From contig CAZERF010000002.1 of the NCBI GenBank assembly GCA_964515375.1, positions 93,164 through 157,163 of the forward strand: 64,000 nucleotides of DNA, given 5' to 3'. The notes below the pieces were generated by a model. It did not search any database. It had not been told where the DNA came from and saw only the letters and a program-made list of their open reading frames with translations. How positions within the stretch are numbered: the first letter of the stretch is position 1; each line of letters begins with the position of its first letter. The translations under genes were made by a program, and so were the position numbers. This document shows, piece after piece, positions 1 through 64,000 of this stretch. Source of the DNA: an uncultured Candidatus Saccharibacteria bacterium. GTDB lineage: Bacteria; Patescibacteriota; Minisyncoccia; Phycocordibacterales; UBA6899.

Positions 1-1701
1 GTCTGTGCCCGAACGCGCTGTTCCGTTGGCTGTTGCATAATCTACTGTTGTACTTTTCGAGAGGTCGCCACTGCGTCGCACGGTGAGTGTGATGGAGGTA
101 CTTTCTTCTTTTGTTGTGTAGCTTGATGTGGCAAAAGAATATGCTGGAGCCGTAATGTTTGATTCGCTGAGACATTGCCCCTCACGGAGAAGTATTGCTC
201 CAGGGTGAAATATACTGTTTCCTTCGTCAAGATAGAGACCCCCCGTATAGTCGCCGTTAAACTTGATATTTAAATAGTAAATATCACGCGAAACATCAAT
301 GACACAACGAAGCGCTCCTGTCCCTATTGAAATGGTCGGATTTATTGTTCCTGAGGTTCCACAGCGTGGTAGATCGGGATTCATATCCCCCGGCGTTGGT
401 GTTAAGGTCATCTTGACACCCGCTCCGCCTATCGCTCCTCCGGTGAGACTCTTGAGGTTAAAGCCCCCCGCGTTTGTACTTAGTGTTTTTGAGTGATCCA
501 CAAAGTAGCGAATACTTAAGATGTGCCCCGGAGTATTCTTAATGCTCACCGTTTTTCCTTCAAAAGCTCCATTATAGACTCCAGAAACAACACACGGTTC
601 ATTGGTTGAATCGACTGACCCTCCATTTACACACCCGCTTACCGCTGTCCATGTTGCCGGTCTCCCATTGACCGTACTCTGGTCGACGACATAGATGGGC
701 GTGATCGCGTTGATGTCCGGACTCCATAATCCGAAACCTGGGTCACGCAGAAGGCAGGATTCTGATGCCCCCGCATTTCCATTTTGACTGTCGATCGTTC
801 GTGTCGCAAGTGTTGTTCCTTCCGTTGCTGTCCAGAAATTAAACGCACATGATGTTAAATCGGAACAGATTGTGTTAGTTGTTCCTTTCTCGATATTTGC
901 AATATTGATGTAGTAGCGAGTGTTGGGTTTGAGGATACAATATTCATCAGGATCTGATGTGTTGTCCATTGAGTATTTGATCACACTTGCCCCGTTGTTT
1001 TGCGCCACACAGGCTGGAGGTTTGGCAAATGCATTTGTGTCACCGGCGATCTCTGAAAGAATGATGAGTTTGCCGAGAGCTGTTGTGTCAGCAATGCTTG
1101 CATTGATAATGCCCTTGAATGCTCCTGAACCGGGAGAAGAGAAGCCAAAAGCGGTAACTTGCGTGGGGTCAGAAGAGAATGATTCCGGCGCTATTTGTTG
1201 GGTGGGAAATTCTGTCATAACACAACCCAACGTGTCTGATGCTGTGCATGAGAATCCGTCGTTCTTTTGATTTGGGACAAAGGTTGTGTTTGAGATCATT
1301 GCCTGTGTTGCACTAGGGGATGATGGTGGAGAAATTGCAATTTTTGCTTTATTCCCGACAAGTTGAGGGTTGATCGTGTTGAGAATGACCCATGAACCAA
1401 TAGCTAAAAGGAGTCCAAAAATAGCATTTGTGATACATTGTCGTGCCTCACTTTTTCCTTGCGCTTCGCCGCTTCCCATTAATTTTATCCCACAGATCAC
1501 AAGCATAAGGACCGCCAAGATTCCTGCGATTCCGATTATGGTGACATAAATCCCGTTCAAATATTGAGAAAGAGTTACCTTCCCTGAAAGTGTTCCAATT
1601 GGCGTGATGAGTTCATAGGTCGGGTCGCCTGCAATGGCAAGCATTGGTGGTGTGGCTAATGCGGCGAGAATGGACAGAATGAGAAAAAAAGAGCGGCGCA
1701 T
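1..1701 (-). CDS. Large secreted/membrane-anchored surface protein, partial (C-terminus runs off the window start). The N-terminus has signal peptide + two TM helices in a VirB2/TrbC-pilin-like topology, followed by a long Ser/Thr/Gly/Asn-rich extracellular region.
   Basis: Open minus-strand frame from ATG at 1701 to position 1 with no stop. Absent from the ORF track because it is incomplete. N-term reads MRRSFFLILSILAALATPPMLAIA...GIYVTIIGIAGILAVLMLVICGI...NAIFGLLLAIGSWVILNTI. Sits 25 nt downstream of the ruvA stop. Confidence 0.6.
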   Translation of the reverse strand, partial: MRRSFFLILSILAALATPPMLAIAGDPTYELITPIGTLSGKVTLSQYLNGIYVTIIGIAGILAVLMLVICGIKLMGSGEAQGKSEARQCITNAIFGLLLAIGSWVILNTINPQLVGNKAKIAISPPSSPSATQAMISNTTFVPNQKNDGFSCTASDTLGCVMTEFPTQQIAPESFSSDPTQVTAFGFSSPGSGAFKGIINASIADTTALGKLIILSEIAGDTNAFAKPPACVAQNNGASVIKYSMDNTSDPDEYCILKPNTRYYINIANIEKGTTNTICSDLTSCAFNFWTATEGTTLATRTIDSQNGNAGASESCLLRDPGFGLWSPDINAITPIYVVDQSTVNGRPATWTAVSGCVNGGSVDSTNEPCVVSGVYNGAFEGKTVSIKNTPGHILSIRYFVDHSKTLSTNAGGFNLKSLTGGAIGGAGVKMTLTPTPGDMNPDLPRCGTSGTINPTISIGTGALRCVIDVSRDIYYLNIKFNGDYTGGLYLDEGNSIFHPGAILLREGQCLSESNITAPAYSFATSSYTTKEESTSITLTVRRSGDLSKSTTVDYATANGTARSGTD

Positions 1702-1726
1702 GTTAAATGGGTTAATGATTGCTAAG

Positions 1727-2305
1727 TTAAGAGGGCTTACCCCCGAGCGCTTGAAGCGCTTTGCGAATAATGGTTTGCGTGGAGTCTCCTTCTTCGATGA
1801 TCGAGCGGACGAGTTCGCGGACGTCGCGTGGCGGATATCCAAGTGCCTCGAGTGCCTCGAGTGCCTCTGTTTCCGCTTCGTGTGTGACGGTTGCCGTGTG
1901 GGGGATAAGCACGGTCTTGTCTTTGAGTTCAAGGACGATCTTCTGGCCAAGCTTTTTCCCAATTCCCGATACTTTGGTGAGGTAGTCACCGTTGCCGCTG
2001 TCGATGGCGTGAAGTAGCGTTGCGACATCCGCGAGTGAGAGAATGTTGAGCGCGCTTTTGGGTCCGATACCCGACACGCTGATCAAGAGTCGAAAAAGTT
2101 CGAGCTCGTTACGCTCGGTAAATCCGTAGAGATCGAGCGCGTCCTCGCGTACGGCAAGATGGGTCCAGAATTGGTGGATCTCGCCGACCCCGGACGCAAG
2201 CGCGGTCTGGGTGGTCACAAAAACGGTATATCCGACACCGCCAACTTTCACGATAAGCGTTCGTTCATTGTTGTAGACGACCATTCCTTCAAGTGTTCCG
2301 ATCAT
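1727..2305 (-). CDS. ruvA: Holliday junction branch-migration protein RuvA
   Basis: MIGTLEGMVV...ERTLIVKVGGVGYTVFV...ELELFRLLISVSGIGPKSALNILS is the RuvA OB fold plus HhH motifs. The start was moved to the internal ATG at 2305, which is where RuvA homology begins. Confidence 0.85.
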   Translation of the reverse strand: MIGTLEGMVVYNNERTLIVKVGGVGYTVFVTTQTALASGVGEIHQFWTHLAVREDALDLYGFTERNELELFRLLISVSGIGPKSALNILSLADVATLLHAIDSGNGDYLTKVSGIGKKLGQKIVLELKDKTVLIPHTATVTHEAETEALEALEALGYPPRDVRELVRSIIEEGDSTQTIIRKALQALGGKPS

Positions 2306-2448
2306 AGCTTCCAGTATAGCGTATTTCAGGGAAACAGATATGCTGTGGCGTGGACAACAAGAGACGACGCCCTGCATCGCCCTCCCCTCACCGTTTGAGG
2401 GACCGGAGACTTGCTTTTTTTGTCTCAATACGCTAGGATTTCCCCATT

Positions 2449-2727
2449 ATGGCAATAACTTCATCAGCGAAACGAGCGATCCGAACTTCGGCGCGCCAAC
2501 GCGTCTATAACGTGCGTCGGCTTGATACGATGCGCGAGGGCGTGAAAGACATCAAGAAGCTCGCGACCGCGAAGAATTTCGCCGAAGCGGAGAAAGCGCT
2601 CCCCTTCGTCTACAAGGCGATCGACAAGGCGGCTAAGCGTGGAGTGATCAAAAAGAACACGGCCGCCCGAAAGAAATCTCGCATTGTCGCGTTCTTGCGC
2701 AAGAAGCAGGACAAGGCACAGGCCTAA
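2449..2727 (+). CDS. rpsT: 30S ribosomal protein S20
   Basis: 92 aa, basic and all-alpha. MAITSSAKRAIRTSARQRVYNVRRL... fits the S20 N-terminus. A terminator follows. Confidence 0.8.
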   Translation: MAITSSAKRAIRTSARQRVYNVRRLDTMREGVKDIKKLATAKNFAEAEKALPFVYKAIDKAAKRGVIKKNTAARKKSRIVAFLRKKQDKAQA

Positions 2728-2730
2728 CAA

Positions 2731-2763
2731 AAAAAGAACACCCGACGGGTGTTCTTTTTTTAT
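2731..2763. terminator. Bidirectional intrinsic terminator between rpsT (+) and the response regulator (-)
   Basis: Hairpin gaacacccg-acg-ggtgttc with an A-run before and a T-run after. Confidence 0.7.
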
Positions 2764-2796
2764 CGCAGAGAACAGAAGTGTTAAGTATAAAAAGAG

Positions 2797-3180
2797 TTAT
2801 TTTCCGTTCGCTTCGATCTGACTTTGAACCATCTCGGCGACCTCATGGGGAAGGATGTTGGATTTGATGAGATAGGAACAGGCTCCAAGCGAGACACCAC
2901 GTTCGATCTCGTCGCGCCCTCCCAGATTTGAGAGAATGATGACGGGAATGTCTTGCGTCGCGGGGTCCCCTTTGAGTTGTTCGAGGATCTCAAATCCGCC
3001 CATGTCGGGAAGCATGATGTCGAGAAGAATAAGATGCGGGTGTTCTTGTCGTGCCTTGGCGAGCCCATCGGCTCCGGTCCCTGCAGTGAGAACAGAGAAA
3101 CCGCTCTCGATCAGCTTGCCCGAGACAAGACTCGAAAGAAATGCATCATCTTCGATTGAAAGAACCATCTTTGTTTCCAT
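2797..3180 (-). CDS. Single-domain response regulator (CheY-like receiver)
   Basis: 127 aa. Contains DD...LILLDIMLPDMGGFEIL...IPVIILS...K, the receiver-domain acidic pocket, phospho-Asp and conserved Lys. Confidence 0.8.
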   Translation of the reverse strand: METKMVLSIEDDAFLSSLVSGKLIESGFSVLTAGTGADGLAKARQEHPHLILLDIMLPDMGGFEILEQLKGDPATQDIPVIILSNLGGRDEIERGVSLGACSYLIKSNILPHEVAEMVQSQIEANGK

Positions 3181-3504
3181 GGTAAGTATGTCCTTCAGTA
3201 TAGCGGGGAATCGTCACTCCTGCAAAGTCTCTGGGGTGGAGGCGATCAGACCGATTTGTTGTTGTCTGAGAAAAGAAATTTACTTTTAGAGAGCAATGAC
3301 CTTGTCGGAGGATCCAATGAGTTCAATAAGTTCGCTCATGTTGGAGATGGGATACATTACGCTTTCGGGGATTCCGTATAATGAGAGGTAATTTCCGCTC
3401 ATATTTTTGCCGGAAAACAATGCCTAATCCTTCGCTTCCTGGGGGTGCCATGCGGTGCTTTTTCGTATAAGAAAAAACTCGGAATTGCTTCCGAGTTCTC
3501 CTTG

Positions 3505-3576
3505 TCCCCTCGCTAGGAATCGAACCTAGATTTTGAGTTCCGCAAACTCATGTCCTATCCATTGAACGACGAGGAG
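3505..3576 (-). tRNA. tRNA-Arg (anticodon GCG, read by eye)
   Basis: Cloverleaf folded by hand. Acceptor CTCCTCG/CGAGGGG with one G-U pair; D-stem GTTC/GGAC; anticodon stem TGAGT/ACTCA with loop TTGCGGA; T-arm CTAGG-TTCGATT-CCTAG. A hairpin with a T-run follows downstream on the minus strand. Confidence 0.6.
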
Positions 3577-3662
3577 AGATATATCCGTATTGGTGATGCG
3601 GATAGGGACACACTACCATAACCGCTCTCTTCGGTCAAAGGAACGCGAAACAGAAAGACCGG

Positions 3663-4121
3663 CTAGAAGCCGATCTTTTCCATGAGGACTTGAACGAAGG
3701 ATTCGTGGAGTTCTTTCTCGGGAAGATATTGTGCGAGTTCTGCGCGGAGTTCTTCGGTATCAAGGTCGTCGGGGAGGTGGATGACGATGTGCGGCATCAG
3801 TTTTCTGTTCGAGTCGAGAATCAGACGGTTGTCATTCATGTAGTCAATGATCGCAAATCCTTCGAGGCTGCTGTAGGGGTAAAGTGATTTCCCGAATCGA
3901 ATACCGCTCTTGCGGATCTCTGCTGTCACAATATCCGGGCGACGGGCGGCGGTGAGAATGAAGGTGAGTGCTCCGATAAAGATGAGCGCCATCACAAGAT
4001 AACTGCGTGCCATGAACGCGACAACAAGGAGCGCTCCGGCGATGATGATGACCGAGGCATACCAGTCGTTCGTCTTTTCAAAATAGATGTGTTCGGGTGT
4101 TTCCCATTGCATAGTGGTCAT
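3663..4121 (-). CDS. Hypothetical small membrane protein (2 TM)
   Basis: 152-aa ORF with two hydrophobic helices. No recognisable domain. Confidence 0.45.
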   Translation of the reverse strand: MTTMQWETPEHIYFEKTNDWYASVIIIAGALLVVAFMARSYLVMALIFIGALTFILTAARRPDIVTAEIRKSGIRFGKSLYPYSSLEGFAIIDYMNDNRLILDSNRKLMPHIVIHLPDDLDTEELRAELAQYLPEKELHESFVQVLMEKIGF

Positions 4122-4216
4122 ATTGTATCACGCTTCAAATAGGGTAGGGAAGGAAAGTTGTGCAGTGTTTGCGGAATCCCGCGGTTTTTTGTAGCATGTG
4201 TGGATAGTTTGAGTAG

Positions 4217-4306
4217 GGAGGAGTGGCCGAGTGGTTTAAGGCAACGGACTTGAAATCCGTCGTTCGCGAAAGTGAACCGTGAGTTCGAATCTCACCTCCT
4301 CCGCCA
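4217..4306 (+). tRNA. tRNA-Ser (anticodon TGA)
   Basis: Acceptor GGAGGAG/CTCCTCC; anticodon stem ACGGA/TCCGT with loop CTTGAAA; long variable arm; T-arm GTGAG-TTCGAAT-CTCAC; CCA is encoded. Confidence 0.85.
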
Positions 4307-4441
4307 GTTGGGAAAATGCAAATTTGGAGAAGACGGCTCGCGGCGCGAGACGCGCCGCTCGCACAGAATTTGAAAGGGCTTTTTTGGCGAAAAGGAAAAG
4401 GATTTATCAAGAAGGGCAAAAGAAATTTTTTCATAAATGCG

Positions 4442-5599
4442 ATGCGAGTTACTAAAAAGAAATTTTTCATAAGTTTAGGAATTTTATTCCTACTTCTTTT
4501 AATCATTGGTTCTAAAGATAAATCGGAAAAATCGGTAATTCCAGAAAACACTGGAAATACTACCAAGGTTGAAGCAACAGCCAGGAAATTTTACATGGGT
4601 TTTACACCGTGGCCACCAGATTTTTCTGATCAAGCAGTTAAAGGTTCGTATAAATTTATTGATGATCATGCTGATATTATTGCTCATCATCTAGACAATG
4701 GTATACCTTGGCAAGAAAGTCTTGAAGGAAAAGAATTTTCTAAACATCTTCGTGACCAATGGGCGCTAAGAAAATCCAATACCACAAATGATCATAAGGT
4801 TTATCTTGCTATTACTCCCATTAATACCGATAGGAATGGTTTAGCTCCATACTGGGGAGAAACTGATAATATTCCCTTATCTGAACCTTGGAAATCATAT
4901 GGCTTCAATGATGAAAGAGTCAAAAAAGCTTATCTTAACTATGCAATTCGAGCGATAGATTATTTCAAACCGGACTATATTGCCACTGGTATCGAATCGA
5001 ACATTTTAATTTCCAAGGCTCTGAGTAAATGGAATGATTATTTGGAATTAAATGAATATATCTACAAAGAACTAAAGAAAAAATATCCTAAACTATTAAT
5101 TTTTAATACGATCCAATACGAACATTTAAGAGCAATCGAGAATGATGCAAAACCAAACAGACATTTACAAATTCCTGAAGTAAAAAAGTTAATGCAGAAT
5201 AGCGATCTATTTGCTATAAGCACTTATCACTTTGGAACCGCTCATAATCCAGCAAATTCAAATTACTTTGGGCCTGCTCTATCATTCGGCAAACCTTTAG
5301 CTGTAGGAGAAATGGGTGCGATGTCGAAAGATATAACTATCTTTGGCAACAAAATTCATGCTAACGAGCAAGACCAATCAGAATTTATTAATTTCATATT
5401 AAGTGAAGCTAATAAAAATAATTTTCTTTTCGTCATAAATTTCGTGAATATTGATTATGATAAATTGCTCGGAAAACTTCCAAACGAAGTCAAGGAAGTT
5501 GCAAAAGCTTGGGTTAATACCGGATTAGTCCGCTCGGACTATTCTCCTAAACCAGCTCTTTCGGTGTGGGACGCCTATTATCATCTTCCACGTCGTTAA
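4442..5599 (+). CDS. Secreted hypothetical protein, possibly a TIM-barrel glycoside-hydrolase-like enzyme. The gene is AT-rich.
   Basis: Signal peptide MRVTKKKFFISLGILFLLLLIIGS. GC content is far below that of the flanks. Lies immediately downstream of tRNA-Ser. The start was moved to the ATG at 4442. Confidence 0.55.
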   Translation: MRVTKKKFFISLGILFLLLLIIGSKDKSEKSVIPENTGNTTKVEATARKFYMGFTPWPPDFSDQAVKGSYKFIDDHADIIAHHLDNGIPWQESLEGKEFSKHLRDQWALRKSNTTNDHKVYLAITPINTDRNGLAPYWGETDNIPLSEPWKSYGFNDERVKKAYLNYAIRAIDYFKPDYIATGIESNILISKALSKWNDYLELNEYIYKELKKKYPKLLIFNTIQYEHLRAIENDAKPNRHLQIPEVKKLMQNSDLFAISTYHFGTAHNPANSNYFGPALSFGKPLAVGEMGAMSKDITIFGNKIHANEQDQSEFINFILSEANKNNFLFVINFVNIDYDKLLGKLPNEVKEVAKAWVNTGLVRSDYSPKPALSVWDAYYHLPRR

Positions 5600-5902
5600 G
5601 AGCGAGAATTTGCCATTTTTCGGTTGCACGACATCTTACTCCGGAACTTTTCCGTGACGCGTGGGATCATCTCTCGAACCTCCCGACTCCGGTGTTTCAT
5701 TCAACGTTTGATAACCTCACGTTGTGTGTCCTTGAGCATGAAGTGTGGAGACCAAAGCGCGCGTTTGTGTTACCTTCGTAGCGTCCGAGGAGTATCACGG
5801 AGTTACTCGAGATACCTTCACGTTATGTCGTAATTGTGGTACGGTGCATATGATGCGTGCATGTTTTGAGAACACACGGCGTTGTCGTAATTTCCCATTT
5901 TC

Positions 5903-8116
5903 ATGAAACGACGCGCCATTATATTCTCACTCCTCGTTGTTACACTCTTTGGAGGGATTTTTTATGTACAGACATTTTCTCGCGTCGAGCATGTGCGCCT
6001 GAATTTCTTTGCCGACCTATCGTATCGTTCGGATATCCTCTCGCAACAGATCATCGAGAAGATATCAGAAAAGGAGTCGGATATTTCCTTCATCGGACAG
6101 ATTCTCGAAAAGATCGCGCAATATGCCAAGGTCATTGATATTGCGTATTACGATCGCACGGGAGCACTTGCTGCGTACAAGAAAAACCCCCTTTTTGAAG
6201 GAACTGGTCATGTTCCTTCCGTCGAAGAGAACATGCTTCAGCAAGAGACCCTCCCCGTTGCGGAATTCGCAAAGGGGTATGCGCGATTTCTGTATCCTGT
6301 TTCGAATGAACGCGGTGAGATTTTTGGTTACCTGTTATTCACACAAGATACTACCTATATTGATGAGCACATTCGTGGTACGTGGCGTGACCGAAGTATC
6401 ATTTTCTTCTCACTTATCATCGGTCTCTTCGCCTTCGCCTACTTTCTTTTTTATGTTTATGTTATGCGATCGTCCTCGGTGGCGGTCGCTTTGCTTCGGG
6501 ATGTGAGAAAGAGTGTTGATCATTCCGGAGAGATTCCTCGAAATGTTTTCCCTTTTTCGCCTGAATTGAATAGTGAGATCGCGCTTACGGTGCAGAGTTT
6601 CTTGCGTGCGCGACAAGGCGCGCGAGAAGAAGCGGATCTGCGTTACAAGATCATTGACTCTCCTTGGACATTCTCGCGTTTGCAGCGCTTTTTTGCGAAC
6701 CGTATGCCAGAACGCAAATTGATCAATGTGTCGAATCGTCAACCTTATGTCCACACCGAGTCGGGAGGAAAGACTGTTGTCGTGCAGCCTGCGCACGGAC
6801 TCATTGCGTCGTTGGATGAGATGATGAAAGCCTGTGGTGGAACGTGGATCGCGCATGGTGCGGGGAGTAGGGATAAAGATGCGGTTGATCATGATGACAA
6901 GATCGCCGTCCCACCCGACGAGCCAAAATATTTTTTGAAGCGTGTCTGGCTTTCTGAAGATGAAGTGCGGGGTCATTATGTCGGTTTCTCAAACGAGGCG
7001 CTGTATCCTCTTTGTCTTATGACACACAACAGACCGATCTTTCGAACAGACGATTGGAATGCGTATAAGGCGGTCAATGAAAAGTTCGCGTCTGCTGTAA
7101 TTGCAGAGATCGCTGACGAGCGGGACCCGATCATTTTTATCCATGATCTCCATTTTGCTCTTTTGCCGCAGCTCATCAAGAAAGAACGTCCCGATGCGGG
7201 AGTGATTCTTTTTTGGCATCATCCGTGGCCGTCAGCGGAGCAGTTTAGCATCCTTCCTTGGAAGAAGGAGGTTTTGACCGGACTCTTGTCCGCGGACGTG
7301 CTTTGTTTCCATGTGCATCATTTTTGCAACAACTTCACCGAAACGGTCAAGAAGGAGCTTGAGGCAAAGATCGATACTGAGAATTCCGCAGTTTCTCTTG
7401 ATGGGAAAGAAACACTGGTGAAGCATTTTCCCATTTCGATTCCCTTCACGAATCTTCATTCTGATACACCACACGATCAGAAGAGAGTTGACCGTATTGC
7501 GGGGGAAGATCTAGGTGGCCTCCGCGTTATACTCGGTGTTGATCGAATGGATTACACAAAGGGGTTGATCGAACGTCTGAAGGGTGTCGAGCTTTTCTAC
7601 GAAACGTATCCTGAGTTCAAGAAGACCTCGGTATTTGTGCAGGTGGCGGCGCCAAGCAGAGAAGCTGTTTTGAAATATCGACAATACGCGGAACAGGTGC
7701 TTGCGGAAGTTGATCGCATTAACAAGAAGCTCCAGACCAACACGTGGAAACCAATCATCTTTTTGCACAAACAGGTTCCGCAACGTGACCTTGTTCACCT
7801 CTATCGCAAGGCCGAGATCTGTCTCGTGACCTCGCTTCATGATGGGATGAATCTTGTTGCAAAGGAATATGTTGCGCAGCATACCGATGAAGGAGTGCTC
7901 ATTTTGAGTGAGTTCACCGGAGCTGCTCGTGAGTTACATACGGCCATCAAGATCAATCCCTATTCGACATCTGACATTGTCGAGGCAATCCATTCAGCGT
8001 TTTTGATGGAAGGACATGAACGAAGGACACGATTGGATGCAATGCGTAGCAAGATCGCGCAGTATAATGTTTTTCGTTGGGCGGCGGATATCTTTGATGC
8101 GTTCTTAAATAAATAA
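5903..8116 (+). CDS. otsA: Alpha,alpha-trehalose-phosphate synthase (GT20, OtsA-like) fused to an N-terminal TM - periplasmic domain - TM - linker sensor-like module
   Basis: C-terminal ~480 aa carries GT20 motifs: VSNRQP, WIAHGAG, IIFIHDLHFALLP, ILFWHHPWPS, ILGVDRMDYTKGL, FVQVAAPSR, HDGMNLVAKEY, LILSEFTGAA, INPYS. N-terminal ~250 aa has TM helices at about residues 5-22 and 167-187, with a predicted periplasmic domain between them. Confidence 0.85.
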   Translation: MKRRAIIFSLLVVTLFGGIFYVQTFSRVEHVRLNFFADLSYRSDILSQQIIEKISEKESDISFIGQILEKIAQYAKVIDIAYYDRTGALAAYKKNPLFEGTGHVPSVEENMLQQETLPVAEFAKGYARFLYPVSNERGEIFGYLLFTQDTTYIDEHIRGTWRDRSIIFFSLIIGLFAFAYFLFYVYVMRSSSVAVALLRDVRKSVDHSGEIPRNVFPFSPELNSEIALTVQSFLRARQGAREEADLRYKIIDSPWTFSRLQRFFANRMPERKLINVSNRQPYVHTESGGKTVVVQPAHGLIASLDEMMKACGGTWIAHGAGSRDKDAVDHDDKIAVPPDEPKYFLKRVWLSEDEVRGHYVGFSNEALYPLCLMTHNRPIFRTDDWNAYKAVNEKFASAVIAEIADERDPIIFIHDLHFALLPQLIKKERPDAGVILFWHHPWPSAEQFSILPWKKEVLTGLLSADVLCFHVHHFCNNFTETVKKELEAKIDTENSAVSLDGKETLVKHFPISIPFTNLHSDTPHDQKRVDRIAGEDLGGLRVILGVDRMDYTKGLIERLKGVELFYETYPEFKKTSVFVQVAAPSREAVLKYRQYAEQVLAEVDRINKKLQTNTWKPIIFLHKQVPQRDLVHLYRKAEICLVTSLHDGMNLVAKEYVAQHTDEGVLILSEFTGAARELHTAIKINPYSTSDIVEAIHSAFLMEGHERRTRLDAMRSKIAQYNVFRWAADIFDAFLNK

Positions 8117-8117
8117 C

Positions 8118-9278
8118 ATGAAGATCTTTACGAATGCGCAAGATAAGGCGGTTGGAGGAATCGTAAGAATGATGCATACGTTCGTTTCGGGGGCACTGCG
8201 TTCCGATCCGTCACTTTCTTTTCACTTTGCGATCGTTTCAAGCAGTGCAGAGCTTCACGGAAAAGACGAGCAACGCTCTTTTGGTGTGCATGAGGGGTTT
8301 CCCGCCGATCGGATGATCTTGCCTAGTACTTATTATACAGAGGTTGTCACGCCCGCGAGTTCTCTCTTCGAGCTTTCCGACGGGATTGCGGGGTTGATCG
8401 ATTTCTATGCTGAAAGCATCCGCCGTGCGCGCCCTGACGTAGTGTTGATAAACGGAACATATTATCGACCGTGGGCACTGCTTCAGGCTGCACGGCGCAC
8501 GGCCACGCCTTATGTCGTCTTTGTGCATGGATCGGTCGTTGAGGAAGCAAAGGGTTCGCCCGAACCCTTGCTTAAACTTGTGAGCGCAATGGAGCGAGAT
8601 TTCTTCGATCCGTCCGCATCGTACATTTTTCCTTCACGAGTTGCTCTTGAGCGAACCTCGTTCGGAGAACAGGCTGACCAAGGGAGGTTCCATGTCATTA
8701 GTAATGCATTGGATGAGACATTTTTCATCTCGGGACATTCTCCGGTCGGAGACCCGATCCGTGTCGGCTTCGTGTTGCGCTGGGAAGAGGTAAAGAACAC
8801 GAAGTTCATTCTTGATTTTATTGATCATAATGAGCGCGCATCTCACTCGTACTCCGTTGTTGTGGTGTCGGATATTGATGCGTCTCGTGCTGATCAGTAT
8901 CGACGCTCTCATGCATTTTTTGCCCCGCCAAAGACAAAAGAGGAAATGGTGCGTTTTTATAAAGAAATCGATATCATCGTGAACCCTTCTTATTTTGAGA
9001 CGTTCGGATATGTGCCCGCTGAAGCGGTTGCAACAGGAACTCCGGCACTTGTCTCTCTTCGTCAGGGTATTTCAGAAGTGTTTCTGCGCTCTGGCTTGGA
9101 GCGTTTGGTTGTCGATCTTGACGAAGTGGCGCAAGTTTACGAGATCATCCCGCGCCTTGCGCGCGAGAGTGTGACTCCCGCGGAGATCGATCGGTTGCAT
9201 GCCGCACTCGACCCGCTCCACATCTCACAAGCGATCATTATGGTCTTGAAAGACGCATGCACAGAGTGTCAAGCATGA
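8118..9278 (+). CDS. Glycosyltransferase family 4 (GT-B fold)
   Basis: NPSYFETFGYVPAEAVATGTPALVS is the GT4 E-x7-E region. Start lies 2 nt after the otsA stop, indicating an operon. Confidence 0.7.
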   Translation: MKIFTNAQDKAVGGIVRMMHTFVSGALRSDPSLSFHFAIVSSSAELHGKDEQRSFGVHEGFPADRMILPSTYYTEVVTPASSLFELSDGIAGLIDFYAESIRRARPDVVLINGTYYRPWALLQAARRTATPYVVFVHGSVVEEAKGSPEPLLKLVSAMERDFFDPSASYIFPSRVALERTSFGEQADQGRFHVISNALDETFFISGHSPVGDPIRVGFVLRWEEVKNTKFILDFIDHNERASHSYSVVVVSDIDASRADQYRRSHAFFAPPKTKEEMVRFYKEIDIIVNPSYFETFGYVPAEAVATGTPALVSLRQGISEVFLRSGLERLVVDLDEVAQVYEIIPRLARESVTPAEIDRLHAALDPLHISQAIIMVLKDACTECQA

Positions 9279-9316
9279 CCTCTTCGTGTTAGTATGATGG
9301 ATACTTAAATTATTTT

Positions 9317-10159
9317 ATGCCCCCAAAATACCCTTCTCCTCGTCGCACGCTTCTTATTAGGATCATCGCTTTCGCGGGTTTTGTTTGGATCATCTTTTCT
9401 TTGTTGCGTGCGGAGGGTATTCTTCCTCCTTCCGACGGAGGGGTGGTCGCGTGTCCTGCGGATGTGATGATCTGCCCTGACGGTTCGGGAGTCGGACGTG
9501 TGGCTCCGTCGTGTGCGTTCGCGCCATGTCCCGCGGGAAGCAATGCGATCACTCCATTCAAAAACCCGCTCATTGCGAACGCGATCGAGCAATATCTCCT
9601 CACGCAAATTCGTTTCAGTTGGGAGACGCGTCCTGATAGTTATCGACAATGTGCCGTTTTCCCGCTTGATCATACTGAAGCACTGTTCCCGATCTCGGTC
9701 TGGGTGGTGTGCGGCGAATATGTGTTCGAGGGAGACACTGCACGTATGGTATCCGGCTCTTCCGGTCCGGCACTTGTCGCGTATCCGAACGAGCTTTCCT
9801 TTTATGACCCCGCGCGTTTTACTCACGAAGCCCCGCGAGACGGAGCATTCTACGACGAGGATATTGCGCGTATCTTTTCTCCTGTGGCACAAGAGGGAAT
9901 CGTGACGCTTGACCGCGCGTCCGTCACCGCGACGGCAGGGCTACGAGCGGAAGAAGCGTTCCGTGCGTGGAATGCGGTCGTTGTTGCGATCAAAAATTGC
10001 GAGGTTGAATCTGTGATGCAAGCGCATAGCAGGGAAGTGTCGGCGAGGCTCAAGGACGGGAGCACTCTTCGTGCGATCGAGCCTCGTATTGACGACATCA
10101 TAGACGTTGCGGATGTTGCTTCCGCTTCGTGCGGAAAGATCAGAATGGCGACGGAGTGA
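9317..10159 (+). CDS. Hypothetical membrane-anchored Cys-rich extracytoplasmic protein
   Basis: 280-aa ORF with N-terminal TM helix (IIAFAGFVWIIFSLL) followed by multiple Cys residues. Confidence 0.5.
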   Translation: MPPKYPSPRRTLLIRIIAFAGFVWIIFSLLRAEGILPPSDGGVVACPADVMICPDGSGVGRVAPSCAFAPCPAGSNAITPFKNPLIANAIEQYLLTQIRFSWETRPDSYRQCAVFPLDHTEALFPISVWVVCGEYVFEGDTARMVSGSSGPALVAYPNELSFYDPARFTHEAPRDGAFYDEDIARIFSPVAQEGIVTLDRASVTATAGLRAEEAFRAWNAVVVAIKNCEVESVMQAHSREVSARLKDGSTLRAIEPRIDDIIDVADVASASCGKIRMATE

Positions 10160-10264
10160 TCATCCTGAGTCTCGTTGCGCTTTTGTTCGCTTCGTGATAG
10201 TAGAACAGTACGTCATTTCTGACGGATTGTTCATTTTTGTTACAAAAAAGTAAGGAGAGATCAC

Positions 10265-10543
10265 ATGTGCGCTCCCGAATCCTATGTCAACGAACATCGT
10301 CCTTCGATCGAAGAAGCATTGGCGCTTGAAGGGAAGGAGACTGTTGCCGCCGCGATGCGCTCGCTCGAAGAGAAGGGGTACTTCACCCCGAAGCCTCGTC
10401 CGTGGTGTCTTGGGTTCTGTGAATGCGGTCGCGGTCATCGCTCCTACGCGATTCTCGATCACTTCGGCGATCTGGTCATGGAGGCCCCCGACAAGGCGAC
10501 CGCCGAACTCATCATCGCTGCGGTCAACGCGTACGCAGCGTAG
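10265..10543 (+). CDS. Hypothetical small protein
   Basis: 92-aa ORF with a good RBS (aaggagagatcacATG). A terminator follows at 10567-10592. Confidence 0.55.
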   Translation: MCAPESYVNEHRPSIEEALALEGKETVAAAMRSLEEKGYFTPKPRPWCLGFCECGRGHRSYAILDHFGDLVMEAPDKATAELIIAAVNAYAA

Positions 10544-10606
10544 CCACTCCTTCCTATTTCCCATCACCCGCCGCCACGGCGGGTTTTCTTTTCCTTCCCC
10601 ATCGTC

Positions 10607-11254
10607 ATGCTACAATACTCCCACATGGAACTGATCGACTTCATTATTCACATCGACGTGTATCTCGAGCGCATTGTCGCGTTCGCGGGGATGTGGACCT
10701 ATGTCGTTCTCTTTGCGATCATCTTTGTTGAGACGGGACTCGTGGTGATGCCGTTTTTGCCCGGGGACTCGCTCCTCTTTGCGGTCGGTGCGCTTGCGGG
10801 TAGTGGGTTCTTGGATGTGTGGATCGCGTATGTGACGATGCTTGCGGCGGCGATCTTGGGCGACACGGTCAATTATTCCATCGGACGCTTTGCTGGAATG
10901 AAACTTTTTGCGCGCTCCGACTCCCGTGTGTTCAATCGTACACACCTTGCCAAGACGGAAGCCTTTTACGCAAAGTACGGTGGCAAGACGATCATCATTG
11001 CACGCTTTGTGCCGATCGTGCGCACGTTCGCACCTTTTGTTGCAGGAATGGCCCACATGCGCTATTCGACCTTCATTCTTTTTAATATTACCGGGGCTTT
11101 TCTCTGGGTTACATCGTTGCTCTTCGCGGGATATTTCTTCGGTGGGCTCCCGTTTGTGCAGGAGAATTTTGAATATGTGGTCTTTGGGATCATTGGCGTC
11201 TCGGTCCTCCCGATGGTGTTCGAGTATGTGAAACATAAGCGCGCGCAACGATGA
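10607..11254 (+). CDS. DedA family membrane protein
   Basis: VETGLVVMPFLPGDSLLFAVGALAG...IIARFVPIVRTFAPFVAGM is the DedA/TVP38 signature. An alternative start is the ATG at 10625. Confidence 0.85.
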   Translation: MLQYSHMELIDFIIHIDVYLERIVAFAGMWTYVVLFAIIFVETGLVVMPFLPGDSLLFAVGALAGSGFLDVWIAYVTMLAAAILGDTVNYSIGRFAGMKLFARSDSRVFNRTHLAKTEAFYAKYGGKTIIIARFVPIVRTFAPFVAGMAHMRYSTFILFNITGAFLWVTSLLFAGYFFGGLPFVQENFEYVVFGIIGVSVLPMVFEYVKHKRAQR

Positions 11255-11679
11255 CAATTATTGAAGAAGTACGCACCCTCAATATTCCTCAGGGCCAGTA
11301 CTGCGTGATTGGAAGTGGTGTCATGTCGGCACATGGAATACGTGAACATCGTGATATTGATCTTCTTGTGACACGCAACCTCTTTGATGATCTCGTTGAA
11401 CGCGGGTGGAAGATTCGTCGTGTCAATTTGGCACTTGTGGTTGCTGAATGGGGGAGTGTTGAGGCAAGTCCGGACATGGTGACATTGCCGAATTATCAGC
11501 CCGACACTACCGCGATTATTGCTCGATCGAATATTTGTGACGGTATTGCATTTATGACTCTTTCCGACCTTATCGCATTTAAAACCGCATTGGGTCGCGC
11601 GAAGGACGTTAGCGACCTCGCGCTCATTGCCTCGCATCAGTTGTCTCCCTGCTCCATGTGCGGTAGTGTGAAGCAATGA
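11251..11679 (+). CDS. Putative minimal nucleotidyltransferase-fold protein
   Basis: GSGVMSAHGIREHRDIDLLV resembles the G[SG]...DxD NTase motif. Overlaps the dedA stop and the ruvX start by ATGA. Confidence 0.45.
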   Translation: MTIIEEVRTLNIPQGQYCVIGSGVMSAHGIREHRDIDLLVTRNLFDDLVERGWKIRRVNLALVVAEWGSVEASPDMVTLPNYQPDTTAIIARSNICDGIAFMTLSDLIAFKTALGRAKDVSDLALIASHQLSPCSMCGSVKQ

Positions 11680-12092
11680 AATATCTCGGTATTGATTATG
11701 GAACGAAGCGCGTGGGTATCGCCACCTCCGACGATAGTGGGCGGATGGCCTTTCCTTGCTGCGTCCTTCCAAACACAAAAACGCTCGTCGAAGATATTGC
11801 GGCACTTTGCGCGAAGGAGCGCATTCAGGCGATCGTGGTCGGGGATTCGCGTGATAATCGCAATCAGGCCAATCCGATCATGTCCGTTGTGATCCCTTTT
11901 TCCGAAGAGTTGAAGCGCGTGACCGGGCTCCCGCTTTCCTTCATGAACGAAGCATTCTCCTCGCGCGAAGCAATGCATGTGCAGGGCGACAACGCGCACA
12001 ACGATGCCTCCGCCGCCGCGATCGTCCTCCAAAGCTTTCTCGATCGCGTCAATCCGTCGACCTTCATCGACAACGATGACGAGACGCTCTGA
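11676..12092 (+). CDS. ruvX: Holliday junction resolvase-like RuvX/YqgF
   Basis: MKYLGIDYGTKRVGIATSD... is the YqgF RNase H-like N-terminal motif. Confidence 0.8.
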   Translation: MKYLGIDYGTKRVGIATSDDSGRMAFPCCVLPNTKTLVEDIAALCAKERIQAIVVGDSRDNRNQANPIMSVVIPFSEELKRVTGLPLSFMNEAFSSREAMHVQGDNAHNDASAAAIVLQSFLDRVNPSTFIDNDDETL

Positions 12093-12142
12093 TGTGCTAG
12101 AATGGTGGTGTTTCTTTACTCAAATTCCATTACATTACGCTT

Positions 12143-12556
12143 ATGATCACTGTTGATGAATTCCATGCTGTTGAAATGAAGGTCGGGACGATCCTTGTCG
12201 CCGAATATATCGAAGGTGCGGACAAGCTCCTTCGTCTTGAGGTGGACTTTGGTCCGAAGCCGCGTGCGGTCGACGTTGCTCAAGAACGTGTTGATCCCAC
12301 CGAAGAGACCACCCCTTCTGCTCAAGCGGACAATATTTCCGAAGAGCGTGATATTCGCCAGATCCTCTCGGGGATCCGCGCGTACTACGAACCCGTGGAC
12401 CTGATCGGCAAGCAATGCCCCTTTGTGGTGAACCTCGCTCCGCGAACGATGCGCGGACTCGAGAGTCACGGTATGATTCTTGCGGTTGGTGTCGGCCCCG
12501 AAGCAGTCCTCCTCCACCCCGACAAACCTGTCCCCCCGGGAAGCGCGTTGCGCTGA
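12143..12556 (+). CDS. tRNA-binding domain protein (CsaA/Trbp111/EMAP-like OB fold)
   Basis: VGTILVAEYIEGADKLLRLEVDFG...QILSGIRAYYEPVDLIGKQCPFVVNLAPRTMRGLESHGMIL. Carries a ~25-aa acidic insertion. Confidence 0.7.
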   Translation: MITVDEFHAVEMKVGTILVAEYIEGADKLLRLEVDFGPKPRAVDVAQERVDPTEETTPSAQADNISEERDIRQILSGIRAYYEPVDLIGKQCPFVVNLAPRTMRGLESHGMILAVGVGPEAVLLHPDKPVPPGSALR

Positions 12557-12632
12557 CTCTTTTTGTGATAGGTCTCGTGTTCTGTGCAGAACAGAGGTGC
12601 GCGTTCGGTGTTTTTTGCGTATACTAGAGGTG

Positions 12633-13700
12633 ATGTCCTTGTTTTCCGCACCGAAATTCCTTGCGATGCCCGCAATCGGGCTTGATATCTCGATGGACGC
12701 GATCCGCTTCATTGAGCTTGCCCACAAGGGTGACAAACTTATCGTCTCACGTTTTGCGGGGCGACAATTCCCCATGGGGACAGTCGCGGAAGGACGCTCG
12801 AGCGACAAGAAGAAACTCCAAGACGTGATCGGCTCCTTGGCCCACGAATTCAAACTTGGCTTTGCAAATGTCTCACTTCCTGAAGAGCAGGCTTATCTTG
12901 CGAATATGCAGGTCCCTCGTGTGTCCGGAGGAGAGCTTCGTGACGCGATCGAGCTTCACCTTGAGGAATATGTCCCCATCTCCGGACCCGATGCGATATT
13001 TGATTATGTGATCGTTGGAGACGGAGGTCGACGCAAGGATACGATCGATGTGGTCGTGTCGGTGATGCCACGCGCGATCATCGATGAGTATCTCGAGATC
13101 TTTCACGGAACCGGCGTAACCCCCAAGGCGTTCGAACTCGAATCACAAGCGATGGCGCGTTCGATCATTCCGCGTGGAGACAACGGTACGTTCCTTGTGG
13201 TCGATATTGGCAAGATGGTCACGGATATCTTTGTTGCCGCGCACGGGGTGGTGCAATTCTCCGCGTCGCTTGATGTGGGAGGACACAACTTCACTCAAGC
13301 GATCGCCAAAGCACTCGGGGTCACGTATGAAGAAGCAGAAGCACTCAAGGGAAAGCACGGACTGGTCGGGGGAGGGAAGGATGCGGATCTGCGTGCGGTG
13401 CTTGCTCCCGCCGTATCTGATTTTCGCACGCGTATCATGCAACACTATATGTACTGGCAAACACATCACGGCGAGAAGGTCGGAGGCAACATCGAGGCGG
13501 TTTACCTTACGGGTGGTGGCGCAAATCTCAAAGGCATCGCGGAATTCCTCGCGACGGGAGTGGACGTGCAGGTCAAGATCGCGAACCCGTGGGTGAACGT
13601 ATGCTCCTTCGAGGAATACATTCCTCCGCTTCCCATGCGACAGTCGCACGGATTTTCCGCGGCGATCGGACTTGCCTTGCGGGACTCCTTTTCCGCATAA
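12633..13700 (+). CDS. pilM: Type IV pilus assembly protein PilM (actin-like ATPase)
   Basis: MSLFSAP...AIGLDISMDAIRFIEL... Actin-fold ATPase with Gly-rich loops, located immediately upstream of pilN/pilO. The start was moved to the ATG at 12633, which has an agagg RBS. Confidence 0.75.
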   Translation: MSLFSAPKFLAMPAIGLDISMDAIRFIELAHKGDKLIVSRFAGRQFPMGTVAEGRSSDKKKLQDVIGSLAHEFKLGFANVSLPEEQAYLANMQVPRVSGGELRDAIELHLEEYVPISGPDAIFDYVIVGDGGRRKDTIDVVVSVMPRAIIDEYLEIFHGTGVTPKAFELESQAMARSIIPRGDNGTFLVVDIGKMVTDIFVAAHGVVQFSASLDVGGHNFTQAIAKALGVTYEEAEALKGKHGLVGGGKDADLRAVLAPAVSDFRTRIMQHYMYWQTHHGEKVGGNIEAVYLTGGGANLKGIAEFLATGVDVQVKIANPWVNVCSFEEYIPPLPMRQSHGFSAAIGLALRDSFSA

Positions 13701-13712
13701 TCAGAACAGATC

Positions 13713-14255
13713 ATGATCAACCTCCTCTCTCCATCCGAAAAAAAGAAGATCCTTCACGAGTACTATGTGCGTCTCGGCGTGCTTGTCGCGCTCGGCGTGT
13801 TCCTCATTGAGCTCGCTACATTTGCAATGTTGATTCCTTCGTACGCGGCGATCACGACCGAGGTCGACGCGCTTTCGACCGAGCTCAACGAACGCAAGAG
13901 CGCCGTGCTTCCGGGGGACGAAGAGGCGCAGCAAGAATTGAACACGATCAAGGAAAAGGTTGCCCTGCTCAAACCGTCCTCCGCCACCTCGGATCGAACT
14001 CCGTCGTCGGTACTTGCGGAGATGCTTCGCGACAAACCGCGCGGGCTTGATATCTCCTCCTTTACCTACGGTCGCTCCGGCGCCGAGGTGCTTCTTCAGG
14101 TGGGTGGGATCGCGCGCACGCGCGAAGATCTGCTCGCCTTTCAGCGCTCTCTGCTTCGGGAGGACAGCATCTTTACCGACGTGCGCTATTCCGAGAATTT
14201 CTTGACCAAAAAAGAAGACATTAATTTTCAGATCACAATAAAGCTCAAGCCGTAA
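13713..14255 (+). CDS. pilN: Type IV pilus assembly protein PilN
   Basis: N-terminal LLPSEKKK motif, a single TM helix, a coiled-coil and a C-terminal beta domain. Confidence 0.7.
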   Translation: MINLLSPSEKKKILHEYYVRLGVLVALGVFLIELATFAMLIPSYAAITTEVDALSTELNERKSAVLPGDEEAQQELNTIKEKVALLKPSSATSDRTPSSVLAEMLRDKPRGLDISSFTYGRSGAEVLLQVGGIARTREDLLAFQRSLLREDSIFTDVRYSENFLTKKEDINFQITIKLKP

Positions 14256-14265
14256 TCTTTTTATC

Positions 14266-14805
14266 ATGCGCCGCACACTACACATCCTCATACTGCTCGT
14301 TCTGCTCGACCTTCTCGGAGCGGGTGCGTTGTGGTACGGGTATTCCTTCATGCACGACAAGAAGACCGGCGCGGGAGGGCTCACTCAGGAGCTTGTTCTC
14401 GAGAAGCAGCGCGGGGAACGCCTCTCCGCTCTTCGTGGCGCGCTTGAGTCCTCCCGTGAAGACCACCTTGCGATCGAGGAATACTTGTTTGATCCGAGCG
14501 AAGAAAATCAGATCGCGTTCCTTTCGATATTGGAGGGGATGGGCACTCCGACCACCGGAGCGACTATCGCAGTGACCTCTTTCGAATTGACCAAGGATGC
14601 ACCACGCAAGATCCGTGCCGACATGACCGTCACCGGAACATGGGGGCAACAATTTCACGTACTTCGACTGATCGAAAGCCTTCCCACTCGCACGGCGGTC
14701 GAACGTTTTGGTATTCGCCGCGTGCAAACGACACCGAATGCCCCGGATGCGTGGCAGGGTAATATTGCGTTCGAGATATTAAGTATCGCGTCAACTCCCA
14801 ACTGA
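14266..14805 (+). CDS. pilO: Type IV pilus assembly protein PilO-like
   Basis: 179 aa with N-terminal TM helix and coiled-coil. Operon position follows pilN. Confidence 0.6.
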   Translation: MRRTLHILILLVLLDLLGAGALWYGYSFMHDKKTGAGGLTQELVLEKQRGERLSALRGALESSREDHLAIEEYLFDPSEENQIAFLSILEGMGTPTTGATIAVTSFELTKDAPRKIRADMTVTGTWGQQFHVLRLIESLPTRTAVERFGIRRVQTTPNAPDAWQGNIAFEILSIASTPN

Positions 14806-14806
14806 T

Positions 14807-15244
14807 ATGGAAGGCACACGTTTTACATTTTCAAAATTCCGTCTGCATTCCTCGTTCCGACTCTTTGACGGAACGAGTTCCGGTGCTCGTTCAGTGTGGC
14901 ACATGTATCTCATTCTCCTTGTCGCGGGAATGGTCGGGGTCGGCGTCTTTGCCTACCTCACGTACCTCTGGGCGATAACAGATGACTCTTTTGTCCCTCC
15001 CTCGTCTCCCTCTCGTGACACGCAGACTATCGCTGAGTTGCGTTCGGTTGTCGAGCTTTATGAGGATCGTGCACGAGAACATGCGGAGCTTCGCGCAAAG
15101 GCGCCCGCCGCACCACTCTATCTTCAGGGTACTGGTGCTTCTGTTCTCCCTGTTTCGGCGGGAGAGACGGCGCTCCCTGCTGAAGTTCCTCTCGTGGAGA
15201 CCTCAACAACAACAGGAACTACAACTTCTTCCGCTCGGGAATAG
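14807..15244 (+). CDS. Hypothetical membrane protein, possibly a pilus-assembly accessory component
   Basis: Translationally coupled to the pilO-like gene. One TM helix and a Thr-rich tail. A terminator follows. Confidence 0.45.
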   Translation: MEGTRFTFSKFRLHSSFRLFDGTSSGARSVWHMYLILLVAGMVGVGVFAYLTYLWAITDDSFVPPSSPSRDTQTIAELRSVVELYEDRAREHAELRAKAPAAPLYLQGTGASVLPVSAGETALPAEVPLVETSTTTGTTTSSARE

Positions 15245-15275
15245 TGAACTTTTGAACCTTCAATGTTTAACGTCA

Positions 15276-15299
15276 AAACCGCCCCTGGGCGGTTTTTTT
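15276..15299 (+). terminator. Intrinsic terminator after the pil cluster
   Basis: aaaaccgcccctgggcggttttttt. Confidence 0.7.
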
Positions 15300-15303
15300 G
15301 TAG

Positions 15304-15357
15304 TGGGCGATAGAGGACTCGAACCTCTGACCTTCGCAGTGTAAATGCGTTGCTCTA
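15304..15357 (-). repeat. Partial duplicate of tRNA-Val covering tRNA positions ~22-76 (the 3' 54 nt)
   Basis: Exact 54-nt identity with 15489-15542. Lies on the same strand 185 bp away from the complete gene. Confidence 0.8.
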
Positions 15358-15488
15358 TTCGAGATCGGCTTCGGAGTGAAACGAAGAAGGCGAGTGGTGA
15401 CCGGCGTCCGCGGCGGCGGACACCTTGTCGAAAAAGCCGGCCCGGTGCCGAGGCCTTGCGAGGACCGGCTTACCAACTGAGCTTGATG

Positions 15489-15561
15489 TGGGCGATAGAG
15501 GACTCGAACCTCTGACCTTCGCAGTGTAAATGCGTTGCTCTACCAACTGAGCTAATCGCCC
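15489..15561 (-). tRNA. tRNA-Val (anticodon TAC)
   Basis: Reverse complement reads GGGCGATTAGCTCAGTTGGTAGAGCAACGCATTTACACTGCGAAGGTCAGAGGTTCGAGTCCTCTATCGCCCA, a canonical cloverleaf. Confidence 0.9.
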
Positions 15562-15680
15562 TTCTTTTTTATCGCCCGCCAAACAACTCTTGACGCGCAA
15601 TGATCTGCATTCATTGAACCTTTCAAAGGATAGTCTATTTTTTGTGACTCCGCAATCGCGCATCCGGTACTCCAACCCGG

Positions 15681-15752
15681 TGCCCCCGCCAAGAATCGAA
15701 CTTGGATCCGCTGCTTAGAAGGCAGCTGTTCTATCCATTGAACTACGGGGAC
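15681..15752 (-). tRNA. tRNA-Arg (anticodon TCT)
   Basis: Acceptor GTCCCCG/CGGGGGC; D-arm GTTC-AATGGATA-GAAC; anticodon loop CTTCTAA; T-arm with TTCGATTC loop. Confidence 0.8.
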
Positions 15753-16063
15753 GATGACCCTCCGGCGTGCGAGAGACACTGCACAGCTTACCGCACTTTA
15801 TGGCGAAAAAAAAGTATGCTCACCGAGTAATGGTGAGCATGATGTTGGATGCGGCGTGACCCTGCCTTGGGCCCGGTGACGTTTCTGGTGCACCTCCCCT
15901 CCTTTGAAAGGGGGCTAAAAGCTGCTGCTCCGCCGCAATCATCACGCGCATATTCATGTGTGCGACGATCGCGGAAGAGCACTCATGCTTATACTTTTAT
16001 TATACTCCTCTTTTAATTTTTTGTCAATATGTTTCCGCAGTCTCCATCTTATACAATAGTGCA

Positions 16064-16342
16064 ATGAAAAAACGCCTCGAATGCAAGGTTTTTGGGCGGG
16101 TGCAAATGGTGATGTTTCGCGACTTCATTCAACGCAATGCGTCCGCGCTCGGTCTTGTGGGTGAGGTCAAAAATTGCGAGGACGGATCCGTCTCTTTCAT
16201 CGCTGAAGGAGAGGAGGATGCTCTTCGTGAGTTGCTCTCATTTGCGCGGAAAGGGTCACTCCTCTCGCATGTAGAGTCTGTCGAGGAGGTGTGGAGTGAG
16301 CCGTCGGGAGTGTATGAGAAATTCCGCATCGCGTATCGGTGA
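16064..16342 (+). CDS. acyP: Acylphosphatase
   Basis: VFGRVQMVMFRDFIQRNASALGLVGEVKNCEDGSVSFIAEGEE carries the AcyP V-x-G-x-V-Q-G-V-x-F-R and GxVxN motifs. The start was moved to the ATG at 16064. Confidence 0.8.
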   Translation: MKKRLECKVFGRVQMVMFRDFIQRNASALGLVGEVKNCEDGSVSFIAEGEEDALRELLSFARKGSLLSHVESVEEVWSEPSGVYEKFRIAYR

Positions 16343-16373
16343 CCTTTTTCTTTTAACCGCGTTATCAAAGAAC

Positions 16374-17060
16374 ATGACACAACACGAACTTCCTTATTCG
16401 ATCGGGATCATCATGGACGGCAACCGACGTTGGGCAAAAGAGCGCGGACTCCCGACATTCGAGGGTCATCGCAAGGGGTACGACAAATTGACCGAGGTGT
16501 TGGATTGGTGTCGAGAGATGGGGGTCAAAGAGCTCACTGTCTTCGCGTTTTCGACCGAAAATTGGAATCGGACACAAGAGGAGGTGGGCTATCTCATGGA
16601 TCTTTTCCGTACAATGATCGCAACCGTCGAGCGCGACGCGATTGCCAATGACACCCGCCTCATCTTTCTCGGCGAACGCTCGCGCTTTTCTTCCGATATT
16701 CTCACCGCGATCGAGCATGCGGAAGCGGTGACGGCATCGTGCGCGTCCTTTCGTTTTGGCATCGCGCTTTCGTATGGAGGGCGCGCGGAGATCGTGGATG
16801 CGATCCATCGTATTCCGCCCGAGCATCTCCCGGATATTACCGAAGAGGAATTCGCGGCGCTCTTGTGGTCGCATGAGTTGCGCGATCCCGACCTGATCAT
16901 TCGTACGAGCGGCGAGCAGCGTCTCTCCGGATTTCTCACATGGGGAAGTGTCTACAGCGAACTCGCTTTCACTGATACATATTGGCCGGCCTTTACAAAA
17001 GAAGAGTTCACCACCATGCTTGCTGATTATGCGGCGCGGGGGAGGCGCTTTGGAAAATAA
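16374..17060 (+). CDS. uppS: Undecaprenyl-diphosphate synthase (cis-isoprenyl transferase)
   Basis: IGIIMDGNRRWAKERGL...FSTENWNR...IRTSGEQRLSGFLTWG...YSELAFTDTYWPAF are the classic UppS motifs. Confidence 0.9.
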   Translation: MTQHELPYSIGIIMDGNRRWAKERGLPTFEGHRKGYDKLTEVLDWCREMGVKELTVFAFSTENWNRTQEEVGYLMDLFRTMIATVERDAIANDTRLIFLGERSRFSSDILTAIEHAEAVTASCASFRFGIALSYGGRAEIVDAIHRIPPEHLPDITEEEFAALLWSHELRDPDLIIRTSGEQRLSGFLTWGSVYSELAFTDTYWPAFTKEEFTTMLADYAARGRRFGK

Positions 17061-17063
17061 CGC

Positions 17064-17798
17064 TTGACGTGTATTGTAGGGAGAATGGAACCGATCATCC
17101 TCTATGAAGACAACGACATGCTCGTGCTCGACAAGCCGAGCGGTCTTGTGGTGCATTCCGATGGTCGCACTGAAGAACGCACGCTTTCTGAATGGGTCGC
17201 CGCACACTATCCGGTACTTCATGAAGTAGGAGGCCTTCACACACTCGATTCGGGGCGGTATGCGCCGCGTATGGGTATTGTGCATCGTCTCGATCGCGCG
17301 ACCTCCGGAATCGTTCTTGTCGCGAAGCATGACGACGCGTTCTACTTTCTTCAACGTCAATTTCTTGATCGCTCGATCGTGAAATCGTATCGCGCGTTCG
17401 TGCATGGGGTCCCCGAAGCGAAAGAGGGGGTCATTGATCGCGCGATCGGGCGCAGTCGGAGTGATTTTCGCAAATGGGCGACGGAAGAGGACGCGCGCGG
17501 GACACTCCGGCCCGCGATCTCCCACCATGAGACGCTCGAAGACAACGGACACTATGCTTTTCTCGCGCTTTCTCCCAAGACGGGGCGTACCCATCAATTG
17601 CGCGTCCATCTTTCGGCGATCGGGCACCCGATCCTCTGCGATGGGCGGTACGGGGGAGCATGCGGGCTTCGTCTGTCTCGCCTTGCGCTCCATGCGGACG
17701 CGCTGACGGTTCGCCTCCTGAACGGCGAAACACGCACTTTTGCTGCGCCGCTTCCCGAGGAGTTCGTCACGGCGCTTGCCCTTTTGCGTGAGGGGTAG
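17064..17798 (+). CDS. RluA-family pseudouridine synthase
   Basis: [15 protein letters not shown], the catalytic-Asp motif, plus a GRTHQLRVH region. Confidence 0.8.
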
Positions 17799-17825
17799 TG
17801 TGTTTCCGGAACAAAACCCTTTTTC

Positions 17826-17854
17826 TTGCAAAAAAACGGGGCGTGTGATAGATT
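17826..17854 (+). promoter_or_regulatory. Sigma70-like promoter upstream of rplS
   Basis: TTGCAA, then a 17-nt spacer, then TAGATT. Sits 12 nt upstream of the rplS ATG region. Confidence 0.5.
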
Positions 17855-17865
17855 GCGTGCTACCT

Positions 17866-18315
17866 ATGAACACGCAATTGATCAACAAATTCACGCTTTC
17901 TCCGGTGGACACGGAGGCGCGCAAGAAGCTTGGCGTCAGTACGGGCGATACGGTCCGTGTCTGGGTCAAGGTGCTCGAGGATGCCGAGAAGAAGAAGTTT
18001 CGTCTCCAGGCGTTCGAGGGTCTGGTCCTCGCGCGCAAGCACGGTTCCGAGCCGGGCGCGACCATTACGGTCCGCAAGGTTGCGAGCGGTGTCGGTGTTG
18101 AGCGTATCTTCCCGCTTTACTCGCCTATGATCGACAAGATCGAGATCGTCAAGAACTCGACCGTCCGCCGTGCGAAGCTCTACTACGTTCGCGAGCGTGC
18201 CGTGCGCGATGTGCGCCGCAAGATGAAGCAGACCCGAATGTCCGGTGCTTCGACCAAGGACTTCGAGTCGGCACCTGTCTCCGCCGAGGCGACTCCCGAG
18301 GTTGCGGCAGAATAA
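17866..18315 (+). CDS. rplS: 50S ribosomal protein L19 with a C-terminal extension
   Basis: [10 protein letters not shown]...[15 protein letters not shown]...[29 protein letters not shown]...[12 protein letters not shown]. An intrinsic terminator follows at 18334-18366. Confidence 0.85.
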
Positions 18316-18411
18316 TTCTCATGAATGTCCGAAACACCCGTCACCCCGACGGGTGTTTCTTTTTTGGGACTTGATAATTTTTCGTGGATTGACTATAGTA
18401 TGAACACTCAA

Positions 18412-18498
18412 GTCCGGGTGGCGAAATTGGTAGACGCACTACCTTGAGGTGGTAGCGCCCGTTAGGGCATGGAGGTTCAAGTCCTCTCCCGGACACCA
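18412..18498 (+). tRNA. tRNA-Leu (anticodon GAG)
   Basis: Acceptor GTCCGGG/CCCGGAC; anticodon loop TTGAGGT; long variable arm; T-arm GGAGG-TTCAAGT-CCTCT; CCA is encoded. A bidirectional terminator follows. Confidence 0.85.
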
Positions 18499-18640
18499 TA
18501 CAAAAAAAAGCGTCTTTGACGCTTTTTTTTGTATGGTGTCTGGAGCAAGACAACTGCTTGTCTTGCGCGAGAGGACTTGAAGACCCCGCCGTTGTTTCGG
18601 CTTTGCGAAACCGCCGGGGTGTACAGCGTCGGTAAGACGA

Positions 18641-18659
18641 AAGTCCTCTCCCGGACACC
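18641..18659 (+). repeat. 19-nt direct repeat of the tRNA-Leu(GAG) 3' end (att-core-like scar)
   Basis: aagtcctctcccggacacc is identical to 18479-18497. An inverted T-arm fragment cgagaggacttgaa lies at 18568-18581. Confidence 0.7.
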
Positions 18660-18755
18660 TATTGGCTTTTGTGAGCAATGCGAAGCAAAAGACTTAGTGA
18701 CTTGTGACCAAGTCCGTGGCACACAAAGACACCACGGTGAAGCGATAGTTTTGCC

Positions 18756-20174
18756 GTGGTTTTGTCTGTGTCACCTTTTCTCGCCATTCTTGTTATCAAG
18801 AGTACTATGCAACCATTACTTCATTCTCCCGGCGTGAAATTCATTGTCGTCGGCGTGCTCTCCCTTTTACTCATGATCCCGATGGGCTTTGTTTCTTCAC
18901 TCGTGAACGAGCGTGAATCTCGTTATCAGGAGGTGGAACGGTCGATCGCTGTCGAATGGGGTGCACGACAGTATTTTGCGGGACCCATGCTTCTGCTTCC
19001 GGTGACCGAGACTGTTCGGACGAAAGAGGGAAGCGAAGAGGTAGAGCGACTCCATGTCGTGCTCCCTGACACGTATCACGTTGATGTGAATCTTGACCCA
19101 ACGACCAAGCATCGAGGACTCTTTGCTGTCGGCGTGTACGCCGCGCAAGTCTCGGGGCGCGCGTCCTTTGCAACCGACGAGGCGCTTCGCGAGGCACGAG
19201 TTCCGCTTGCGCGGGTCGCATGGGATCGGGCACAACTCGTTTTTCCGATCGCGGATACTCGTTCGATCGCACCTTCGTCCGTACTTTCCGTGAACGGAGA
19301 GAGTATCGCCTTGCTTCCCGGGAATCCCGGACTTGTTGGTGGTACGGGTGTGCACGCGATGATTCCCGCCACGCGCGCCCATGCGCTTGATATCGATTTC
19401 TCCTTTGCGGTGAACGGTTCTTCGGGGCTTTCGCTCCTTCCTGTCGGCAATACGACCAACGCGACCATTGCGTCGTCCGCGCTCGCCCCATCCTTCGTGG
19501 GCGGATACCTTCCGAGCGCTTCGACCATGAGTGAGAAAGGTTTTCGCGGGGAATGGACCGTTTCCGCGTTGGGACGTTCATTTCCTCAGGTGGGGACAGA
19601 CCTTGGTATCATGAGTGCCAAGGATACCCCTGTCTATCAAGACAAGTTTGCTCCGTATGAAACAAAACTCGCAACAGAGGGCGGGCACGGCGTCGCGATC
19701 TTTGGTGTCTCGCTCGTGACGGCGACCGATTTCTATGCAAGTGTTGCGCGGTCGACCAAATACGCGCTCCTCTTCATTGGGCTCACCTTCCTTGCATTTC
19801 TCTTGATCGAGATCCTCATGCGCGCGCGGATACACCCTATTCAATATCTTTTGGTCGGTGCGGCGCTCGCACTCTTCTATCTACTCCTCCTTTCTCTTTC
19901 GGAGCATCTTGGCTTTGCGTGGGCGTATCTTCTCGCGACATTCATGATCGTCGGATTGGTGGGTGCGTATGTCCGCACAGTCTTTCGTTCGGGGCGCTTT
20001 GCACTCTTGATCGGGGCCTTGCTCGCGCTTCTCTACGGCTACCTCTACGCAGTGCTCCGCATGGATGATTACGCGCTCCTCTTTGGAACGATTCTCCTTT
20101 TCCTTGTGCTTGCGGGGGTCATGTTTGCGACCCGTCGCGTCGACTGGTATGCGCGCGACAAGGTGGGAGAGTGA
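18756..20174 (+). CDS. creD: Inner membrane protein CreD (cell envelope integrity / colicin E2 tolerance family)
   Basis: N-terminal TM helix, a large periplasmic domain, then four or five C-terminal TM helices. VNERESRYQEVERSIAVEWGARQYFAGPMLLLP fits CreD. The true start is possibly the ATG near 18807. Confidence 0.65.
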   Translation: MVLSVSPFLAILVIKSTMQPLLHSPGVKFIVVGVLSLLLMIPMGFVSSLVNERESRYQEVERSIAVEWGARQYFAGPMLLLPVTETVRTKEGSEEVERLHVVLPDTYHVDVNLDPTTKHRGLFAVGVYAAQVSGRASFATDEALREARVPLARVAWDRAQLVFPIADTRSIAPSSVLSVNGESIALLPGNPGLVGGTGVHAMIPATRAHALDIDFSFAVNGSSGLSLLPVGNTTNATIASSALAPSFVGGYLPSASTMSEKGFRGEWTVSALGRSFPQVGTDLGIMSAKDTPVYQDKFAPYETKLATEGGHGVAIFGVSLVTATDFYASVARSTKYALLFIGLTFLAFLLIEILMRARIHPIQYLLVGAALALFYLLLLSLSEHLGFAWAYLLATFMIVGLVGAYVRTVFRSGRFALLIGALLALLYGYLYAVLRMDDYALLFGTILLFLVLAGVMFATRRVDWYARDKVGE

Positions 20175-20271
20175 ACGCGGGAATCCCTCCCGTGGAGGGA
20201 CTCTCCTCACTAAGGAAAAAGCACAGGCCATTGCGACCTGTGCTTTTCTTTTGCCCTCATTCGAGGACTCA

Positions 20272-20408
20272 TGGTGGGCACGGGGAGACTTGAACATTAC
20301 ATGTTCCGTACAGGACCGCGCGTCGTACTCGTCTTCAGAAAGACTCCGTGCGACATGCTCGTCCTTTCAAGTTCTCCCACACAGGCAAGCAGTTGCCTGT
20401 TCGTGCCC
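20272..20408 (-). pseudogene. tRNA-like pseudo-element of 137 nt: an intact tRNA-Leu acceptor 5' strand and D-arm, ~80 nt of unrelated sequence, then a T-loop/acceptor 3' end with CCA
   Basis: Reverse complement begins GGGCACGAACAGGCAACTGCTTGCCTG and ends GTTCAAGTCTCCCCGTGCCCACCA. It cannot be folded as a cloverleaf. Shares its ends with the adjacent tRNA-Leu(CAG). Confidence 0.6.
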
Positions 20409-20423
20409 TCATTCGAGGACTCA

Positions 20424-20508
20424 TGGTGGGCACGGGGAGACTTGAACTCCCAAGGGTTTCCCCATACGCTTCTGAGACGTACGCGTATACCAGTTCCGCC
20501 ACGTGCCC
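20424..20508 (-). tRNA. tRNA-Leu (anticodon CAG)
   Basis: Reverse complement reads GGGCACGTGGCGGAACTGGTATACGCGTACGTCTCAGAAGCGTATGGGGAAACCCTTGGGAGTTCAAGTCTCCCCGTGCCCACCA. Acceptor, anticodon arm (loop CTCAGAA), long variable arm and T-arm all pair. Confidence 0.8.
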
Positions 20509-20910
20509 GTATAATAATATTTATAAAACTTCTGAGACGTACGCGACTGCATGTTTTTCGCAGTTCCGCTACGTGCCCTTTGTCTATTTTTTTACAGAAC
20601 CGTTGAGGTCGTGCGGGAGTTCATTATCTATCCAGCAGTTCCGCCACGCGCTCACTTGTTCCGTTGTTTGTTTGACCGTCCAAGTCTAGCAGACTTCCGA
20701 CCTTTTTTCTATATCCCGATCTCGTTTCTCTCGAGGATGGGGGGGCGAGGAGTTCAATACTCTAGAATACATTTGACAAAGTGTCAATCTTTACGACATT
20801 CTCTCGAATGCTAGTGTAAAAAAGGAAGTCTGTTGTTTGTCAGTAAGGGAAAGTATGCGTTTGTTACGCCCCGCTTTCCCTCCTCAACCCTCAACACAAG
20901 GAGGAACATC

Positions 20911-22833
20911 ATGTCCATCTTTCGTGCGTATCAAAATCGTTACGCGGAAGCTCAGGAAGAAGAGATGTCCGTTCAGGACTACCTCGAACTCTGCAAGAAG
21001 GATCCGCTCGCTTACGCGACGTCCGCCGAGCGTATGCTCGCGGCCATCGGCGAACCGGAATATGTTGACACTCGGGTTGACCCGCGTCTCTCGCGTATCT
21101 TTGCGAACAAGGTGCTCAAGGTCTACCCGGCCTTTCGTGATTTTTACGGCATGGAGGAAGCGATCGAGAACATCGTCGCGTACTTCCGTCACGCGGCGCA
21201 AGGTCTTGAAGAGAAGAAGCAAGTCCTCTACCTCCTCGGTCCTGTCGGCGGCGGCAAGTCGTCGCTCGCTGAAAAGCTGAAGAGCTTGATCGAGAAGAGG
21301 CCATTCTACGCGATCAAAGGTTCGCCGGTGCACGAGTCTCCGCTCGGACTGTTCAATGCCGCGGAAGACGGCGCGATTCTCGAAGAAGAATTCGGGATCC
21401 CCCGTCGCTACCTCACGACCATCATGAGCCCCTGGGCGGTGAAGCGTCTCCATGAATTTGGCGGCGACATCACCAGGTTCCGTGTCGTGAAGTTGAATCC
21501 GTCGGTGCTGCGCCAGGTCGCGGTCGCCAAGACCGAGCCGGGCGACGAGAACAACCAAGACATCTCGTCTTTGGTCGGCAAGATCGACATCCGCAAACTC
21601 GAGCAGTACTCACAGGACGATCCGGACGCGTATAGCTATGCCGGCGGCCTGTGTCTCGCGAACCGGGGCCTCCTCGAATTCGTCGAGATGTTCAAGGCGC
21701 CGATCAAGGTGCTCCATCCGCTACTCACTGCAACACAGGAGGGTAACTACAAGGGCACCGAAGGGTTCGGCGCTATTCCGTTCGACGGGGTCATCCTGGC
21801 GCACTCGAACGAGTCCGAATGGACTACGTTCAAGAGCAACAAGAACAACGAGGCCTTCCTCGACCGCATCTACACGGTCAAGGTCCCGTATTGTCTGCGC
21901 GTCTCCGACGAGATCCATATCTACGAGAAGCTTCTGGCGAACAGTTCGCTGTCGGAAGCGCCGTGTGCGCCTGATACACTCAAGATGCTGGCGCAGTTCG
22001 CGGTCCTGTCCCGAATGAAGGAGCCCGAAAATTCGAGCATCTTCTCCAAGATGCGCGTGTATGACGGCGAGAATCTGAAGGATACCGACCCGAAGGCCAA
22101 GAGTCACCAGGAGTACAGCGATTATGCGGGCGTTGACGAAGGGATGACCGGACTCTCGACCCGTTTCGCGTTCAAGGTGCTCTCCAAGGTGTTCAACTTT
22201 GACCACCGCGAGGTCGCCGCCAACCCGGTGCATCTCATGTATGTTCTCGAGCAGCAGATCGAGGCCGAGCAGTATCCGGCTGAAACCGAAGCGCGCTTCA
22301 TGGGGTACATCAAGGAGTACCTGGCGCCCAAGTATGCCGAGTTTATCGGCAAGGAGATCCAGACCGCGTACCTCGAAAGCTACAGTGAGTACGGTCAGAA
22401 CATTTTCGATCGTTATGTCACGTATGCCGACTTCTGGATCCAGGACCAGGAATTCCGCGACCCGAACACCGGCGAGATCCTCGACCGGAAGGCGCTCAAC
22501 GAGGAACTGGAGAAGATCGAGAAGCCGGCCGGAATCAGCAACCCGAAAGACTTCCGCAACGAGGTGGTCAACTTCGTACTCCGCGCTCGCGCGAGGCATG
22601 AAGGAGCGAATCCTCCGTGGACGTCCTACGAAAAGCTGCGCGCGGTGATCGAGAAGAAGATGTTCGCGAATACCGAGGACCTGCTGCCGGTTATCAGCTT
22701 CAATGCCAAGGCATCGGCCGATGAGCAGAAGAAGCACCAGGACTTCGTCGATCGCATGGGCGAAAAGGGCTACACCGAGAAACAAGTGCGACTCTTGTGC
22801 GAGTGGTATCTGCGCGTGCGCAAGTCGTCGTGA
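20911..22833 (+). CDS. prkA: PrkA family serine protein kinase (YeaG-like)
   Basis: 640 aa. Walker A LLGPVGGGKSSLAE. Near-collinear similarity to enterobacterial YeaG along its whole length. Strong RBS aaggagg. The start was moved to the ATG at 20911. Confidence 0.9.
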   Translation: MSIFRAYQNRYAEAQEEEMSVQDYLELCKKDPLAYATSAERMLAAIGEPEYVDTRVDPRLSRIFANKVLKVYPAFRDFYGMEEAIENIVAYFRHAAQGLEEKKQVLYLLGPVGGGKSSLAEKLKSLIEKRPFYAIKGSPVHESPLGLFNAAEDGAILEEEFGIPRRYLTTIMSPWAVKRLHEFGGDITRFRVVKLNPSVLRQVAVAKTEPGDENNQDISSLVGKIDIRKLEQYSQDDPDAYSYAGGLCLANRGLLEFVEMFKAPIKVLHPLLTATQEGNYKGTEGFGAIPFDGVILAHSNESEWTTFKSNKNNEAFLDRIYTVKVPYCLRVSDEIHIYEKLLANSSLSEAPCAPDTLKMLAQFAVLSRMKEPENSSIFSKMRVYDGENLKDTDPKAKSHQEYSDYAGVDEGMTGLSTRFAFKVLSKVFNFDHREVAANPVHLMYVLEQQIEAEQYPAETEARFMGYIKEYLAPKYAEFIGKEIQTAYLESYSEYGQNIFDRYVTYADFWIQDQEFRDPNTGEILDRKALNEELEKIEKPAGISNPKDFRNEVVNFVLRARARHEGANPPWTSYEKLRAVIEKKMFANTEDLLPVISFNAKASADEQKKHQDFVDRMGEKGYTEKQVRLLCEWYLRVRKSS

Positions 22834-22888
22834 TCATTTGAACCACAGGGGTGCGCAATCGCGCACCCCTTTCTTTTTGGAGAGTACC

Positions 22889-24163
22889 ATGTCCGTACGT
22901 ATCGTTGATCGACGGTTCGACAGCAAGGGAAAGAGTACGGTGAATCGTCAGCGCTTCATGCGTCGTTTCAAGACACAGATCAAGAAGGCGGTCGCGGACG
23001 CGATCTCCGGTCGATCGGTAAAAGACCTTGAGAGCGGTGAAAGTGTTTCTATTCCGGCTCGCGATCTCAATGAGCCCAATTTCCGACACGATAAAGGCGG
23101 TATCTGGGAGCAAGTTTTCACCGGGAATGATCGTTACACTCAGGGAGACGAGATCGGTCGTCCGAGCGGTGGAGGCGGTGGAGGCGGTGGTGGTCAAGCG
23201 AGTGATAGTGGAGAGCATGAGGATGATTTCACGTTCTCGCTCTCCCGAGAAGAGTTCATGGACCTGTTCTTTGAGGACATGGAACTTCCGCGTTTGATCC
23301 GCAAGCAACTCGGCAAGGCGAAAGAGTACAAGATGGAGCATGCGGGCATCGTCACCGACGGAACCCCGTCGAATCTTCGTTTGGTACGAACTCGCCAGGT
23401 GGGAATCGGGCGCAAGATCGGCATGACCGCGGAGAGTCGCAAGGCGCTTCAGGATGCGCAACATGAACTTGAGGTCGCGATCGAATGTGAAGGGGAGGAA
23501 AGCGATGATGTCGCGGCAATCCGCTTTGCGATCGATCAGCTTCGCGCCAAGATCGCTCGTGTACCGTTCATCGACACCTTCGACCTGCGCTTTAATGCGC
23601 ACAAGCAAGTCCCCAAGCCGACAACGCAAGCCGTCATGTTCTGTGTGATGGACGTGTCCGGTTCGATGGACGAGGAGCGCAAGGATATCGCAAAACGTTT
23701 CTTCATGTTGTTGTACCTCTTCCTCACTCGGCAGTATGAGAATGTCGAAGTGGTCTTTATCCGCCATCATACGGCAGCGAAGGAGGTCGACGAGGAAGAA
23801 TTCTTCCACTCGCGCGAGTCGGGTGGAACGGTTGTTTCAAGTGCGCTCGAACTCATGCGGACGATCATCAAGGAACGTTATGCCAACGGACAGTGGAACA
23901 TCTACGGCGCGCAGGCATCCGACGGAGACAACTGGGACAATGACTCGCCCGGTTGCAGGAAATTGCTTTCGGAAGCCGGAGGCATATTGAGCTGGTGTCA
24001 ATACTTCGCGTATATCGAGATCGCCGACACTCCTCAGGGTCTGTGGAAGAACTACGAACAGGTCGCCGAGGCATTCCAAGGAAAATTCGCGATGCGTCGC
24101 GTCAAAGAGCGTGCTGATGTCTATCCGGTGCTCCACGATCTTTTCAAGAAGGAGGCAGTATGA
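22889..24163 (+). CDS. yeaH: YeaH/YhbH family protein (DUF444, UPF0229)
   Basis: MSVRIVDRRFDSKGKSTVNRQRFMRRFKTQIKKAV...SGESVSIP...poly-Gly...DFTFSLSREEFMDLFFEDMELP matches YeaH. The start was moved to the ATG at 22889. Confidence 0.85.
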   Translation: MSVRIVDRRFDSKGKSTVNRQRFMRRFKTQIKKAVADAISGRSVKDLESGESVSIPARDLNEPNFRHDKGGIWEQVFTGNDRYTQGDEIGRPSGGGGGGGGGQASDSGEHEDDFTFSLSREEFMDLFFEDMELPRLIRKQLGKAKEYKMEHAGIVTDGTPSNLRLVRTRQVGIGRKIGMTAESRKALQDAQHELEVAIECEGEESDDVAAIRFAIDQLRAKIARVPFIDTFDLRFNAHKQVPKPTTQAVMFCVMDVSGSMDEERKDIAKRFFMLLYLFLTRQYENVEVVFIRHHTAAKEVDEEEFFHSRESGGTVVSSALELMRTIIKERYANGQWNIYGAQASDGDNWDNDSPGCRKLLSEAGGILSWCQYFAYIEIADTPQGLWKNYEQVAEAFQGKFAMRRVKERADVYPVLHDLFKKEAV

Positions 24164-25710
24164 ACGCAAGAAAACGTAGTGGAGTGTCGCGAGGAAGGAA
24201 AACTCGTGAGCTCCCTTGGACGCCTGATTGGACGTTTGATTCCATTGAGCGTTATCACGAGGAGATCGCGCGCGTCGCGCGAGGGTATGGTCTCGATACG
24301 TATCCGATACAGATCGAGGTCATCACCGCCGAGCAGATGATGGACGCCTACGCCTCTGTGGGCATGCCGGTCAACTACCATCATTGGTCGTTCGGGAAGC
24401 ACTTCCTTTCGACCGAGAAAGGGTATCGACGCGGTCAGATGGGCTTGGCCTACGAGATCGTCATCAATTCCGATCCGTGTATCGCCTACCTCATGGAGGA
24501 GAACACGCTCACAATGCAAGGACTCGTGATCGCGCATGCGGCCTACGGCCACAACAGCTTCTTCAAGGGCAACTACCTCTTCCGGCAGTGGACCCATGCG
24601 GACGCGATCATCGACTACCTCATCTTCGCCCGCAACTACATCACCAAGTGTGAGGAGAAGTATGGCGAGGAAGAGGTCGAGAAGCTCCTTGATTCCTGTC
24701 ACGCGCTCATGAACTTGGGAGTGGACAAGTATAAGCGTCCCTCCAAATTGAGCGCCGAGGACGAAAAACATCGTCAGCAGGAACGGCAGGAGTATCTACA
24801 ATCTCAGGTCAATGAACTATGGAGGAAAAGTGACGGATGGTTTGAGTCGTATGATGAAAAGGATTCGACCCAAGCTCGCTTCCCGGAAGAGCCGCAGGAG
24901 AACCTGCTGTACTTCATCGAGAAGAATGCTCCGCTCTTGGAACCCTGGCAGCGTGAGATCGTGCGGATCGTGCGTAAGATCGCGCAGTATTTCTTCCCCC
25001 AGCGTCAGACGCAAGTCATGAACGAAGGGTGGGCGACGTATTGGCACTATACGATCTTAAACACGCTTTACGACGAAGGGCTACTTGCGGACGGTTTCAT
25101 GCTCGAGTTTCTCCAGTCTCACACCGGAGTGGTCGCGCAACCGCCGTACAATAGTAGGTGGTACAACGGAGTCAATCCGTACGCACTCGGCTTCGCGATG
25201 TGGCGAGATATTCGTCGCATTTGCGAAAACCCCGACGACGAGGACCGAGAATGGTTCCCGGAGATCGCGGGGAGTGATTGGCGCGAGACGTTCGACTTCG
25301 CGATGCGCAACTTCAAGGATGAGAGCTTCATTGCGCAGTATCTGTCGCCCAAGGTCATGCGGGAATTTCGCATGTTTGCGATCCTCGACGATGACGAGGA
25401 GGCGAAACTCAAGGTCTCCGCGATCCACGACGGATCCGGATATCGAGATGTTCGGCGAGTGCTTTCCGAGCAATACAACCTCGGGAACCGCGAGCCTGAC
25501 ATTCAGGTCTGGAACGTCAACGTGAAGGGAAACCGGGCGCTCACCTTGCGCCACACGCAGTTCAATCGTCGTCCACTCCACGAATCCTCTCTTGAGGTCA
25601 TGAAGCATATCGCTCGGCTTTGGGGGTTTGCGGTTCGACTGGAGATGTGCGACGCGGACGGAAAGTGTTCGATCGTGCACGAGGAGCGCAAGGAAAAGCG
25701 CAATCCCTGA
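24160..25710 (+). CDS. spoVR: SpoVR family protein (YcgB-like)
   Basis: 516 aa. Third gene of the conserved prkA-yeaH-spoVR triad, overlapping the yeaH stop. WSFGKHF and GLVIAHAAYGHNSFFKGN regions are present. Confidence 0.8.
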   Translation: MNARKRSGVSRGRKTRELPWTPDWTFDSIERYHEEIARVARGYGLDTYPIQIEVITAEQMMDAYASVGMPVNYHHWSFGKHFLSTEKGYRRGQMGLAYEIVINSDPCIAYLMEENTLTMQGLVIAHAAYGHNSFFKGNYLFRQWTHADAIIDYLIFARNYITKCEEKYGEEEVEKLLDSCHALMNLGVDKYKRPSKLSAEDEKHRQQERQEYLQSQVNELWRKSDGWFESYDEKDSTQARFPEEPQENLLYFIEKNAPLLEPWQREIVRIVRKIAQYFFPQRQTQVMNEGWATYWHYTILNTLYDEGLLADGFMLEFLQSHTGVVAQPPYNSRWYNGVNPYALGFAMWRDIRRICENPDDEDREWFPEIAGSDWRETFDFAMRNFKDESFIAQYLSPKVMREFRMFAILDDDEEAKLKVSAIHDGSGYRDVRRVLSEQYNLGNREPDIQVWNVNVKGNRALTLRHTQFNRRPLHESSLEVMKHIARLWGFAVRLEMCDADGKCSIVHEERKEKRNP

Positions 25711-25794
25711 ATCAGTTCTTTGTTCGTTCTTTACTTGACCCCTCTTTGGAGGGGTCTTTTTTTGCACCGCAATACCCGTGTTATACTTTTTCGT

Positions 25795-26355
25795 ATGTTG
25801 TATACAGGAAAGGGTGACGACGGGAAGACAAAGCTTTTTGCGTGTGACCAGCGTATTGCAAAGAGTGCCGCGATCGCGGAGGCGCTCGGAACCGTCGACG
25901 AACTGAACGCACTTTTGGGTGCGCTCAAAATTGAAGGGGAAGAAACCTTTGCTGTCGGTGGTCTCTCGTATCACGATCTTCTTGCGGATGTGCAGCAGGA
26001 CCTCTTCATTATTCAGGCGGAGTTGGCCGGAGCGGACATGTCGATCGCACGGGATCGGGTCGTCAAATTGGAAACATGGGTGAACACGATCGAGCGCGAA
26101 CTTCCGCCGATCACGACATTCTTTGTCTCCGGTGGAACAAAGCTCGCGGCATGGTGCGATGTTGCTCGCACACTCGCGCGCCGCGCGGAGCGTCGAGTCG
26201 TCGTTAGTGTTGAAGAGGTCGCCGATGCTCCCTCTGGAGCAAGGGATAATGCGGCGCTCCTGGCGTATATGAACCGTCTCTCCTCACTCCTCTATGCGCT
26301 CGCACGCCTTGCGAATCATCGTGCTGGAGTCGTCGAAGAAAAACCTCACTATTGA
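25795..26355 (+). CDS. ATP:cob(I)alamin adenosyltransferase, PduO/MMAB type
   Basis: MLYTGKGDDGKTKLFACDQRIAKSAAIAEALGTVDELNALLG is the PduO N-terminal signature. Confidence 0.8.
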   Translation: MLYTGKGDDGKTKLFACDQRIAKSAAIAEALGTVDELNALLGALKIEGEETFAVGGLSYHDLLADVQQDLFIIQAELAGADMSIARDRVVKLETWVNTIERELPPITTFFVSGGTKLAAWCDVARTLARRAERRVVVSVEEVADAPSGARDNAALLAYMNRLSSLLYALARLANHRAGVVEEKPHY

Positions 26356-26399
26356 CTATTGCTTGACCCCCGCAAGTCAGATGTTAGATTGAAAGGGCT

Positions 26400-27041
26400 A
26401 TGCTGATAGACCCGAAAACCTCGGATATTCTGAAGAAGATCGAAGAACTGAACGATGCGCTTCGTCGCGAGCAGGCGCGGTTGGCGGAGAAGTACGGATT
26501 TTCCCTGCGCAAACACAAGGTCATTTTTCTCGACGTTTTCCGCGCGCGTAACAAGGCCTTTCGTATTCCCGCCTGGCGCTATGTCATTCCCAAGCGGTTG
26601 CGCCATCTTCTTTCGCTTCCATTCATTTACGCGATGCTGATCCCGACACTCATTCTTGATGTCTTTCTCTTTGTTTATCAGTCCGTCGCCTTCCCGCTCT
26701 ATGGGATCCCCAAGGTATGTCGTCGCGATTTTTTCGTCTACGATCGACGGTTTCTCGATTACCTGAATATCATACAGAAGGTGCACTGTTTGTATTGCAG
26801 TTATGTGAACGGTGTTTTTGGTTATGCGGTCGAGGTTGCCGCTCGTACCGAACGTTATTGGTGTCCCGTTAAGGCGGCAGCGCATCCCAAGTATTATCAC
26901 GGATGGTACAAGGAGTTCGCGGATTATGGTGATCCGGAAGGGTGGGGAGAGAAGTTCAATGATCATCATGCGTTTCGAAAAGCAGAGCTGAGTACGAAAG
27001 GCGAAGGAGAGGGTGTCTGTGACACGAGTCTTCGTGTGTAG
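26400..27041 (+). CDS. Hypothetical protein with a central TM region and Cys/His-rich C-terminus
   Basis: 213-aa ORF. No recognisable domain. Confidence 0.5.
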   Translation: MLIDPKTSDILKKIEELNDALRREQARLAEKYGFSLRKHKVIFLDVFRARNKAFRIPAWRYVIPKRLRHLLSLPFIYAMLIPTLILDVFLFVYQSVAFPLYGIPKVCRRDFFVYDRRFLDYLNIIQKVHCLYCSYVNGVFGYAVEVAARTERYWCPVKAAAHPKYYHGWYKEFADYGDPEGWGEKFNDHHAFRKAELSTKGEGEGVCDTSLRV

Positions 27042-27089
27042 AAAGGATAAAAAAATTGCCGGGATCAGTGAGATCCCGGCAGGGTACGG

Positions 27090-27410
27090 TCAACGAAGGT
27101 AGAGGTAGCCACTTCCTCCAATTGGTACGACCAATTGCACTGCACCGGGGTAGTAGTACCAGGGTGTTGGTTCGTAATACGATGGGTAGTATCGTGACTG
27201 GGGTATGTAGACGACACGCGGTGATATTGCGCGGGTTACATGCTGAGGCTGTGCCGTGTATGCACGATGCGTGACAGGCGACGGCGCGGGGCGGTGCGCT
27301 TTTGCAACGTGTGCGTGGTGGTGGTGCGGCCTGCCTATGTCATGGGCATTCGCACAACCGGCAGCAGTGAGCAGCAGTCCAGCAAGGACGGTGAGTAGTG
27401 CGGTCTTCAT
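27090..27410 (-). CDS. Small secreted lipoprotein-like protein, His-rich and Tyr/Pro-rich
   Basis: Signal peptide MKTALLTVLAGLLLTAAGC with an aggag RBS. Contains an HHHHAH run and a YYPSYYEPTPWYYYP C-terminal region. The start was moved to the ATG at 27410. Confidence 0.6.
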   Translation of the reverse strand: MKTALLTVLAGLLLTAAGCANAHDIGRPHHHHAHVAKAHRPAPSPVTHRAYTAQPQHVTRAISPRVVYIPQSRYYPSYYEPTPWYYYPGAVQLVVPIGGSGYLYLR

Positions 27411-27569
27411 CTCTTTCTCCTTCAAGGGACAACGCGGGAACCATTCCCGGATCTTTTGCATTCTGGCATTTTTTGACTCATTCGTCAATTCTTTGCCCGG
27501 TTGATTTTATTCTTTTTTCTGGTACTATTTCTTTATTGCACCACCGTGGTGCAATTTTGTTCGATATCA

Positions 27570-27643
27570 TGGTGCCTATGGTGTAATGGTTAGCACTGAG
27601 GTTTGTGGAACCTCCAGCCAGGGTTCGAATCCCTGTAGGCACC
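27570..27643 (+). tRNA. tRNA-His (anticodon GTG), with encoded G-1
   Basis: GGTGCCTATGGTGTAATGGTTAGCACTGAGGTTTGTGGAACCTCCAGCCAGGGTTCGAATCCCTGTAGGCACCC. Anticodon loop TTGTGGA. Confidence 0.85.
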
Positions 27644-27722
27644 CCCGACAGAGAGACCCAAGAGGCGACCGAGAAGGGTCGCTTTTTGGTAAAGAAAGTT
27701 CTAGACTCAGTAGGTCAAAAAC

Positions 27723-28703
27723 ATGAATATCGAGGAAAGAAAAATTCTCAAAGCACTCACTGATGATAGGAGGGGGTTACTGTCCCCAGCAGATTTCGTA
27801 AACGGAATTGCGCAACACGATCGGCGGGCAGTAGAAAACCTTGTCACGGGTGGCTATGTCGAGGAGGTACCACAAGATGTTAATGGAGGTCATCGGGGAA
27901 CATATTCTATAAATTTTTATAGAGCAACAGAAAAGGGTCGAAATGTCTTTTCTCCATGGAGACAAAAAGTTTGGTTTAATCTTAAGACGGAAACCTCACT
28001 TTGGGTAGGAATCTCCTCGATCATGATTGGAGTTCTTTCAATACTTATTTCTAGCGCCGTGGCTTTTGGTGTTCCTTGGTATCAAAATGTATCAAATGAA
28101 CAAAAAGAAATTGAGGCAATTTATAAAAATCTCATTACGAATGAGGATATTCTCATATCGAACTCAAATAATGCCAGATTTCTTTTAACTGCAACAAGTG
28201 TCACTGCATTGCCGGAGTCATACCTGGAAGATGAGATCAAAGGTGATATTGGAAAAATACTTCAGGATAAGTTTGGTTTAATTCAATACAGATTTTTCGT
28301 TTATTACTTGCAGCAGATTGAACTTTTCAACTTGGAAATAGAAGAAATGAGGAACGCACTCGTTGTCGGGGGTTCAACATCAACAGCATATCTAAGTGCC
28401 CAAAAGGCGTATCTTTCAACTGTAGACGAAATAAGCAAGGAGGGGATGGATGCAAGGTTTAGTCACATAAGAGATGTTGAATGCCTTACACATTTATTTG
28501 AGCGCAATTTTGAGTATTTATCTATTGATCCGCGCGGCAAAATAGAAAAATGTTCAAATGAATCCCTTAATCGAATTTATTATAATTTTGGCTTTCTCGA
28601 GGCGGCAACACCAAGGTGGATGCTACCAGCATACAGAGACGCGCTAAATGAAAGAAGGGCGGGTTTCGGTGACACAATAATTAACATCGCCGGAGGTTAT
28701 TAG
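27723..28703 (+). CDS. Hypothetical membrane protein with an N-terminal winged-helix-like domain. AT-rich island cargo.
   Basis: ILKALTDDRRGLLSPADFVNGIAQHDRRAVENLVTGGYVEEV (wHTH-like), then the TM helix LWVGISSIMIGVLSILISSAVAFGV, then a ~200-aa C-terminal domain. Confidence 0.55.
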   Translation: MNIEERKILKALTDDRRGLLSPADFVNGIAQHDRRAVENLVTGGYVEEVPQDVNGGHRGTYSINFYRATEKGRNVFSPWRQKVWFNLKTETSLWVGISSIMIGVLSILISSAVAFGVPWYQNVSNEQKEIEAIYKNLITNEDILISNSNNARFLLTATSVTALPESYLEDEIKGDIGKILQDKFGLIQYRFFVYYLQQIELFNLEIEEMRNALVVGGSTSTAYLSAQKAYLSTVDEISKEGMDARFSHIRDVECLTHLFERNFEYLSIDPRGKIEKCSNESLNRIYYNFGFLEAATPRWMLPAYRDALNERRAGFGDTIINIAGGY

Positions 28704-28711
28704 CTACTTTC

Positions 28712-29815
28712 ATGCCTCGCTTACATAAAGTAATTTCATGGCCAAGACGCAAGTTCATTGCTTTCGTCCTCCGAAAAAGAATCGGAAAAAATAAGTGGTC
28801 TGCTCACTTGATATTTGGCTTGCTCAGCATTTTAGATTTACTTGAATTTTTGTATATAAATACACAGGACACGGGAAATTACGACCACTATATTCCAAAA
28901 TTTCTTCTTCGCCGATTTCGAATTTCCGAAAAAGGCGCACACAGTAATTCACTGTTTACCTACACACTTAAATCAAAACTTGTAGAAAGGAAAAGCATCG
29001 ACGACGTTGCGGGGGAAATTGATTTTGACGTCTCAAAAGCTAGCGGCATTCCAAGTGACTTTGTAAACAAAAAAATATTTGCTGAATTTCTTGAGCCGAT
29101 AGCATCAAGAATAATAAAGCATATAAACACTGGAAATAATGATTTAACATATCTTGAGGCTAACACCCTTGCTGTTTATATGGGCCATCAAATCACCCGA
29201 GTGCCAGCATTCAGATCGTTGCTTCTAAAAATTTTCTCGATAGGAATAAGTGATGGGCGGATACTCTATTCTGAATTTGGAGATAAGAAAGCACTCCGCG
29301 AAAAAATCGCCTTCAATTCTATTCTAATTACTTATGATCAGATTTTACGCACCAAACCACCCATTAAAGTCGATGGAGGTAAGCCGCAAGCGATAATGAT
29401 TTCTCTGCTAATTGCGCCTATTATTTCGGAAAAAATATACCGAAATAATAGTATGCATGTTATCGATATTCCTCAGGATAGTGGCAAGGAGTTTGTCATT
29501 TCAGACAACCCAGTAGTATTTATTGATTTCGAAAGAGCGACAGTTCTTCCGTTTGTTCCTTGGTGGGAAATAGGAACCCGCGATTTTTTAATAGCAATGC
29601 CAGTCTCAAGGAACAAGGCAATCATATATAGCAGAGTTAGTAGAAAACCGACAGAAACCGAACAGAACTCAATTGCCGAATTAATAAACTTTGCGCAATA
29701 TGCCTGTTCGAGAAAAGAGGTCTATTCTAACAACGAGAAAACGATATTGCTCCACCTAAATAAATACAAAACAGAGCTCGAAAAATTTCGGTTAATGTTT
29801 AGTTCTGAAGACTGA
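28712..29815 (+). CDS. DUF4238-like protein (candidate single-gene anti-phage / abortive-infection-type protein)
   Basis: The N-terminal motif NYDHYIPKFLLRRF resembles the DUF4238 HYxPQFYLRxF signature. AT-rich. Lies within the island. Confidence 0.5.
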   Translation: MPRLHKVISWPRRKFIAFVLRKRIGKNKWSAHLIFGLLSILDLLEFLYINTQDTGNYDHYIPKFLLRRFRISEKGAHSNSLFTYTLKSKLVERKSIDDVAGEIDFDVSKASGIPSDFVNKKIFAEFLEPIASRIIKHINTGNNDLTYLEANTLAVYMGHQITRVPAFRSLLLKIFSIGISDGRILYSEFGDKKALREKIAFNSILITYDQILRTKPPIKVDGGKPQAIMISLLIAPIISEKIYRNNSMHVIDIPQDSGKEFVISDNPVVFIDFERATVLPFVPWWEIGTRDFLIAMPVSRNKAIIYSRVSRKPTETEQNSIAELINFAQYACSRKEVYSNNEKTILLHLNKYKTELEKFRLMFSSED

Positions 29816-30025
29816 TTTTCTTGTCTTTGAGCACTGTCTTGTTTTTTCATGCACCCAGGAAGCCATCGCTTCTCGAGCGTCATTCCTTTTTTGAGCATGT
29901 ACCCGCCATACGTGTGTACACATTACCAGAGGGGCTTGCAATATATAGATATATGTGTGATTATAGAATCACTTTTATTAACACCGTTTCTTTATTGGAG
30001 GAAGGGAGTAGCATTGAGATTACTT

Positions 30026-32593
30026 ATGGAAACCAAACTTTTTACGACTAAGTTCGTGCGCATATTTTTTATATTAATTAGTGGTGTTTTACTCTCCTCC
30101 CAGACAGCGCTTGCTGCCGTCAGTTATAGCCAAACGGTGACACTCCAGCCCGGATGGAATATCGTTTCAACCCCACGCATTCTTGAGTCGCATAACTTCT
30201 CCATGCCAGAGACGTCTACAAATCTCAGTGTGTTCATGCTGGACGCATCGGATCCAAGTGGGTGGGCACCAATGTCTGGTGAGTTTGCGCCACTCTACGG
30301 ATATTTCATCAATAACAAGACCGCAACATCGCAGACGCTCACCTTTAATTTCAAGGCAAGCACAACCCCGAACGAGCGACTGTTCGATCGGTCATTTGCT
30401 ACTTCCGGCTGGTACTCAATTGGCGTTGCAAATCCCACTTACGCAGATCGCCAAGGTGAGGCGAACGTAGACGAGAACAATCCCTCCCAAGTATTTGATT
30501 CTGTTATTGCTTCGACAGATTTAGTCGTGGACTTTACCGATGCAGACTCGGTATTTAGCCCTGCGAGTGTTGCACTTGCTGATCCTTGGGGAGCTGCGAT
30601 TGCCACTGACGTGAACACCCTTGCTGATATTCGTGACACCAAGGGTTATGCGATCTATATAAATACTTCCGGATCACATTACATTGGATTTCAGAACGAG
30701 AGTGACGATGGTGGCACGGGTTCGGTCCCAACATATACGCCAGGCACACTAAGCATCACCAAGGCAGCAGATTCTCCTTCAGGAAATGTTATCCAGAATG
30801 GCTCAGGGGTAACACTTGGAAAATTCACATTCCAGGCGCAAGGAGAGAGACTGAAGGTTGAAAACCTCAAAGTTGCGCTAACCTCATCCGACACATCTTG
30901 GGGGAGTATTCGCAACGGCGCACTGTTTGCGAATGGTGTACAGGTAGGATCGACGAACAATATTCTTACCGCAACAGGAACGCAGTTCAATCTTGGTAGC
31001 TCCCTCATCATTGATGCTGGTCAAAGTGTCACCATCGAAGTACGCGGTGATATTTATGACAATGATGGCACTAATGATTCTTCTTCCGGAGACACCATAA
31101 AAGTCCAGTTGCTTGCCGGAACATCCAATGTCTATCGACTTACAACACTTGATTATATTTCAAGCGAGAGTAAATCTGCCAACATCGTGACAGTAGCAGA
31201 AGCGACACTTGCCCTTGCGAAATATGCGAGCTATGCAAACCAGACCATCATTGTTCCACAAACCGCATTTAAGATCGGCGAATACCGCCTTACTGCCGGA
31301 GCAGACGAGGGGGTAAATCTCGATACAATCACGCTCGCACTTGGGGGGTCGGCGACAGTTACACACCTCACCAATCTTTACGTGGTGTATGGCTCAAAGA
31401 CCTCGACCGTAAAGGCAACAGGAGCAACATCTCAGCAGTGGTCCATCAATGAGGCACTGTCGGCGAATGGCACGATGAGCATTGCGGTCTATGCAGATAT
31501 GAGCGGAAGCATTTTAAGTGCCTCGACTACGATAACCACACTGACTCTTTCGGGTACCGGACAAGGTTCTGGTAGCCCAGTCACATCGCCCGCTGTTACT
31601 GGACAAACGATCACTGCTGGCGAAGGCGTGCTCACTGGAACAGTGGATTCCTCGACCCCCATTTCTGCACTCCTTGTGGGCAACTCAATGCCAAAGGTAG
31701 CATCATTTAAATTTACCGCATCAAATGATTCTTTCACGATTACCGAACTCGCAGTAACAGCGAAAAGCGTAGCTGATGCGAGTGCAGTTACTGAGCTAGT
31801 GTTCAAAGACGGAGCGACAGAGATCAGACGTGTTTCTTACAATGGAGCTGTTGCCACTGCCACTGGTCTTAGTGTCGTGGCACAGTTCAATGCGACTAAG
31901 GTTATTGATGTGTATGCGAATCTCGGTTCTATCGGCACAGGATTTGTGGACACAGGTGCCAATGTGGGAATTACACTCACGAGTTTCAAGGCGCAAAATT
32001 CAAACGGCGTAAACACGACTCACTCAGTTAGTCTTGCAAGCAACGATTTCTACGCACACAAGACAAAACCAACACTCACAAACGTTGCGCTTCCGACCTC
32101 CGTACTATCTTCGGGCACAGTGACGATTGCAAAGGTAAACGTTACAGCAGACGCAGGAGGTACACTCGCGTGGAGGAAAATAGTATGGAATGTCGCCACA
32201 TCTTCTCCTGGAACGTTTACCGTCGGTTCTCCTGCAGTCTACGATGCAGCAAATGAGTCAACACCGCTTGCCAATGTCACCACGTCGATTGATCCGAGCA
32301 CTGGTGTTATTACCGTTACCTCAACAGTCGACCAAGAGGTGAGTGGTTCAAAGACCTATGTGCTCAAGGCAACTATTGGCGGATCGGTTCAGACTGGTGC
32401 ATCTGTTTCTACGAGCATTGCAGGAGGAGTCACATCACACAGTGTGCCAACCACGTATGCAGGGGCAGCATCGAACTCGTCCTTTGTGTGGTCCGATGAA
32501 TCAGTTGTGGGACACAGTGATACAACCACTGACTGGATGGATAACTATCTCGTGAAAAATCTTCCAACAGATTCACAGACACTCACAAAATAA
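30026..32593 (+). CDS. Large secreted Thr/Ser/Gly-rich beta-repeat surface protein (adhesin or S-layer-like)
   Basis: Signal peptide METKLFTTKFVRIFFILISGVLLSSQTALAAV. 855 aa of low-complexity repeats. The start was moved to the ATG at 30026. Confidence 0.65.
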   Translation: METKLFTTKFVRIFFILISGVLLSSQTALAAVSYSQTVTLQPGWNIVSTPRILESHNFSMPETSTNLSVFMLDASDPSGWAPMSGEFAPLYGYFINNKTATSQTLTFNFKASTTPNERLFDRSFATSGWYSIGVANPTYADRQGEANVDENNPSQVFDSVIASTDLVVDFTDADSVFSPASVALADPWGAAIATDVNTLADIRDTKGYAIYINTSGSHYIGFQNESDDGGTGSVPTYTPGTLSITKAADSPSGNVIQNGSGVTLGKFTFQAQGERLKVENLKVALTSSDTSWGSIRNGALFANGVQVGSTNNILTATGTQFNLGSSLIIDAGQSVTIEVRGDIYDNDGTNDSSSGDTIKVQLLAGTSNVYRLTTLDYISSESKSANIVTVAEATLALAKYASYANQTIIVPQTAFKIGEYRLTAGADEGVNLDTITLALGGSATVTHLTNLYVVYGSKTSTVKATGATSQQWSINEALSANGTMSIAVYADMSGSILSASTTITTLTLSGTGQGSGSPVTSPAVTGQTITAGEGVLTGTVDSSTPISALLVGNSMPKVASFKFTASNDSFTITELAVTAKSVADASAVTELVFKDGATEIRRVSYNGAVATATGLSVVAQFNATKVIDVYANLGSIGTGFVDTGANVGITLTSFKAQNSNGVNTTHSVSLASNDFYAHKTKPTLTNVALPTSVLSSGTVTIAKVNVTADAGGTLAWRKIVWNVATSSPGTFTVGSPAVYDAANESTPLANVTTSIDPSTGVITVTSTVDQEVSGSKTYVLKATIGGSVQTGASVSTSIAGGVTSHSVPTTYAGAASNSSFVWSDESVVGHSDTTTDWMDNYLVKNLPTDSQTLTK

Positions 32594-32594
32594 T

Positions 32595-33590
32595 ATGAAA
32601 AAACTCATCCTCTCTATACTTCTCATCCTTCCGCTCAGTGCATTTGCCGCACTGCCAGCATTTCCGATGTCGTTTTATGGGACTGCAACGATTAATGGCA
32701 CCCCTGCACCAGTTGGGACAATCGTTCGTGCATATTACGGAACGACACTTGCGGGGCAGGTGAGTATGAGCGAGGTCGGCATCTATGGTTACGATAATCC
32801 CACCAAACAACAGCTTCTTATCGGCGAGGGTGCCACAGCGATCCGTTTTACTGTTCAATCAAGCACTATAAATAGTGGGACTGAAACTGAAGGAACAGCA
32901 TCGCAATCACACCCCTCGTTTGTATCAGGCGATGTAGTCTCAAAAAATCTCACCTTTACATGGAGTGCTCCTGTTCCAGCACCTACGCCTGCACCATCAG
33001 GTGGCGGGGGTGGAGGTGGTGGCGGAGGGGGAGGAGGGGGCGGTGGAGGTGGATCCGCAACACTGTACGGCTGTATGGATAAAAAAGCGGTAAATTATAG
33101 CCCCATTGCTACTGTCGATAATAAAGCATGCGTTTACCCATCTGGGGTGACTGCAAGTACGACAGCACCGACACCTGCTCCAGTCACGCAGACAAGCACA
33201 GTAAAACCCGTCGGAGAGGTTGCGGGTGCATCGACCTTTATGTTCACTCGTAATCTCAATGTGGGTTCAACGGGAAACGACGTAACCGAATTACAGAAGC
33301 GACTAACTGCGGAAGGATACTATGTTGGTCCAATTACTGGGTACTTCGGTCCGCTCACTGGTGCTGGGGTGAAGAAGTATCAATCAGCACACGGACTAGA
33401 GCAGGTGGGGAACGTTGGGCCAAAGACTCGATCAATACTGAATCAGGGTGGGAGTGTGCTTGGAGCAAGCACTGTATCAACATCGGTCACGGTATTAACA
33501 CCGGAGGCTCGTGCAACGCTCATCAAGCAATTGCTCGCAATGATCATTGAGCTTCAGAAGCAACTTGCAGCACTCAAGGCGCAACAATAG
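32595..33590 (+). CDS. Secreted protein with an 18-residue poly-Gly linker and a C-terminal peptidoglycan-binding domain (PG_binding_1)
   Basis: Signal peptide MKKLILSILLILPLSAFA. The stretch FTRNLNVGSTGNDVTELQKRLTAEGYYVGPITGYFGPLTGAGVKKYQ is a canonical PGBD1. Start lies 2 nt after the previous stop. Confidence 0.7.
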   Translation: MKKLILSILLILPLSAFAALPAFPMSFYGTATINGTPAPVGTIVRAYYGTTLAGQVSMSEVGIYGYDNPTKQQLLIGEGATAIRFTVQSSTINSGTETEGTASQSHPSFVSGDVVSKNLTFTWSAPVPAPTPAPSGGGGGGGGGGGGGGGGGGSATLYGCMDKKAVNYSPIATVDNKACVYPSGVTASTTAPTPAPVTQTSTVKPVGEVAGASTFMFTRNLNVGSTGNDVTELQKRLTAEGYYVGPITGYFGPLTGAGVKKYQSAHGLEQVGNVGPKTRSILNQGGSVLGASTVSTSVTVLTPEARATLIKQLLAMIIELQKQLAALKAQQ

Positions 33591-33605
33591 AGGAGTGGTT
33601 TGCCA

Positions 33606-34925
33606 TCATTTTTCTAACGTTATCGTTTTATCCTTCAGAACGATTCGGTTTTTTAGACACCCGAGGAGTTCACGCTTCTCAATCATCGTGCCTTCTTTGA
33701 GCATATATTTTGCGTAGTTGCGCACGTCGACATCGAGGGCTTTATCGTTCTCCTTTGCTCCAAGTAGCTTCGCGCGGATTTTGTTGTATCGCGCAACCTC
33801 TCTTTCGATAATGTGGCGTGTTCCGAGTTCATCGATATCAATCTTGTCGAAAATCTCGTCGATTTGCTTGAGTAATTCCTCTTCTCGAATGAATGGGTTC
33901 TTACAGAAGTGATCTTTGTTCCTTGTGCAGTTGTAGTAGATGTAACTCCGCACTGTGCCGTCTTTGAGATTCTTGTCTTTTTCCTGTGCCGTAATTCCTG
34001 ATCCGCAGTACCCACATAGCATGAGATTGGTGAAGGTGAATTCCTGATACTGCTTTTTCGAACGGAGTTCCTCGGTGAGCTTGAGTTGAACTTTCTCGAA
34101 CAATTCCTTCGAAACAAGTGCTTCATGTTGTCCTTTGTACCAGTTTCCACTTCCGCCGGGGTATTCGAATGTCCCTGAGTATAGCGGTTGCCGCAAGATA
34201 CGATAGATAGTACTGAGCGTTAGCGATTTCCTTCCTTTTCGTACGCTCGCAAATCTGCCTTCTTTTTCCATCCAGTGATAGACCTTCCGTCCGCTCCATC
34301 GTTCGTTGCCGACCTTTTCGAACATCTGTTTGATAATCGGCCCGCGCAGGGGGTCAACGAGAATGTATCCTGCACGCCCGGGCATGCGGTCGTTGATATA
34401 TCCGGTCGGTGCGACACACGGCCACAGTCCCATCTCAACTTTTGCCCGAAGCCCGCGCTTCACATTCACGCCCTTGTTATCATTCTCGAGTTTTGCCTGT
34501 GAACACAAAATCATGAGAAGAAATTTCTCGCTCGGGCTGTTGGTGAACTTTTGACCGAACGTTCGTACTTCAATCAGTCTATGCTCGTCCATTAGGTCAA
34601 CAATTGCTCCTAGGTCACCCGCATTTCTACTTAAGCGATCTGGGTGCCACGCAAGGATGGCATTGAATTTTCCTGCCTTGAGGTCGTTAATCAACTCATT
34701 GAAGACGGGTCGTTGCCCGGTACTTTTTGCCGAGTGTGACTCACGCTTGATGTCGACCACATCGAGCCCCTCCCGTTGTGCCAACTGTAGCATCTCTTTG
34801 GCTTGGGAATCGATTGAAAGGGCTTGCTGTTCGTCCGATTCCGACGATTTTCTAGCGTATAAACAGTATCTAATCTTTGGCTCGTCAGAGCCCTCTAGCG
34901 GGTTCGAATTTTTCATACACACCAA
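33606..34925 (-). CDS. Large serine recombinase (resolvase-type catalytic domain + recombinase domain + Zn-ribbon)
   Basis: IRYCLYARKSSESDEQQALSIDSQ carries the catalytic Ser. C-terminal CGYCGS...C...C Zn-ribbon. 439 aa. Confidence 0.85.
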   Translation of the reverse strand: MVCMKNSNPLEGSDEPKIRYCLYARKSSESDEQQALSIDSQAKEMLQLAQREGLDVVDIKRESHSAKSTGQRPVFNELINDLKAGKFNAILAWHPDRLSRNAGDLGAIVDLMDEHRLIEVRTFGQKFTNSPSEKFLLMILCSQAKLENDNKGVNVKRGLRAKVEMGLWPCVAPTGYINDRMPGRAGYILVDPLRGPIIKQMFEKVGNERWSGRKVYHWMEKEGRFASVRKGRKSLTLSTIYRILRQPLYSGTFEYPGGSGNWYKGQHEALVSKELFEKVQLKLTEELRSKKQYQEFTFTNLMLCGYCGSGITAQEKDKNLKDGTVRSYIYYNCTRNKDHFCKNPFIREEELLKQIDEIFDKIDIDELGTRHIIEREVARYNKIRAKLLGAKENDKALDVDVRNYAKYMLKEGTMIEKRELLGCLKNRIVLKDKTITLEK

Positions 34926-35065
34926 TGAATGACGCTACCCTCCCAGGGAGTCCAGGAATGGCAGATAGTACGCAATAAGGGTAAATATAGTCAAAAATAT
35001 CAATCCTTGCGTAAGGATTGACAATCCTTACATAGGAGAATAGTATTTACGCATAAACAAAAACC

Positions 35066-35284
35066 ATGAAACAAGAAGAAAAGCGCGAAAGATTTAAGAG
35101 GCTCGGGACGCAACGTACAAACGCGGTGCTCCAGAAGATCAAAGTGCTCAGCAATTGTGCGAATCGGAGCGCGTATGAGTATACGGAAGAGGAGGTGAAT
35201 AAGATTTTTTCAGAGATTGAACGGCGGGTACGCGAGGCGAAGGCGAAATTCCATTTCCCGAAGACGAAAGAATTTAAACTATAA
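35066..35284 (+). CDS. Small basic hypothetical protein, first gene of the GHKL/Type III operon
   Basis: 72 aa, Lys/Arg/Glu-rich helical protein. Lies 4 nt upstream of the GHKL ATPase gene. Confidence 0.45.
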   Translation: MKQEEKRERFKRLGTQRTNAVLQKIKVLSNCANRSAYEYTEEEVNKIFSEIERRVREAKAKFHFPKTKEFKL

Positions 35285-35288
35285 AAAT

Positions 35289-37043
35289 ATGTCCATCCAT
35301 CCCAAAATTTCCCCACGCATCATCAACTCCATTGCGACACTCTATAACGATGTGAACCGCATCTTCATGGAGTACATTGATAATGCAATTGATAGCGCAG
35401 ACCAGAATTGGTTTGATCGTCCCCGCAATGCATACTCCCGTCCTGTTGAGGTCACTGTCCATATCAAGGGGCACAGTCATAAAGACGCAGAAGTCGTCAT
35501 TACTGACAACTGCTTTGGCATCACAAATTTCACCAAAGTCGTAGAGAGTATCGGGGACTCAGACAAGAAAGCACAAGGATTCACTAATGGACAATTTGGT
35601 TTTGGTATCTATTCCTTTATGGCGGCGTGCTCGGATCTTGAGCTCACTTCAAAAGAAGAGGGAAAGAGCGCACTTCGTCTCGTGCTTAACCGTGAACAGT
35701 TTGATAAGAAGTCAGTTGAGGAGGTTAGCATCCCCAGCCCCAAAGAAACCAAGCATTTTCCTCATGATTCGGGCACCCAAATCCGGCTTCATGGGTTTGA
35801 TAAGGACGCATGGAAAAATGTTGTTGCCAAAACGCTCAAGGAGGAGATAGAAAAACACTTTGAGCTCATTCTTCGTCGCGGGAATCTCACGGTGAAAATT
35901 ATTGATGAAACGTCGGAGCAAGAAATACTCTGTGAAGCCTTTGATTATGACAATTTTGATGGGGAGGTATACGAGGACCACATTGAACACTTTGATCTTG
36001 AGAGCGGTCGTCGCCACAAGGTGACGGAAAAGTGGGAATTGAAAGACCCGGTGCATATATTCCTGAAAATGACGAAGGGTCAGGTACTCAACAAGCCCCC
36101 AGTGTTCGTCTCAAAAGGAAGACGAATTTGTGAGATCAAGGATGTGAAGTCATTCAAGTCAGCACACAAGAGCGACATCTGGGGACACGCAAATGTCACG
36201 GGGTACATTGACCTCAAGGATCTGCTCGGGCCAACAATTGCACGCAACGACTTCAAGAGCGACAAAAACTCACGCGCTCTTTTTGCGGAACTTGTAGAGC
36301 TCGAGGATCTGATTCTTGATTATGTGAGACGTGCAAATGAGCATACTGACGAAAAACATTATCAGCAGCTTGAAGACGCGCTCAATCGCGCCCTCTCAAA
36401 GCTTGCGCGCGTTGATGCAATGAATTTCCGTACCTCTTTTCTCAAGGGTGGCGAGAAGAATCTATCTGGTGGATCTGCCGGGACGGAGTATGTAGAGGGC
36501 GTTGGGGCGCATGATTTTGGTGATGGTGAAATTGAGAATCCAGGAGAAGGAGTTGGGGAGGACGAGGGTGAGGGACTCGGGACTCACGAGGGTGGCGACG
36601 ATCTTCCGGGCGGGGCAACCTCAGGCGAACAAGCAAAGAACGAAGAACTTTTTGCTGACAGTGAATTCAAGGGCAAAGAGCGCAAGAAGAGTGGTTTCAA
36701 TATTCACATTTCTGATGCAGAGCCCCAGGTGGATGCCGAGACGGGGAAGCAACTGCGCTCACTCCTTTCGGGTGAACAAATTGTGATCTTTAAGAAGCAC
36801 GCAGATTTCCAGGCTCGCTTGAGCCACACTCGCCAAGGTGGATCAAAGATCACCGACAGACTCCTTGCGTACATTGCGGGGGAGATCACCGTGCACTACA
36901 AAGATGAGTTCTACAACAAGCGCCAGAATGGTCAGCCAGAATACAGCAAGAATATGTTCGTGAGCATGGCAGAGTTCATTTATCAACTTGAGGATGCCCT
37001 TTCCGCGCTTTCCGGGAAGAACCTCTCAGAACTCTCCTCATGA
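35289..37043 (+). CDS. GHKL-superfamily ATPase, MORC/MutL-like (HATPase_c_3-like), with an acidic low-complexity C-terminal region
   Basis: N-terminal Bergerat-fold motifs: YIDNAIDSA (N-box), DNCFGI (G1-like) and GQFGFGIYSF (G2). 584 aa. Overlaps the next gene by ATGA. Confidence 0.65.
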   Translation: MSIHPKISPRIINSIATLYNDVNRIFMEYIDNAIDSADQNWFDRPRNAYSRPVEVTVHIKGHSHKDAEVVITDNCFGITNFTKVVESIGDSDKKAQGFTNGQFGFGIYSFMAACSDLELTSKEEGKSALRLVLNREQFDKKSVEEVSIPSPKETKHFPHDSGTQIRLHGFDKDAWKNVVAKTLKEEIEKHFELILRRGNLTVKIIDETSEQEILCEAFDYDNFDGEVYEDHIEHFDLESGRRHKVTEKWELKDPVHIFLKMTKGQVLNKPPVFVSKGRRICEIKDVKSFKSAHKSDIWGHANVTGYIDLKDLLGPTIARNDFKSDKNSRALFAELVELEDLILDYVRRANEHTDEKHYQQLEDALNRALSKLARVDAMNFRTSFLKGGEKNLSGGSAGTEYVEGVGAHDFGDGEIENPGEGVGEDEGEGLGTHEGGDDLPGGATSGEQAKNEELFADSEFKGKERKKSGFNIHISDAEPQVDAETGKQLRSLLSGEQIVIFKKHADFQARLSHTRQGGSKITDRLLAYIAGEITVHYKDEFYNKRQNGQPEYSKNMFVSMAEFIYQLEDALSALSGKNLSELSS

Positions 37044-37906
37044 GCACTCAAGTCCTCATAGAAGCCATCACGCCTTCATATAATGCCTACCAGAAGGGTC
37101 AGGGTACCCTCACGCCAACCGAGCTCATTATGCTCATGTGGGACATTGGCGCAGCGATTGAGAGGCATGTGAATGAACACAAAATCCCCCCACATGCGCT
37201 GTATCGCCAGGTATATGGCAAGAGTGAGGGTACGCAAAACATCAAACAGCGCAGTTATATTGCGCGTGAGTTTTTAAGTAGAAGCTATCGCGTGAAGCGC
37301 ATATTCAAGACGAAGAGTGAGATCAAAAAGCAACTTCCGAAACTTTCCGCGATCAATCACTTTCGTGAGGCGATGCCATTTTTTGATAATCCAAAGTATG
37401 TACTTGGGGCAAAAGAAAAGCAGGAGCTCCTTCGTGTGATCAATGGTCCGCTCTCCAACAAAGAGAAAGAGAACTACATCCAGAAACTTCAATCAAAGAA
37501 AATCGGGATCAAGAATCCGCGTACACAAAATCTGAATCTCCTTGATGAGGATAAGTTGGTGTTTGTGAAGCTCTATAACGATGTGTTCAACGCACTGAAG
37601 CTTGAGAACTATGACAAGGCAAAGAAAGCCCTCTCTCTCCCGTCACCAAAATTTCTTGCGATACTTTCACTCAACTGTGGAGCTATTTCTGCCGATGGGC
37701 TCATGATGGAAAAATTTGAACCGCCGAAGGATCTCAGTGCGAAGTGGAAGGCGTTTGTCGGGGTGATACAAAAGCTCATCAAAGATGAAAACCCGAAAGA
37801 ACGTAGACGCTTCCGGAGACTCATCCCACCAGAGCGCATGATCCGACTCTCCGAAATGCTCTACGCATTGACCACTCCGGAGAAATATAAGAGCTTCAAG
37901 ATATAA
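37040..37906 (+). CDS. Hypothetical all-alpha protein co-transcribed between the GHKL ATPase and Mod
   Basis: 288 aa with no recognisable domain. Translationally coupled upstream; 16-nt gap to mod. Confidence 0.5.
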   Translation: MSTQVLIEAITPSYNAYQKGQGTLTPTELIMLMWDIGAAIERHVNEHKIPPHALYRQVYGKSEGTQNIKQRSYIAREFLSRSYRVKRIFKTKSEIKKQLPKLSAINHFREAMPFFDNPKYVLGAKEKQELLRVINGPLSNKEKENYIQKLQSKKIGIKNPRTQNLNLLDEDKLVFVKLYNDVFNALKLENYDKAKKALSLPSPKFLAILSLNCGAISADGLMMEKFEPPKDLSAKWKAFVGVIQKLIKDENPKERRRFRRLIPPERMIRLSEMLYALTTPEKYKSFKI

Positions 37907-37922
37907 TCACAAGATAAACAGC

Positions 37923-39818
37923 ATGAACAAATTTGACCCCACATCACACAACATCACGGAGGAGCAGAGAGCCCAACTGAAGGAATCGTTTCCAGAAGCA
38001 TTTACTGAGCAGGGAATAGATTTTGAGTGTCTCAAGACACTTCTCGGGGAAACGGTTGAAACAGGACCCGAGCGCTATTCCTTCACCTGGCCAGGGAAGA
38101 CTGAGGCGATTCGTGCCGCACAAGCATCAAGTATGGGCACGCTCGTTCCAGACAAAGCATCGTCAGTGGATTGGGACACCACAGAGAATCTGTATCTTGA
38201 GGGAGACAACTTGGAGATTTTGAAGCTCCTTCAGAAGTCCTACGCCGGAAAAGTGAAGATGATCTATATTGACCCTCCATACAACACTGGAAAGGACTTT
38301 GTGTACCCCGACAAGTATGGTGAGGGCCTGAAGACATACCTGGAATATACGGGGCAAATAGATGGCGAGGGAAAGAAGCTGACGACAAACACCGAAACAG
38401 ACGGTCGCTACCACTCAAAGTGGCTTAACATGATGTACCCACGACTGATGCTCGCACGGAATCTGCTCAAGGATGATGGGGTGATCTTCGTCTCAATTGA
38501 TGATCATGAGGTCCACAATCTGCGGAAGATTATGGACGAGGTTTTTGGAGCAGAGAATTTTATAGCAGTATTTACATGGGTGCGCAAAAAGAAAGGTTCA
38601 TTCTTGTCTGACAAAACAAGAAAAATGACGGAATATATAGTCTGCTACCAAAAAAATATTTCTGAAAAATTGGAGTTTTATGGAGAGGATGCATACGCGG
38701 ACAAATGGCAGCCCATCGTGAAGCGTACAAATTCAGAAAAAGAACTATCAATCCCAGAAAATGTTGTTGAAACAACACTGGAAGATGGAGAATATGAGGG
38801 TGGATTCCGAGGCAACGAAGGAACCGGTATAAATTTTCAAAACAACTTTAAAGTTGAAGATGGTCTTGTAAAAAACAGGATTATCGTACGTGGAAACTTT
38901 GTTTGGACACAAGATTTTTTAGATCGCGAACTTGTTAGTGGCACCAGGATTTCTCTCTCAACAAAATTTGGTTTTAATGTCTTGAGGCACGATCAAGAAG
39001 AAAAAACAAAAACACCGTCAACCCTAATTAATAGTGACAATGATGTTGGAACGAATGAGGATGCCACCGCTGAGGTAATCAGCCTATTTGATGGAAAGAA
39101 AGTTTTTGATTATCCAAAACCCGTATCACTACTTTCTTATTTAGTGAAAATGGTTACTTCCGAAAATGATATTGTATTAGATTTCTTTTCCGGATCAGGA
39201 ACCACCGCACATGCGCTGATGGAAATAAATGCTAAAGATGGGGGAGGGAAAAAATTTATATTAACCCAGCTTCAGGAAACAGTACCTAACGATAGTGAAG
39301 CGCAAAAATCTGGATTCCAAAATATCTCAGAACTTGGACGCGAGAGAATCAAGCGCGCCGGAAAGAAAATTCGCGAGGAACTTGCCGAGAATATCACCAC
39401 AAGAGAAACCCCACTGGACACAGGATTTAAGGTATTTCGCCTTGCTCCAAGTACGTTCAATGTTTGGGATGTGAAAGGAGAAGATGATCTTCAAGTGAAA
39501 CTCGTTGACGCCACTTCCTTGATCAAGGGGGATGCAAAAGAGGAGGACATTCTCACTGAGCTCATTTTGAAGAGTGGCTACGGACTCACAGAGAAAGTTG
39601 AGCAGATCACACTCTCCGAGAAGAAGTTTTATTCGGTCGCAGGTGGGAAGCTCATTGTTTCGCTTGAGTCAGGACTTACGCTAGAGCATGTACGGGCAAT
39701 TGCCGAGAAGAAACCGGAACAGTTTGTTGCGCAGGAGCATGGCTTTGCAAGCAACGATGTGTTGACCAACACTGCGCAGATTATGAAAGATAAGGGAATT
39801 GATTTCCGCGTACTCTAG
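37923..39818 (+). CDS. mod: Type III restriction-modification methyltransferase (Mod), N6-adenine, beta class
   Basis: IYIDPPYNTG (motif IV, DPPY), then a central variable TRD, then VLDFFSGSGTTAHA (motif I FxGxG). 631 aa. Confidence 0.85.
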   Translation: MNKFDPTSHNITEEQRAQLKESFPEAFTEQGIDFECLKTLLGETVETGPERYSFTWPGKTEAIRAAQASSMGTLVPDKASSVDWDTTENLYLEGDNLEILKLLQKSYAGKVKMIYIDPPYNTGKDFVYPDKYGEGLKTYLEYTGQIDGEGKKLTTNTETDGRYHSKWLNMMYPRLMLARNLLKDDGVIFVSIDDHEVHNLRKIMDEVFGAENFIAVFTWVRKKKGSFLSDKTRKMTEYIVCYQKNISEKLEFYGEDAYADKWQPIVKRTNSEKELSIPENVVETTLEDGEYEGGFRGNEGTGINFQNNFKVEDGLVKNRIIVRGNFVWTQDFLDRELVSGTRISLSTKFGFNVLRHDQEEKTKTPSTLINSDNDVGTNEDATAEVISLFDGKKVFDYPKPVSLLSYLVKMVTSENDIVLDFFSGSGTTAHALMEINAKDGGGKKFILTQLQETVPNDSEAQKSGFQNISELGRERIKRAGKKIREELAENITTRETPLDTGFKVFRLAPSTFNVWDVKGEDDLQVKLVDATSLIKGDAKEEDILTELILKSGYGLTEKVEQITLSEKKFYSVAGGKLIVSLESGLTLEHVRAIAEKKPEQFVAQEHGFASNDVLTNTAQIMKDKGIDFRVL

Positions 39819-39820
39819 TC

Positions 39821-42766
39821 ATGAAGCTGCAATTTGATCCAAACCAGGAGTACCAGATGGATGCGGTTCGTGCATCGGTAGATCTCTTTGAGGGGCTACC
39901 GATTGAGGAGGACAGTTTTTCCGTTTCTGTGGCAAAAGAAAATTTGCCAGGGATGTTTGAGGCGCAAACTGAAGATGTGCTCGCATTTGGAAACCACACC
40001 ACTCTCCCCGACGATGAATTATTGAAGAATCTTCAGTCTGTGCAAGAACGAAATGGGATTGAGGTCACTGAGACACTTCAGAAAACAATGGGGTATCCGC
40101 AATTCTCTGTTGAGATGGAAACTGGGACAGGAAAGACCTATGTGTATCTACGCACGATCCACGAGCTCCATGCGAAGTATGGATACAGCAAGTTTGTGAT
40201 CGTGGTTCCCGGTAAGGCAATTCGCGAGGGAACACTCAAGAATTTGGAGATCACGGGAGATCACTTCCAGACTCTCTATGGAAACACGCCATTTTCGTAT
40301 GCAGTGTATGACTCAAAAAACATGAGTACTGTGCGTGACTTTGCTGTATCGCGCGGGCTCTCAATTTTGATCATCAACATTGAGGCATTTCGTAAGGATT
40401 TTGATGATGAGAATATGGATCCCGAGAGAGGTGTGCTTTTTCATCGTCCGAGCGAGAAGCTCTCCGGTCGTTCACCGCGCGAATTCTTGCAAGCAGTCCA
40501 TCCGATTGTGATTATTGATGAACCGCAGAGTGTAGACAATACTCCGATAGCAAAGAAGTCCATCTCACTCCTTAATCCTTTATTCACCCTCCGCTATTCT
40601 GCAACGCACCGTAATCCGTACAATCTCATTTATCGCCTAGATCCCATTCGTGCGTATGAGATGCGACTCGTGAAGAAGGTCGCTGTGGCCGAAGTTCTTG
40701 GATCACAAGAATCGGGGGCAGGTGCGTATATAAAACTCATTTCAGTTACCAATGATGGAGGAATTAAGGCACAGATTGAGATTGATGAGGATAACGAAAG
40801 CGGTCCGAAGCGAAAGAAGATCAAAGTGAAGGGTGGTGACGACTTGTTTGTGAAATCCAAACATAGAGATGCTTATCAGAATGGTTTTCTGGTCGGCGAG
40901 ATTGGCGCCGAACAAGGGAAGGAGTTTATTTCTTTTGAACCAAGTGGAATCACGCTCCATATTGGCGAGGCACTCGGTGGTGACGATGAGGCTATTAAGC
41001 GCCTCCAGATCAGGAAAACGATTGAAGAACATTTTGAAAAGGAACTAGAGCTTGAAGGGCGCGGAATCAAAGTGCTCTCGCTTTTCTTTCTGGATCGTGT
41101 AGCAAACTATCGTCTCTATCCCGAAGAAGGGGAAGCTGAGAAGGGTCAGTACGCCAAGTGGTTTGAGGAAGAGTATGAGCGTCTGCGTCAGACTGAGAAA
41201 TATAAGACACTGAAGCAGCCACCAGTTGAAAAGGTGCATGATGGTTATTTTGCTGAAGACAAGAGCGGCAAACTCAAAGATTCTCGCGGTGAGGGCGATA
41301 CCGCCGACGATGAATCTGCTTACAACAAGATCATGAAAGAGAAGGAGCGCCTGCTCTCTTTTGAGGAGCCCCTCAAGTTCATTTTCTCTCACTCAGCATT
41401 GCGTGAAGGATGGGACAATCCGAATGTGTTTCAGATTTGCACACTCAATCAGGCACATAACGCGATCAAAAAGCGCCAGGAAATTGGGCGTGGGATGCGC
41501 CTCCCCGTGGATCAGAGTGGGGTCCGCGTATTTGATGAGTCAATTAACAAACTCGTTGTTGTTGCGAATGAGAGTTATAAGGATTTTGCACGAAAACTCC
41601 AGACTGAATATGAAGAAGATTGTGGGGTAACATTCGGAAAGATTACTGAGAAGACATTTGTGGGACTCACATATGAAAAAGATGGCGCAGAGGTGTTGCT
41701 AAATGAAGCAACGATTGCGACAATCATCCAAACACTTCGGACATTAGGCATGATTGATGAGAATGGCAAACTCACGGATGCTTTTGATCCTACACAAGTA
41801 GGATTCACCCTGGGGCTCATGGGAGACTTGAAGGAGATTGAACTGGAGATCATTGATCGGATCAAAGAATACCAACTTGAGCGCCATATTGTGCGTCACC
41901 AAGCGAAAGGGCGCGTTAAGATCAACAAAGAAGTATTCTTGAGCCCCGATTTTGCTGAGTTGTGGAATCGTATTAAGGCAAGAACTACCTATGCGGTGAA
42001 GTTTTCCGACGACCTACTGATAACGACAATTTCGGATCGCCTGCGTGCAATGCCCGCGATCACGCTCCCTAAGGTGCAGTATGTGAAGGCTGAGTTCTCG
42101 CTGGATGATCGTGGGGTGACAACACGCGAGGTGCGAAATAGAACCGAGGAGGTGAAGCAGGACAATGCGCAGCTTCCGGACATCCTCTCGTATCTCCAAC
42201 GAGCAACGCATCTTCGGAGGAAGACGCTCGTAGATGTACTTACGCGCTCGGGGAGGCTCGCTGATTTCGCGAAAAACCCTCAAAAATTCATGGATGTGGT
42301 GGCCGAGACAATCCGCGCTGAGCTTCGCCGTCTTTCTGTTGAGGGTATTCAGTATGAGCGTGTGGCAGGCGAGGAGTATGAAATGACCCTTTTTGAGGAT
42401 CACGAGTTTTCTGCATATTTGAGCGATCTTCTCCCGTCTAAGAAGTCGGTGTACGAACGCGTTTCCTATGACTCTGATATTGAGCGTCGCTTCGCCTTGG
42501 AGTTAGAGAAGAAGGATCAGGTCAAACTCTATGTCAAACTTCCATCATGGTTTACCGTTGAGACTCCGGTGGGCAAATACAATCCCGATTGGGCGATAGT
42601 GAAGCACGGAGACGAGAAGGTGTACTTGGTCCGAGAGACGAAAGGTTCACTTGAAGCAAGCGCGCTCCGAATTTCAGAAGATCAGAAGATCAAGTGCGGC
42701 AAGAAGCACTTCGCCTCCATCGGCATGGACAACTTTGAGGTGGTAAAAGATGCGAGTGAGATATAG
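39821..42766 (+). CDS. res: Type III restriction enzyme Res subunit (SF2 helicase + C-terminal PD-(D/E)xK nuclease)
   Basis: METGTGKTYVYLRTI (Walker A), VIIDEPQ (motif II), QxxGRGxR-like region HNAIKKRQEIGRGMRL. 981 aa. Starts 3 nt after the mod stop. Confidence 0.85.
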   Translation: MKLQFDPNQEYQMDAVRASVDLFEGLPIEEDSFSVSVAKENLPGMFEAQTEDVLAFGNHTTLPDDELLKNLQSVQERNGIEVTETLQKTMGYPQFSVEMETGTGKTYVYLRTIHELHAKYGYSKFVIVVPGKAIREGTLKNLEITGDHFQTLYGNTPFSYAVYDSKNMSTVRDFAVSRGLSILIINIEAFRKDFDDENMDPERGVLFHRPSEKLSGRSPREFLQAVHPIVIIDEPQSVDNTPIAKKSISLLNPLFTLRYSATHRNPYNLIYRLDPIRAYEMRLVKKVAVAEVLGSQESGAGAYIKLISVTNDGGIKAQIEIDEDNESGPKRKKIKVKGGDDLFVKSKHRDAYQNGFLVGEIGAEQGKEFISFEPSGITLHIGEALGGDDEAIKRLQIRKTIEEHFEKELELEGRGIKVLSLFFLDRVANYRLYPEEGEAEKGQYAKWFEEEYERLRQTEKYKTLKQPPVEKVHDGYFAEDKSGKLKDSRGEGDTADDESAYNKIMKEKERLLSFEEPLKFIFSHSALREGWDNPNVFQICTLNQAHNAIKKRQEIGRGMRLPVDQSGVRVFDESINKLVVVANESYKDFARKLQTEYEEDCGVTFGKITEKTFVGLTYEKDGAEVLLNEATIATIIQTLRTLGMIDENGKLTDAFDPTQVGFTLGLMGDLKEIELEIIDRIKEYQLERHIVRHQAKGRVKINKEVFLSPDFAELWNRIKARTTYAVKFSDDLLITTISDRLRAMPAITLPKVQYVKAEFSLDDRGVTTREVRNRTEEVKQDNAQLPDILSYLQRATHLRRKTLVDVLTRSGRLADFAKNPQKFMDVVAETIRAELRRLSVEGIQYERVAGEEYEMTLFEDHEFSAYLSDLLPSKKSVYERVSYDSDIERRFALELEKKDQVKLYVKLPSWFTVETPVGKYNPDWAIVKHGDEKVYLVRETKGSLEASALRISEDQKIKCGKKHFASIGMDNFEVVKDASEI

Positions 42767-42782
42767 CACAACAACAAACACC

Positions 42783-43316
42783 CTACGTGGGGTGTTTGTT
42801 GTTCTCGCCACTCTTTTGTTTCGCCTCTTCACATTTTCTGATTTCCTCTTCCAACTTAAATACACCTGCGAGGCCGGCGTTGTGGAGCGCTCTTGATATC
42901 TCCTCCAACATATAGTCTGGAAGACGATTCTCCAGCGGGTTACTCTCATCAGTGTATCTCCATCGAGAATCGGCATAGGTGCCATGGTGATGCTTGAGCC
43001 AGAAGACAATTGCAGTCATTGCGCCATCTTTGATTTTCTTAATGAGTTGAGACTCGGCCATATCGTTGACGAGAGTTCGTCCTTCGCTGATCGCGACCGC
43101 GCTTTCCTCGGCGAAGTGCTTATCCGAATTCATCCACTTGTAGTATGTTGCACGGGCGACCCCAGCTCGCTCGCAAGCAAGCTGGATGATCGAACTCTTG
43201 CGCAGGTGCTCAAGTACTTCCTGCTTCATTTGTGCGGTGCGCTTCTCTGTCGCACCACTTGGTTGGGACACTACTTTCTTCGGTCCCCGCTTTGGTGTGT
43301 GCGGTGACCGGGTCAT
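42783..43316 (-). CDS. HTH DNA-binding protein (terminase-small-subunit / transposase-OrfA-like HTH)
   Basis: IIQLACERAGVARATYYKWMNSDKHFAE is a typical phage/IS HTH_23-type motif. Confidence 0.55.
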   Translation of the reverse strand: MTRSPHTPKRGPKKVVSQPSGATEKRTAQMKQEVLEHLRKSSIIQLACERAGVARATYYKWMNSDKHFAEESAVAISEGRTLVNDMAESQLIKKIKDGAMTAIVFWLKHHHGTYADSRWRYTDESNPLENRLPDYMLEEISRALHNAGLAGVFKLEEEIRKCEEAKQKSGENNKHPT

Positions 43317-43325
43317 ACGAGCGAA

Positions 43326-44666
43326 TTAGTTGATCTTCTTTGCCCGCACCCCGGCTGTTTTCTCCCACCGACGCAGAATCACCTCGGCATAGACGGGGGA
43401 CTTTTCCATGAGAAAGCACCGTCGTCCAAGCTTGAGTGAGGCGATGAGGGTACTTCCGCTTCCGCCAAAGGGCTCAAGAACGAGGTCTCCGCGTTTGGTG
43501 AGCACCTTGATGTATGGGATGAGGATCTCGGTCGGCTTTGTCCCAAAGATGACCCCTTGTCCTGATGACTTCTCGTCCGCGGCGATATACTCAACGAAGT
43601 CGGTCGGACAGACCTTCTTTCCTTTCTCGTACCCCTCCCACTGGGGTTTACCACTTGTCGCATAGAGGGCATTCTCGTATTCATTCTGGAAGAGACCTTC
43701 TTCTTCCTCGAGGTTGAGTCCGACATTTCCGATTGACCCCACCAATGCAATATCTTGCTTATTGAAGAACTTATACTTTGAACTAAAGCCCTGCATTCTA
43801 TTAGGGAGATGCCAAGTGATGGTATTGCGGTACTTCCAATGCTTCTCGAGCTCGTTCCATATAGTGCGGAGATTCTTTGGGTGCTCGAAGATCATGATTG
43901 AGAAATCCTCTTTCTGCACCTTCGCGACATTTGCCATCCATTTCTCGGTAAAGTCTGGTGGAAGGACGTCGGTCTCGAGGTATCGACGGTTCTTCTTCGC
44001 CCCGAATCCAGTTGTGACACCATCCTTCTGCTTCGTTTTGCCCTTTAAATAATCAAGGATATACGGAGGATCCGTCATGGTCATGTCCACTCGCTCATCG
44101 CCCATGAGGGTGAGCATGTTCGCTTCGATGGTCGAGTCCCCACACATGAGCCGGGAGCCGTTGCATTCATAGATGTCACCCTTCTGCACTTTCACTTCTG
44201 TAATCGAGAGTTTCTCGAGTTCTTTCTTGAGATCGAATTGTTCCGGCGCAGAATCAACATCGAAGATGCTATCGAGGTCTTCCGTGGTGAAGCCAATGTC
44301 TTTCAAGAAATCCTCTCCGAAATCTGCGAGCATCTTGAAGTCGAACTCCCCGAGATTCTTATTCAGTCGCACATTAAGCTCCTTCTCCTTCGCGAGGTCT
44401 GCAATCGTGATGTACACCACGGGGACTTGTTCAACGCCAAGCTCGGTCGCTGCCTTGAGTCGGAAGTGACCGCCAATGACGATGTTCTCTCGTCCGGGCG
44501 CATCGTTTGCCACGAGCGGATCTACAAAACCGAAACGCCTGATGCTCTCCTTGAGTGCGCTCATCTGCTCCGCATTCCACGTGCGCGGGTTGTATTCGCT
44601 TGGCTTGAGGCTGGTAATCGATACATAGCTGATAGATAACTTGTTCATAACAAAATAGCTAACCAT
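43326..44666 (-). CDS. ParB-like nuclease domain fused to a DNA methyltransferase (phage-type orphan N6/N4 MTase)
   Basis: N-terminal ParBc region ISITSLKPSEYNPRTWNAEQMSALKESIRRFGFVDPLV. MTase motifs DPPY (TMTDPPYILDY) and EPFGGSGSTLIA. Confidence 0.75.
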   Translation of the reverse strand: MVSYFVMNKLSISYVSITSLKPSEYNPRTWNAEQMSALKESIRRFGFVDPLVANDAPGRENIVIGGHFRLKAATELGVEQVPVVYITIADLAKEKELNVRLNKNLGEFDFKMLADFGEDFLKDIGFTTEDLDSIFDVDSAPEQFDLKKELEKLSITEVKVQKGDIYECNGSRLMCGDSTIEANMLTLMGDERVDMTMTDPPYILDYLKGKTKQKDGVTTGFGAKKNRRYLETDVLPPDFTEKWMANVAKVQKEDFSIMIFEHPKNLRTIWNELEKHWKYRNTITWHLPNRMQGFSSKYKFFNKQDIALVGSIGNVGLNLEEEEGLFQNEYENALYATSGKPQWEGYEKGKKVCPTDFVEYIAADEKSSGQGVIFGTKPTEILIPYIKVLTKRGDLVLEPFGGSGSTLIASLKLGRRCFLMEKSPVYAEVILRRWEKTAGVRAKKIN

Positions 44667-44940
44667 TAATCAATTTGGTTTCGATTTGGGGTTGAAGCGC
44701 AAACGCTATTTGGTGAGAAACAAAAAACTCCGCGACCGCGAATGACATTCTGTGCGAGCAATGCATTCGTTACTACTTGGGAGTTCTACTTAGTGAAAAA
44801 CCTATTTGGGATACTGTTTGGTTATCTTTATGGTATGCCTTTGACGCTTTTTCGCAATGGATAGTTATCCACTATTACGCTATTCGCACCGTTGTCGGTT
44901 GGAGTATGTGGAACAAGTATGTTGGCGGTACAATATAGTG

Positions 44941-45492
44941 ATGGAAGATTTACAAGCAGAATATAGAACTGCTTACCAAAACGGTGAGTATGAAAAGTGT
45001 CTCGAGCTAACAAACGTGGTACTTACCGACGATCCTATTAATTTTGACGCACTGGCTCAGAAGGGTGCGACATTAATGCGTTTAAATAGGAACAAAGATG
45101 CAATCGAAGTATTTTCCGAATCCATCAAGGTGAACAATACTGCTTACCATGTTTGGGTATTCAGGGGAGATTGTCATTACGCGTTGGCTGATTATGAAAA
45201 AGCCTTCAGTGATTATTGGGTTTCCTTACAACTTGAACCTGACAATGGTGCAGCAGTTGATAGATGTGCTCGCTGTTTGTTTCATATGGGGGACACAAAA
45301 GAAGCATTGAAATATATAAGGAAGGCAGCCGGAATAGCAGAGTCTTCAGAGCCAATGCTGGTAATGATTCACATGTTGAAACTAATGGGATTTCCAAGTT
45401 ACGCAAAGGAAGTCTATCGAATGGGTCTTAAGAAATTTCCTGAAGAAAGCGAGAGGTTCCGTGTATTTCTAGACAGAGAAATAGAAAAATAG
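44941..45492 (+). CDS. TPR-repeat protein
   Basis: Three or four TPR-like helical repeats (AYQNGEYEKCLE..., ALADYEKAFSDY...). The start was moved to the ATG at 44941. Confidence 0.5.
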   Translation: MEDLQAEYRTAYQNGEYEKCLELTNVVLTDDPINFDALAQKGATLMRLNRNKDAIEVFSESIKVNNTAYHVWVFRGDCHYALADYEKAFSDYWVSLQLEPDNGAAVDRCARCLFHMGDTKEALKYIRKAAGIAESSEPMLVMIHMLKLMGFPSYAKEVYRMGLKKFPEESERFRVFLDREIEK

Positions 45493-45823
45493 GCACAATG
45501 CGACGGTGTGTCTACTTTGTCTACTCAATTTGGTTCGAGTCCGAGTAGGGGGGGCTGATGAAGAGTCGAACTTTTTTATGAAACCCAGGTGGTGCTTGTG
45601 GGGTCTCATGAAGTGCGAGAATCGTCAGAATGAGGAGGCGGAGGCAAGAGAGGGGGTGATGATGGGGAAGTGATCTTTTGACCCCGACCGGATAGCCTCC
45701 TGTCTACTTGAAGAAGGAGCTCAAAGAACCTTGTCAGGGCCTCGCCCCCAAAGGTCGTGACTGGATTGGCACCCAACATCACAAAAGCAGAGCGTAAGCT
45801 CTGCTTTTGTTTTGATGTTGGAG

Positions 45824-45844
45824 TGCCTACAGGGATTCGAAAGA
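45824..45844 (-). repeat. Inverted copy of the tRNA-His 3'-end core (inverted att-core fragment)
   Basis: Reverse complement ctttcgaatccctgtaggcac has 19 nt matching tRNA-His 27622-27640. It sits 214 bp before attR. Confidence 0.7.
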
Positions 45845-46057
45845 CGGAGCCGGTACACAAGACGAGCGAAGCGAGTACTTGTCGGCGAGTCGGGGTCGAC
45901 AGCACTTATGAGCGAAGCGAATTAGTGACTGGTGACCGAATCCCCCTTGCATGTTTCCGTCAGGGATTCGAAGACCGCAGTGATGTTTCGTCAGCAGACG
46001 AAACCACGAGGGGCGGGCTGCGAGCTTGTCGCGCGGGGGCGAGACAAGACTTGTTGC

Positions 46058-46076
46058 CGAATCCCTGTAGGCACCC
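46058..46076 (+). repeat. attR: 19-bp direct repeat of the tRNA-His 3' end
   Basis: cgaatccctgtaggcaccc is identical to 27625-27643. Confidence 0.8.
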
Positions 46077-46137
46077 AAAATTGCACATATTTCTTAATAT
46101 GGTATACTTAAAAAATCACAATAAACCATATTAGGAT

Positions 46138-47079
46138 ATGTCAGTACTTGAAGCAAAACTCAAAAAAAGAATTGAACAAAAAAGAGAAGCACTGAACAAT
46201 CTCCGCCCACTTTCCACAACTGCGGTCAAAAAACTTCGAGAACAATTCGAGCTCGAAATGATCTATAACTCAAATGCGATCGAGGGGAATACGTTGACCC
46301 TAAAAGAAACATTCCTCGTATTATCTGAGGGCATTACCATAAAAGGAAAGCCGCTCAAGGATCACTTGGAGGCAAAGAATCACGCAGAAGCACTCACGTA
46401 CCTGTTTGACTTGGTAGACAAGGACAAGAAACATTCGTTTTCAGAGCATCTCATCCGCACTCTTCATCAGTTGGTTGTTCTGGATACAGAGAAAGAATCG
46501 GCCGGGAAATATCGCACGAGCGGCGTACTCATTACCGGCACCACTCATCGCCCCCCAGATGCTTTTGAGGTTCCGCAATTGATGCATGAACTCATTGGAT
46601 GGGTCCGTGCGCAAAGAACGAAACTATATCCAGTGGAGCTCGCGGCGATCCTGCACCACAAGATCGTTCATATCCATCCATTCTTCGATGGGAACGGGAG
46701 AACAGCGCGCCTCGCAATGAACGTCATTTTGCTCCAGGCGGGGTTTCCGTTGGTTGTCATTCTAAAAAATGATCGCAAAAAATATTATCGCGTACTTGCC
46801 CTTGCTGATAAAGGGAACTATACCCAGCTTGTGAAATTTGTAGTTCAGGCGGTTGAGCGGTCACTCGATATGTACGTGAAGGTACTTACTCCAAAAGAGA
46901 AAAAGAGTGAAAAATTTTTTACTCTCACAGAGTTAAGCAGAGGAACCTCATATTCCGCAAAATACCTCAATTTACTTGTTCGATCAGGAAAACTCGAGGC
47001 CCACAAAGAGGGGAGGAATTGGCTCGCTTCAAAAGAGGCACTGGCTAGATATATCTCTACCCGCGAAAGAAAAAGATAA
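46138..47079 (+). CDS. Fic family protein (AMPylator) with an N-terminal inhibitory helix motif and a C-terminal winged helix
   Basis: HPFFDGNGRTARL is the Fic motif HPFx[DE]GNGR. SNAIEGN matches the class II [ST]xxxE[GN] inhibitory motif. Confidence 0.85.
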   Translation: MSVLEAKLKKRIEQKREALNNLRPLSTTAVKKLREQFELEMIYNSNAIEGNTLTLKETFLVLSEGITIKGKPLKDHLEAKNHAEALTYLFDLVDKDKKHSFSEHLIRTLHQLVVLDTEKESAGKYRTSGVLITGTTHRPPDAFEVPQLMHELIGWVRAQRTKLYPVELAAILHHKIVHIHPFFDGNGRTARLAMNVILLQAGFPLVVILKNDRKKYYRVLALADKGNYTQLVKFVVQAVERSLDMYVKVLTPKEKKSEKFFTLTELSRGTSYSAKYLNLLVRSGKLEAHKEGRNWLASKEALARYISTRERKR

Positions 47080-47344
47080 TTTCTCCAAATCCCCCTTGAT
47101 CTGTGGCCAATCAAGGGTTCTGAATACGTCCCGATGGTGGCCCAGCGAGCTTCTTGAGAAAACCCCAAAAGGGGTTTTCCCTTTTTCGCTGGGTGCCTAA
47201 GCAAGGTAACTGTTTGCCTTTTAGGGATGGAGCACAAAGACAATACCTTCCTTCTTGAGACACCACTCCTGCGGGTGAAAAATGAATAAATGCAGAAATT
47301 GGTCGCCCTTTTGTGGCGCGAACTTTTTATGGGATAGTTGAAGT

Positions 47345-47896
47345 ATGAACTATCTTGCAACTCTAAAAGATAAAGATGTCTTTCCCAACAAAACTTTCCC
47401 TGAAGTACTCGAGTGGTCGGAGCGTAAGACCGTGAAGGTCATTTTGAGAAACGAGAAAGGAGAGATCGCACTTGTGACCAATCCTATCCATAAATGCCAC
47501 CTCCTCCCCGGGGGAGGTGTCGATGAGGGTGAAGACATACTGCATGCTGGCGACCGAGAGTGTCGCGAAGAGGTGAAATATTCGATTGGCGTGGTGGAAG
47601 AAATCGGCGTTATTGAAGAGTATCATGCTCGGGATGGGAAGCATTACGAAACGCATGGGCTCATTGCGAATGCAAAAGATCACATTCCCGAAGACTTAAG
47701 GACGGAAGATGAAAAGAAGAACGAGCTTTCGGTCGAGTGGCATGCGCCAAAAGATGCTCTGGCACTGTTTGAGGCACAGAGAAAACGCCTCGAAGCGGGA
47801 GAGGTAGACTTTTACAATACTGGATTCAACATCATCAGAGACAAGCTATTTTTTGACCGCACAGTGGAAGCAGGACATATCATTCTCGGTTCATGA
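47345..47896 (+). CDS. NUDIX hydrolase
   Basis: LPGGGVDEGEDILHAGDRECREEVKYSIG is the Nudix box GX5EX7REUXEEXGU. Confidence 0.8.
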   Translation: MNYLATLKDKDVFPNKTFPEVLEWSERKTVKVILRNEKGEIALVTNPIHKCHLLPGGGVDEGEDILHAGDRECREEVKYSIGVVEEIGVIEEYHARDGKHYETHGLIANAKDHIPEDLRTEDEKKNELSVEWHAPKDALALFEAQRKRLEAGEVDFYNTGFNIIRDKLFFDRTVEAGHIILGS

Positions 47897-48108
47897 CCGG
47901 ATTGGTTCGAATCCCCTTACTCCACCCGATGCAGAGACCCAAGAAGTGACCTGGAAGAGTTGTTTTTTTTGGTAAGAAAATTTCTAAACCCCAGACTGGT
48001 TCTGTTCTGTGAATGCTATCTTTCCATCATTTACAAACGTGGCGAGGCACATACGCACACGCGAAGCAGCGAATGTGTTCTTTAATTTGGAACTGGTATA
48101 CTTAAAAG

Positions 48109-48585
48109 ATGAGAAAACGAACTACCTTTTTGGCCCTGCTATTTTTGTTGCTGATCTTTGCTGTATATTCTGCCTCACCGAGTGGTCGTTTGTGGATAAA
48201 GAATTTAGGACAAGAACGAACGGAATACAATTTTATTTATGCTTATGATTGGGAGTGGAACAATACGGGGAATTCTCCGTACAAGATAGAAGGTAATAAA
48301 ATTTTATATACATCATCTAGTACGCCTAATCCCTATCTCTTTAATGTTGCAAAAGAGGTAGGCAAGAGTATACCTGTTGACGCGATTCAAAGTCTCCGGA
48401 TTTCCGAGGATCTCGTTTCTCCTGATGGGTTTGTATTTATTCGTGAATATTTGCCCTGCGATCAAAATGGACAGTGCCCTCATATTTATTTACGGAATGT
48501 AGCTTCGGGAAATCAGCGAGAAATAGATTTACCCCCTATTGAGTTTATTGGCGGACCACACTTTGTAGGGTGGATTATTCCATAA
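48109..48585 (+). CDS. Secreted hypothetical protein (AT-rich)
   Basis: Signal peptide MRKRTTFLALLFLLLIFAVYSASP. 158 aa. Confidence 0.5.
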   Translation: MRKRTTFLALLFLLLIFAVYSASPSGRLWIKNLGQERTEYNFIYAYDWEWNNTGNSPYKIEGNKILYTSSSTPNPYLFNVAKEVGKSIPVDAIQSLRISEDLVSPDGFVFIREYLPCDQNGQCPHIYLRNVASGNQREIDLPPIEFIGGPHFVGWIIP

Positions 48586-48662
48586 TTATCGGGCACCGTT
48601 TCAGCCTCGTCCTGGCAGGTACCCCTGATGCAGAGACCTAAGAGGCAACCCGGAAGAGCTGA

Positions 48663-50654
48663 ATGCTCTTGAAAATCAACATGAAAAGAGAATATTATTC
48701 TGATTCGATTGCTAGTTTTTTAAGAACAGAATCAGATGTGATTCTTGGTATTTTGGTTAGAAATAATGATTTTAATCTAGAGCAGACACAGCGAGATTCA
48801 TGGCTCGAGGAAATAGTGATTCTCAAGAAAGCACTCGAGTGTTTTGAGGGCTCAATATATTTTGAATATTCTATCCCAAGAATGGGGAAACGAATTGATG
48901 TTGTATTGATTGTTGGAACAGCCGTATTTGTTCTCGAGTTTAAAATTGGAGAAAAGGAATATACATCGTACGCGATAGATCAGGTTTGGGATTATGCTCT
49001 CGACTTAAAAAACTTTCATAGTTCAAGCCATAAGCACTATATTGCTCCAATACTTATTGCTACAAACGCAAAATCAACTATACAAATCCCCGTTCTAACT
49101 CCTCAAAATGACAAGGTCTTGTTTCCAATAAAGACAAACGCAGATGGAATAAAAAATTCCATAGATAATGTGCTTGCTTTTTTAGATGGCGAGAACATAA
49201 AAAATGAGGAATGGGAAAAGGGTAGGTATTGTCCAACCCCCACAATCGTGGAGGCAGCAATGGCACTTTATCGTGGTCACTCGGTTGAAAATATTTCTCG
49301 AAGCGATGCTGGGGCAATAAATCTGACACAAACATCAAAAGTTGTATCGGAAATAATCGAGTTGTCAAAACAAACTCACAAAAAATCAATTTGTTTTGTG
49401 ACTGGAGTTCCAGGTGCAGGAAAAACATTAGTTGGGCTTAATATTGCGAATAAGCATATTGATAAAGACAATGATTTATATAGTGTATTTCTTTCTGGAA
49501 ACGGACCACTTGTTGCTATATTGCGAGAGGCACTCACGCGCGACAAAGTTGCTCATGAAAAAGAAAAGGGAAACAAAATTACCAAAGGTGAGGCAATGCG
49601 TGATGTAAAGTTGTTTATTCAGAATGTTCACAATTTTCGTGATGAGTGCCTTAACGATGAAAAGCCACCGCTTGAACACGTTGCACTTTTTGACGAAGCA
49701 CAGCGAGCTTGGAACATAGAGCAGACAGCAAACTTTATGTTAAGAAAAAGGCATAGACCAGGGTTTAGTCAATCAGAACCAGAATTCTTGATCTCTTGCC
49801 TGGATAGACATAATGATTGGGCTGCCGTGGTTTGTCTTGTTGGTGGGGGCCAAGAGATAAATACGGGTGAGGCGGGGATCGGTGAATGGATAGAATGTCT
49901 AAATCGTTCGTTCCCTGATTGGAATATTTATATATCATCCCGTCTCACCGACAGTGAGTATGGAGCGGGAAGGGTTTTAGGAGAAATTGCATCTCGCAAA
50001 AATGTTTTTACAAGGGATGAATTGCATCTATCCGTATCAATGCGCTCGTTTCGAGCAGAACATGTTTCTTTGTTGGTAAAACAGATTTTGGACATGGATG
50101 TCACAGGGGCGAAAAGTACCCTGAAAAAAGTTGAGGCGAGGTATCCCATAGTAATTACTCGAGATGTTTCTAAGGCAAAAGAGTGGCTCAAGAACCAGGC
50201 ACGAGGCTCAGAGCGATATGGAATGATGGTGTCGTCGCAAGCAGAAAGATTAAAGCCTTATGCGATATTTGTAAAATCAACAACAGACCCAATCCATTTG
50301 TTTTTGGATGAAAAAGATGACGTTCGGTCATCGTACTATCTTGAAGATGTTGCTACTGAGTTTGATATACAAGGCCTCGAGTTAGACTGGTCGTGCGTTG
50401 TTTGGGATGCTGATTTTAGATACACAAAAGATGGATGGGAGCATCGCTCATTTGTGGGTAGTAAATGGAACAAAATAAATAAGGTTGAGCGACAAATGTA
50501 CCTCAAGAACGCTTATCGTGTTTTACTTACGCGCGCCAGGCAGGGAATGGTAATAGTTGTACCGCTGGGTGACAAGGAAGATTCGACACGCAACCCAGAC
50601 TTCTATGATCCGACATTTCGGTATCTCAAGGAAATTGGACTAACGGAAATATAA
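48663..50654 (+). CDS. DUF2075-like P-loop NTPase / helicase-like protein with an N-terminal nuclease-like domain (defence-associated family). AT-rich.
   Basis: Walker [16 protein letters not shown]-terminal [26 protein letters not shown] looks like a PD-(D/E)xK-like core. 663 aa. The true start may be the ATG at 48681, because the conserved motif overlaps 48663. Confidence 0.6.
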
Positions 50655-50835
50655 CAATGCAACGAAACTTAACACCGACCGAGAAGCCCTTCTGTTTACG
50701 ATAAGCAGGAGCGCAAAGAACCTTTTCGAGCCGATTATATTCCTCCAATAGCGAAGGATATGCTTTTTCTATTGGAACGAACTATTCATTGTGACCGGTG
50801 GTCGTGGTGGTTGAGCGTACCAGATCACAAAAAAA

Positions 50836-50866
50836 AGACCGCTAGAGCGGTCTTTTTTATGGCATT
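50836..50866. terminator. Bidirectional intrinsic terminator between the DUF2075 gene (+) and hcp (-)
   Basis: aaaaaaaagaccgctagagcggtcttttttat. Confidence 0.7.
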
Positions 50867-50873
50867 TGTTCTC

Positions 50874-51410
50874 TTAGCTAAAGAGTCCCTTCATGAAGTC
50901 GAGGACCGCACGGACGGCCTTCTCTCCTGTCGAGCTCGACGTGTACTCGACGGTCATCTTTGTGAAGTTGAGTGAAACACTCTCGGTCGGTTCGTCCCCA
51001 CCCGCGGAGACCTCATAGCTCGTGCAACGTACACCCTCGAGTTTGTATGTAAGGTATTGTTCCGCACGATCTCCACTCGTTCGGCGCATTGTGATCACGG
51101 CGTCCTTGATGTGCTCTCCCGAAGCGCAGCGCTTCATGAGGAGAGGGGAGGACTTGTCGTATCGTTTGGTAAAGGAAAGGTCCTGCACATTGACCTTCCC
51201 GGCCCCGCCTCCGCTTCCGGTCGACATGGAGCTCGAATTGCTCATGCCCCAGCTCCACGAGGAGATCTCGATCTCGCCTTTGTGTTGTTCGTGAGTAGAT
51301 TCGCCCTCCACTCCGTTCATCTTGAGGAAATAATCCGATGCCGCGAGTGCAAACATCGGCGTTGCGAATAATGCCGCTCCGGAGAGCGCTGCAATGATAG
51401 CGTTGCGCAT
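50874..51410 (-). CDS. hcp: Hcp family protein (type VI secretion tube protein fold) carrying an N-terminal Sec signal peptide
   Basis: EISSWSWGMSNSSSMSTGSGGGAGKVNVQDLSFTKRYDKSSPLLMKRCASG aligns closely with the canonical Hcp1 core AWSWGMSQSGSMHMGGGGGAGKVNVQDLSFTKYIDKSTPNLM. Preceded by MRNAIIAALSGAALFATPMFALAAS. Confidence 0.8.
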   Translation of the reverse strand: MRNAIIAALSGAALFATPMFALAASDYFLKMNGVEGESTHEQHKGEIEISSWSWGMSNSSSMSTGSGGGAGKVNVQDLSFTKRYDKSSPLLMKRCASGEHIKDAVITMRRTSGDRAEQYLTYKLEGVRCTSYEVSAGGDEPTESVSLNFTKMTVEYTSSSTGEKAVRAVLDFMKGLFS

Positions 51411-51561
51411 ATGATGATCTTCTAGAGATTCTAAATAATGAAAAACTTCGCGCGCCGAGCATGGCCCAGCCGTATATTCAGTATAGAACTGCCGAAAGTG
51501 GTGTCAATGTGGAATTTTTCATTGGTATTCCTTGTCTTCTGGGAATGGTATACTGACCCAT

Positions 51562-52287
51562 ATGCTCAATGTCACCCAACTTACCAAAACATTTGGAGCA
51601 AAGATCGCCGCGAGCGACGTTTCTTTCACGATCGCGCCGGGCGAGATCTTTGCGCTTATCGGCCCTAATAGCTCGGGAAAGACGACCATCGTGAAGTCGA
51701 TCCTCGGGATGCTTGCGTTTGAGAAAGGAACGATCACTGTCGACAATATCGACGTGGCCAAGAACCCTGTCGGAGCAAAGGCGCGAATCGGATATATTCC
51801 GGACGAACCTGTCGTGTGGAGCGGAATGACCGGGGAAGAATTCTTGCATTTCGTCAGTGCGCTTTATGATGTTTCACCGGCGACACGCGCCGAACGCATC
51901 GCGCGTATACTCCCCATCTTTCGTCTCGAAGGTATCGAAAAGGAATATTTTACCGCATACTCACGCGGTAATAAACAAAAATTCAGTATCCTTTCGGCGC
52001 TTGTCCATGAACCGAAACTTCTTCTTATTGACGAGCCGATCGTCGGACTTGACCCGGAAAGCGCGGCGATCGCGAAGGGCGAGTTTGTGCGCTTTGCGAA
52101 GGATGGAGGTGCTGTACTCCTCGTTACACACACGCTCTCCGTTGCAGAGGAGATCGCACATCGTATCGGTGTGCTCAAAGAAGGAAAACTTCTCGCGGTC
52201 GGAACATTCGCGGAGCTGCGCGATCTCGCCGGTCTTGGCACCAGCGCATCGCTTGAGGAGGTTTATACGCGTCTCACTACACGTTGA
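51562..52287 (+). CDS. ABC transporter ATP-binding protein
   Basis: Walker A GPNSSGKTT, ABC signature YSRGNKQKFSI and Walker B LLLIDEP. Confidence 0.85.
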   Translation: MLNVTQLTKTFGAKIAASDVSFTIAPGEIFALIGPNSSGKTTIVKSILGMLAFEKGTITVDNIDVAKNPVGAKARIGYIPDEPVVWSGMTGEEFLHFVSALYDVSPATRAERIARILPIFRLEGIEKEYFTAYSRGNKQKFSILSALVHEPKLLLIDEPIVGLDPESAAIAKGEFVRFAKDGGAVLLVTHTLSVAEEIAHRIGVLKEGKLLAVGTFAELRDLAGLGTSASLEEVYTRLTTR

Positions 52288-53936
52288 TCATGTTCTTTCG
52301 TGAATTTCTTTCATTTCGCGCGCGGGCGCTTCGACGCTCTTTTGCGGAGAACCGCACGGCGAAGATCCTCACGATCTTGGGGTTCGTCGGGGCGCTCGGC
52401 GTGCTGATGCGTATTGTCTACGAACTCTTTTGGTACGGTTTTCGCTATCTTGCCAAGGATCCGTTCTTCGGTGACGCGCTCACGCTCTATATCGTGGAGC
52501 TCTTTCTTCTTGTCTCCTTTGGTCTTGTGCTTCTTTCCGCGCTCGCAAGCGGTGCGTTCACGCTCTTTCGTGCTCCAGATGACGCGCTCATCATGGCTTC
52601 GCCCCATCACGCTTCTCGTGTCGGAATGGTGGCGGGACGTATGGTCCTCTCGTCGCTCTGGCCTTTGCTTGTAGTGATCATTCCCGCTCTGCTTGCGCTC
52701 GATCGCGTCTTCGGGATCTCGCTTGTTGGCTCTTTTCTTGCGCTCGCATCGGTCACGCTTCTCGTTGCGCTTGCGGTTGTCCTCGCGATTTTGTCGCTCT
52801 TTGTGGTCGGGATCTTGCTCGCGCGTATAGGACTCTTTTCATCACGTCGCGTTGCGTTCGCCACAGGGGGGCTCTTTGCCATCGCATCGCTTTTTGCGTG
52901 GGCACGGTTTCGCGCGCTTGACCTTGTGCAATTCTTTCAGGCGAGAATGATCGACCTTGCCGTTCCTGACCTTTCCCCGATCATACTCCAGTTTCGTGTC
53001 TTCCCTTCACATTTCACTGCGCAAACGATCATTGCGTCGATCGCTGAAGATCTTCCCGGCGCGCTCCTCCCGCTCTGCTTTCTCGCGCTCCTCTTCCTTG
53101 TGGCGTTTGTCGCGCTTACCCTCCTTCGTTCGCACTATCTGTCACTCTGGCAAAGAGGGGAGGAACGCAACTCGAACACTCGTTTTGCTTCGTTGCCCTT
53201 CGCGTCACTCATCCCCCTTGCACGCTCCGCTCGAGGCGCGCTCCTCAAGAAGGAAGTTGTCGCGTTCATTCGCAATACGCGCGGGATGTTGTGGTTCTGG
53301 TTCATTCTCTTTATTTGGCTCCTCCAGGTCGGGGCGAGTCGTGTCATGATCGCGGGCATTTCGAGTGAACCGGTCGCTGCGGGCGACATGCCTGCGATCG
53401 TCGGGGTGCTCCAGTTCATTTCCGTGCTCTACTTTGTCACAATGTTCGTTTTGCGTTTCGTCTTCCCGTCCTTCTCCGCGGAGCGTTCGACGTCCTGGAT
53501 CGCCGCAATGTCGCCGGTCGCCTTGCGCGAGATCTTTGTCGCGAAACTGGTCTTCTTTGGGGGCATCTTCACCTCCTTCGCGCTTTTCTTTGCACTCGTG
53601 AATGTGTGGGCGCTTGGACTTCCGCTCGAGGCTGATCTTCCTGTGCTCGCAATGATGATCATCGGAACACTCTTGATCACGACATTTGGACTGGCATTGT
53701 CGGCGATGTTTCCGAATACGGAGACTGATGATCCTGAACGCTTGAGCACAACACTTCCTGGTATCGGCTTCATGCTTGGCGCTCTTGTGCTGATCGGTGT
53801 CGGCGCCTTCTCTGTCCATCAGTATGTATCCGCCGTAAGTCCGCTCCCATACATCGCATTCCTCTTTGGAGGCATCGTTGCAATTCTTCTTTTGGTAGCA
53901 CGCGCGCGCGAGGCGCTTGATCGACCGATCATCTAG
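52284..53936 (+). CDS. ABC transporter permease (multi-TM, ABC-2/exporter type)
   Basis: 550 aa with at least 10 hydrophobic helices. Overlaps the ATPase stop by 4 nt. Confidence 0.7.
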   Translation: MIMFFREFLSFRARALRRSFAENRTAKILTILGFVGALGVLMRIVYELFWYGFRYLAKDPFFGDALTLYIVELFLLVSFGLVLLSALASGAFTLFRAPDDALIMASPHHASRVGMVAGRMVLSSLWPLLVVIIPALLALDRVFGISLVGSFLALASVTLLVALAVVLAILSLFVVGILLARIGLFSSRRVAFATGGLFAIASLFAWARFRALDLVQFFQARMIDLAVPDLSPIILQFRVFPSHFTAQTIIASIAEDLPGALLPLCFLALLFLVAFVALTLLRSHYLSLWQRGEERNSNTRFASLPFASLIPLARSARGALLKKEVVAFIRNTRGMLWFWFILFIWLLQVGASRVMIAGISSEPVAAGDMPAIVGVLQFISVLYFVTMFVLRFVFPSFSAERSTSWIAAMSPVALREIFVAKLVFFGGIFTSFALFFALVNVWALGLPLEADLPVLAMMIIGTLLITTFGLALSAMFPNTETDDPERLSTTLPGIGFMLGALVLIGVGAFSVHQYVSAVSPLPYIAFLFGGIVAILLLVARAREALDRPII

Positions 53937-53964
53937 TCCATTATTCTTTCATTCGTTCAATACC

Positions 53965-54771
53965 ATGAAAAAAGATATTGTGCTTGTTGGTTCATTTGGC
54001 GCATTGCTCATTGTTGCCGTTCTTGTTGCGGTATCGTGGGGTGGCTCGAATGCGCGCCCCGTTCCCCTCGCTCCTCTCGAGGAAGATCCGGCGCAAGCCC
54101 CCGGTGAGGTTATCGTGGACGACGGAAAGATGAGTCTTCCGCTCAGTAAGAGCGGTACTCTTGAGGGTATTACCCTCACCCCGATCTTGATCGAAGAAGA
54201 TAGTCGCTGTCCTTTGGGAGTGAATTGTATTCAGGCCGGAATCGTTCGCGTGCGCACTGTCGTCGAAGGCGCCTCAGGAGCGTATGAACATGTGTTTATG
54301 CTTGGTGAGCCGTTCATTGTGGAGGGCAGGGCGATCACACTGCTTGAAGTATCTCCCGAACCTCTCCCGGATAAGGGGATGATATTGAATGAGTATCGCT
54401 TTGTGTTTGGTGTCGAGTCACGCGCACTTTCGTATGAGAATGCGTCGGAGGACCTCATCAGGGTCTCGACTCCTACACCGGGCGCGGTGACCGGCAAGGA
54501 ATTTCTTGTGAAGGGTGAAGCGCGCGGAACGTGGTTCTTTGAAGCGTCGTTTCCCATCGAAGTGCTTGATCAGAACGGAGCGAGGATCGCGATCGCGATC
54601 GCGCAGGCGGAAGGGGATTGGATGACGACGGAGTTCGTGCCTTTTTCCGCGACAGTGCGCGTCCCTGAAACATATATTGGTCCCGCGATCATCGTTTTGC
54701 GCAAGGACAATCCTTCCGGACTTCCCGAACACGACGCCTCAGCATCCTCTCCGATCACGATCGAATACTAA
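53965..54771 (+). CDS. Gmad2 immunoglobulin-like domain protein (secreted, membrane-anchored)
   Basis: The C-terminal stretch VKGEARGTWFFEASFPIEVLDQNGARIAIAIAQAEGDWMTTEFVPFSATV matches the Gmad2/GerMN-type Ig-like domain. N-terminal TM anchor. A terminator follows at 54792-54818. Confidence 0.65.
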   Translation: MKKDIVLVGSFGALLIVAVLVAVSWGGSNARPVPLAPLEEDPAQAPGEVIVDDGKMSLPLSKSGTLEGITLTPILIEEDSRCPLGVNCIQAGIVRVRTVVEGASGAYEHVFMLGEPFIVEGRAITLLEVSPEPLPDKGMILNEYRFVFGVESRALSYENASEDLIRVSTPTPGAVTGKEFLVKGEARGTWFFEASFPIEVLDQNGARIAIAIAQAEGDWMTTEFVPFSATVRVPETYIGPAIIVLRKDNPSGLPEHDASASSPITIEY

Positions 54772-54893
54772 GACAACATTGGGCTCGCAAAAACACCCGC
54801 AGTCGCGGGTGTTTTTTTGTTCGAGCTTGTCACATAACCCATGATCCACTGCAATTTTATAGTTTCGTGAGGATCATGTTGTTGAACAGAATC

Positions 54894-55853
54894 TTAGAGC
54901 GTCTCGCGGGTGAGAAGGAGAATGAGGTAGAGTACATAGAGCGCGACCATGATCCCTCCTTGCCAGCGTTCGAGTTCAAAGCGTTTGCCGATGAACATGA
55001 TCGCGAAGAGAAGCGCCCCGGAGAGAAGGAGCATTCCTTCGTCCAAGAAGGATACCGTTCCGATGGGGATCGGTGCGATCAGTGCGGAGATTCCGAGCAC
55101 AAAGAAGACGTTGAATATATTCGATCCAATGATATTGCCGACCGCAATGTTGGCATTGCCACGATACGCTGCGACGCTTGAGGTGATGAGTTCGGGGAGC
55201 GACGTACCGATCGCGACAATAGTGAGACCAATGACGGTCTCGGAAAGTCCGAAGAGTTGCGCGACGTCAACTGCGCCACTGACAACAAGTTTGCCTCCGA
55301 GCACAAGCCCGACAAGTCCAAGGATGATCTCGATGATCGTTCTATTGAGCGGAAGTGTGTCGGAGAGCTCTCCTTCGGGAAATCCTGTTGTTTTGATCAT
55401 GGAAAAAACATACGAAAGAAAGATCGCAAAGAAGCAGAGCAGAACGATTCCGTCGACGCGATCGAGCATCGAGAATTCGTGACCGGAAAGTAGACGATCG
55501 CTCACCATTGCACTGAGCACTACACCAGCAAGAAATCCCATGGGAATCTCTTTCCAGACTGTTTGATGGGTGACCATGAGTGGTCGTATCATTGCGGAGA
55601 TTCCAAGGATGAGAAAGATGTTTGCGATATTCGATCCGACGATGTTGCCGAGGACGATCCCGGTATTGCCGGAGAATGAACCAAACACATTGACGGTGAG
55701 TTCCGGAAGAGAGGTTCCAAAGGCAACGACCGTGAGTCCGATCGCCATGTCGGAGATCTTGAGGCGTTTTCCAAGTGATGTCGCGCCGCGAATGAGCTTG
55801 TCCGCACCTTGAATGAGGAGGTAGAAACCTCCGATAATGAAAATGAATGGCAT
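54894..55853 (-). CDS. Ca2+/cation antiporter (CaCA family, YrbG-like)
   Basis: Two internal repeats, each with the GTSLPEL alpha-repeat motif. 319 aa and about 10 TM helices. Confidence 0.85.
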   Translation of the reverse strand: MPFIFIIGGFYLLIQGADKLIRGATSLGKRLKISDMAIGLTVVAFGTSLPELTVNVFGSFSGNTGIVLGNIVGSNIANIFLILGISAMIRPLMVTHQTVWKEIPMGFLAGVVLSAMVSDRLLSGHEFSMLDRVDGIVLLCFFAIFLSYVFSMIKTTGFPEGELSDTLPLNRTIIEIILGLVGLVLGGKLVVSGAVDVAQLFGLSETVIGLTIVAIGTSLPELITSSVAAYRGNANIAVGNIIGSNIFNVFFVLGISALIAPIPIGTVSFLDEGMLLLSGALLFAIMFIGKRFELERWQGGIMVALYVLYLILLLTRETL

Positions 55854-56011
55854 ACAGGGTTGAGTGTAGCATTTTTTACCCCTACTGCACGAGGTGTTTG
55901 AACAGGTCGGGAAGTGATGGACAAATATTCTATTTTGATGTATAATGTATATATAGATCGTTCTTCGTGTTTTTTACTCCTCCTCTTTGTATTTTTAATA
56001 ATTTCACTACC

Positions 56012-57127
56012 ATGCGTATGTTTTCACGCTTTTTGTTCGCGTTTCTTGCGACATTCATGTTTGTTGCGGCTCCCGCGTTCGCGCAGGTCGCCGAACCTGT
56101 GCCGCTTTTGGTATCCGTCACGGCGGATACCTCCTTCACTCGTTCGTATACATGGTCGATCGTGAAGGTGGTCACCCCTACCGCGCTCACTCTTTCTGTC
56201 GGCGAGACATGAGATGTTGAGTACGTTGTCACTGTTGACCGGGAGGACCAGGCGGAGACTTTGTTTGCAGTGAGCGGCACGGTGACGATCGTGAATCCAA
56301 ATCCGGTCGCGGCAAACGTAACCGCGATCACACTCACTCAGGGCACTCTTGTTTGCCCTGGGGAATTTTCGGACGGAACCGGATCTCTCGAACCGCAGGG
56401 AACGCTTGTGTGTACCTACACCGCAACCTTTTCTGACGCGACAACACAAACGATCCTTGCGAGCGTAATGACTCGTGGCGATATTACCGGAGCGAGCGGG
56501 TCGGCTACTGCCGTCTTTGGTCTACCGACAACGATCCGCAATGGGTCGGTTGCGGTCACCGATTCTCTCAAGGGTTTTTTGGGAACTGTTTCTGATGATC
56601 ATTCCTTCACGTATACATCTCAGGTCGGACCATATTTGTCCGCGGGAACATACCCGATCGACAACGTCGCGACATATACGACGAACACGAATGAGAAGAA
56701 GGGAAGCGCTTCCGCTCGCGTGACGGTGACGGTCGTCGCTCCCTCGGGACCGGGTTGCACGCTGACACAAGGGTACTGGAAGAATCATCTCACTCATTCC
56801 GCATGGAGTATGATCGGTCTTTCTCCGGCGTTCTATCAAAGCGGGCAGACCTCTCATGAAGTCATGCGCCCGCAAGGAAAGCAGGAGAGTGCGTACTACC
56901 AGCTTGCGCGGCAATACGTCGCCGCGCGATTGAATGAGGCGAGTGGCGCGGACGTGAGTGCTGTCGGCGGGACACTTGCCGATGCGCATGCGCTCTTCTC
57001 GCTCTATTCTCCGGCCACCTTTGTGAACAAAAAGGGAAGCGATCCGATTCGCGCGGAGTTTGTCACGCTTGCCGGCATCCTCGCATCGTGGAATGAAGGG
57101 GTGACCGGTCCCGGACACTGCGACTAA
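56012..57127 (+). pseudogene. Secreted protein gene interrupted by a single in-frame TGA at 56210-56212. It is a pseudogene, a recoded stop or a sequence error.
   Basis: Track ORFs 55967-56212 and 56261-57127 are in the same frame. The 48 nt between them are open in that frame. Signal peptide MRMFSRFLFAFLATFMFVAAPAFA. A terminator follows at 57146-57178. Confidence 0.6.
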
Positions 57128-57188
57128 TCGGTCCTTGTGCGCAAAAAACACACTCCCGTGGTGGAGTGTGTTTTTTTTGTGCTGAATT

Positions 57189-57560
57189 TTAGAGTGTGAA
57201 GTAGAGTGCGTAGGCCTCTTCGTCCGTGCTTGCGTGAGGAAGTTCGTCCGAAACACCTTCACCCCAGATGATCCCCTTGTCGGTGACCCACCAGTAGGCG
57301 TCTCCGATCGCGAATTTCCAAATGCGAATACCTTCATACGCGTTGCGTGTGAGCGAAAGCGTGTTGCCGTCTTCGAGAGAGAATTCCGATGCGGTCGCAG
57401 GGTCTTCTTCTGTCATGAGCGGGGCGGGGTGTTGCACACTCCGGATATTCTCATTCGTGAACTCGGTCGCAGCATACGCTGTCCCAGAGAGAAGGGAGCA
57501 GAACGCAAGTGTTGAACAAAATACCCCGAAGTGTCGGATGTGTTTTTGAAAATGGTCCAT
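57189..57560 (-). CDS. Small secreted hypothetical protein
   Basis: Signal peptide MDHFQKHIRHFGVFCSTLAFCSLLSGTAYA. The start was moved to the ATG at 57560. Confidence 0.5.
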   Translation of the reverse strand: MDHFQKHIRHFGVFCSTLAFCSLLSGTAYAATEFTNENIRSVQHPAPLMTEEDPATASEFSLEDGNTLSLTRNAYEGIRIWKFAIGDAYWWVTDKGIIWGEGVSDELPHASTDEEAYALYFTL

Positions 57561-57783
57561 GTTAACTATTTTTTGATAAAAGAGGAACAAGTGTTGTTTG
57601 TTCCGAGAAAAGAGGGACTTATTGCGGCCCCGTTGAGAGCATTGCTTTTCTTGTTCTACTCTTGTTTCACCGAAAGTCAAACAACGAAAACGCTTGCGTT
57701 GCGCTCTCTTTTTGGGCGAGATATAGTGAATGATAGTACTGCTCTCCCGTGTTTGGTTTGTTCTACTCGCTAACTATTTTCCT

Positions 57784-58239
57784 ATGGCAATGAAACTACG
57801 TGCATCAAAAGAGGTCGTTGTCGCCGCTCTTGTGACCGACAAGGAGGGGAGAGTGCTCATTGTGGAACCCGAGCATAAGGAAGGATGGATCTTTCCCGGC
57901 GGTAGTGTTGAACAAGGAGAGCCACCCTCCGAGGCGTGCGCGCGTGCGATCGAAGAAGAGTTGGGGGTGAGCATCGAGAGTCCAACACGCCTCCTGAGTG
58001 TCGACTATCGCGGATGCGACGGAGAGTACATCATGTTTATTTTCGATTGTGGTACGTTTGACGATGAGCTCGTCAAGACGATCACTCTTCCGGAGGGATT
58101 ACTCGCATATCGCTTTGCGACCGTTGATGAGGCGATGAAACTTCTTCGCCCCAACAGTGCGCGTCGCCTCAAGCCGACGCTCGCGGCGCGAAGCGGGATG
58201 AGTATCGCATATCTCGAACACCAAGAACTCTTTTCTTGA
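57784..58239 (+). CDS. NUDIX hydrolase
   Basis: FPGGSVEQGEPPSEACARAIEEELGV is the Nudix box. Confidence 0.75.
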   Translation: MAMKLRASKEVVVAALVTDKEGRVLIVEPEHKEGWIFPGGSVEQGEPPSEACARAIEEELGVSIESPTRLLSVDYRGCDGEYIMFIFDCGTFDDELVKTITLPEGLLAYRFATVDEAMKLLRPNSARRLKPTLAARSGMSIAYLEHQELFS

Positions 58240-58377
58240 ACTTTTTGCGAGAGAGGAGGAGGTCGGTCATTTGTTGTGCCCTGTCGCGGTGCATAACTCC
58301 TCTTTTCATGTGCGTCATAATATGTACAATGGTACCTTCCTTGCCGATTAGACGGGGAAGTCAAAAGAAGACATTTT

Positions 58378-59643
58378 ATGGCAACTATTGCGATCATTGT
58401 GTTCGTGCTCGGGTACATCCTGATCACGTTAGAACACCGTTTGAGTGTCAACAAATCGATCACTGCGACCGCCATTGGTGCGATCCTTTGGGTCATTATC
58501 GCGCTTAGCGGTGAACACGTTGAGGAAGCTATTCACGGTATTTCCGCAGAAACCTTCTCGCTTGTTGCGTTCTTGCTTGCGGCCATGACGCTGGTCGAGA
58601 TCCTTGTTCACTATCGTTTTTTTGATTATGTTCGTGTGCGACTCTATGAGCTGGGTCTCGATGATCGATCCCAGCTCTTTCTTATCTCCGGTATCGCTTT
58701 TACTCTCTCGGCGGTCATCGACAACCTGACCACAACGATCGTCATGATCCAGATCGCGCGGCGATTCTTCAAAGGAAAGAATCTGTTGATCGCCGGAGGG
58801 TCTATTGTTGTCGCCGCGAACGCGGGCGGAGCATTCTCTCCGATCGGAGATGTGACCACGATCATGATCTGGCTTGCGGGAAAGTTCACCGCGACGGAGA
58901 TCCTTCTTTGGGGATTCTTGCCCGCACTCGCATTGCTTGTTGTGAGCACCTTCCTTTTTGCACGACAACTTGAAGGGACAACGCCTGACGAGAAGCCGGC
59001 GACTTTTGAGGACCTGACCCTCTCTCGTTCAGAGAAAACGGTCATCACGCTTGCCTTTCTCTCTTTCTCCTTTCCGGTCATCGCGCACCTGATCGGACTA
59101 CCACCCTTCATGGGGCTTTTGCTTGGGGTCGGTATCGTCGGAGGGGTCATTGGGTTCTTTGCAAACGGTTTTTCAAAGCGTGAATCCCACCTTTCGCTCG
59201 ATATTCAAAAGATCATGGGCAAGGTCGACATCACGAGCCTCCTTTTCTTTATTGGTATTCTCTTTGCGGTCGGCGCGTTGGGGCATCTTGGCGTACTTGA
59301 GCGGATCTCTCACTCTCTCTTTGGTGCGGATCCTGAATCGTGGCGGCTCATTCTCGGAAGTATTTTCTTGGGCATGGTCTCGTCGGTGTTGGATAACATT
59401 CCTCTTACTGCGGCCGCGCTCGATATCTTGAAGACGACTGACCCGTCGATCTGGGTACTCTTGGCGCTCGCGGTCGGAACAGGGGGTTCGCTTCTCGTTA
59501 TTGGTTCGGCAGCCGGAGTCGTTGCGATGGGCATGGTCAAAGAACTGACCTTCAAAAATTATGTAACGATCGCGACCCTCCCCGCGCTCTCTGGTTATGT
59601 TGTGTGTATGCTGGTCTGGTATATACAGTACCTTATTTTCTGA
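58378..59643 (+). CDS. ArsB/NhaD-superfamily permease (NhaD-like Na+/H+ antiporter or anion permease)
   Basis: 421 aa with ~11 TM helices and two-fold internal repeat architecture. A terminator follows at 59665-59695. Confidence 0.7.
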   Translation: MATIAIIVFVLGYILITLEHRLSVNKSITATAIGAILWVIIALSGEHVEEAIHGISAETFSLVAFLLAAMTLVEILVHYRFFDYVRVRLYELGLDDRSQLFLISGIAFTLSAVIDNLTTTIVMIQIARRFFKGKNLLIAGGSIVVAANAGGAFSPIGDVTTIMIWLAGKFTATEILLWGFLPALALLVVSTFLFARQLEGTTPDEKPATFEDLTLSRSEKTVITLAFLSFSFPVIAHLIGLPPFMGLLLGVGIVGGVIGFFANGFSKRESHLSLDIQKIMGKVDITSLLFFIGILFAVGALGHLGVLERISHSLFGADPESWRLILGSIFLGMVSSVLDNIPLTAAALDILKTTDPSIWVLLALAVGTGGSLLVIGSAAGVVAMGMVKELTFKNYVTIATLPALSGYVVCMLVWYIQYLIF

Positions 59644-59703
59644 GTGAAATTTGTTGTGAGAGAAAAGAGTCGCCTTCCTCCGGCGACTCTTTTCTTTTGT
59701 TGG

Positions 59704-60153
59704 TCAACGAACAAGCGTCTTTCCCGATTTGGTCCACGCATTCGTTCCTCCATCCAACTCAACAATATTTTGAAATCTGAGCGCTCGCATTTCGTTCACC
59801 GCTGTCCTGCTCCTATTTCCGGAACGACAATAGACAAAATAGTATCCGTCCTTTGGGAGGGTCGCGATACGTGAGGTAAAGTCGGGAGCCGTTGCATCGA
59901 TCAGTGTCGCGCCCGCAATGTGCCCCTCCTTGAATTCTTCGGGCGTGCGAAGGTCGATGAGGGTTACATTGGAAGCATCGATATCCTTGCTCCACACAGA
60001 CACTGCCGCAAGATGAATCCCCGCTTTTGTATACAATTCATGAGAAGGGGAGTATCGCGCGAGAACGATGAGTAGTGCAATAAAGAGACCAGCAAGAATG
60101 ATCTTCTTTGCCGTAGAGAAGTGGAGCGTATGTTCCTTTGATCGTGTTGACAT
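59704..60153 (-). CDS. Membrane-anchored rhodanese-domain sulfurtransferase
   Basis: Active-site loop YCRSGNRS (CRxGxR). N-terminal TM helix. Confidence 0.8.
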   Translation of the reverse strand: MSTRSKEHTLHFSTAKKIILAGLFIALLIVLARYSPSHELYTKAGIHLAAVSVWSKDIDASNVTLIDLRTPEEFKEGHIAGATLIDATAPDFTSRIATLPKDGYYFVYCRSGNRSRTAVNEMRALRFQNIVELDGGTNAWTKSGKTLVR

Positions 60154-60595
60154 ATGAGAGGATGATACTCATTTGAAGTGGCTTCGACAAGCGTTTGACT
60201 TTGTTTTTGTATCGGCATAGAGTGTGAGCGGTTTGTTGCGAGTGTGTTTCATACGGAGGAAATAATGAGAAGCGCACATTTTGTCCTTTCCTTGCTACGC
60301 GCAAAGTTTTCTCGAGGAACCTTTCGTTCTCCTGTCGGAGAATTTATTGATCGTCTTTCCGATATGGTCAACGATTCGGCTCGGCTCAACCTCAAACAGG
60401 AGCAGATGCTTGCCGAGCAGATCGGTGCGATCGAGAACGACGGAGCGTTGACACCAATGAATATGACCATGCTTGCCGTATGGATAAATAGCTGCGGATA
60501 AGCAGCTCCTTCTTGGCCCGCGCACGTCAATCGCGCGGGTTTTGCTTATATTTCTCTTTTGTGTTATAATTAAAAAATAGTTTAATTTATTATCT

Positions 60596-60946
60596 ATGGA
60601 GCAGTTGAACAATGAGGAGCGATACGGACAAGCGCGAAACGCTGATCGTATGTATGGAGATGCCGGTGAGGAAGATCGGTCATATCAATATGAAGGGGGT
60701 ATTGATCCTTCTCCTGAACTAAAGGGTCCATATCAGGGTCTTTCTTCCTTTACAACAAATCTTGTTGTTGGCGAAAATTTGAAGACATCGACCGAGTCTA
60801 TTCTCGATCCTCATGAGCAGATGGCGCGTCTTTTGGAGATGAAAATTACCGCAACGTTGGAGGGTGACAAAGAGAGGGAGACGCAGCTCCAAAAGATGAT
60901 CGCTCTTCATGGGGAAAAGCACAATATTCCATATAATGATCGGTGA
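60596..60946 (+). CDS. Hypothetical acidic protein
   Basis: 116-aa ORF preceded by an AT-rich promoter-like region. No domain recognised. Confidence 0.4.
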   Translation: MEQLNNEERYGQARNADRMYGDAGEEDRSYQYEGGIDPSPELKGPYQGLSSFTTNLVVGENLKTSTESILDPHEQMARLLEMKITATLEGDKERETQLQKMIALHGEKHNIPYNDR

Positions 60947-61029
60947 TCTTGCCCCCCGTTTTGAGTGGCGTTGAGTGCCTCGTGATCACACCCTTAGGAT
61001 GCTTCTGTAACATTGAATCATTGTAAAAC

Positions 61030-61970
61030 TATCGTTTCATAGTCAACACCTTTGCATCACTTCCTGTGGTGTTTGATAATTGATTCCCATGTGTAATCGT
61101 TCCGTATTGTAATACGGAAGATATTTACTTATGGCGGCACGAAAGTCTTTCACGTTACGGGCAGTGTGATCCAGGCACTCTTCCTGAACTGTGCGATTAA
61201 ATCGCTCAACATGCGCATTGTCATTAGACTTCCGCACTCGAGAGTGTCGATGGGCGATCCCCATGGCAAGGAGTCGATGCGTGAAGCGGATGGTGAACTC
61301 CGGTCCGTTGCAACTCTGTACCATGACGAACGGAAAGGTCGTTTTTTTGTGCCGCATGCTTCAAGAACACTACACTTGCTTCCGCACCGATCTTCTCCAT
61401 CACCTCCGCATATGCCCATCGTGCATAGAGATCAATCAAGGTGTACAGGTATATCCGTGACCCGTCGGGAGCAAGGATGTGGATGGTGTCCACCTGTATC
61501 AGGGCTCCAGGAAAGGATGCTTCCGGTCTTGGAGCGGCATCATGTGGTCGTTTCCATGGACTACGTTTTTTGAGCAAGAAACTACGTTCCAGCGTGCGCT
61601 GTACTGAGGAAAGTGATACCTTCACACCATCGCGCAGAAGCAACTGATGGACCACTTGACCAGACCGATTGATCTCAGTGCGTTTCTTCACGATCGTCCG
61701 CACAATTTCCCGGAACAGGGCACGGGGACTCGTCTTCGGTCTCGAGGATCTGGTCGGAATCGCATCATATCCTCGTCGGGCCGCAATCTGTCCCCATCGT
61801 GCGATGGTACTTTGGTTGTATCCAAGATGTCGTGCCACATCTCTAGTACTCCATCCTTTTGCCAATAATACGACTGCATCACCCCTCCTCTTTGGCATCT
61901 TGGGGTTTGTGGTGTATGCCATATGTCTTCATGATAATCCACATGGTGATGCAAAGGTATTGAAACATTA
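61030..61970 (-). mobile_element. IS481-like insertion sequence (~940 bp) with a frameshifted, inactive transposase
   Basis: Imperfect terminal inverted repeats TCAACACCTTTGCATCAC (61043-61060) and GTGATGCAAAGGTATTGA (61946-61963). Minus-strand ORFs 61224-61922 (HTH + DDE start, IQVDTIHI...YLYTLIDLYARWAY) and 61043-61357 (DDE C-terminus, NGPEF...ERFNRT) overlap in different frames. Confidence 0.7.
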
Positions 61971-62039
61971 CGACTATTTGACTAGTACTCTATTTTTTGA
62001 TATAATGAAATAGGTCAGTACAAAGACAAGGAGATAGTC

Positions 62040-62576
62040 ATGGGTGATAATGCAAGACTCTTGTGCCTCGCGCAAAAAGAGAAGCCCCTGCTTTTGTCGA
62101 GGGGTGATTTTATTCCGAGGGCATGGAAGGTGTTGCGCCGGTTCTTCGCTGTGCATCATGATGAACCGGAGGTGATTTCGGCGCGTGAACGTGAAGGATA
62201 TTTTCTTCCTCGGGTCTTTGCCGGAACCACGATCCTTCTTTCATCGCTCCCTACCCTTCCAACCACACAGAGTGTTGTAACGACCGGATCGCTTTTTCTT
62301 TTAGAACCTGAACTACCGATCTTTTCGCTCGACGCGTCTTTTGCGTGGTTTCCTGAGGTGAGTTCTTTGGGGGGGTTGATCACGCGGGTCTATTCTGATA
62401 GGTCTCATTTCACTCAAGAGGGTATTCCTCCCGATGCGACGCGCGCGTTCACATTGCTCGCGCTCAATCATCCGGAGATCTTTGACGAGGAAGAGGAGTG
62501 GACTCCTCACGTGCTCTACTCTTTCTTGAGAATGTTGCAGAGGGACCGCGCGGCGCTTGAGGTGTTGGTGCGGTAA
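62040..62576 (+). CDS. Hypothetical protein
   Basis: 178-aa ORF with RBS aaggagatagtcATG. Confidence 0.5.
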   Translation: MGDNARLLCLAQKEKPLLLSRGDFIPRAWKVLRRFFAVHHDEPEVISAREREGYFLPRVFAGTTILLSSLPTLPTTQSVVTTGSLFLLEPELPIFSLDASFAWFPEVSSLGGLITRVYSDRSHFTQEGIPPDATRAFTLLALNHPEIFDEEEEWTPHVLYSFLRMLQRDRAALEVLVR

Positions 62577-62606
62577 TCTTGGATCTGTAAAATTTTGGAG
62601 GCACGA

Positions 62607-62852
62607 ATGAAGCAACATCTTGATCCGATCGAACCGGAGGGATTACGGCCGGGGTATGAAGGACTCGTTTCTTTCCCTCACTTTCAGGCGGAGACCACTC
62701 TTCCGGAGCCGTACAAGAAGAAGGGGCCGGAAGCGCTCCTTGCTCGGTTGCGTTCATCGCTTCTTGATGCGCGTGTCGAGGACAACACGGTCGAGATCTG
62801 TCGAATTGAGCGCATGATCGATCTCTTGTGTCGGCGTCACGGTCTTTCTTAG
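62607..62852 (+). CDS. Hypothetical small protein
   Basis: 81 aa. RBS ttggaggcacgaATG. A terminator follows at 62868-62896. Confidence 0.5.
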   Translation: MKQHLDPIEPEGLRPGYEGLVSFPHFQAETTLPEPYKKKGPEALLARLRSSLLDARVEDNTVEICRIERMIDLLCRRHGLS

Positions 62853-62914
62853 GTTTGAATATCCACGAACGGGGCAGATGCCCCGTTTTCTTTTTGTGTG
62901 TGTTGTGTATTCCC

Positions 62915-63397
62915 CTACTGCAGTTTTTTGTCTCGAACATCGCGAAAATTCACAAGAACATTCATTGAAAAATTCCACATGCCGGCCAAGAGCGCGATCG
63001 CGATGCGGGCGGTAAGGTAGTGGATCCCAAGTTTCTCAACCATAAAGTAAAGCCCTGCCGTGATGATCCCGAGTCCGACGAGCGCGATCAGGAGGAAGTA
63101 TGCGTACCCCGTCCATATTCCTCGTGTTGTCCCAAAAAAGACAAATCGTCTTGAGAGCATATAATTTCCGGTGATCGCAACAAGGAACGCGATGCTTGCG
63201 GAGAGGAGATAGTTGAGTCCGCCAAGTTCGGTAAGCAGAAAGAGGAGGAGAAGGTCAAGCGCGAAGGTTGCGGATGAGAATAAACTGTAACGCAAAAGTC
63301 TTCGGGAGAAAGATATTTCCGCGAGTCGTGTAATGATCCGCATACATAAAAAGTATAGCAAGAATAAAACACGGGACGAATGTCCCGTGTTTTCCAT
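62915..63397 (-). CDS. GtrA family membrane protein (polysaccharide-synthesis-associated)
   Basis: Four TM helices and the C-terminal NFSMNVLVNFRD motif typical of GtrA-like proteins. Confidence 0.65.
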   Translation of the reverse strand: MENTGHSSRVLFLLYFLCMRIITRLAEISFSRRLLRYSLFSSATFALDLLLLFLLTELGGLNYLLSASIAFLVAITGNYMLSRRFVFFGTTRGIWTGYAYFLLIALVGLGIITAGLYFMVEKLGIHYLTARIAIALLAGMWNFSMNVLVNFRDVRDKKLQ

Positions 63398-63415
63398 CCC
63401 ATGTTGGTGTTTGCG

Positions 63416-63997
63416 CTAGAAGGTCGGCGTGCACACGTAGATGAGTCTGTTTGTGTAGTCCGACGCCGCCGCTTGGAGTGCGGAGACCTGGATCTTGTAG
63501 CCTACGCGCGCCTTTCCGATGTTTTGTGTCGTTCCGTCCGCTGGTCCGGTATTTGAGAATACGGTGCGAGTTGTGGTTGCAAAGAAATTCCCGGCGTACT
63601 TGATAGCCGAACCCGAATAGAATTCGTTGCCATTCAAATCGGTATCGTTGCTCGTAAGGCCGATGTGTCCGTAAGTGGCGACATTGCCGAGGGTTGCACT
63701 TGGTGCTGCCCATGCGATCGGTGTGGCAACGCGCGCGCCGTCATTGAAAAGGTGAATGCGCGCACCGTTTCCGGACATGAGATCCTGGTCTTGGCGTACG
63801 GTTACGATGAAACCGTTTGCGGCATTCGTGGTGACCGAGAGATCCTGCGCCGCAAGGACCGGAGTTCCCGACGCGAGTGAACCGAAGCCGATCGCTGTCG
63901 CGGTGGTCGTGGTCGAGATCGTCTCGCCGTTGACGGTTTGCCCGCTTGCGACACCCGCGACGCTGAAGGTGAGTGTTGCGTCGACGGACGCGGTCAC
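63416..63997 (-). CDS. Thr/Ser/Gly/Ala-rich surface protein, C-terminal part (N-terminus at or beyond the window end)
   Basis: Open frame reaching the window edge. Low-complexity beta-rich composition similar to other surface proteins in the window. Confidence 0.5.
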   Translation of the reverse strand: MTASVDATLTFSVAGVASGQTVNGETISTTTTATAIGFGSLASGTPVLAAQDLSVTTNAANGFIVTVRQDQDLMSGNGARIHLFNDGARVATPIAWAAPSATLGNVATYGHIGLTSNDTDLNGNEFYSGSAIKYAGNFFATTTRTVFSNTGPADGTTQNIGKARVGYKIQVSALQAAASDYTNRLIYVCTPTF

Positions 63998-64000
63998 AGT

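Follow-up and report, generated by a model that had tools for sequence, protein, structure and literature searches.

A receptor-type transmembrane module joined to an OtsA-type GT20 glycosyltransferase in Patescibacteria

Known prokaryotic trehalose-6-phosphate synthases (TPS) are described as single-domain proteins that are sometimes fused to TPP (PMC1769515), and a gene of an uncultured Candidatus Saccharibacteria bacterium raises the question of what such an enzyme does behind a module that resembles those of membrane receptors. This gene, hereafter sensor-OtsA, occupies positions 5903..8116 (+) of the window, i.e., of the whole stretch of 64,000 nucleotides that was analysed. We assign its 737 amino acids, in order, to a first transmembrane helix (TM1), a Cache domain, a second transmembrane helix (TM2), a HAMP domain, a rigid connector and a GT20 domain, so that the protein differs from the known prokaryotic TPS by an additional transmembrane sensor module of ~270 aa. 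The sequence is one open frame without any internal stop or frameshift, and its start (MKRRAIIFSLL) agrees with those of its homologues (MKQRAITLSLL and similar). An N-terminal receptor-type module and an OtsA-type GT20 domain are joined in one protein; the single-gene fusion proposed in the initial annotation holds, since the frame is uninterrupted and more than 115 independent relatives are fused as well.

Kyte-Doolittle hydropathy (19-aa windows, score >1.6) detects exactly two hydrophobic segments, TM1 at aa ~4-24 (5912..5974, +), located behind a cytoplasmic MKRR, and TM2 at aa ~164-188 (6392..6466, +). The same pattern is present in 116 of the 119 full-length homologues, with median starts at residue 4 for TM1 and 167 for TM2, in agreement with the two helices first read from the sequence. 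TM1 is also helical in the AF2 model (all structure models used here are AF2 monomers), whereas TM2 lies inside a helix spanning residues 151-203. The MKRR start, together with an average of 2.5 K+R in the 15 residues past TM2 of the homologues, fits an N-in/C-in topology.

The region between the two helices (aa ~25-163; 5975..6391, +) is filled entirely by the extracytoplasmic domain, and such filling of the space between two transmembrane helices is a criterion for Cache domains (PMC4822843). The membrane-bracketed domain originally described was thus correctly placed, but measures ~138 aa rather than ~145. The AF2 model (pLDDT 83.8) shows a long N-terminal helix (2-56), a short helix (61-72) and five strands, as in Cache domains. 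A profile built from the ectodomains of the family matches the WalK ectodomains 5is1, 4ywz and 7dud in a search against PDB (E 4e-5 to 2e-4), and Foldseek retrieves with the model WalK, KinD, PctD, CitA, DctB, Mlp24 and Tlp3 at E 1e-4 to 1e-2, the WalK ectodomain at E 1e-4; the alignment with a full-length WalK model (9a5d_A) spans 266 columns (E 1e-8, TMq 0.67). Pfam matches remain sub-threshold, both in relatives (SMP_2 in 24 of 36, dCache_1 in 16, Cache_WalK in 9 and sCache_3_2 in 7) and in the window protein, in which no Cache-clan model exceeds its gathering score, the best being SMP_2 (E 0.005). Taken together, the PDB profile match, the Foldseek results and the sub-threshold Pfam matches support the identification of the ectodomain as a single, PAS-like Cache domain, closest to that of the kinase WalK. 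Mean identity in the family is 23% for the ectodomain versus 34% for the linker. The conserved residues R42, G142, Q148, Y152, I153 and W161 sit, in the model, on the first helix, on the last strand and on the helix leading into TM2, positions that we read as membrane-proximal, and no ligand-pocket motif is recognisable in the ectodomain.

TM2 is directly followed by a helix-connector-helix segment (aa ~189-240; 6467..6622, +) whose parts in the AF2 model are AS1 (189-203), a connector loop (204-219) and AS2 (from ~220, with the invariant E225). The linker profile aligns with seven Escherichia coli HAMP domains at an hhalign probability of 87.4% (P 3.7e-6), in register at the AS1 Pro, the Gly and the AS2 Glu, with a score of 30.6 versus a maximum of 13.8 for 12 column-shuffled controls and 8.0 for the reversed alignment. 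The Pfam HAMP model matches 2 of 36 members, weakly (best E 0.004), and is below its gathering score in the window protein; no HAMP was found when the linker profile was searched against PDB sequences with hmmsearch. The hhalign match and its failing controls support a divergent HAMP domain at the beginning of the linker, within the segment (residues ~190-250) where one had been suspected. The putative HAMP domain is joined to GT20 by a rigid connector (aa ~241-270; 6623..6712, +) with the family motif ASEEARMRLEKLDSPWTAERLKEF, in which E243, A244, W255, T256, R259, L260 and F263 are invariant. The initial annotation was right to place a linker after TM2, but the distance from TM2 to GT20 is ~80 aa and not ~60. 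Exactly 54 residues separate E225 from R279 in 115 of 115 relatives, without any indel; the R202-to-E225 spacing, across the HAMP connector, is 20-26 residues in the family (a variation of 6), and the length of the ectodomain varies by 9 residues. The invariant HAMP-to-catalytic spacing and the invariant residues of the connector are what one would expect of a register-dependent transmission, and not of a tether.

The remainder of the protein (aa 271-737; 6713..8113, +) is the catalytic domain, which matches Pfam PF00982 with 379.6 bits against a gathering score of 32.5 (E 3e-113; aa 272-733 on profile positions 2-470 of 473), and whose best PDB relatives are all TPS/OtsA chains (E 1e-72 to 1e-48). 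The equivalents of E. coli OtsA R9, G22, Y76, D130, H154, R262, K267, R300, D361 and E369 are kept; the role of K267 we take to be the one known from OtsA structures. At each of the OtsA equivalents R279, Y359, R586, G299, D415, H439, R548, D647 and E655, no fewer than 115 of the 119 relatives have the same residue. In the E. coli enzyme, Arg9, Tyr76, Trp85 and Arg300 bind glucose-6-phosphate and Gly22, Asp130, His154, Arg262, Asp361 and Glu369 bind UDP-Glc (PMC1769515). The exceptions are on the glucose-6-phosphate side: the Trp85 equivalent is Y368, which retains an aromatic residue, and Trp40 maps ambiguously, with an invariant Trp at W315 but H318 in place of the second Trp. The clade of the window differs at the equivalents of Trp85 (F/Y) and Phe339 (V). 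The NCBIfam OtsA equivalog TIGR02400 scores 405.3 bits, below its cut-off of 564.85, and the GgpS model TIGR02398 scores 288.5 bits, well under the former. Because the OtsA cut-off is missed, we file the protein as an OtsA-like GT20 enzyme whose specificity we infer. With the substrate-binding and catalytic residues of OtsA retained, and the GT20 motifs intact as noted from the start, the domain is probably a working trehalose-6-phosphate (T6P) synthase.

A survey for similar N-terminal fusions, as proposed with the initial annotation, uncovered a large conserved family. More than 115 full-length homologues (~735-745 aa, 96-100% coverage, 40-71% identity) have the same architecture, and we found the fusion in no fewer than 136 species genomes, practically all of them from Patescibacteria (CPR), with 745 clusters at 50% identity (E<=1e-10). 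Since the best 120 database relatives of the window protein are all of the fused type, this appears to be the form that OtsA normally takes in Patescibacteria. Relatives are named only "trehalose-6-phosphate synthase" in databases, an annotation gap that leaves the sensor module unnamed in hundreds of entries, and we found no published description of a sensor-OtsA fusion.

The neighbourhood was compared in 83 loci. In 41 of them, sensor-OtsA is immediately followed on the same strand by otsB (PF02358, E 2e-41), and in 45 the flanking DNA retrieved (~8-10 kb to either side) contains otsB, so that the otsA-otsB order of OtsA systems is usual among the relatives; the neighbours did not include any conserved gene for an extracytoplasmic partner. 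The presence of otsB as the usual next gene supports the TPS assignment. It also bears on the two products envisaged originally: for the family, compatible-solute synthesis is better supported than synthesis of a glycolipid precursor. The absence of otsB near the gene, noted from the beginning, extends to the whole 64-kb window, in which neither an HMM of 42 neighbouring OtsB proteins (E<=10) nor E. coli OtsB (E<=1e-3) found a match; no OtsB, IMPase-type or MGH-like gene occurs in the window or, within its clade, in the DNA retrieved from around the gene. As the window lacks otsB, free trehalose would be no more than a possible end product for this genome.

The place of otsB is taken in the window, as in loci L001, L004, L005 and L042/L085, by a gene for a 386-aa GT4 glycosyltransferase (GT4w; 8118..9278, +), directly after sensor-OtsA. 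Further GT4w homologues lie on contigs whose lengths equal those of contigs with sensor-OtsA homologues. The close succession of the two genes was correctly recognised, but the spacer is 1 nt rather than 2 (TAA 8114-8116, C 8117, ATG 8118). GT4w matches Pfam Glycos_transf_1 and Glyco_trans_4_4 above their cut-offs, 21 homologues share its EX7E motif (E294/E302) and R221/K226 without variation, and its AF2 model (pLDDT 91) has a GT-B fold, with Foldseek matches to MshA (E 2e-16) and to the sucrose-phosphate synthase SPS (6kih, TMq 0.73). TreT is absent from its PDB sequence matches (E<=0.01) and from its top 50 fold matches, and no NCBIfam equivalog scores near its cut-off. The two identities first considered for this enzyme are therefore not borne out by the PDB sequence and fold searches, GT4w being neither TreT-like nor specifically SPS-like; it is a divergent, lineage-specific retaining GT4. 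The GT4 pairing is peculiar to the subclade of the window and is not the usual partnership of the family.

Sensor-OtsA combines features of systems known separately. The order and size of its elements (TM1-sCache-TM2-HAMP) match those of WalK (YycG), a histidine kinase of Firmicutes that gave the top profile and fold matches and whose ectodomain counts among the recognised Cache domains (PMC4822843). This WalK-like arrangement in front of GT20 agrees with the resemblance to sensor kinases and chemoreceptors that was noted first. Sequence identity with WalK is, however, only 13-15%, and the output of WalK is a PAS-DHp-CA autokinase acting via a response regulator, whereas that of sensor-OtsA is a GT-B glycosyltransferase, with no kinase or regulator. 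The GT20 fold, the sequence and the key residues are common to OtsA/Tps1 of E. coli (1uqu), M. thermoresistibile (5jij) and C. albicans (5hut). Receptor-type cyclases and GGDEF proteins, such as Rv3645, a mycobacterial HAMP-adenylate cyclase, and DgcQ/YedQ, follow the same logic, that of a single transmembrane protein with an extracytoplasmic sensor in which a HAMP or helical linker directly drives a cytoplasmic enzyme domain, but they make second messengers, whereas the output here is GT20. YedQ carries a dCache, and the recognised outputs of Cache proteins are HK, MCP, GGDEF/EAL, cyclases, PP2C, STK and transcription factors (Table 1, PMC4822843). GT20, the sole cytoplasmic catalytic domain of sensor-OtsA according to Pfam, is not in that table. 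Sensor-OtsA is receptor-like but is a member of no recognised transducer class. In plants, the N-terminal extension of class I TPS (AtTPS1) is auto-inhibitory, but it is soluble, lacks Cache, TM and HAMP, and has no sequence relationship to the module described here.

From this architecture we infer sensing and allosteric control, and we favour, with moderate confidence, the view that sensor-OtsA is a membrane-embedded one-protein receptor with T6P synthesis as its output. The protein would be a dimer, like other Cache-HAMP receptors, in which a ligand or an envelope/osmotic cue at the Cache domain would shift TM2. HAMP would respond to this shift by rotating or tilting its output helices, and the indel-free 54-residue connector would carry the altered state into the N-lobe of the GT-B enzyme, with R279, the predicted glucose-6-phosphate-binding Arg, at the end of the connector. 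The receptor would thereby turn on or turn off the conversion of NDP-glucose and glucose-6-phosphate to T6P. Trehalose would then be released by OtsB in most relatives; in the subclade of the window, the phosphatase may be encoded elsewhere in the genome, or T6P/trehalose may be glycosylated further. A bolder version for this otsB-less subclade, in which T6P would serve as an intracellular signal of an extracellular cue (as in plants) or as the committed precursor of a new phospho-glycoside built by GT4w, and not as a mere intermediate, strikes us as rather improbable.

Possible, although we would not expect it, is that the same receptor-enzyme serves another end product in the clade of the window, T6P/trehalose being the acceptor from which GT4w makes a larger phospho-oligosaccharide or glycoside; the sensor would then govern the formation of this compound and not of a compatible solute. 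The replacement of otsB by GT4w in the loci named above, the lack of the phosphatase and hydrolase genes searched for, the retained EX7E and R221/K226 of GT4w and the clade-specific changes at the Trp85 and Phe339 equivalents are all in line with it. Several fold neighbours of GT4w moreover take small, often phosphorylated acceptors, as MshA, SPS, GlgM and BshA do. Yet the data cover 5-10% of a genome, so that otsB may lie elsewhere, similarity of fold within GT-B does not tell which acceptor is used, and the pocket changes are conservative.

Somewhat less likely still, the N-terminal module could be only an anchor or scaffold that tethers and dimerises OtsA at the membrane without any signal, e.g., to feed a glycoconjugate pathway including GT4. 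The low conservation of the ectodomain, its lack of a recognisable ligand motif, the sub-threshold Pfam scores of Cache and HAMP and the GT4 gene in the clade of the window are compatible with a mere anchor, but a single TM helix would suffice for that purpose, and the order Cache, TM2, HAMP is retained across hundreds of species. The invariant spacing and residues between HAMP and the catalytic domain also argue against it, as does the partner of most relatives, which is the soluble OtsB and not a membrane pathway.

We consider it very unlikely that the signal runs from the inside out, GT20 sensing a cytoplasmic sugar-phosphate or nucleotide-sugar and relaying it to the Cache domain and an external partner, as in LapD. 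Cache domains of the WalK type do contact partner proteins, the top Foldseek match is a WalK-YycH model, and plants and yeast have TPS-like proteins without catalytic activity (PMC1769515); however, no conserved candidate for such a partner was seen, and a working enzyme is indicated both by the catalytic residues, which no fewer than 117 of the 119 members keep complete, and by otsB, which comes next in roughly half of the loci. An artefact joining two genes, by a sequencing or assembly error or a missed stop, has practically no chance of being true and is refuted by the homologue survey, since almost every one of the 83 loci, which come from many different samples and assemblers, has the fusion, even if the two halves of one relative (L015) lie on separate overlapping ORFs.

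The design fits Patescibacteria, whose genomes are tiny and encode few regulators and which live attached to hosts. Among bacterial receptors, no modules for input and transmission are more common than Cache and HAMP. In sensor-OtsA, these familiar modules appear hard-wired to a central metabolic enzyme, and, if the receptor reading is true, this would be a direct, transcription-free transmembrane control of compatible-solute synthesis. If T6P is a signal or the precursor used by GT4w, HAMP would in either case drive a GT-B glycosyltransferase, a class of output not known for this domain. The family would in addition offer a tractable system for the study of HAMP control of a GT-B enzyme, since HAMP-swap chimeras are established and T6P synthesis is easily assayed.

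The sensor-OtsA gene (5903-8116, plus strand) encodes 737 aa in a single uninterrupted frame, and one nucleotide past its TAA stop lies, on the same strand, a gene for a 386-aa glycosyltransferase (8118-9278; hereafter GT4w) in which Pfam detects both GT4 halves. Pfam assigns residues 272-733 of sensor-OtsA to GT20 (PF00982, E 3e-113), and hydropathy analysis finds exactly two strongly hydrophobic segments, at residues ~4-24 and ~164-188; two segments at the same positions, and no more, are present in 116 of 119 full-length relatives. The anatomy described in the initial annotation is thus real, with some corrections: the GT4 gene is adjacent at 1 nt rather than 2 nt, the ectodomain between the two transmembrane (TM) helices measures ~138 aa instead of ~145 aa, and the linker preceding GT20 ~80 aa instead of ~60 aa. 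With MKRR at the N-terminus and basic residues following TM2, the protein fits an N-in, loop-out, C-in topology, and the start codon is credible since relatives share the same starting sequence. A missed stop, a frameshift or a mis-fusion of two genes is ruled out by the unbroken ORF and by the recurrence of the fusion in homologs: among the fetched loci of relatives, every contig that spans the whole gene encodes the N-terminal module and GT20 in a single ORF, with the exception of L015 (7968-10057), where they occupy two overlapping ORFs (7968-9017 and 8831-10057), the gene being frameshifted or a pseudogene, or the MAG misassembled. A scan of positions 5400-9700 found no more promoter-like sites than expected by chance. 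It found 11 terminator-like sites, versus 5.0 +/- 2.2 in shuffled sequences, but these are scattered within ORFs, and neither the sensor-OtsA nor the GT4 gene ends at one.

Upstream, a tRNA gene (4217-4303, plus strand) is directly followed by a low-GC stretch, within positions 4217-5900 (GC 0.34-0.39 versus ~0.50 for the window). This stretch contains a 427-aa ORF (4316-5599, plus strand) without Pfam, PHROG or PADLOC match, in which a hydrophobic anchor comes after an internal Met (MRVTKKKFFISLGILFLLLLIIGS). The stretch may correspond to an acquired island located just upstream of the sensor-otsA gene.

The survey for similar N-terminal fusions uncovered a large family. More than 115 relatives of full length (~735-745 aa) came out of a protein search, at 96-100% coverage and 40-71% identity; all are named only 'trehalose-6-phosphate synthase' in databases, with a precomputed dCache_1 match on a few of them. 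A motif scan for the N-terminal module, with one genome per species, identified relatives in 136 species genomes. An exhaustive HMM search with the N-terminal profile against 1.84 billion cluster representatives yielded 745 clusters at E<=1e-10, a figure that informs on family size only, the top 150 matches being mostly fragments. One protein from this search (P0125, 913 aa) carries an extra N-terminal extension, its sensor module beginning at residue 175. All relatives with a named source belong to Patescibacteria/CPR (Paceibacterota, Minisyncoccia, Taylor-, Nomura- and Doudnabacteria). The CPR-type gene is also present in five loci from MAGs labelled Limnocylindrales, Gammaproteobacteria or Planktophila (L081, L075, L013, L030 and L037), the Gammaproteobacteria-labelled carriers including a 1.6-Mb 'chromosome' (OZ246394.1). 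These labels are doubtful: GC content at the loci is 0.35-0.45, and the encoded proteins share 54-81% identity with members of the CPR-type family (themselves named in only some cases), so that errors of labelling or binning are a likelier explanation than spread to other phyla.

The closest solved relatives of the GT20 domain are all trehalose-6-phosphate (T6P) synthases (TPS), namely Tps1 of C. albicans, A. fumigatus and M. oryzae and mycobacterial OtsA (E ~1e-72); the E. coli OtsA structure matches at 1e-48. NCBIfam analysis ranks OtsA models first, with scores below the equivalog cut-offs. Residues were aligned with OtsA of E. coli MG1655. K553, the equivalent of E. coli Lys267, whose role is known from OtsA structures, is essentially invariant in the family. 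So are nine residues (R279, Y359, R586, G299, D415, H439, R548, D647 and E655) matching the glucose-6-phosphate (G6P) and UDP-glucose binders listed for OtsA (PMC1769515). The E. coli Trp85 equivalent in the G6P site (aa 368) is a Tyr in the window protein. This position is always F/Y in the 15 GT4-linked members (linked by adjacency or inferred shared contig) and W in 86 of 104 others, and aa 625, the Phe339 equivalent, is mostly V in the GT4-linked members versus Y or H in others; a different preference for acceptor or nucleotide could underlie these changes.

Gene neighbourhoods, surveyed by clustering three genes on each side of sensor-OtsA in 83 loci, identify the family as the OtsA of otsAB operons, otsB being its usual downstream partner: a ~260-aa Trehalose_PPase (PF02358, E 2e-41) lies immediately downstream on the same strand in 41/83 loci, and OtsB is encoded within the fetched flanking DNA of 45. 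In 17 loci (e.g., L030, 10239-11453), a MGH1-like/GH63/trehalase-like hydrolase (PF22422, E 3e-79) is encoded past otsB in the same direction, forming a synthase-phosphatase-hydrolase cluster. Seven to nine loci (e.g., L062, 9944-10720) have at +1, in otsB's place, an IMPase-family phosphatase (PF00459, E 8e-38) that may be a non-orthologous T6P phosphatase. A glucosylglycerol-phosphate synthase is rejected as identity of the GT20 domain, given the otsB neighbour and the GgpS score (288 bits versus 405-462 for OtsA models). In one locus of the survey, a SemiSWEET transporter accompanies a HAD phosphatase. In L002 (10230-12295; also L003), a HAD phosphatase of the S6PP/Hydrolase_3 type, a SemiSWEET (MtN3_slv) and a Na/Ca exchanger are convergent with a sensor-OtsA relative of 40% identity, a gene set suggestive of the sugar product being exported. 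L001 and L083 likewise have Na_Ca_ex close to sensor-OtsA, and the window has it at 54897-55973 (minus strand).

The window gene belongs to a subclade in which a GT4 gene follows sensor-OtsA in otsB's place (window, L001, L004, L005 and L042/L085), across which OtsA identity falls to as little as 44%. Only 27 homologs of GT4w could be detected; many, including the partner of a 44%-identical OtsA, are encoded on contigs equal in length to one with a sensor-OtsA homolog, in our reading the same contig. GT4w retains the EX7E motif and the R/K pair. It is modelled with confidence as a GT-B fold (pLDDT 91), and its neighbours are MshA, archaeal GlgA, SPS, BshA and GlgM, TreT not being among them. 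The TreT-like or SPS-type identity considered for this partner in the initial annotation is unsupported by NCBIfam, PDB sequence matches or fold matches. The absence of otsB, first noted nearby, holds across the 64-kb window, and neither OtsB, IMPase-type nor MGH-like genes were found there or in the fetched flanking DNA of the subclade loci, which covers only a fraction of each genome, so that a phosphatase may lie elsewhere. GT4w and the flanking unknown ORFs have no PHROGs or PADLOC matches. Replacement of otsB by GT4w raises the alternative that the window's clade makes a different end product, which we regard as rather unlikely. A PilM-like gene is located a few kb downstream of otsA-GT4 in the window (12480-13700) and in the 44%-identical relative L085 (16539-22223), where the rest of a type IV pilus/T2SS-like cluster follows; this synteny is conserved and probably unrelated to sensor-OtsA.

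The N-terminal module of the window protein has no Pfam match above threshold. The weak matches that recur among 36 relatives (SMP_2 in 24, dCache_1 in 16, Cache_WalK in 9 and sCache_3_2 in 7, besides dCache_3, CHASE8, LapD_MoxY_N and ArlS_N) are nearly all to sensor domains of the extracytoplasmic kind, from the Cache clan or elsewhere; both SMP_2 and the ectodomain of WalK are classed as Cache (PMC4822843). A profile of residues 1-272 retrieves the WalK extracellular domain from PDB sequences (5is1, 4ywz and 7dud, E 4e-5 to 2e-4). The AlphaFold2 model of this region (pLDDT 83.8) consists of a long helix continuing from TM1, a short helix, five strands and a helix that becomes TM2. In a Foldseek search of the PDB, it best matches an integrative model of full-length WalK (9a5d_A, E 1e-8, TMq 0.67, 266 columns), followed by WalK ectodomains, KinD, PctD, CitA, DctB, Mlp24 and Tlp3, all Cache/PDC sensors. 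The three approaches agree on a predicted Cache-like fold, as the initial annotation had anticipated. Mean ectodomain identity is only 23%, and the conserved residues of the alignment (R42, G142, Q148, Y152, I153 and W161) map in the model to the first helix, the last strand and the helix leading into TM2, in our reading near the membrane. This distribution suggests a conserved transmission stalk associated with diversified ligand specificity.

After TM2, the model predicts a helix (189-203), a loop (204-219) and a second helix (220-252). The family consensus, RPxxxLxxSxxxxRxG ... PLxxEIxKxxxSLxxAR, has a HAMP-like pattern, with a Pro opening and a Gly closing the first helix (AS1) and a Glu opening the second (AS2). 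Pfam HAMP matched only 2/36 members, and hmmsearch of PDB sequences with the linker profile returned no HAMP, only spurious Exo70 and PXR matches. Aligned by hhalign to seven E. coli HAMP domains with Pfam boundaries (Tap, Tar, Tsr, EnvZ, CpxA, PhoQ and NarX), the profile matched in register (probability 87%, P 3.7e-6, score 30.6), above 12 column-shuffled versions (maximum 13.8) and the reversed alignment (8.0). The HAMP suspected in the initial annotation is thus probable, if not certain, as a divergent domain with a long connector. The segment beyond it (ASEEARMRLEKLDSPWTAERLKEF) is the most conserved non-catalytic part of sensor-OtsA, with E243, A244, W255, T256, R259, L260 and F263 invariant. 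Exactly 54 residues separate the invariant AS2 Glu (E225) from the Arg of the catalytic SNR motif (R279) in 115/115 scorable relatives; in the same proteins, the HAMP-connector spacing is 20-26 residues and the ectodomain varies by nine. Helical coupling that depends on register would be expected to keep the connector free of indels at 40% overall identity, a constraint that a passive tether would not impose, and we consider it unlikely that the module is a mere anchor or scaffold. Inside-out signalling appears highly improbable.

Transmission from a sensor module to the enzyme remains our preferred reading. The tabulated output repertoire of Cache proteins lacks a GT20 combination (PMC4822843), and prokaryotic TPS are described as single-domain, with no sensor-TPS combination (PMC1769515). 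Targeted full-text searches on trehalose synthesis in CPR, or on TPS with Cache, HAMP or transmembrane parts, returned nothing relevant; we found no paper describing the Cache-HAMP-GT20 combination, whose proteins are already public under their generic name.

The sensor half of the protein is most similar to the N-terminal module of WalK and would work like it, the enzyme half is an OtsA, and the logic would be that of receptor-type cyclases. The one-component sensor-enzyme initially proposed is borne out in its architecture (two TM helices, Cache, probable HAMP and GT20), and we infer sensing and gating. Building on the architecture, its conservation, the intact active site, the fixed-length connector and the operon context, all established here, we propose that the protein acts as a dimeric receptor: a stimulus perceived by the Cache domain would displace TM2, and HAMP would convert this displacement. 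The rigid connector, with R279 at its end, would then reposition the GT-B N-lobe and the acceptor site, which would gate T6P synthesis. By analogy with WalK, candidate signals would be osmolarity, the state of the envelope, or a molecule derived from the host or the cell wall.

Follow-up and report, generated by a model that had tools for sequence, protein, structure and literature searches.

On the minus strand of the 64,000-nt stretch of DNA analysed here (the window), a complete tRNA-Val(TAC) gene is followed by a partial duplicate of itself. This arrangement, first noticed by inspection, was upheld by ARAGORN and Rfam calls of the gene and by an exact 54-nt repeat. Genes nearby are pilM/N/O-like, tRNA-binding, RuvX, acylphosphatase, UppS, RluD and L19. 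The features of the locus are as follows.

15752..15681, minus strand: tRNA-Arg(TCT), preceding tRNA-Val in the same orientation (ARAGORN, Rfam).
15489..15561, minus strand: intact tRNA-Val(TAC), 73 nt, with no encoded CCA (ARAGORN; Rfam RF00005, 72.1 bits).
15484..15488, minus strand: spacer x, CATCA, from the intact tRNA-Val to the D-arm fragment (sequence; alignment with the related locus L028, where it is identical).
15471..15483, minus strand: fragment a, AGCTCAGTTGGTA, an exact copy of tRNA-Val positions 9-21 with the D-loop TA at its end (repeat search).
15358..15470, minus strand: module M, 113 nt between two TA dinucleotides, structured and conserved (covariance model R1).
15472..15355, minus strand: covariance-model match to M, from TA to TAG (model R1).
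15304..15357, minus strand: fragment b, an exact copy of tRNA-Val positions 20-73, on the native downstream flank (repeat search; L028 alignment).
15275..15299, either strand: bidirectional terminator-like hairpin AAAAAAACCGCCCAGGGGCGGTTTT (inverted repeat; terminator scan).
14807-15244, plus strand: last ORF of the pilM/N/O-like operon (ORF list).

The 54-nt sequence TAGAGC...ATCGCCCA is present in exactly two copies (15542..15489 and 15357..15304), with none expected from shuffles. In repeat searches, this direct repeat extends to 60 nt at 97%, and the 13-nt repeat AGCTCAGTTGGTA is found at 15553..15541 and 15483..15471. Several boundaries given in the first-pass annotation are adjusted. The spacer after the tRNA, given as 7 nt, is 5 nt (CATCA, 15488..15484), and the D-arm piece, given as 12 nt (positions 10-21), is 13 nt (positions 9-21). 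The insert of about 110 nt with three hairpins does contain those hairpins, and its length is 113 nt (15470..15358). Fragment b is recognised by Rfam as a partial tRNA match that falls below threshold (23.6 bits), and is separated from the convergent pilM/N/O-like operon by the hairpin at 15275..15299. No plausible gene was found in the 131-nt interval composed of CATCA, the D-arm copy, and M. An independent JGI contig (L001) is identical base for base across the entire structure, and two k-mer-based contigs (L002 and L003) end within the repeat. Since L001 is identical and a different species (L028) has the same architecture, the locus is not an assembly artefact.

The 113-nt core, M, is a previously undescribed conserved fold. 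Its parts in the window are listed here.

15430..15470, minus strand: P1, a Y-shaped terminator-like hairpin (15470..15435) followed by T5 (15434..15430) (terminator scan, folding).
15403..15424, minus strand: P2, a GC-rich hairpin, GGTGTCCGC-CGCC-GCGGACGCC (folding, alignment).
15385..15399, minus strand: invariant block CACCACTCGCCTTCT, predicted to be partly single-stranded (identical in all five distinct M copies).
15386..15369, minus strand: P3, CTTCG...CGAAG (folding).
15368..15358, minus strand: right end of M, CCGATCTCGAA (kept in the related locus L006 despite cargo in place of the core).

Folding of the 118-nt module is better than that of shuffled sequences (z = -2.6). The Infernal/Rfam and folding checks proposed with the first-pass annotation returned tRNA only and no intron family, together with this fold; M matches no known RNA family in Rfam 15 at the gathering cut-off or at E<=10, where only tRNAs and noise were obtained. 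A covariance model (R1) was built from four M copies. All five distinct copies share one fold plan, namely P1-U5, a closing helix UUCGA/UCGAA, P2, the invariant 15-mer, and P3 (CUUC...GAAG), with the closing helix reflecting the ability of TCGAA (within 15386..15358) to pair with TTCGA after P1. On the model-fitted alignment, P1 is 100% paired and four of its ten pairs are changed on both sides. The outer stem of P1 covaries among the homologues and its 3'-side bulge, A(C/U)C(A/G)GG, is conserved. The structure of M as a whole beats all 500 shuffles and all slid registers, both in percentage paired and in covariation score. Covariation is solid for the terminator-like hairpin P1; the closing helix and P3 never vary. 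Two subfamilies can be recognised: M-alpha (the window, L028, and the P1 of L006) and M-beta (L015/L018, L022, and L023), with 65-72% identity between them. In each M-beta copy the inner hairpin of P1 is unlike the others in sequence, yet it forms in all, and an ATCGGC-GCC-GCCGAT hairpin stands at the place of P2.

No terminal inverted repeats joining the ends of M were found by repeat search. Direct similarity of the two ends was also considered, and was dropped because it reached p ~0.015 in one copy and was not significant in the others. The P1 bulge (ACCAG/ACCGG) was examined as a guide to the D-loop (CTGGT/CCGGT); the match is 5 nt only and is inconsistent between copies. The complement of the 15-nt invariant block, AGAAGGCGAGTGGTG, resembles a Shine-Dalgarno site and GTG start, and the cargo ORF of L006 lies in the same orientation as this strand. 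A small opposite-strand peptide beginning there (21 to 30 or more codons) was judged unlikely: its frame is kept, its stop position and sequence vary, and its 3' half lies within the covarying hairpin.

Orthologous tRNA-Val loci were gathered from several lineages by exact-protein look-ups. In L028, where UppS is 80% identical to that of the window, tRNA-Val, CATCA, the 13-nt D-arm copy, M, and positions 20-72 are found in the same x-a-M-b order. In L015/L018, where PilO is 45% identical to that of the window, a 115-121-nt M homologue adjoins the same pil-operon terminator in a decayed tRNA setting, and the 5' flank of the L015 M is not a D-arm. A gapped pattern made from the invariant blocks CACCACTCGCCTTCT and TCTCGAATAG led to two more metagenome contigs, L022 and L023. 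Each of these contains a tRNA-Lys(TTT) pseudo-copy that M interrupts at exactly the same point in the D-loop (...CAGCTGGTA / M / TAGAGCAG...), and the M-bearing copy is just upstream of an intact tRNA-Lys(TTT). R1 scores are 114 bits for the window, 111 for L028, 125 for L015/L018, 120 for L022, and 141 for L023. Wherever the tRNA context is intact, M is at the same D-loop TA and adjoins an intact gene for the same tRNA. A TA is present on both sides of M in the window, L028, L022, and L023; this could be a target-site duplication, and it is also expected of a 2-bp crossover or of the D-loop TA joined to an element that ends in TA. The earlier description of the insert as a structured segment stands as regards its folding; the segment is not anonymous, since a conserved module recurs in tRNA-Val and tRNA-Lys pseudo-copies.

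Full-length M homologues were found only in Lloydbacteria-like (CPR) metagenome contigs, and the best-named UppS homologues of the window belong to Candidatus Lloydbacteria (Parcubacteria/CPR). M is thus known from two loci, Val and Lys, across related contigs, none of which is a whole genome. Model R1 detected no second M copy in the 64-kb window. M was not found among GTDB representatives, where patterns gave 0 and then 3 chance matches (L025-L027, with no model score), nor in IMG/VR, where there was one chance pattern match within a coding region (L024). Similarly, blastn of the module against phage and plasmid collections returned nothing.

The degree of conservation differs sharply along the locus. 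Spacer x, fragment a, and M are together 97.7% identical between the window and L028 (3 mismatches in 131 nt); elsewhere, the same two sequences are ~79% identical in coding DNA, ~65% in the Arg-Val spacer, and ~87% in a tRNA-Leu mini-insert. The tRNA-Val gene and its fragment differ at about 9 positions between the window and L028, yet they are identical within each genome. As M is almost identical while tRNA-Val and the fragment differ, M is likely to have spread recently with gene conversion afterwards, or else to be under very strong selection. The L015 M, at a Val locus, is 92% identical to the L023 M, at a Lys locus, outside P1 (the inner P1 hairpins are unrelated), and 68% identical to the window M. 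Because a Val-locus M is nearer to a Lys-locus M than to another Val-locus M, the phylogeny of M does not track the locus.

The interrupted tRNA-Val copy is dead and unable to make a tRNA. Positions 1-8 are absent from it in both the window and L028, and therefore no acceptor stem is possible. The Lys copies lack other parts: that of L022 stops at about position 53, with positions 54-73 missing, and that of L023 retains only positions 1-21 and 20-27, with 28-73 missing. In L023, the TA dinucleotides around M also enclose an unrelated 66-nt segment (TA-66 nt-TA-M-TA). At none of the loci examined was M found within an otherwise complete tRNA. The flanks of the interrupted copies are informative in turn. 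The window and L028 cease to be homologous precisely at the 3' end of fragment b, and M-b abuts the pil-operon terminator in the window and L015. The 100 nt that precede the M-bearing Lys copy in L022 align with the native upstream flank of tRNA-Lys in L038, including a TATAA box, with a score of 23 (shuffle mean 9.5, maximum 18), and the flank of the intact gene scores 8. Therefore, given the terminator abutment and the L022-L038 alignment, the interrupted copy keeps the native outer flank, which is downstream at Val and upstream at Lys.

The tRNA-Val locus is a strain-variable hot-spot. L006/L007, with ~87% DNA identity to the window, have fragment 20-73 and the right end CCGATCTCGAA, and P1 is cut short by the contig end; the core of M is replaced there by ~1.9 kb of low-GC DNA with a 557-aa membrane-anchored ORF. 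The anticodon stem of the L006 fragment is TTCGA/TCGAA, compared with ACGCA/TGCGA in the window, a difference that is fully compensated, and TTCGA/TCGAA is also found in L028, in the tRNA and the fragment alike. L014/L017 and L015/L018 have essentially identical flanks and different alleles, the former with a degenerate, shortened M and the latter with an intact one. Downstream of the gene in L014 and L017 are serial, progressively decayed tRNA-Val 3' ends, and in L016 a 330-aa cargo ORF is joined within a decayed T-loop. Additionally, L031 has a 24-nt T-loop-to-end repeat ~125 nt past the tRNA, other small inserts with T-loop-type repeats occur in L031, L014, and L033, L030 has the site with no tRNA-Val, and L038-L041 present a clean tRNA-Lys locus orthologous to that of L022. 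Among the loci compared, there is no filled and empty pair that differs by M alone; the difference between L014 and L015 amounts to the replacement of one allele by another. Near the locus in the window, neither an integrase nor a transposase nor any other recombinase was found, and Pfam searches revealed no recombinase domain in the cargo of L006, L016, and L028 or in neighbouring ORFs.

These comparisons bear on two earlier proposals. It had been reasoned that a single clean tRNA-Val with unrelated downstream sequence in relatives would speak against a special structure; such loci were found in L033, L031, and L014, and not in L028 or L015. As some relatives have clean loci and others do not, the feature is lineage-variable, as expected of mobile DNA. 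The suggestion of an att-duplication scar or a disrupted second tRNA-Val gene gains from the nonfunctional duplicate on the native flank and from the hot-spot, and lacks the integrase that it implied, none having been found.

Other tRNA genes in the window also carry inserts. The tRNA-Leu(GAG) gene at 18412-18498 (plus strand) and the tRNA-Leu(CAG) gene at 20508..20424 (minus strand) have 110-190-nt inserts with 3'-end repeats. After each gene, its own 3' end recurs as an inverted copy that a conserved hairpin (loop CAACTGCTTG) divides in two, together with a long variable hairpin and a GTAC...GTAA motif; at Leu-GAG there is also a terminator. The inserts end with direct 3'-end repeats of 19 nt and of 44 nt, the latter including 20 nt of flank. 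The same design (N-type) follows tRNA-Val in L014, L031, and L033, and tRNA-Lys in L023 and L038-L041. With the Val locus included, inserts of 110-190 nt, each bounded by a repeat of the gene's own 3' part, are found at 3/7 tRNA genes in the window, which strengthens the view of the Val locus as one instance of lineage-wide tRNA-linked mini-elements.

Several known systems resemble the locus in part. Archaeal BHB introns interrupt tRNA genes at positions that include D-loops, and bacterial group I introns lie in anticodon loops; split tRNAs occur in Nanoarchaeum and Caldivirga, and permuted tRNAs in algae. As in these systems, a structured segment here interrupts a tRNA at a defined loop position. 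However, the M-bearing copy lacks essential parts and has no BHB or group I features, the host is bacterial, an intact gene lies alongside, and M starts with a terminator. No report of D-loop introns or insertions in CPR tRNAs was found in the literature. MITEs and PATEs (Correia-like, IS630-derived, or IS200/IS605-derived) are alike in being ~115 nt long and noncoding, with internal hairpins, a terminator-like end, and apparent TA junctions. In contrast to them, M has no terminal inverted repeats or partner transposase, is present in one copy in the window, and in intact contexts is always in tRNA-derived arms.

Genomic islands in tRNA genes leave the signature of a regenerated gene and a displaced fragment (PMC4383910). 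The islands of tyrosine integrases share with the present locus this regenerated tRNA, with the displaced fragment as a direct repeat on the native flank, and also strain-variable cargo at one site; the configuration at tRNA-Lys corresponds to their upstream type. Their usual sublocations are the anticodon loop, the T-loop, and the 3' end. For some Klebsiella islands, a preprint reports integration on the upstream side and at a D-loop sublocation (10.1101/2020.11.02.365908). The repeat at the Val locus begins at position 20, in the D-loop, a sublocation known from that one preprint, and L031, L014, and the tRNA-Leu genes of the window use the T-loop. Unlike known islands, the 'island' here is 131 nt, encodes nothing, and has no integrase nearby; there is an extra 13-nt D-arm copy, and M looks as if it were inserted into the tRNA copy instead of just separating two att sites. 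CIMEs (cis-mobilizable elements) are decayed remnants of ICEs and IMEs that keep only their att sites and accrete in tandem (PMC5704250). The present locus is similar to them in that att-like repeats are kept, integration and transfer genes are absent, and cargo-bearing and empty versions coexist, and the serial decayed 3'-end copies of L014/L017 resemble accretion. However, known CIMEs are kilobases long and derive from Firmicutes ICE families, whereas the units described here are ~130-190 nt, are found in CPR bacteria, and have a conserved folded core.

On balance, and with odds only slightly better than even, the locus is read as the scar of a miniature, CIME-like, tRNA-targeting integrative element with a D-loop sublocation, in Lloydbacteria-like (Parcubacteria/CPR) hosts. 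The intact tRNA-Val would be the working gene. Its original 3' part, now displaced, would be the distal piece (positions 20-73 with the native flank), and recency or gene conversion would account for the identity of the two copies. The element-borne DNA would then be the 131 nt between the copies, that is, CATCA, the 13-nt D-arm copy, and M. Within M, P1 and T5 are most likely the terminator of the tRNA-Arg/tRNA-Val transcript; the rest is probably cis-acting or regulatory, and may represent recombinase-binding arms or an emptied cassette of which an opposite-strand ribosome-binding site and start codon are left. The anatomy, recurrence, and conservation of M, the dead interrupted copy, the flank relationships, and the strain variability are observed directly; mobility, the enzyme, and the roles of the sub-parts of M are features that we infer. 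The donor may have been DNA with a partial tRNA copy that M splits at the D-loop TA; one Campbell-type crossover between this DNA and the tRNA gene of the chromosome would have produced an insertion-duplication. If the exchange fell in the 3' arm, the Val arrangement would result, with the intact gene upstream and the interrupted copy on the native downstream flank; if it fell in the 5' arm, the outcome would be the Lys arrangement, in which the interrupted copy has the native promoter upstream and the intact gene is downstream. The exchange could be the work of homologous recombination or of an integrase specific to the D-loop and provided in trans. In larger relatives of the element, cargo would lie between the ends of M, as may be the case in L006. 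This single-crossover model reproduces all of the junctions: the 13-nt D-arm copy, the CATCA linker, the surplus Lys 20-53 piece, and the native flanks. Several observations count against the integrative-element reading: no recombinase was found near the locus or in any cargo, M has one copy in the window and was not found in the GTDB, IMG/VR, phage, and plasmid collections, and no filled and empty sites differing by M alone were found. A plain attL/attR scar would also not be expected to leave the 13-nt D-arm copy, a circle of 185 nt is implausible as a replicon, and the hairpin covariation and the near-identity between species would equally suit a selected host RNA.

Two other accounts of M were weighed. 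In the first, an unlikely sub-variant of the main reading, M is a self-contained miniature insertion element, either MITE-/PATE-like or moved by a 2-bp-crossover recombinase, that entered the TA of GCTCAG(Y)TGG-TA-GAGC. M would then survive only in dispensable, pre-existing tRNA pseudo-copies, the tRNA duplication being an older and separate event. The TA on both sides of M, at the same D-loop position of two different tRNAs in all intact contexts, agrees with such an insertion, as does the near-identity of M in two species. Additionally, the TA-66 nt-TA-M-TA structure of L023 is what repeated insertion at one site is expected to leave, and subterminal hairpins with no terminal inverted repeats are typical of IS200/IS605-derived elements. 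However, the missing inverted repeats, a terminal direct similarity that is not robust, the single copy in the window, and the lack of any transposase seen there all weigh against it. Three different partial tRNA duplications would need an independent explanation, the native flank on the interrupted copy would be left unexplained, and the 5' flank of M in L015 is not a D-arm.

In the second account, for which the chances appear small, M is a host-beneficial ncRNA or regulatory module, consisting of a tRNA-operon terminator and then a small structured RNA with a C/U-rich, anti-Shine-Dalgarno-like strand. The surrounding tRNA fragments would then be incidental, or would serve as processing signals. 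The conserved structure, with compensatory changes in P1 and a hairpin retained at P2, is in keeping with a selected RNA, as are the invariant 15-nt block and the 97.7% identity of x, a, and M across species in which neutral DNA has diverged; indeed, a selected host RNA would also fit the hairpin covariation and the near-identity between species. M is also at the orthologous place beside the pil operon in two deep lineages. Against this, M is dispensable: the allele of L014/L017 is degenerate, L006 is coreless, and M is absent from L031, L033, and L038-L041. It has no promoter of its own, and if P1 terminates, the core downstream escapes transcription from the tRNA promoter. The sole convincing covariation is in the terminator-like hairpin, helices 2 and 4 being invariant. 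Finally, conservation is uneven, at 97.7% between the window and L028 and 65-72% between alpha and beta, although host divergence is similar (UppS 80% vs 73%).

The first-pass annotation also raised a D-loop-interrupted, permuted, or split functional tRNA. It is very improbable that the distal copy works, or worked until recently, as a tRNA-Val with an intron in its D-loop, or as a split or permuted half, with M removed at the RNA level. Such a reading draws on the placement of M exactly between D-loop nucleotides, on the TTCGA/TCGAA pairing that could join the ends of M, and on the perfect anticodon and T arms downstream of it. However, the closing helix is invariant and hence has no covariation support, and M matches no intron or ribozyme family, group I core, or BHB (Rfam E<=10). 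The loss of positions 1-8 in the window and L028 and of 54-73 (L022) or 28-73 (L023) in the Lys copies, the terminator-like P1 and T5 at the start of M, an intact gene for the same tRNA always alongside, and the fact that a complete M-bearing tRNA was found nowhere together make a functional tRNA of this kind strongly disfavoured. The last reading is that of an assembly artefact, or of an att scar or local tandem duplication that has simply decayed around a meaningless spacer. In its favour, tRNA 3'-end direct repeats are common beside tRNA genes and L002 and L003 break inside the repeat. Against it, the spacer is conserved across species and two tRNA loci, independent assemblies agree, and the recurrence of M refutes this most remote of the readings.

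The favoured reading remains that of a scar left by a miniature integrative element that targets tRNA genes. A bolder and rather unlikely possibility is that M and the N-type inserts form a new class of miniature tRNA-gene-targeting CPR elements with a functional folded core, or that M is a new tRNA-linked regulatory RNA. The core may, for instance, act as a recombination site in folded single-stranded form, or as a guide- or bridge-like RNA that serves a recombinase recognising tRNA D-arm or T-arm DNA. If so, these units would go beyond passive decay products of ordinary islands.

Loci of this kind should be annotated neither as split tRNAs nor as second tRNA genes. If the integrative-element reading is right, the conserved RNA/DNA fold missing from Rfam would be open to modelling and searching, and the locus would be a documented example of a rarely reported D-loop integration sublocation. 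The tiny genomes of uncultured Parcubacteria would carry families of structured units, ~110-190 nt long, that travel with tRNA genes; besides duplicating part of the gene, these units would mark sites of strain-variable cargo and spread between species. They would provide a way into the organisation of gene flow among CPR bacteria, in which mobile elements are poorly known.

Two tRNA-Leu genes in the window are each followed by a mini-insert, the parts of which are as follows.

Mini-inserts 3' of the tRNA-Leu genes of the window
18499-18659, plus strand: mini-insert 3' of tRNA-Leu(GAG) (18412-18498), delimited by a direct repeat of that tRNA's 3' end
18534-18543, plus strand: first piece of the inverted tRNA 3'-end copy, TGGTGTCTGG
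18544-18566, plus strand: hairpin splitting that copy, AGCAAGACAACTGCTTGTCTTGC
18567-18581, plus strand: second piece of the copy, GCGAGAGGACTTGAA
18641-18659, plus strand: direct repeat of tRNA positions 68-86, AAGTCCTCTCCCGGACACC, closing the insert
20252-20423, minus strand: mini-insert 3' of tRNA-Leu(CAG) (20508..20424), of the same design
20396..20385, minus strand: its hairpin, GCAACTGCTTGC, flanked by inverted tRNA 3'-end pieces
20295..20252, minus strand: 44-nt direct repeat, made up of tRNA positions 62-85 and 20 nt of flanking sequence

At tRNA-Leu(GAG), a terminator is followed by the split inverted copy, a long hairpin, a GTAC..GTAAG motif, and the closing repeat; this insert is absent from Rfam and is approximately 87% conserved in L028, a related species with 80% UppS identity. 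At tRNA-Leu(CAG), a terminator lies 3' of the 44-nt repeat. Separately, a 17-nt copy of tRNA-Leu(CAG) positions 24-40 is located 20 nt upstream of the gene.

In related contigs, the same unit, termed N-type, was found 3' of tRNA-Val and tRNA-Lys genes. In each, the 3' strand of the local tRNA acceptor and T-arm is present as an inverted copy that an AGGAAG...CTTCC hairpin interrupts, often accompanied by an additional direct 3'-end repeat. In every case, the arms have the sequence of the local tRNA.

N-type units in related contigs
L014, 7440-7598
L031, 2895-3025
L033, 1623-1800
L038, 4560-4650
L023, 1-73

Several Lloydbacteria-like contigs also carry a recurrent REP-like motif (GGGGTCGAGAGyACTTAG ... 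CTTAGTrACTyGTGACC), intergenic and around tRNA genes (L014 7780-7850; L030 3900-4170; window ~18687-18710).

The interval separating tRNA-Arg(TCT) from the acylphosphatase gene contains a stretch of ~180 nt (window ~15808-15992, minus strand) that is possibly an RNA. On the minus strand it is equipped with a 12/12 sigma-70-type promoter at 16027..15999 and, at 15840..15816, a strong terminator with T8. It shares ~90% identity with L028, compared to ~65% for the nearby spacer between tRNA-Arg and tRNA-Val. Rfam gave no match to this candidate.

Two segments of the window, 4316-5599 and 27723-29815, have 38-41% GC, compared to ~54% elsewhere. They begin immediately 3' of tRNA-Ser(TGA) and tRNA-His(GTG), contain ORFs of 427, 326, and 367 aa, and look like islands; neither an integrase nor a tRNA-fragment repeat was detected at them.

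Other segments relate to M, the structured D-loop insert of the dead tRNA-Val copy. In L031, a half-copy (167-224, minus strand), comprising TTTTTTCGATAAGG and a hairpin like the terminator-like first hairpin of M, matches the covariance model built from M copies (E = 5e-4); it is flanked by a VTT-domain gene on one side and pilM on the other, with no tRNA nearby. In L023, where M occupies a tRNA-Lys(TTT) pseudo-copy, a second, unrelated segment of 66 nt (TGCAGATACC...GCCAAACG; ~388..323, minus strand) is present between the D-loop TA and M. The resulting order, TA-66 nt-TA-M-TA, suggests that one dinucleotide was hit by insertion more than once.

Follow-up and report, generated by a model that had tools for sequence, protein, structure and literature searches.

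What is the 137-nt element that lies downstream of a leucine tRNA gene in an uncultured Candidatus Saccharibacteria bacterium, and why are pieces of the tRNA sequence found within it and around it? The host is an uncultivated, ultra-small, CPR/Parcubacteria-like bacterium. The stretch analysed here, termed the window, consists of 64,000 nt of assembly GCA_964515375.1 (contig CAZERF010000002.1, positions 93,164–157,163), and it was compared with related metagenome and MAG contigs, which carry L numbers. The element, termed E1, belongs to an array with the following features, given in 5′ to 3′ order on the minus strand:

20759–20787, minus strand: TTGACA-17-TAGAGT, a candidate sigma-70-like promoter ahead of the whole array, from a consensus scan
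20683–20691, minus strand: TGCTAGACT, resembling an extended -10 motif, 29 nt ahead of unit 1, recurrent in relatives
20579–20653, minus strand: upstream unit 1, degenerate tRNA positions 1–18 (GAGCGCGTGGCGGAACTG) plus a spacer, identical in L081
20509–20578, minus strand: upstream unit 2, a pseudo-5′-half found by repeat analysis, with homologous units in L097, L130 and L081
20424–20508, minus strand: tRNA-Leu(CAG), functional-looking, with encoded CCA (ARAGORN; Rfam RF00005, 54 bits)
20404–20423, minus strand: trailer copy 1 (TGAGTCCTCGAATGAGGGCA), within a 44-nt exact repeat; it overlaps the start of E1 by 5 nt
20272–20408, minus strand: E1, 137 nt, from GGGCACG at 20408 to ACCA at 20272, from sequence and RNA fold
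20252–20271, minus strand: trailer copy 2, the distal section of the 44-nt repeat, from repeat analysis
20212–20247, minus strand: intrinsic terminator, an inverted repeat with an 11-bp stem (AAAAGCACAGG/CCTGTGCTTTT), a 9-nt loop, then a T run

The tRNA-Leu(CAG) was placed at 20424–20508 in the original prediction, and both ARAGORN and the Rfam tRNA model agree. Its 3′ segment takes part in an exact direct repeat of 44 nt (20252–20295 and 20404–20447, spacing 152), which consists of tRNA positions 62–85 followed by 20 nt of trailer. This duplication had been reported before and is real; the earlier coordinates were off by 1–2 nt and the string quoted was 43 nt long. The 108-nt interval between the two repeats contains no open reading frame, and no integrase or recombinase is found in that interval or among the neighbouring genes. 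The gene neighbours of the locus are CreD, PrkA, DUF444 and SpoVR; a search of genome contigs for prkA gave matches in Betaproteobacteria that show no upstream tRNA. The terminator at 20212–20247 closes the tRNA–E1 unit. As a terminator is absent between the tRNA and E1 but present after E1, E1 appears to be co-transcribed with the tRNA.

Upstream of the tRNA, the two pseudo-5′-half units have lengths of 70–75 nt. Unit 2 displays, in order, tRNA positions 1–18 with one mismatch, an expanded D hairpin, an exact copy of positions 24–40, with its end on the 3′ side of the anticodon loop, and a spacer rich in A/T. The predicted 17-nt copy of the anticodon region (20469–20485 and 20529–20545) is exact, and the two predicted acceptor/D copies are present as well, at 20561–20578 (94% identity) and 20636–20653 (89%). 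The units are closer to each other than to the tRNA. L097, L130 and L081 carry one to three homologues of unit 2, and between one and three upstream units are found in near-identical strains. The extended -10-like motif also stands 9–36 nt ahead of the first 5′-half copy or the tRNA in L085, L087, L164, L097 and L130, and may represent the promoter; unit 1 occupies the position where the tRNA start is expected relative to it. With a 44-nt exact repeat, copies of 17–18 nt that follow the tRNA order, and a layout that recurs in L097, L130, L081 and L082, which are independent assemblies, the repeats of tRNA pieces are not due to chance.

E1 itself is divided into the following segments:

20408–20402, minus strand: left arm, GGGCACG
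20400–20381, minus strand: side hairpin, 8 bp with a CUGC tetraloop
20378–20366, minus strand: GGGAG-A-ACTTGAA, the reverse complement of the T-stem 3′ strand and T-loop
20364–20313, minus strand: helix A, from the fold
20312–20295, minus strand: short hairpin B, from the fold
20294–20272, minus strand: right arm TTCAAGTCTCCCCGTGCCCACCA, repeating the tRNA 3′ end in direct orientation

The element was described earlier as starting sixteen nucleotides after the tRNA with a copy of the acceptor 5′ end and a good D-arm, and as ending like a tRNA. The element is present and starts 15 nt after the tRNA, and the resemblance at its end holds, the right arm finishing in ACCA. The 5′ part is a different matter. 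The supposed D-arm is the side hairpin, which is not D-arm-like, and the stretch after this hairpin reverse-complements the T-loop and the T-stem 3′ strand, so that the 5′ part of E1 copies the tRNA 3′ end in inverted orientation, not the tRNA 5′ end. In the predicted RNA fold, a branched hairpin of −63.5 kcal/mol (z = −5.2), the inverted copy pairs with the direct copy and forms the closing helix. E1 begins with a sequence identical to the acceptor 5′ strand and finishes with T-loop, acceptor 3′ strand and CCA, and for this reason it could be taken for an intron-containing, split or permuted tRNA gene, yet such an identity is very improbable. ARAGORN in intron mode and Rfam yield a single tRNA at 20424–20508; ARAGORN -i at default and 90% thresholds gives no tRNA call in E1, and E1 matches neither tRNA nor any other family in an Rfam search of 20100–20800 with E-values up to 10. 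E1 has no anticodon arm, and after its T-stem 5′ strand comes not a T-loop but the T-loop complement. A permuted or split tRNA was also rejected on the layout, since a complete gene stands in the middle, with the 5′ halves ahead of it and the 3′ fragment behind. The proposal of serial partial duplication and recombination therefore stands for the duplicated tRNA pieces and for recombination at the DNA level, but not for a disrupted, intron-containing or permuted tRNA.

Several other identities were considered by eye and rejected, as the fit is superficial and is not supported by Rfam. These are the hammerhead, group II domain V, the group II 5′ end (GUGCG), IS200/IS605 ends, the IS91 target (GTTC/CTTG), the K-turn, and TIGR arrays, whose units are 36 nt and unrelated.

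E1 is conserved in L097 and L082, with one compensatory change in helix A of L082 (G-C to A-U). L083 and L187 carry E1-type elements of the same architecture but with other acceptor sequences, and in each case both arms match the tRNA of the same genome (GGGCGTG/CACGCCC in L083 and L187 vs. GGGCACG/CGTGCCC in the window). The arms of the L087 element likewise follow the T-loop variant of the L087 tRNA. Thus the arms track the cognate tRNA. Four versions of the side hairpin show a constant CUGC loop with compensated stem changes, and all versions fold alike, with z values of −5.2 to −8.7. Predicted minimum-free-energy folds of E1, L187, L083, E2 (see below), L143 and L087 share a closing helix and two inner hairpins; as a MAFFT alignment of six E1/E2-type sequences places the arms out of register, the support for this subtype comes from inspection and single-sequence folds. 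The 3′ end of tRNA-Leu(CAG) itself is found copied 60–255 nt downstream in approximately 20 of 119 loci. In many lineages right arms begin at tRNA position 57, and the 5′-half copies all finish at the 3′ side of the anticodon loop.

The element is polymorphic for presence and absence. L130 has an identical tRNA followed by the trailer (trailer copy 1 of the window) and, directly 3′ of it, the same terminator, i.e. an empty site, and in L087 the tRNA is directly followed by a terminator. E1 is absent from both, and the identical tRNA of L130 without it shows that E1 is dispensable. Within a genome the trailer copies carry the same variant, GAGGGCA in the window and GAGGAC in L097; the repeats evolve in concert. 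The interiors of elements at one and the same tRNA differ between lineages, and tandem element copies are found in L188 and at the tRNA-His of the window.

Other arrangements were seen in the same set of contigs. A structured module of roughly 125 nt follows a 5′ half in L085 and L164, and is found inverted inside the T-loop of a partial tRNA copy in L207. In L089, LAGLIDADG genes adjoin replaced tRNA-Leu genes with old 5′ remnants. The short-read contigs L081, L082 and L083 stop inside the tRNA-Leu(CAG) gene or its E1; a practical consequence of these repeats is that short-read assemblies break precisely at tRNA genes.

Two further loci of the window, both on the plus strand, carry elements of the same design:

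18534–18659, plus strand: E2, behind tRNA-Leu(GAG) (18412–18498) and its terminator, from sequence and fold (z = −6.5)
45820–46077, plus strand: two tandem canonical E cores of tRNA-His, with matches of 86.9 and 37.7 bits to the covariance model R1

E2 consists of an inverted 3′-end copy, a side hairpin with a CUGC loop, two inner hairpins and a direct 3′-end copy, and is nearly identical in L082. The tRNA-His cores are bordered by inverted and direct copies of the tRNA-His 3′ end. The existence of such elements behind other tRNAs of the window and in many related bacteria means that E1 is not a one-off heap of fragments. An 18-kb island stands between tRNA-His and its E cores, and the orthologous locus of L085 is without it. 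This island was rejected as an autonomous form of E; a 7-bp GGCACCC repeat at the very end of the tRNA forms its junctions, and the tRNA-His element with its terminator lies intact outside it.

R1, reported here, is a covariance model of the canonical core, GAAAG-RCGGAGC ... GAGYCGGGGUCG ... GUGACC. The core is associated with tRNA genes: 36 of 41 R1 matches sit 12–88 nt downstream of a same-strand tRNA, and in 7 of these 36 another same-strand tRNA is found 4–79 nt beyond the core, which places these copies inside tRNA operons. The covariation is strong and strand-specific. Of 21 pairs, 15 show compensatory changes; in 34 distinct sequences 90.7% of pairing cells are paired vs. 64.6% in shuffles, and the covariation score is 0.653 vs. 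0.210 in shuffles, with none of 500 shuffles reaching the observed value and slid controls at 0.06–0.14. A conserved G·U pair marks the tRNA-sense strand. The core is spread over at least eight tRNA species but is carried by only 34 of 222 tRNA genes. The closing helix of the Leu and His copies, and of some Val copies, consists of the inverted and direct cognate tRNA 3′ end (T-loop to discriminator or CCA), and is predicted to reproduce the acceptor/T-stem stack of the cognate tRNA. Ile, Arg and Lys copies have no long tRNA-derived arms, so the tRNA-like end is not general. Many canonical copies stand behind a good intrinsic terminator, and their transcription would need read-through. Orthologous elements remain at the same tRNA across genera and resemble each other more than they resemble copies at different tRNAs of the same genome. 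In Rfam 15 no family matches the core, whether the window and 12 loci are searched at gathering score or five loci at E-values up to 5; the only matches overall were to tRNA and tmRNA, plus a weak match to a terminator hairpin. A literature search for a CPR tRNA-trailer motif found nothing relevant, which does not prove its absence. Thus a structured element with covariation support, outside Rfam 15, follows many tRNA genes.

E1 gives 5.1 bits on R1 (E-value about 10), which is not a significant score, and E2 gives a weak match (12 bits, E-value = 0.06). In the absence of an R1 match, E1 is tied to the covariation-supported family by position, arms, topology and a short similarity (GAAAGGACGAGC vs. 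GAAAGGCGGAGC). The explanation favoured here, with about an even chance of being correct, is that E1, which is diverged and dispensable, belongs to an uncatalogued class of structured elements of tRNA trailers and spacers, within a single tRNA-Leu(CAG) transcription unit. The unit would consist of two tandem pseudo-5′-half units in the 5′ leader, the tRNA, and E1 in the 3′ trailer. Members of the class sit just downstream of or between tRNA genes of CPR/Parcubacteria-like bacteria, on the tRNA strand, with a predicted branched-hairpin fold, and are probably transcribed together with the tRNA. The tRNA-like end may allow RNase P, a 3′ endonuclease and CCA addition to cut out E1 and leave the tRNA intact. 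The 44-nt identity would be maintained by exchange between the right arm and the tRNA end, through gene conversion or unequal crossing-over, and the same process could delete or duplicate the element.

E1 and its relatives may also be non-autonomous mini mobile elements, or scars of these, that integrate into tRNA genes, the E elements at the T-loop and the upstream units at the anticodon loop, with a replacement tRNA piece displacing the old one, as in tRNA-targeting islands. Such elements would be mobilised by a recombinase or homing endonuclease encoded elsewhere. This is possible, although doubtful. Direct repeats formed by a regenerated tRNA and a displaced 3′ fragment, an identity that extends into the trailer, and the empty site of L130 are as expected of it, as are the recurrent boundaries at position 57 and the anticodon loop, different interiors at the same site, and tandem copies of which the distal one is more decayed (86.9 vs. 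37.7 bits at tRNA-His). The order X – hairpin – inverted X – body – X would be expected from a Campbell-type or folded-hairpin integration of a small circle, and the 125-nt module inverted in the L207 T-loop and the L089 LAGLIDADG genes could be added. Weighing against the favoured explanation, the patchiness of the class (34 of 222 genes, differing interiors, E1 absent from L130 and L087) is more like the gain and loss of a selfish element than like an essential RNA, and a strand-specific fold with G·T pairs would also fit folded single-stranded DNA. However, the 108 nt between the repeats carry no open reading frame, the neighbouring genes include no integrase, and a limited set of viral contigs, phage records and plasmid records yielded no free element with a matching site. 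The tRNA 3′ end has no match in viral contigs, and matches there to the core pattern come without a tRNA or convincing model support, one of them weak (22.7 bits, L217); phage records show no match for E1 or the core (His core), and plasmid records none for the core. Orthologous elements keep to the same tRNA across genera, the greater similarity of orthologues than of same-genome copies argues against recent movement, and hopping between different tRNAs would yield mismatched acceptor stems. The sole real island of the window uses a different 7-bp junction and leaves the tRNA-His element intact.

The direct-inverted-direct order of the three copies is the classic geometry for alternative pairing. 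E1 could then be a cis-acting switch in control of tRNA maturation or termination, with two possible partners for the left arm, which is antisense to the tRNA 3′ end. Pairing with the tRNA would lengthen the trailer/terminator hairpin and keep the tRNA from folding, and pairing with the right arm would release the tRNA. In L087 and in E2 of the window, the tRNA 3′ end, terminator and left arm form one long palindrome, and trailers are enriched in inverted tRNA 3′-end copies (at least 8 nt in 30 of 203 loci vs. 7 of 203 controls). But a switch leaves the conserved core unexplained and shows no conserved ligand- or protein-binding logic, many family members are without long arms, and E1 is dispensable; it is considered improbable. 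There is a small chance that the tRNA pieces have neither function nor mobility and arose neutrally, through slippage during replication, priming from a fold-back at the trailer hairpin, and unequal crossing-over. The one to three upstream units of near-identical strains, the concerted repeats, the deletion between repeats in L130, and upstream units most alike among themselves, as tandem duplication predicts, all point in this direction. The compensatory changes that preserve the E1-type fold in L082, L083 and L187 and the canonical-core covariation over eight tRNA species do not, and small streamlined genomes would not be expected to retain neutral DNA at orthologous sites across genera.

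Parts of this arrangement resemble known systems. CIMEs are non-autonomous derivatives of tRNA-gene islands. By the Islander logic for such islands and their att repeats (PMC4383910), E1 shares the regenerated tRNA and displaced 3′ fragment as direct repeats, an identity block that starts in the T-loop and passes the 3′ end, repeat-mediated loss, and uninterrupted sites in relatives (L130, L087). It differs in an interval of 108 nt that carries no recombinase and in an inverted copy of the same tRNA segment with a conserved fold, and in that no free form of E was found and that elements are conserved at orthologous tRNAs across genera.

The MALAT1 mascRNA is a small RNA made by the processing of a tRNA-like precursor. 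Small RNAs also come from tRNA precursors in the dicistronic tRNA-snoRNA genes of plants, as cited in PMC12045711, and in the 3′ETS-leuZ of E. coli, as mentioned in PMC6191717. These have in common with E1 a structured non-coding RNA behind or between tRNA genes, presumably released by tRNA processing, but they do not carry sense and antisense copies of the neighbouring tRNA 3′ end, and E1 is known here from its sequence. The tRNA-like bacterial Y RNAs (YrlA; PMC4201824) and the tRNA-like domain of tmRNA share with E1 an acceptor/T-stem-like stack built from the 5′ and 3′ ends of a larger RNA. E1 differs in that it is unlinked to rsr or smpB, copies a specific neighbouring tRNA, has no Rfam match, and is without a T-loop, the loop nucleotides being base-paired. 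Integron attC and CTXphi attP are recombination sites formed by a folded single strand. The likeness here is a strand-specific hairpin, the stem of which reproduces the double-stranded target sequence, and a post-integration order target – loop – inverted arm – body – target, a comparison that is topological only. No integron integrase or Xer-type site is evident at the E elements, and their body consists of two conserved hairpins, not a gene or phage genome.

It is possible, if rather unlikely, that the E elements are new tRNA-addressed structured RNAs of CPR bacteria, or else tiny elements that integrate as a folded hairpin at the tRNA end. As an RNA, such an element would surround a conserved three-way-junction core with sense and antisense tRNA 3′-end copies. 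Its action on the tRNA precursor would be in cis, for example through processing or self-cleavage, or it would resemble a guide RNA used by a tRNA-directed enzyme. The genomes of CPR/Patescibacteria are tiny and their RNA biology is poorly known, and either outcome would be new to them, an accessory RNA of tRNA operons or a selfish-DNA lifestyle on tRNA genes.

On the minus strand of positions 20200–20800, ARAGORN and Rfam find a single bona fide tRNA gene, tRNA-Leu(CAG), and behind it lies the 137-nt element termed E1. The features are as follows.

20508–20424, minus strand: tRNA-Leu(CAG) (ARAGORN; Rfam tRNA, 54 bits)
20408 to 20272, minus strand: E1, 137 nt (from sequence)
20247–20212, minus strand: a good terminator 3′ of E1

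An exact direct repeat of 44 nt, with copies at 20252–20295 and 20404–20447, contains tRNA positions 62–85 (GTTCAAGTCTCCCCGTGCCCACCA) and 20 nt of the trailer, the stretch 3′ of the tRNA; the original prediction was right about this duplication but placed it 1–2 nt off. On the 5′ side of the gene, the anticodon-stem/loop region is copied exactly (17 nt) and the acceptor/D 5′ region is present as two further copies, and these pieces are arranged as two units in tandem, 75 and 70 nt long. The predicted tRNA-Leu(CAG), 137-nt element and upstream copies are thus borne out by ARAGORN, Rfam and repeat analysis. The short-read contigs L081, L082 and L083, which come from relatives, break off within E1 or within the tRNA-Leu(CAG) gene, and the assemblies are evidently broken at this locus by the tRNA-piece repeats.

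The 5′ part of E1, for which the acceptor 5′ strand plus a good D-arm had been proposed, is not a copy of the tRNA 5′ half. It consists, in order, of GGGCACG, a CUGC-loop hairpin of 8 bp, and GGGAG-A-ACTTGAA. Because GGGAG-A-ACTTGAA is the reverse complement of the tRNA T-loop and T-stem 3′ strand, E1 is made up of an inverted and a direct copy of the tRNA 3′ end, the former interrupted by the hairpin, with ~70 nt of other sequence between them. These inverted (left) and direct (right) copies are termed arms. The RNA fold, a prediction as are all E-element folds here, gives −63.5 kcal/mol (z = −5.2) and displays a 7-bp acceptor-like stem, a side hairpin, a 12-bp T-stem/anti-T-loop helix and two inner hairpins. 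A disrupted, intron-containing or permuted tRNA had also been suggested. At E up to 10, neither Rfam tRNA nor another family of Rfam 15 matches E1, and ARAGORN with introns allowed, at default and 90% thresholds, finds no tRNA in E1; a disrupted tRNA is for practical purposes excluded.

Ribosomal protein L19 adjoining the locus has 78–81% identity to proteins of Candidatus Lloydbacteria, Uhrbacteria and the 'Parcubacteria group', and the gene order is that of MAG and metagenome contigs retrieved via CreD and L19. Both features put the window among CPR/Parcubacteria, a taxonomy based solely on protein similarity. In the related contigs L097 and L082 (CreD 77% identical) E1 is nearly unchanged, with one compensatory change in helix A of L082, G-C to A-U. 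E1-type arms are GGGCGTG and CACGCCC in L083 and GGGCGCG and CACGCCC in L187, versus GGGCACG/CGTGCCC in the window; in both, the arms agree with the tRNA of their own genome and not with that of the window. Across E1-type versions the CUGC loop of the side hairpin is constant and its stem is altered with compensation.

The window also carries a prkA/DUF444 (yeaH-like)/spoVR operon (20911–25710, plus strand), the latter two genes being assigned by Pfam domains only. PrkA shares about 90% identity with its counterparts in Thauera and other Rhodocyclaceae, at odds with the CPR/Parcubacteria type of L19 and gene order, and this suggests a recent horizontal transfer. A chimeric assembly is ruled out since the independent contig L081 has the same prkA adjoining the same tRNA-leader repeats, and the intergenic sequence upstream of the array is common to L097 and the window.

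The same design is found at other tRNAs of the window.

18412–18498: tRNA-Leu(GAG), followed by its own terminator and then E2
18534–18659: E2, the sister element, with parts as in E1, including the CUGC-loop hairpin
45820–46077: inverted and direct copies of the tRNA-His 3′ end

Behind tRNA-Leu(GAG) in L085 and L087, the arms reproduce the 3′ end of that tRNA exactly, one as the reverse complement and one directly, and track the tRNA's T-loop variant (TTCAAAT giving ATTTGAA/AAAT). A metagenome scan with the tRNA-Leu(CAG) 5′ region gave 120 additional loci, a choice that biases frequencies for other tRNAs. Flanking tRNA fragment copies of at least 10 nt are present at 47 of 119 loci, and about 20 of 119 tRNA-Leu(CAG) loci have their own 3′ end copied 60–255 nt downstream. 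These ~20 represent five different acceptor sequences, each agreeing with its own tRNA.

Two other tRNA loci of the window show further rearrangements. An 18-kb island (27647–45777) splits tRNA-His (27571–27646) from its own trailer, terminator and E element. A 7-bp GGCACCC repeat is found at both junctions, GC drops to 0.38 at 28–30 kb, and the orthologous locus in L085 is without the island, which encodes a DUF4238 protein and the following.

33606–34925, minus strand: large serine recombinase
43326–44666, minus strand: ParB-N6/N4 methylase

tRNA-Val (15488–15561) is followed by a partial second copy (15303–15487, minus strand) consisting of a D-arm piece, a 113-nt insert and then tRNA positions 19–74 exactly; the insert lies at a duplicated TA in the D-loop and holds a terminator-like hairpin. 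In L082 the anticodon stem of the tRNA-Val copy changes jointly with that of the tRNA.

Many elements share a core, GAAAG-RCGGAGC-hairpin-GCGAGYCGGGGUCGCGAG-hairpin-CUCGUGACC, after which the direct tRNA copy begins at tRNA position 57. An alignment of 13 cores forms a three-way junction of 21 pairs, 15 with compensatory changes. R1, a covariance model of this core, gave 41 matches at E up to 0.01 (E-values rough, from a short calibration) across the window and 140 searched loci (L081–L220). Of these, 36 are situated 12–88 nt 3′ of a same-strand tRNA (Leu-CAG, Leu-GAG, His, Ile-GAT, Arg-TCT, Arg-GCG, Val or Lys), and in 7 of the 36 a further same-strand tRNA follows 4–79 nt after the core, which therefore lies inside a tRNA operon. 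Among 34 distinct core sequences, in an alignment fitted to R1 that somewhat favours the structure, paired cells are 90.7% versus 64.6% in shuffles, and the covariation score is 0.653 versus 0.210 (reached by 0 of 500 shuffles; slid controls 0.06–0.14). A nearly invariant G·U pair assigns the fold to the tRNA-sense strand. The core has no matching family in Rfam 15 and is carried by only 34 of 222 tRNA genes. Long tRNA-derived arms are found in Leu, His and some Val copies; in Ile, Arg and Lys copies pairing is limited to the last few tRNA bases and the trailer. A weak R1 match at 366–443 (minus strand; 13.6 bits, E 0.02) has no tRNA close by, is coding sequence by appearance and is probably a chance match.

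E1 itself does not match R1 (5.1 bits, E about 10) and E2 does so weakly (12 bits). E1 shares position, strand, arms and topology with the canonical family and resembles it over a short stretch where helix A begins (GAAAGGACGAGCATGTC, against GAAAGGCGGAGCTATGTC in L143), and L143, L132, L160 and L163 have canonical or intermediate elements in its place behind tRNA-Leu(CAG). We therefore infer that E1 is a diverged relative of the canonical elements.

The 44-nt identity reaches beyond the tRNA into the trailer, and both trailer copies of a genome carry one and the same variant, GAGGGCA in the window and GAGGAC in L097. In L130 the tRNA is identical (85/85) and is followed by TGAGTCCTCGAATGAGGGCACGAA and the terminator, without E1; L087 also lacks E1. 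L188 has two tandem elements, and in the window tRNA-His element the proximal core is good and the distal one decayed. Thus E elements are homogenised, deleted and duplicated as the tRNA end recombines with the right arm, and E1 is not essential.

The most likely reading, at about an even chance, is that E1 would be transcribed together with tRNA-Leu(CAG), adopt the predicted fold and be cut off by tRNA-processing enzymes, with gene conversion keeping the repeats alike. Co-transcription is favoured because no terminator lies between the tRNA and E1 and a good one follows E1. The enzymes would recognise the acceptor/T-stem stack with 3′ (A)CCA, as is established for RNase P minimal substrates. 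It is rather unlikely, though the main competing explanation, that E1 is a mini integrative element or the scar of one. A small circle or folded hairpin that integrated would leave behind, in this order, the tRNA end, a hairpin, an inverted copy, the body and a direct copy, and patchiness and variable interiors fit as well. However, no recombinase was found, nor a free form among viral contigs, phage records and plasmid records; orthologues are kept at the same tRNA across genera, and a shift between tRNAs would give mismatched acceptor stems. That the copies are neutral slippage products is improbable, and so, slightly more, is a switch in which the antisense arm changes its pairing partner.

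Known systems resemble E1 in part. tRNA-gene islands (PMC4383910) have the same repeat logic, but there is no island at the E1 locus. RNAs from tRNA precursors (plant tRNA-snoRNA genes, 3′ETS-leuZ) are alike in position, and YrlA (PMC4201824) and tmRNA in the tRNA-like end. However, none of these joins sense and antisense copies of a neighbouring tRNA 3′ end around a conserved core, and no description of such an element was found in the literature on CPR bacteria, of which our coverage is incomplete.

The upstream units are pseudo-5′-halves and consist of tRNA positions 1–18, an expanded D hairpin, positions 24–40, stopping at the 3′ side of the anticodon loop, and an A/T-rich spacer. Close strains differ in how many they carry: L097 has one, the window two, L130 about three, and L081, with a PrkA identical to the window's, three. 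The units are closer to each other than to the tRNA and therefore multiplied as tandem repeats. The most upstream unit is the most decayed and occupies the tRNA-start position relative to the conserved TGCTAGACT motif. In L085 (about 6966–7135, minus strand) and L164, a 5′ half (1–41) belonging to another acceptor allele precedes a conserved multi-hairpin module of ~125 nt, after which comes the full tRNA-Leu(CAG) gene. The module is inverted in L207, inside the T-loop of a partial tRNA copy, and may be a small element inserting into tRNA loops. In L089 both tRNA-Leu genes are replaced by versions with other acceptor stems, leaving old 5′ remnants, and two LAGLIDADG homing-endonuclease-like genes each lie between an old remnant and a complete tRNA-Leu.

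L089 6702–7445, plus strand: LAGLIDADG homing-endonuclease-like gene 1
L089 7602–8297, minus strand: LAGLIDADG homing-endonuclease-like gene 2

This arrangement suggests that a homing endonuclease drove the gene replacement. In this group, the tRNA-Leu loci are clearly hot spots at which sequences are inserted and replaced.
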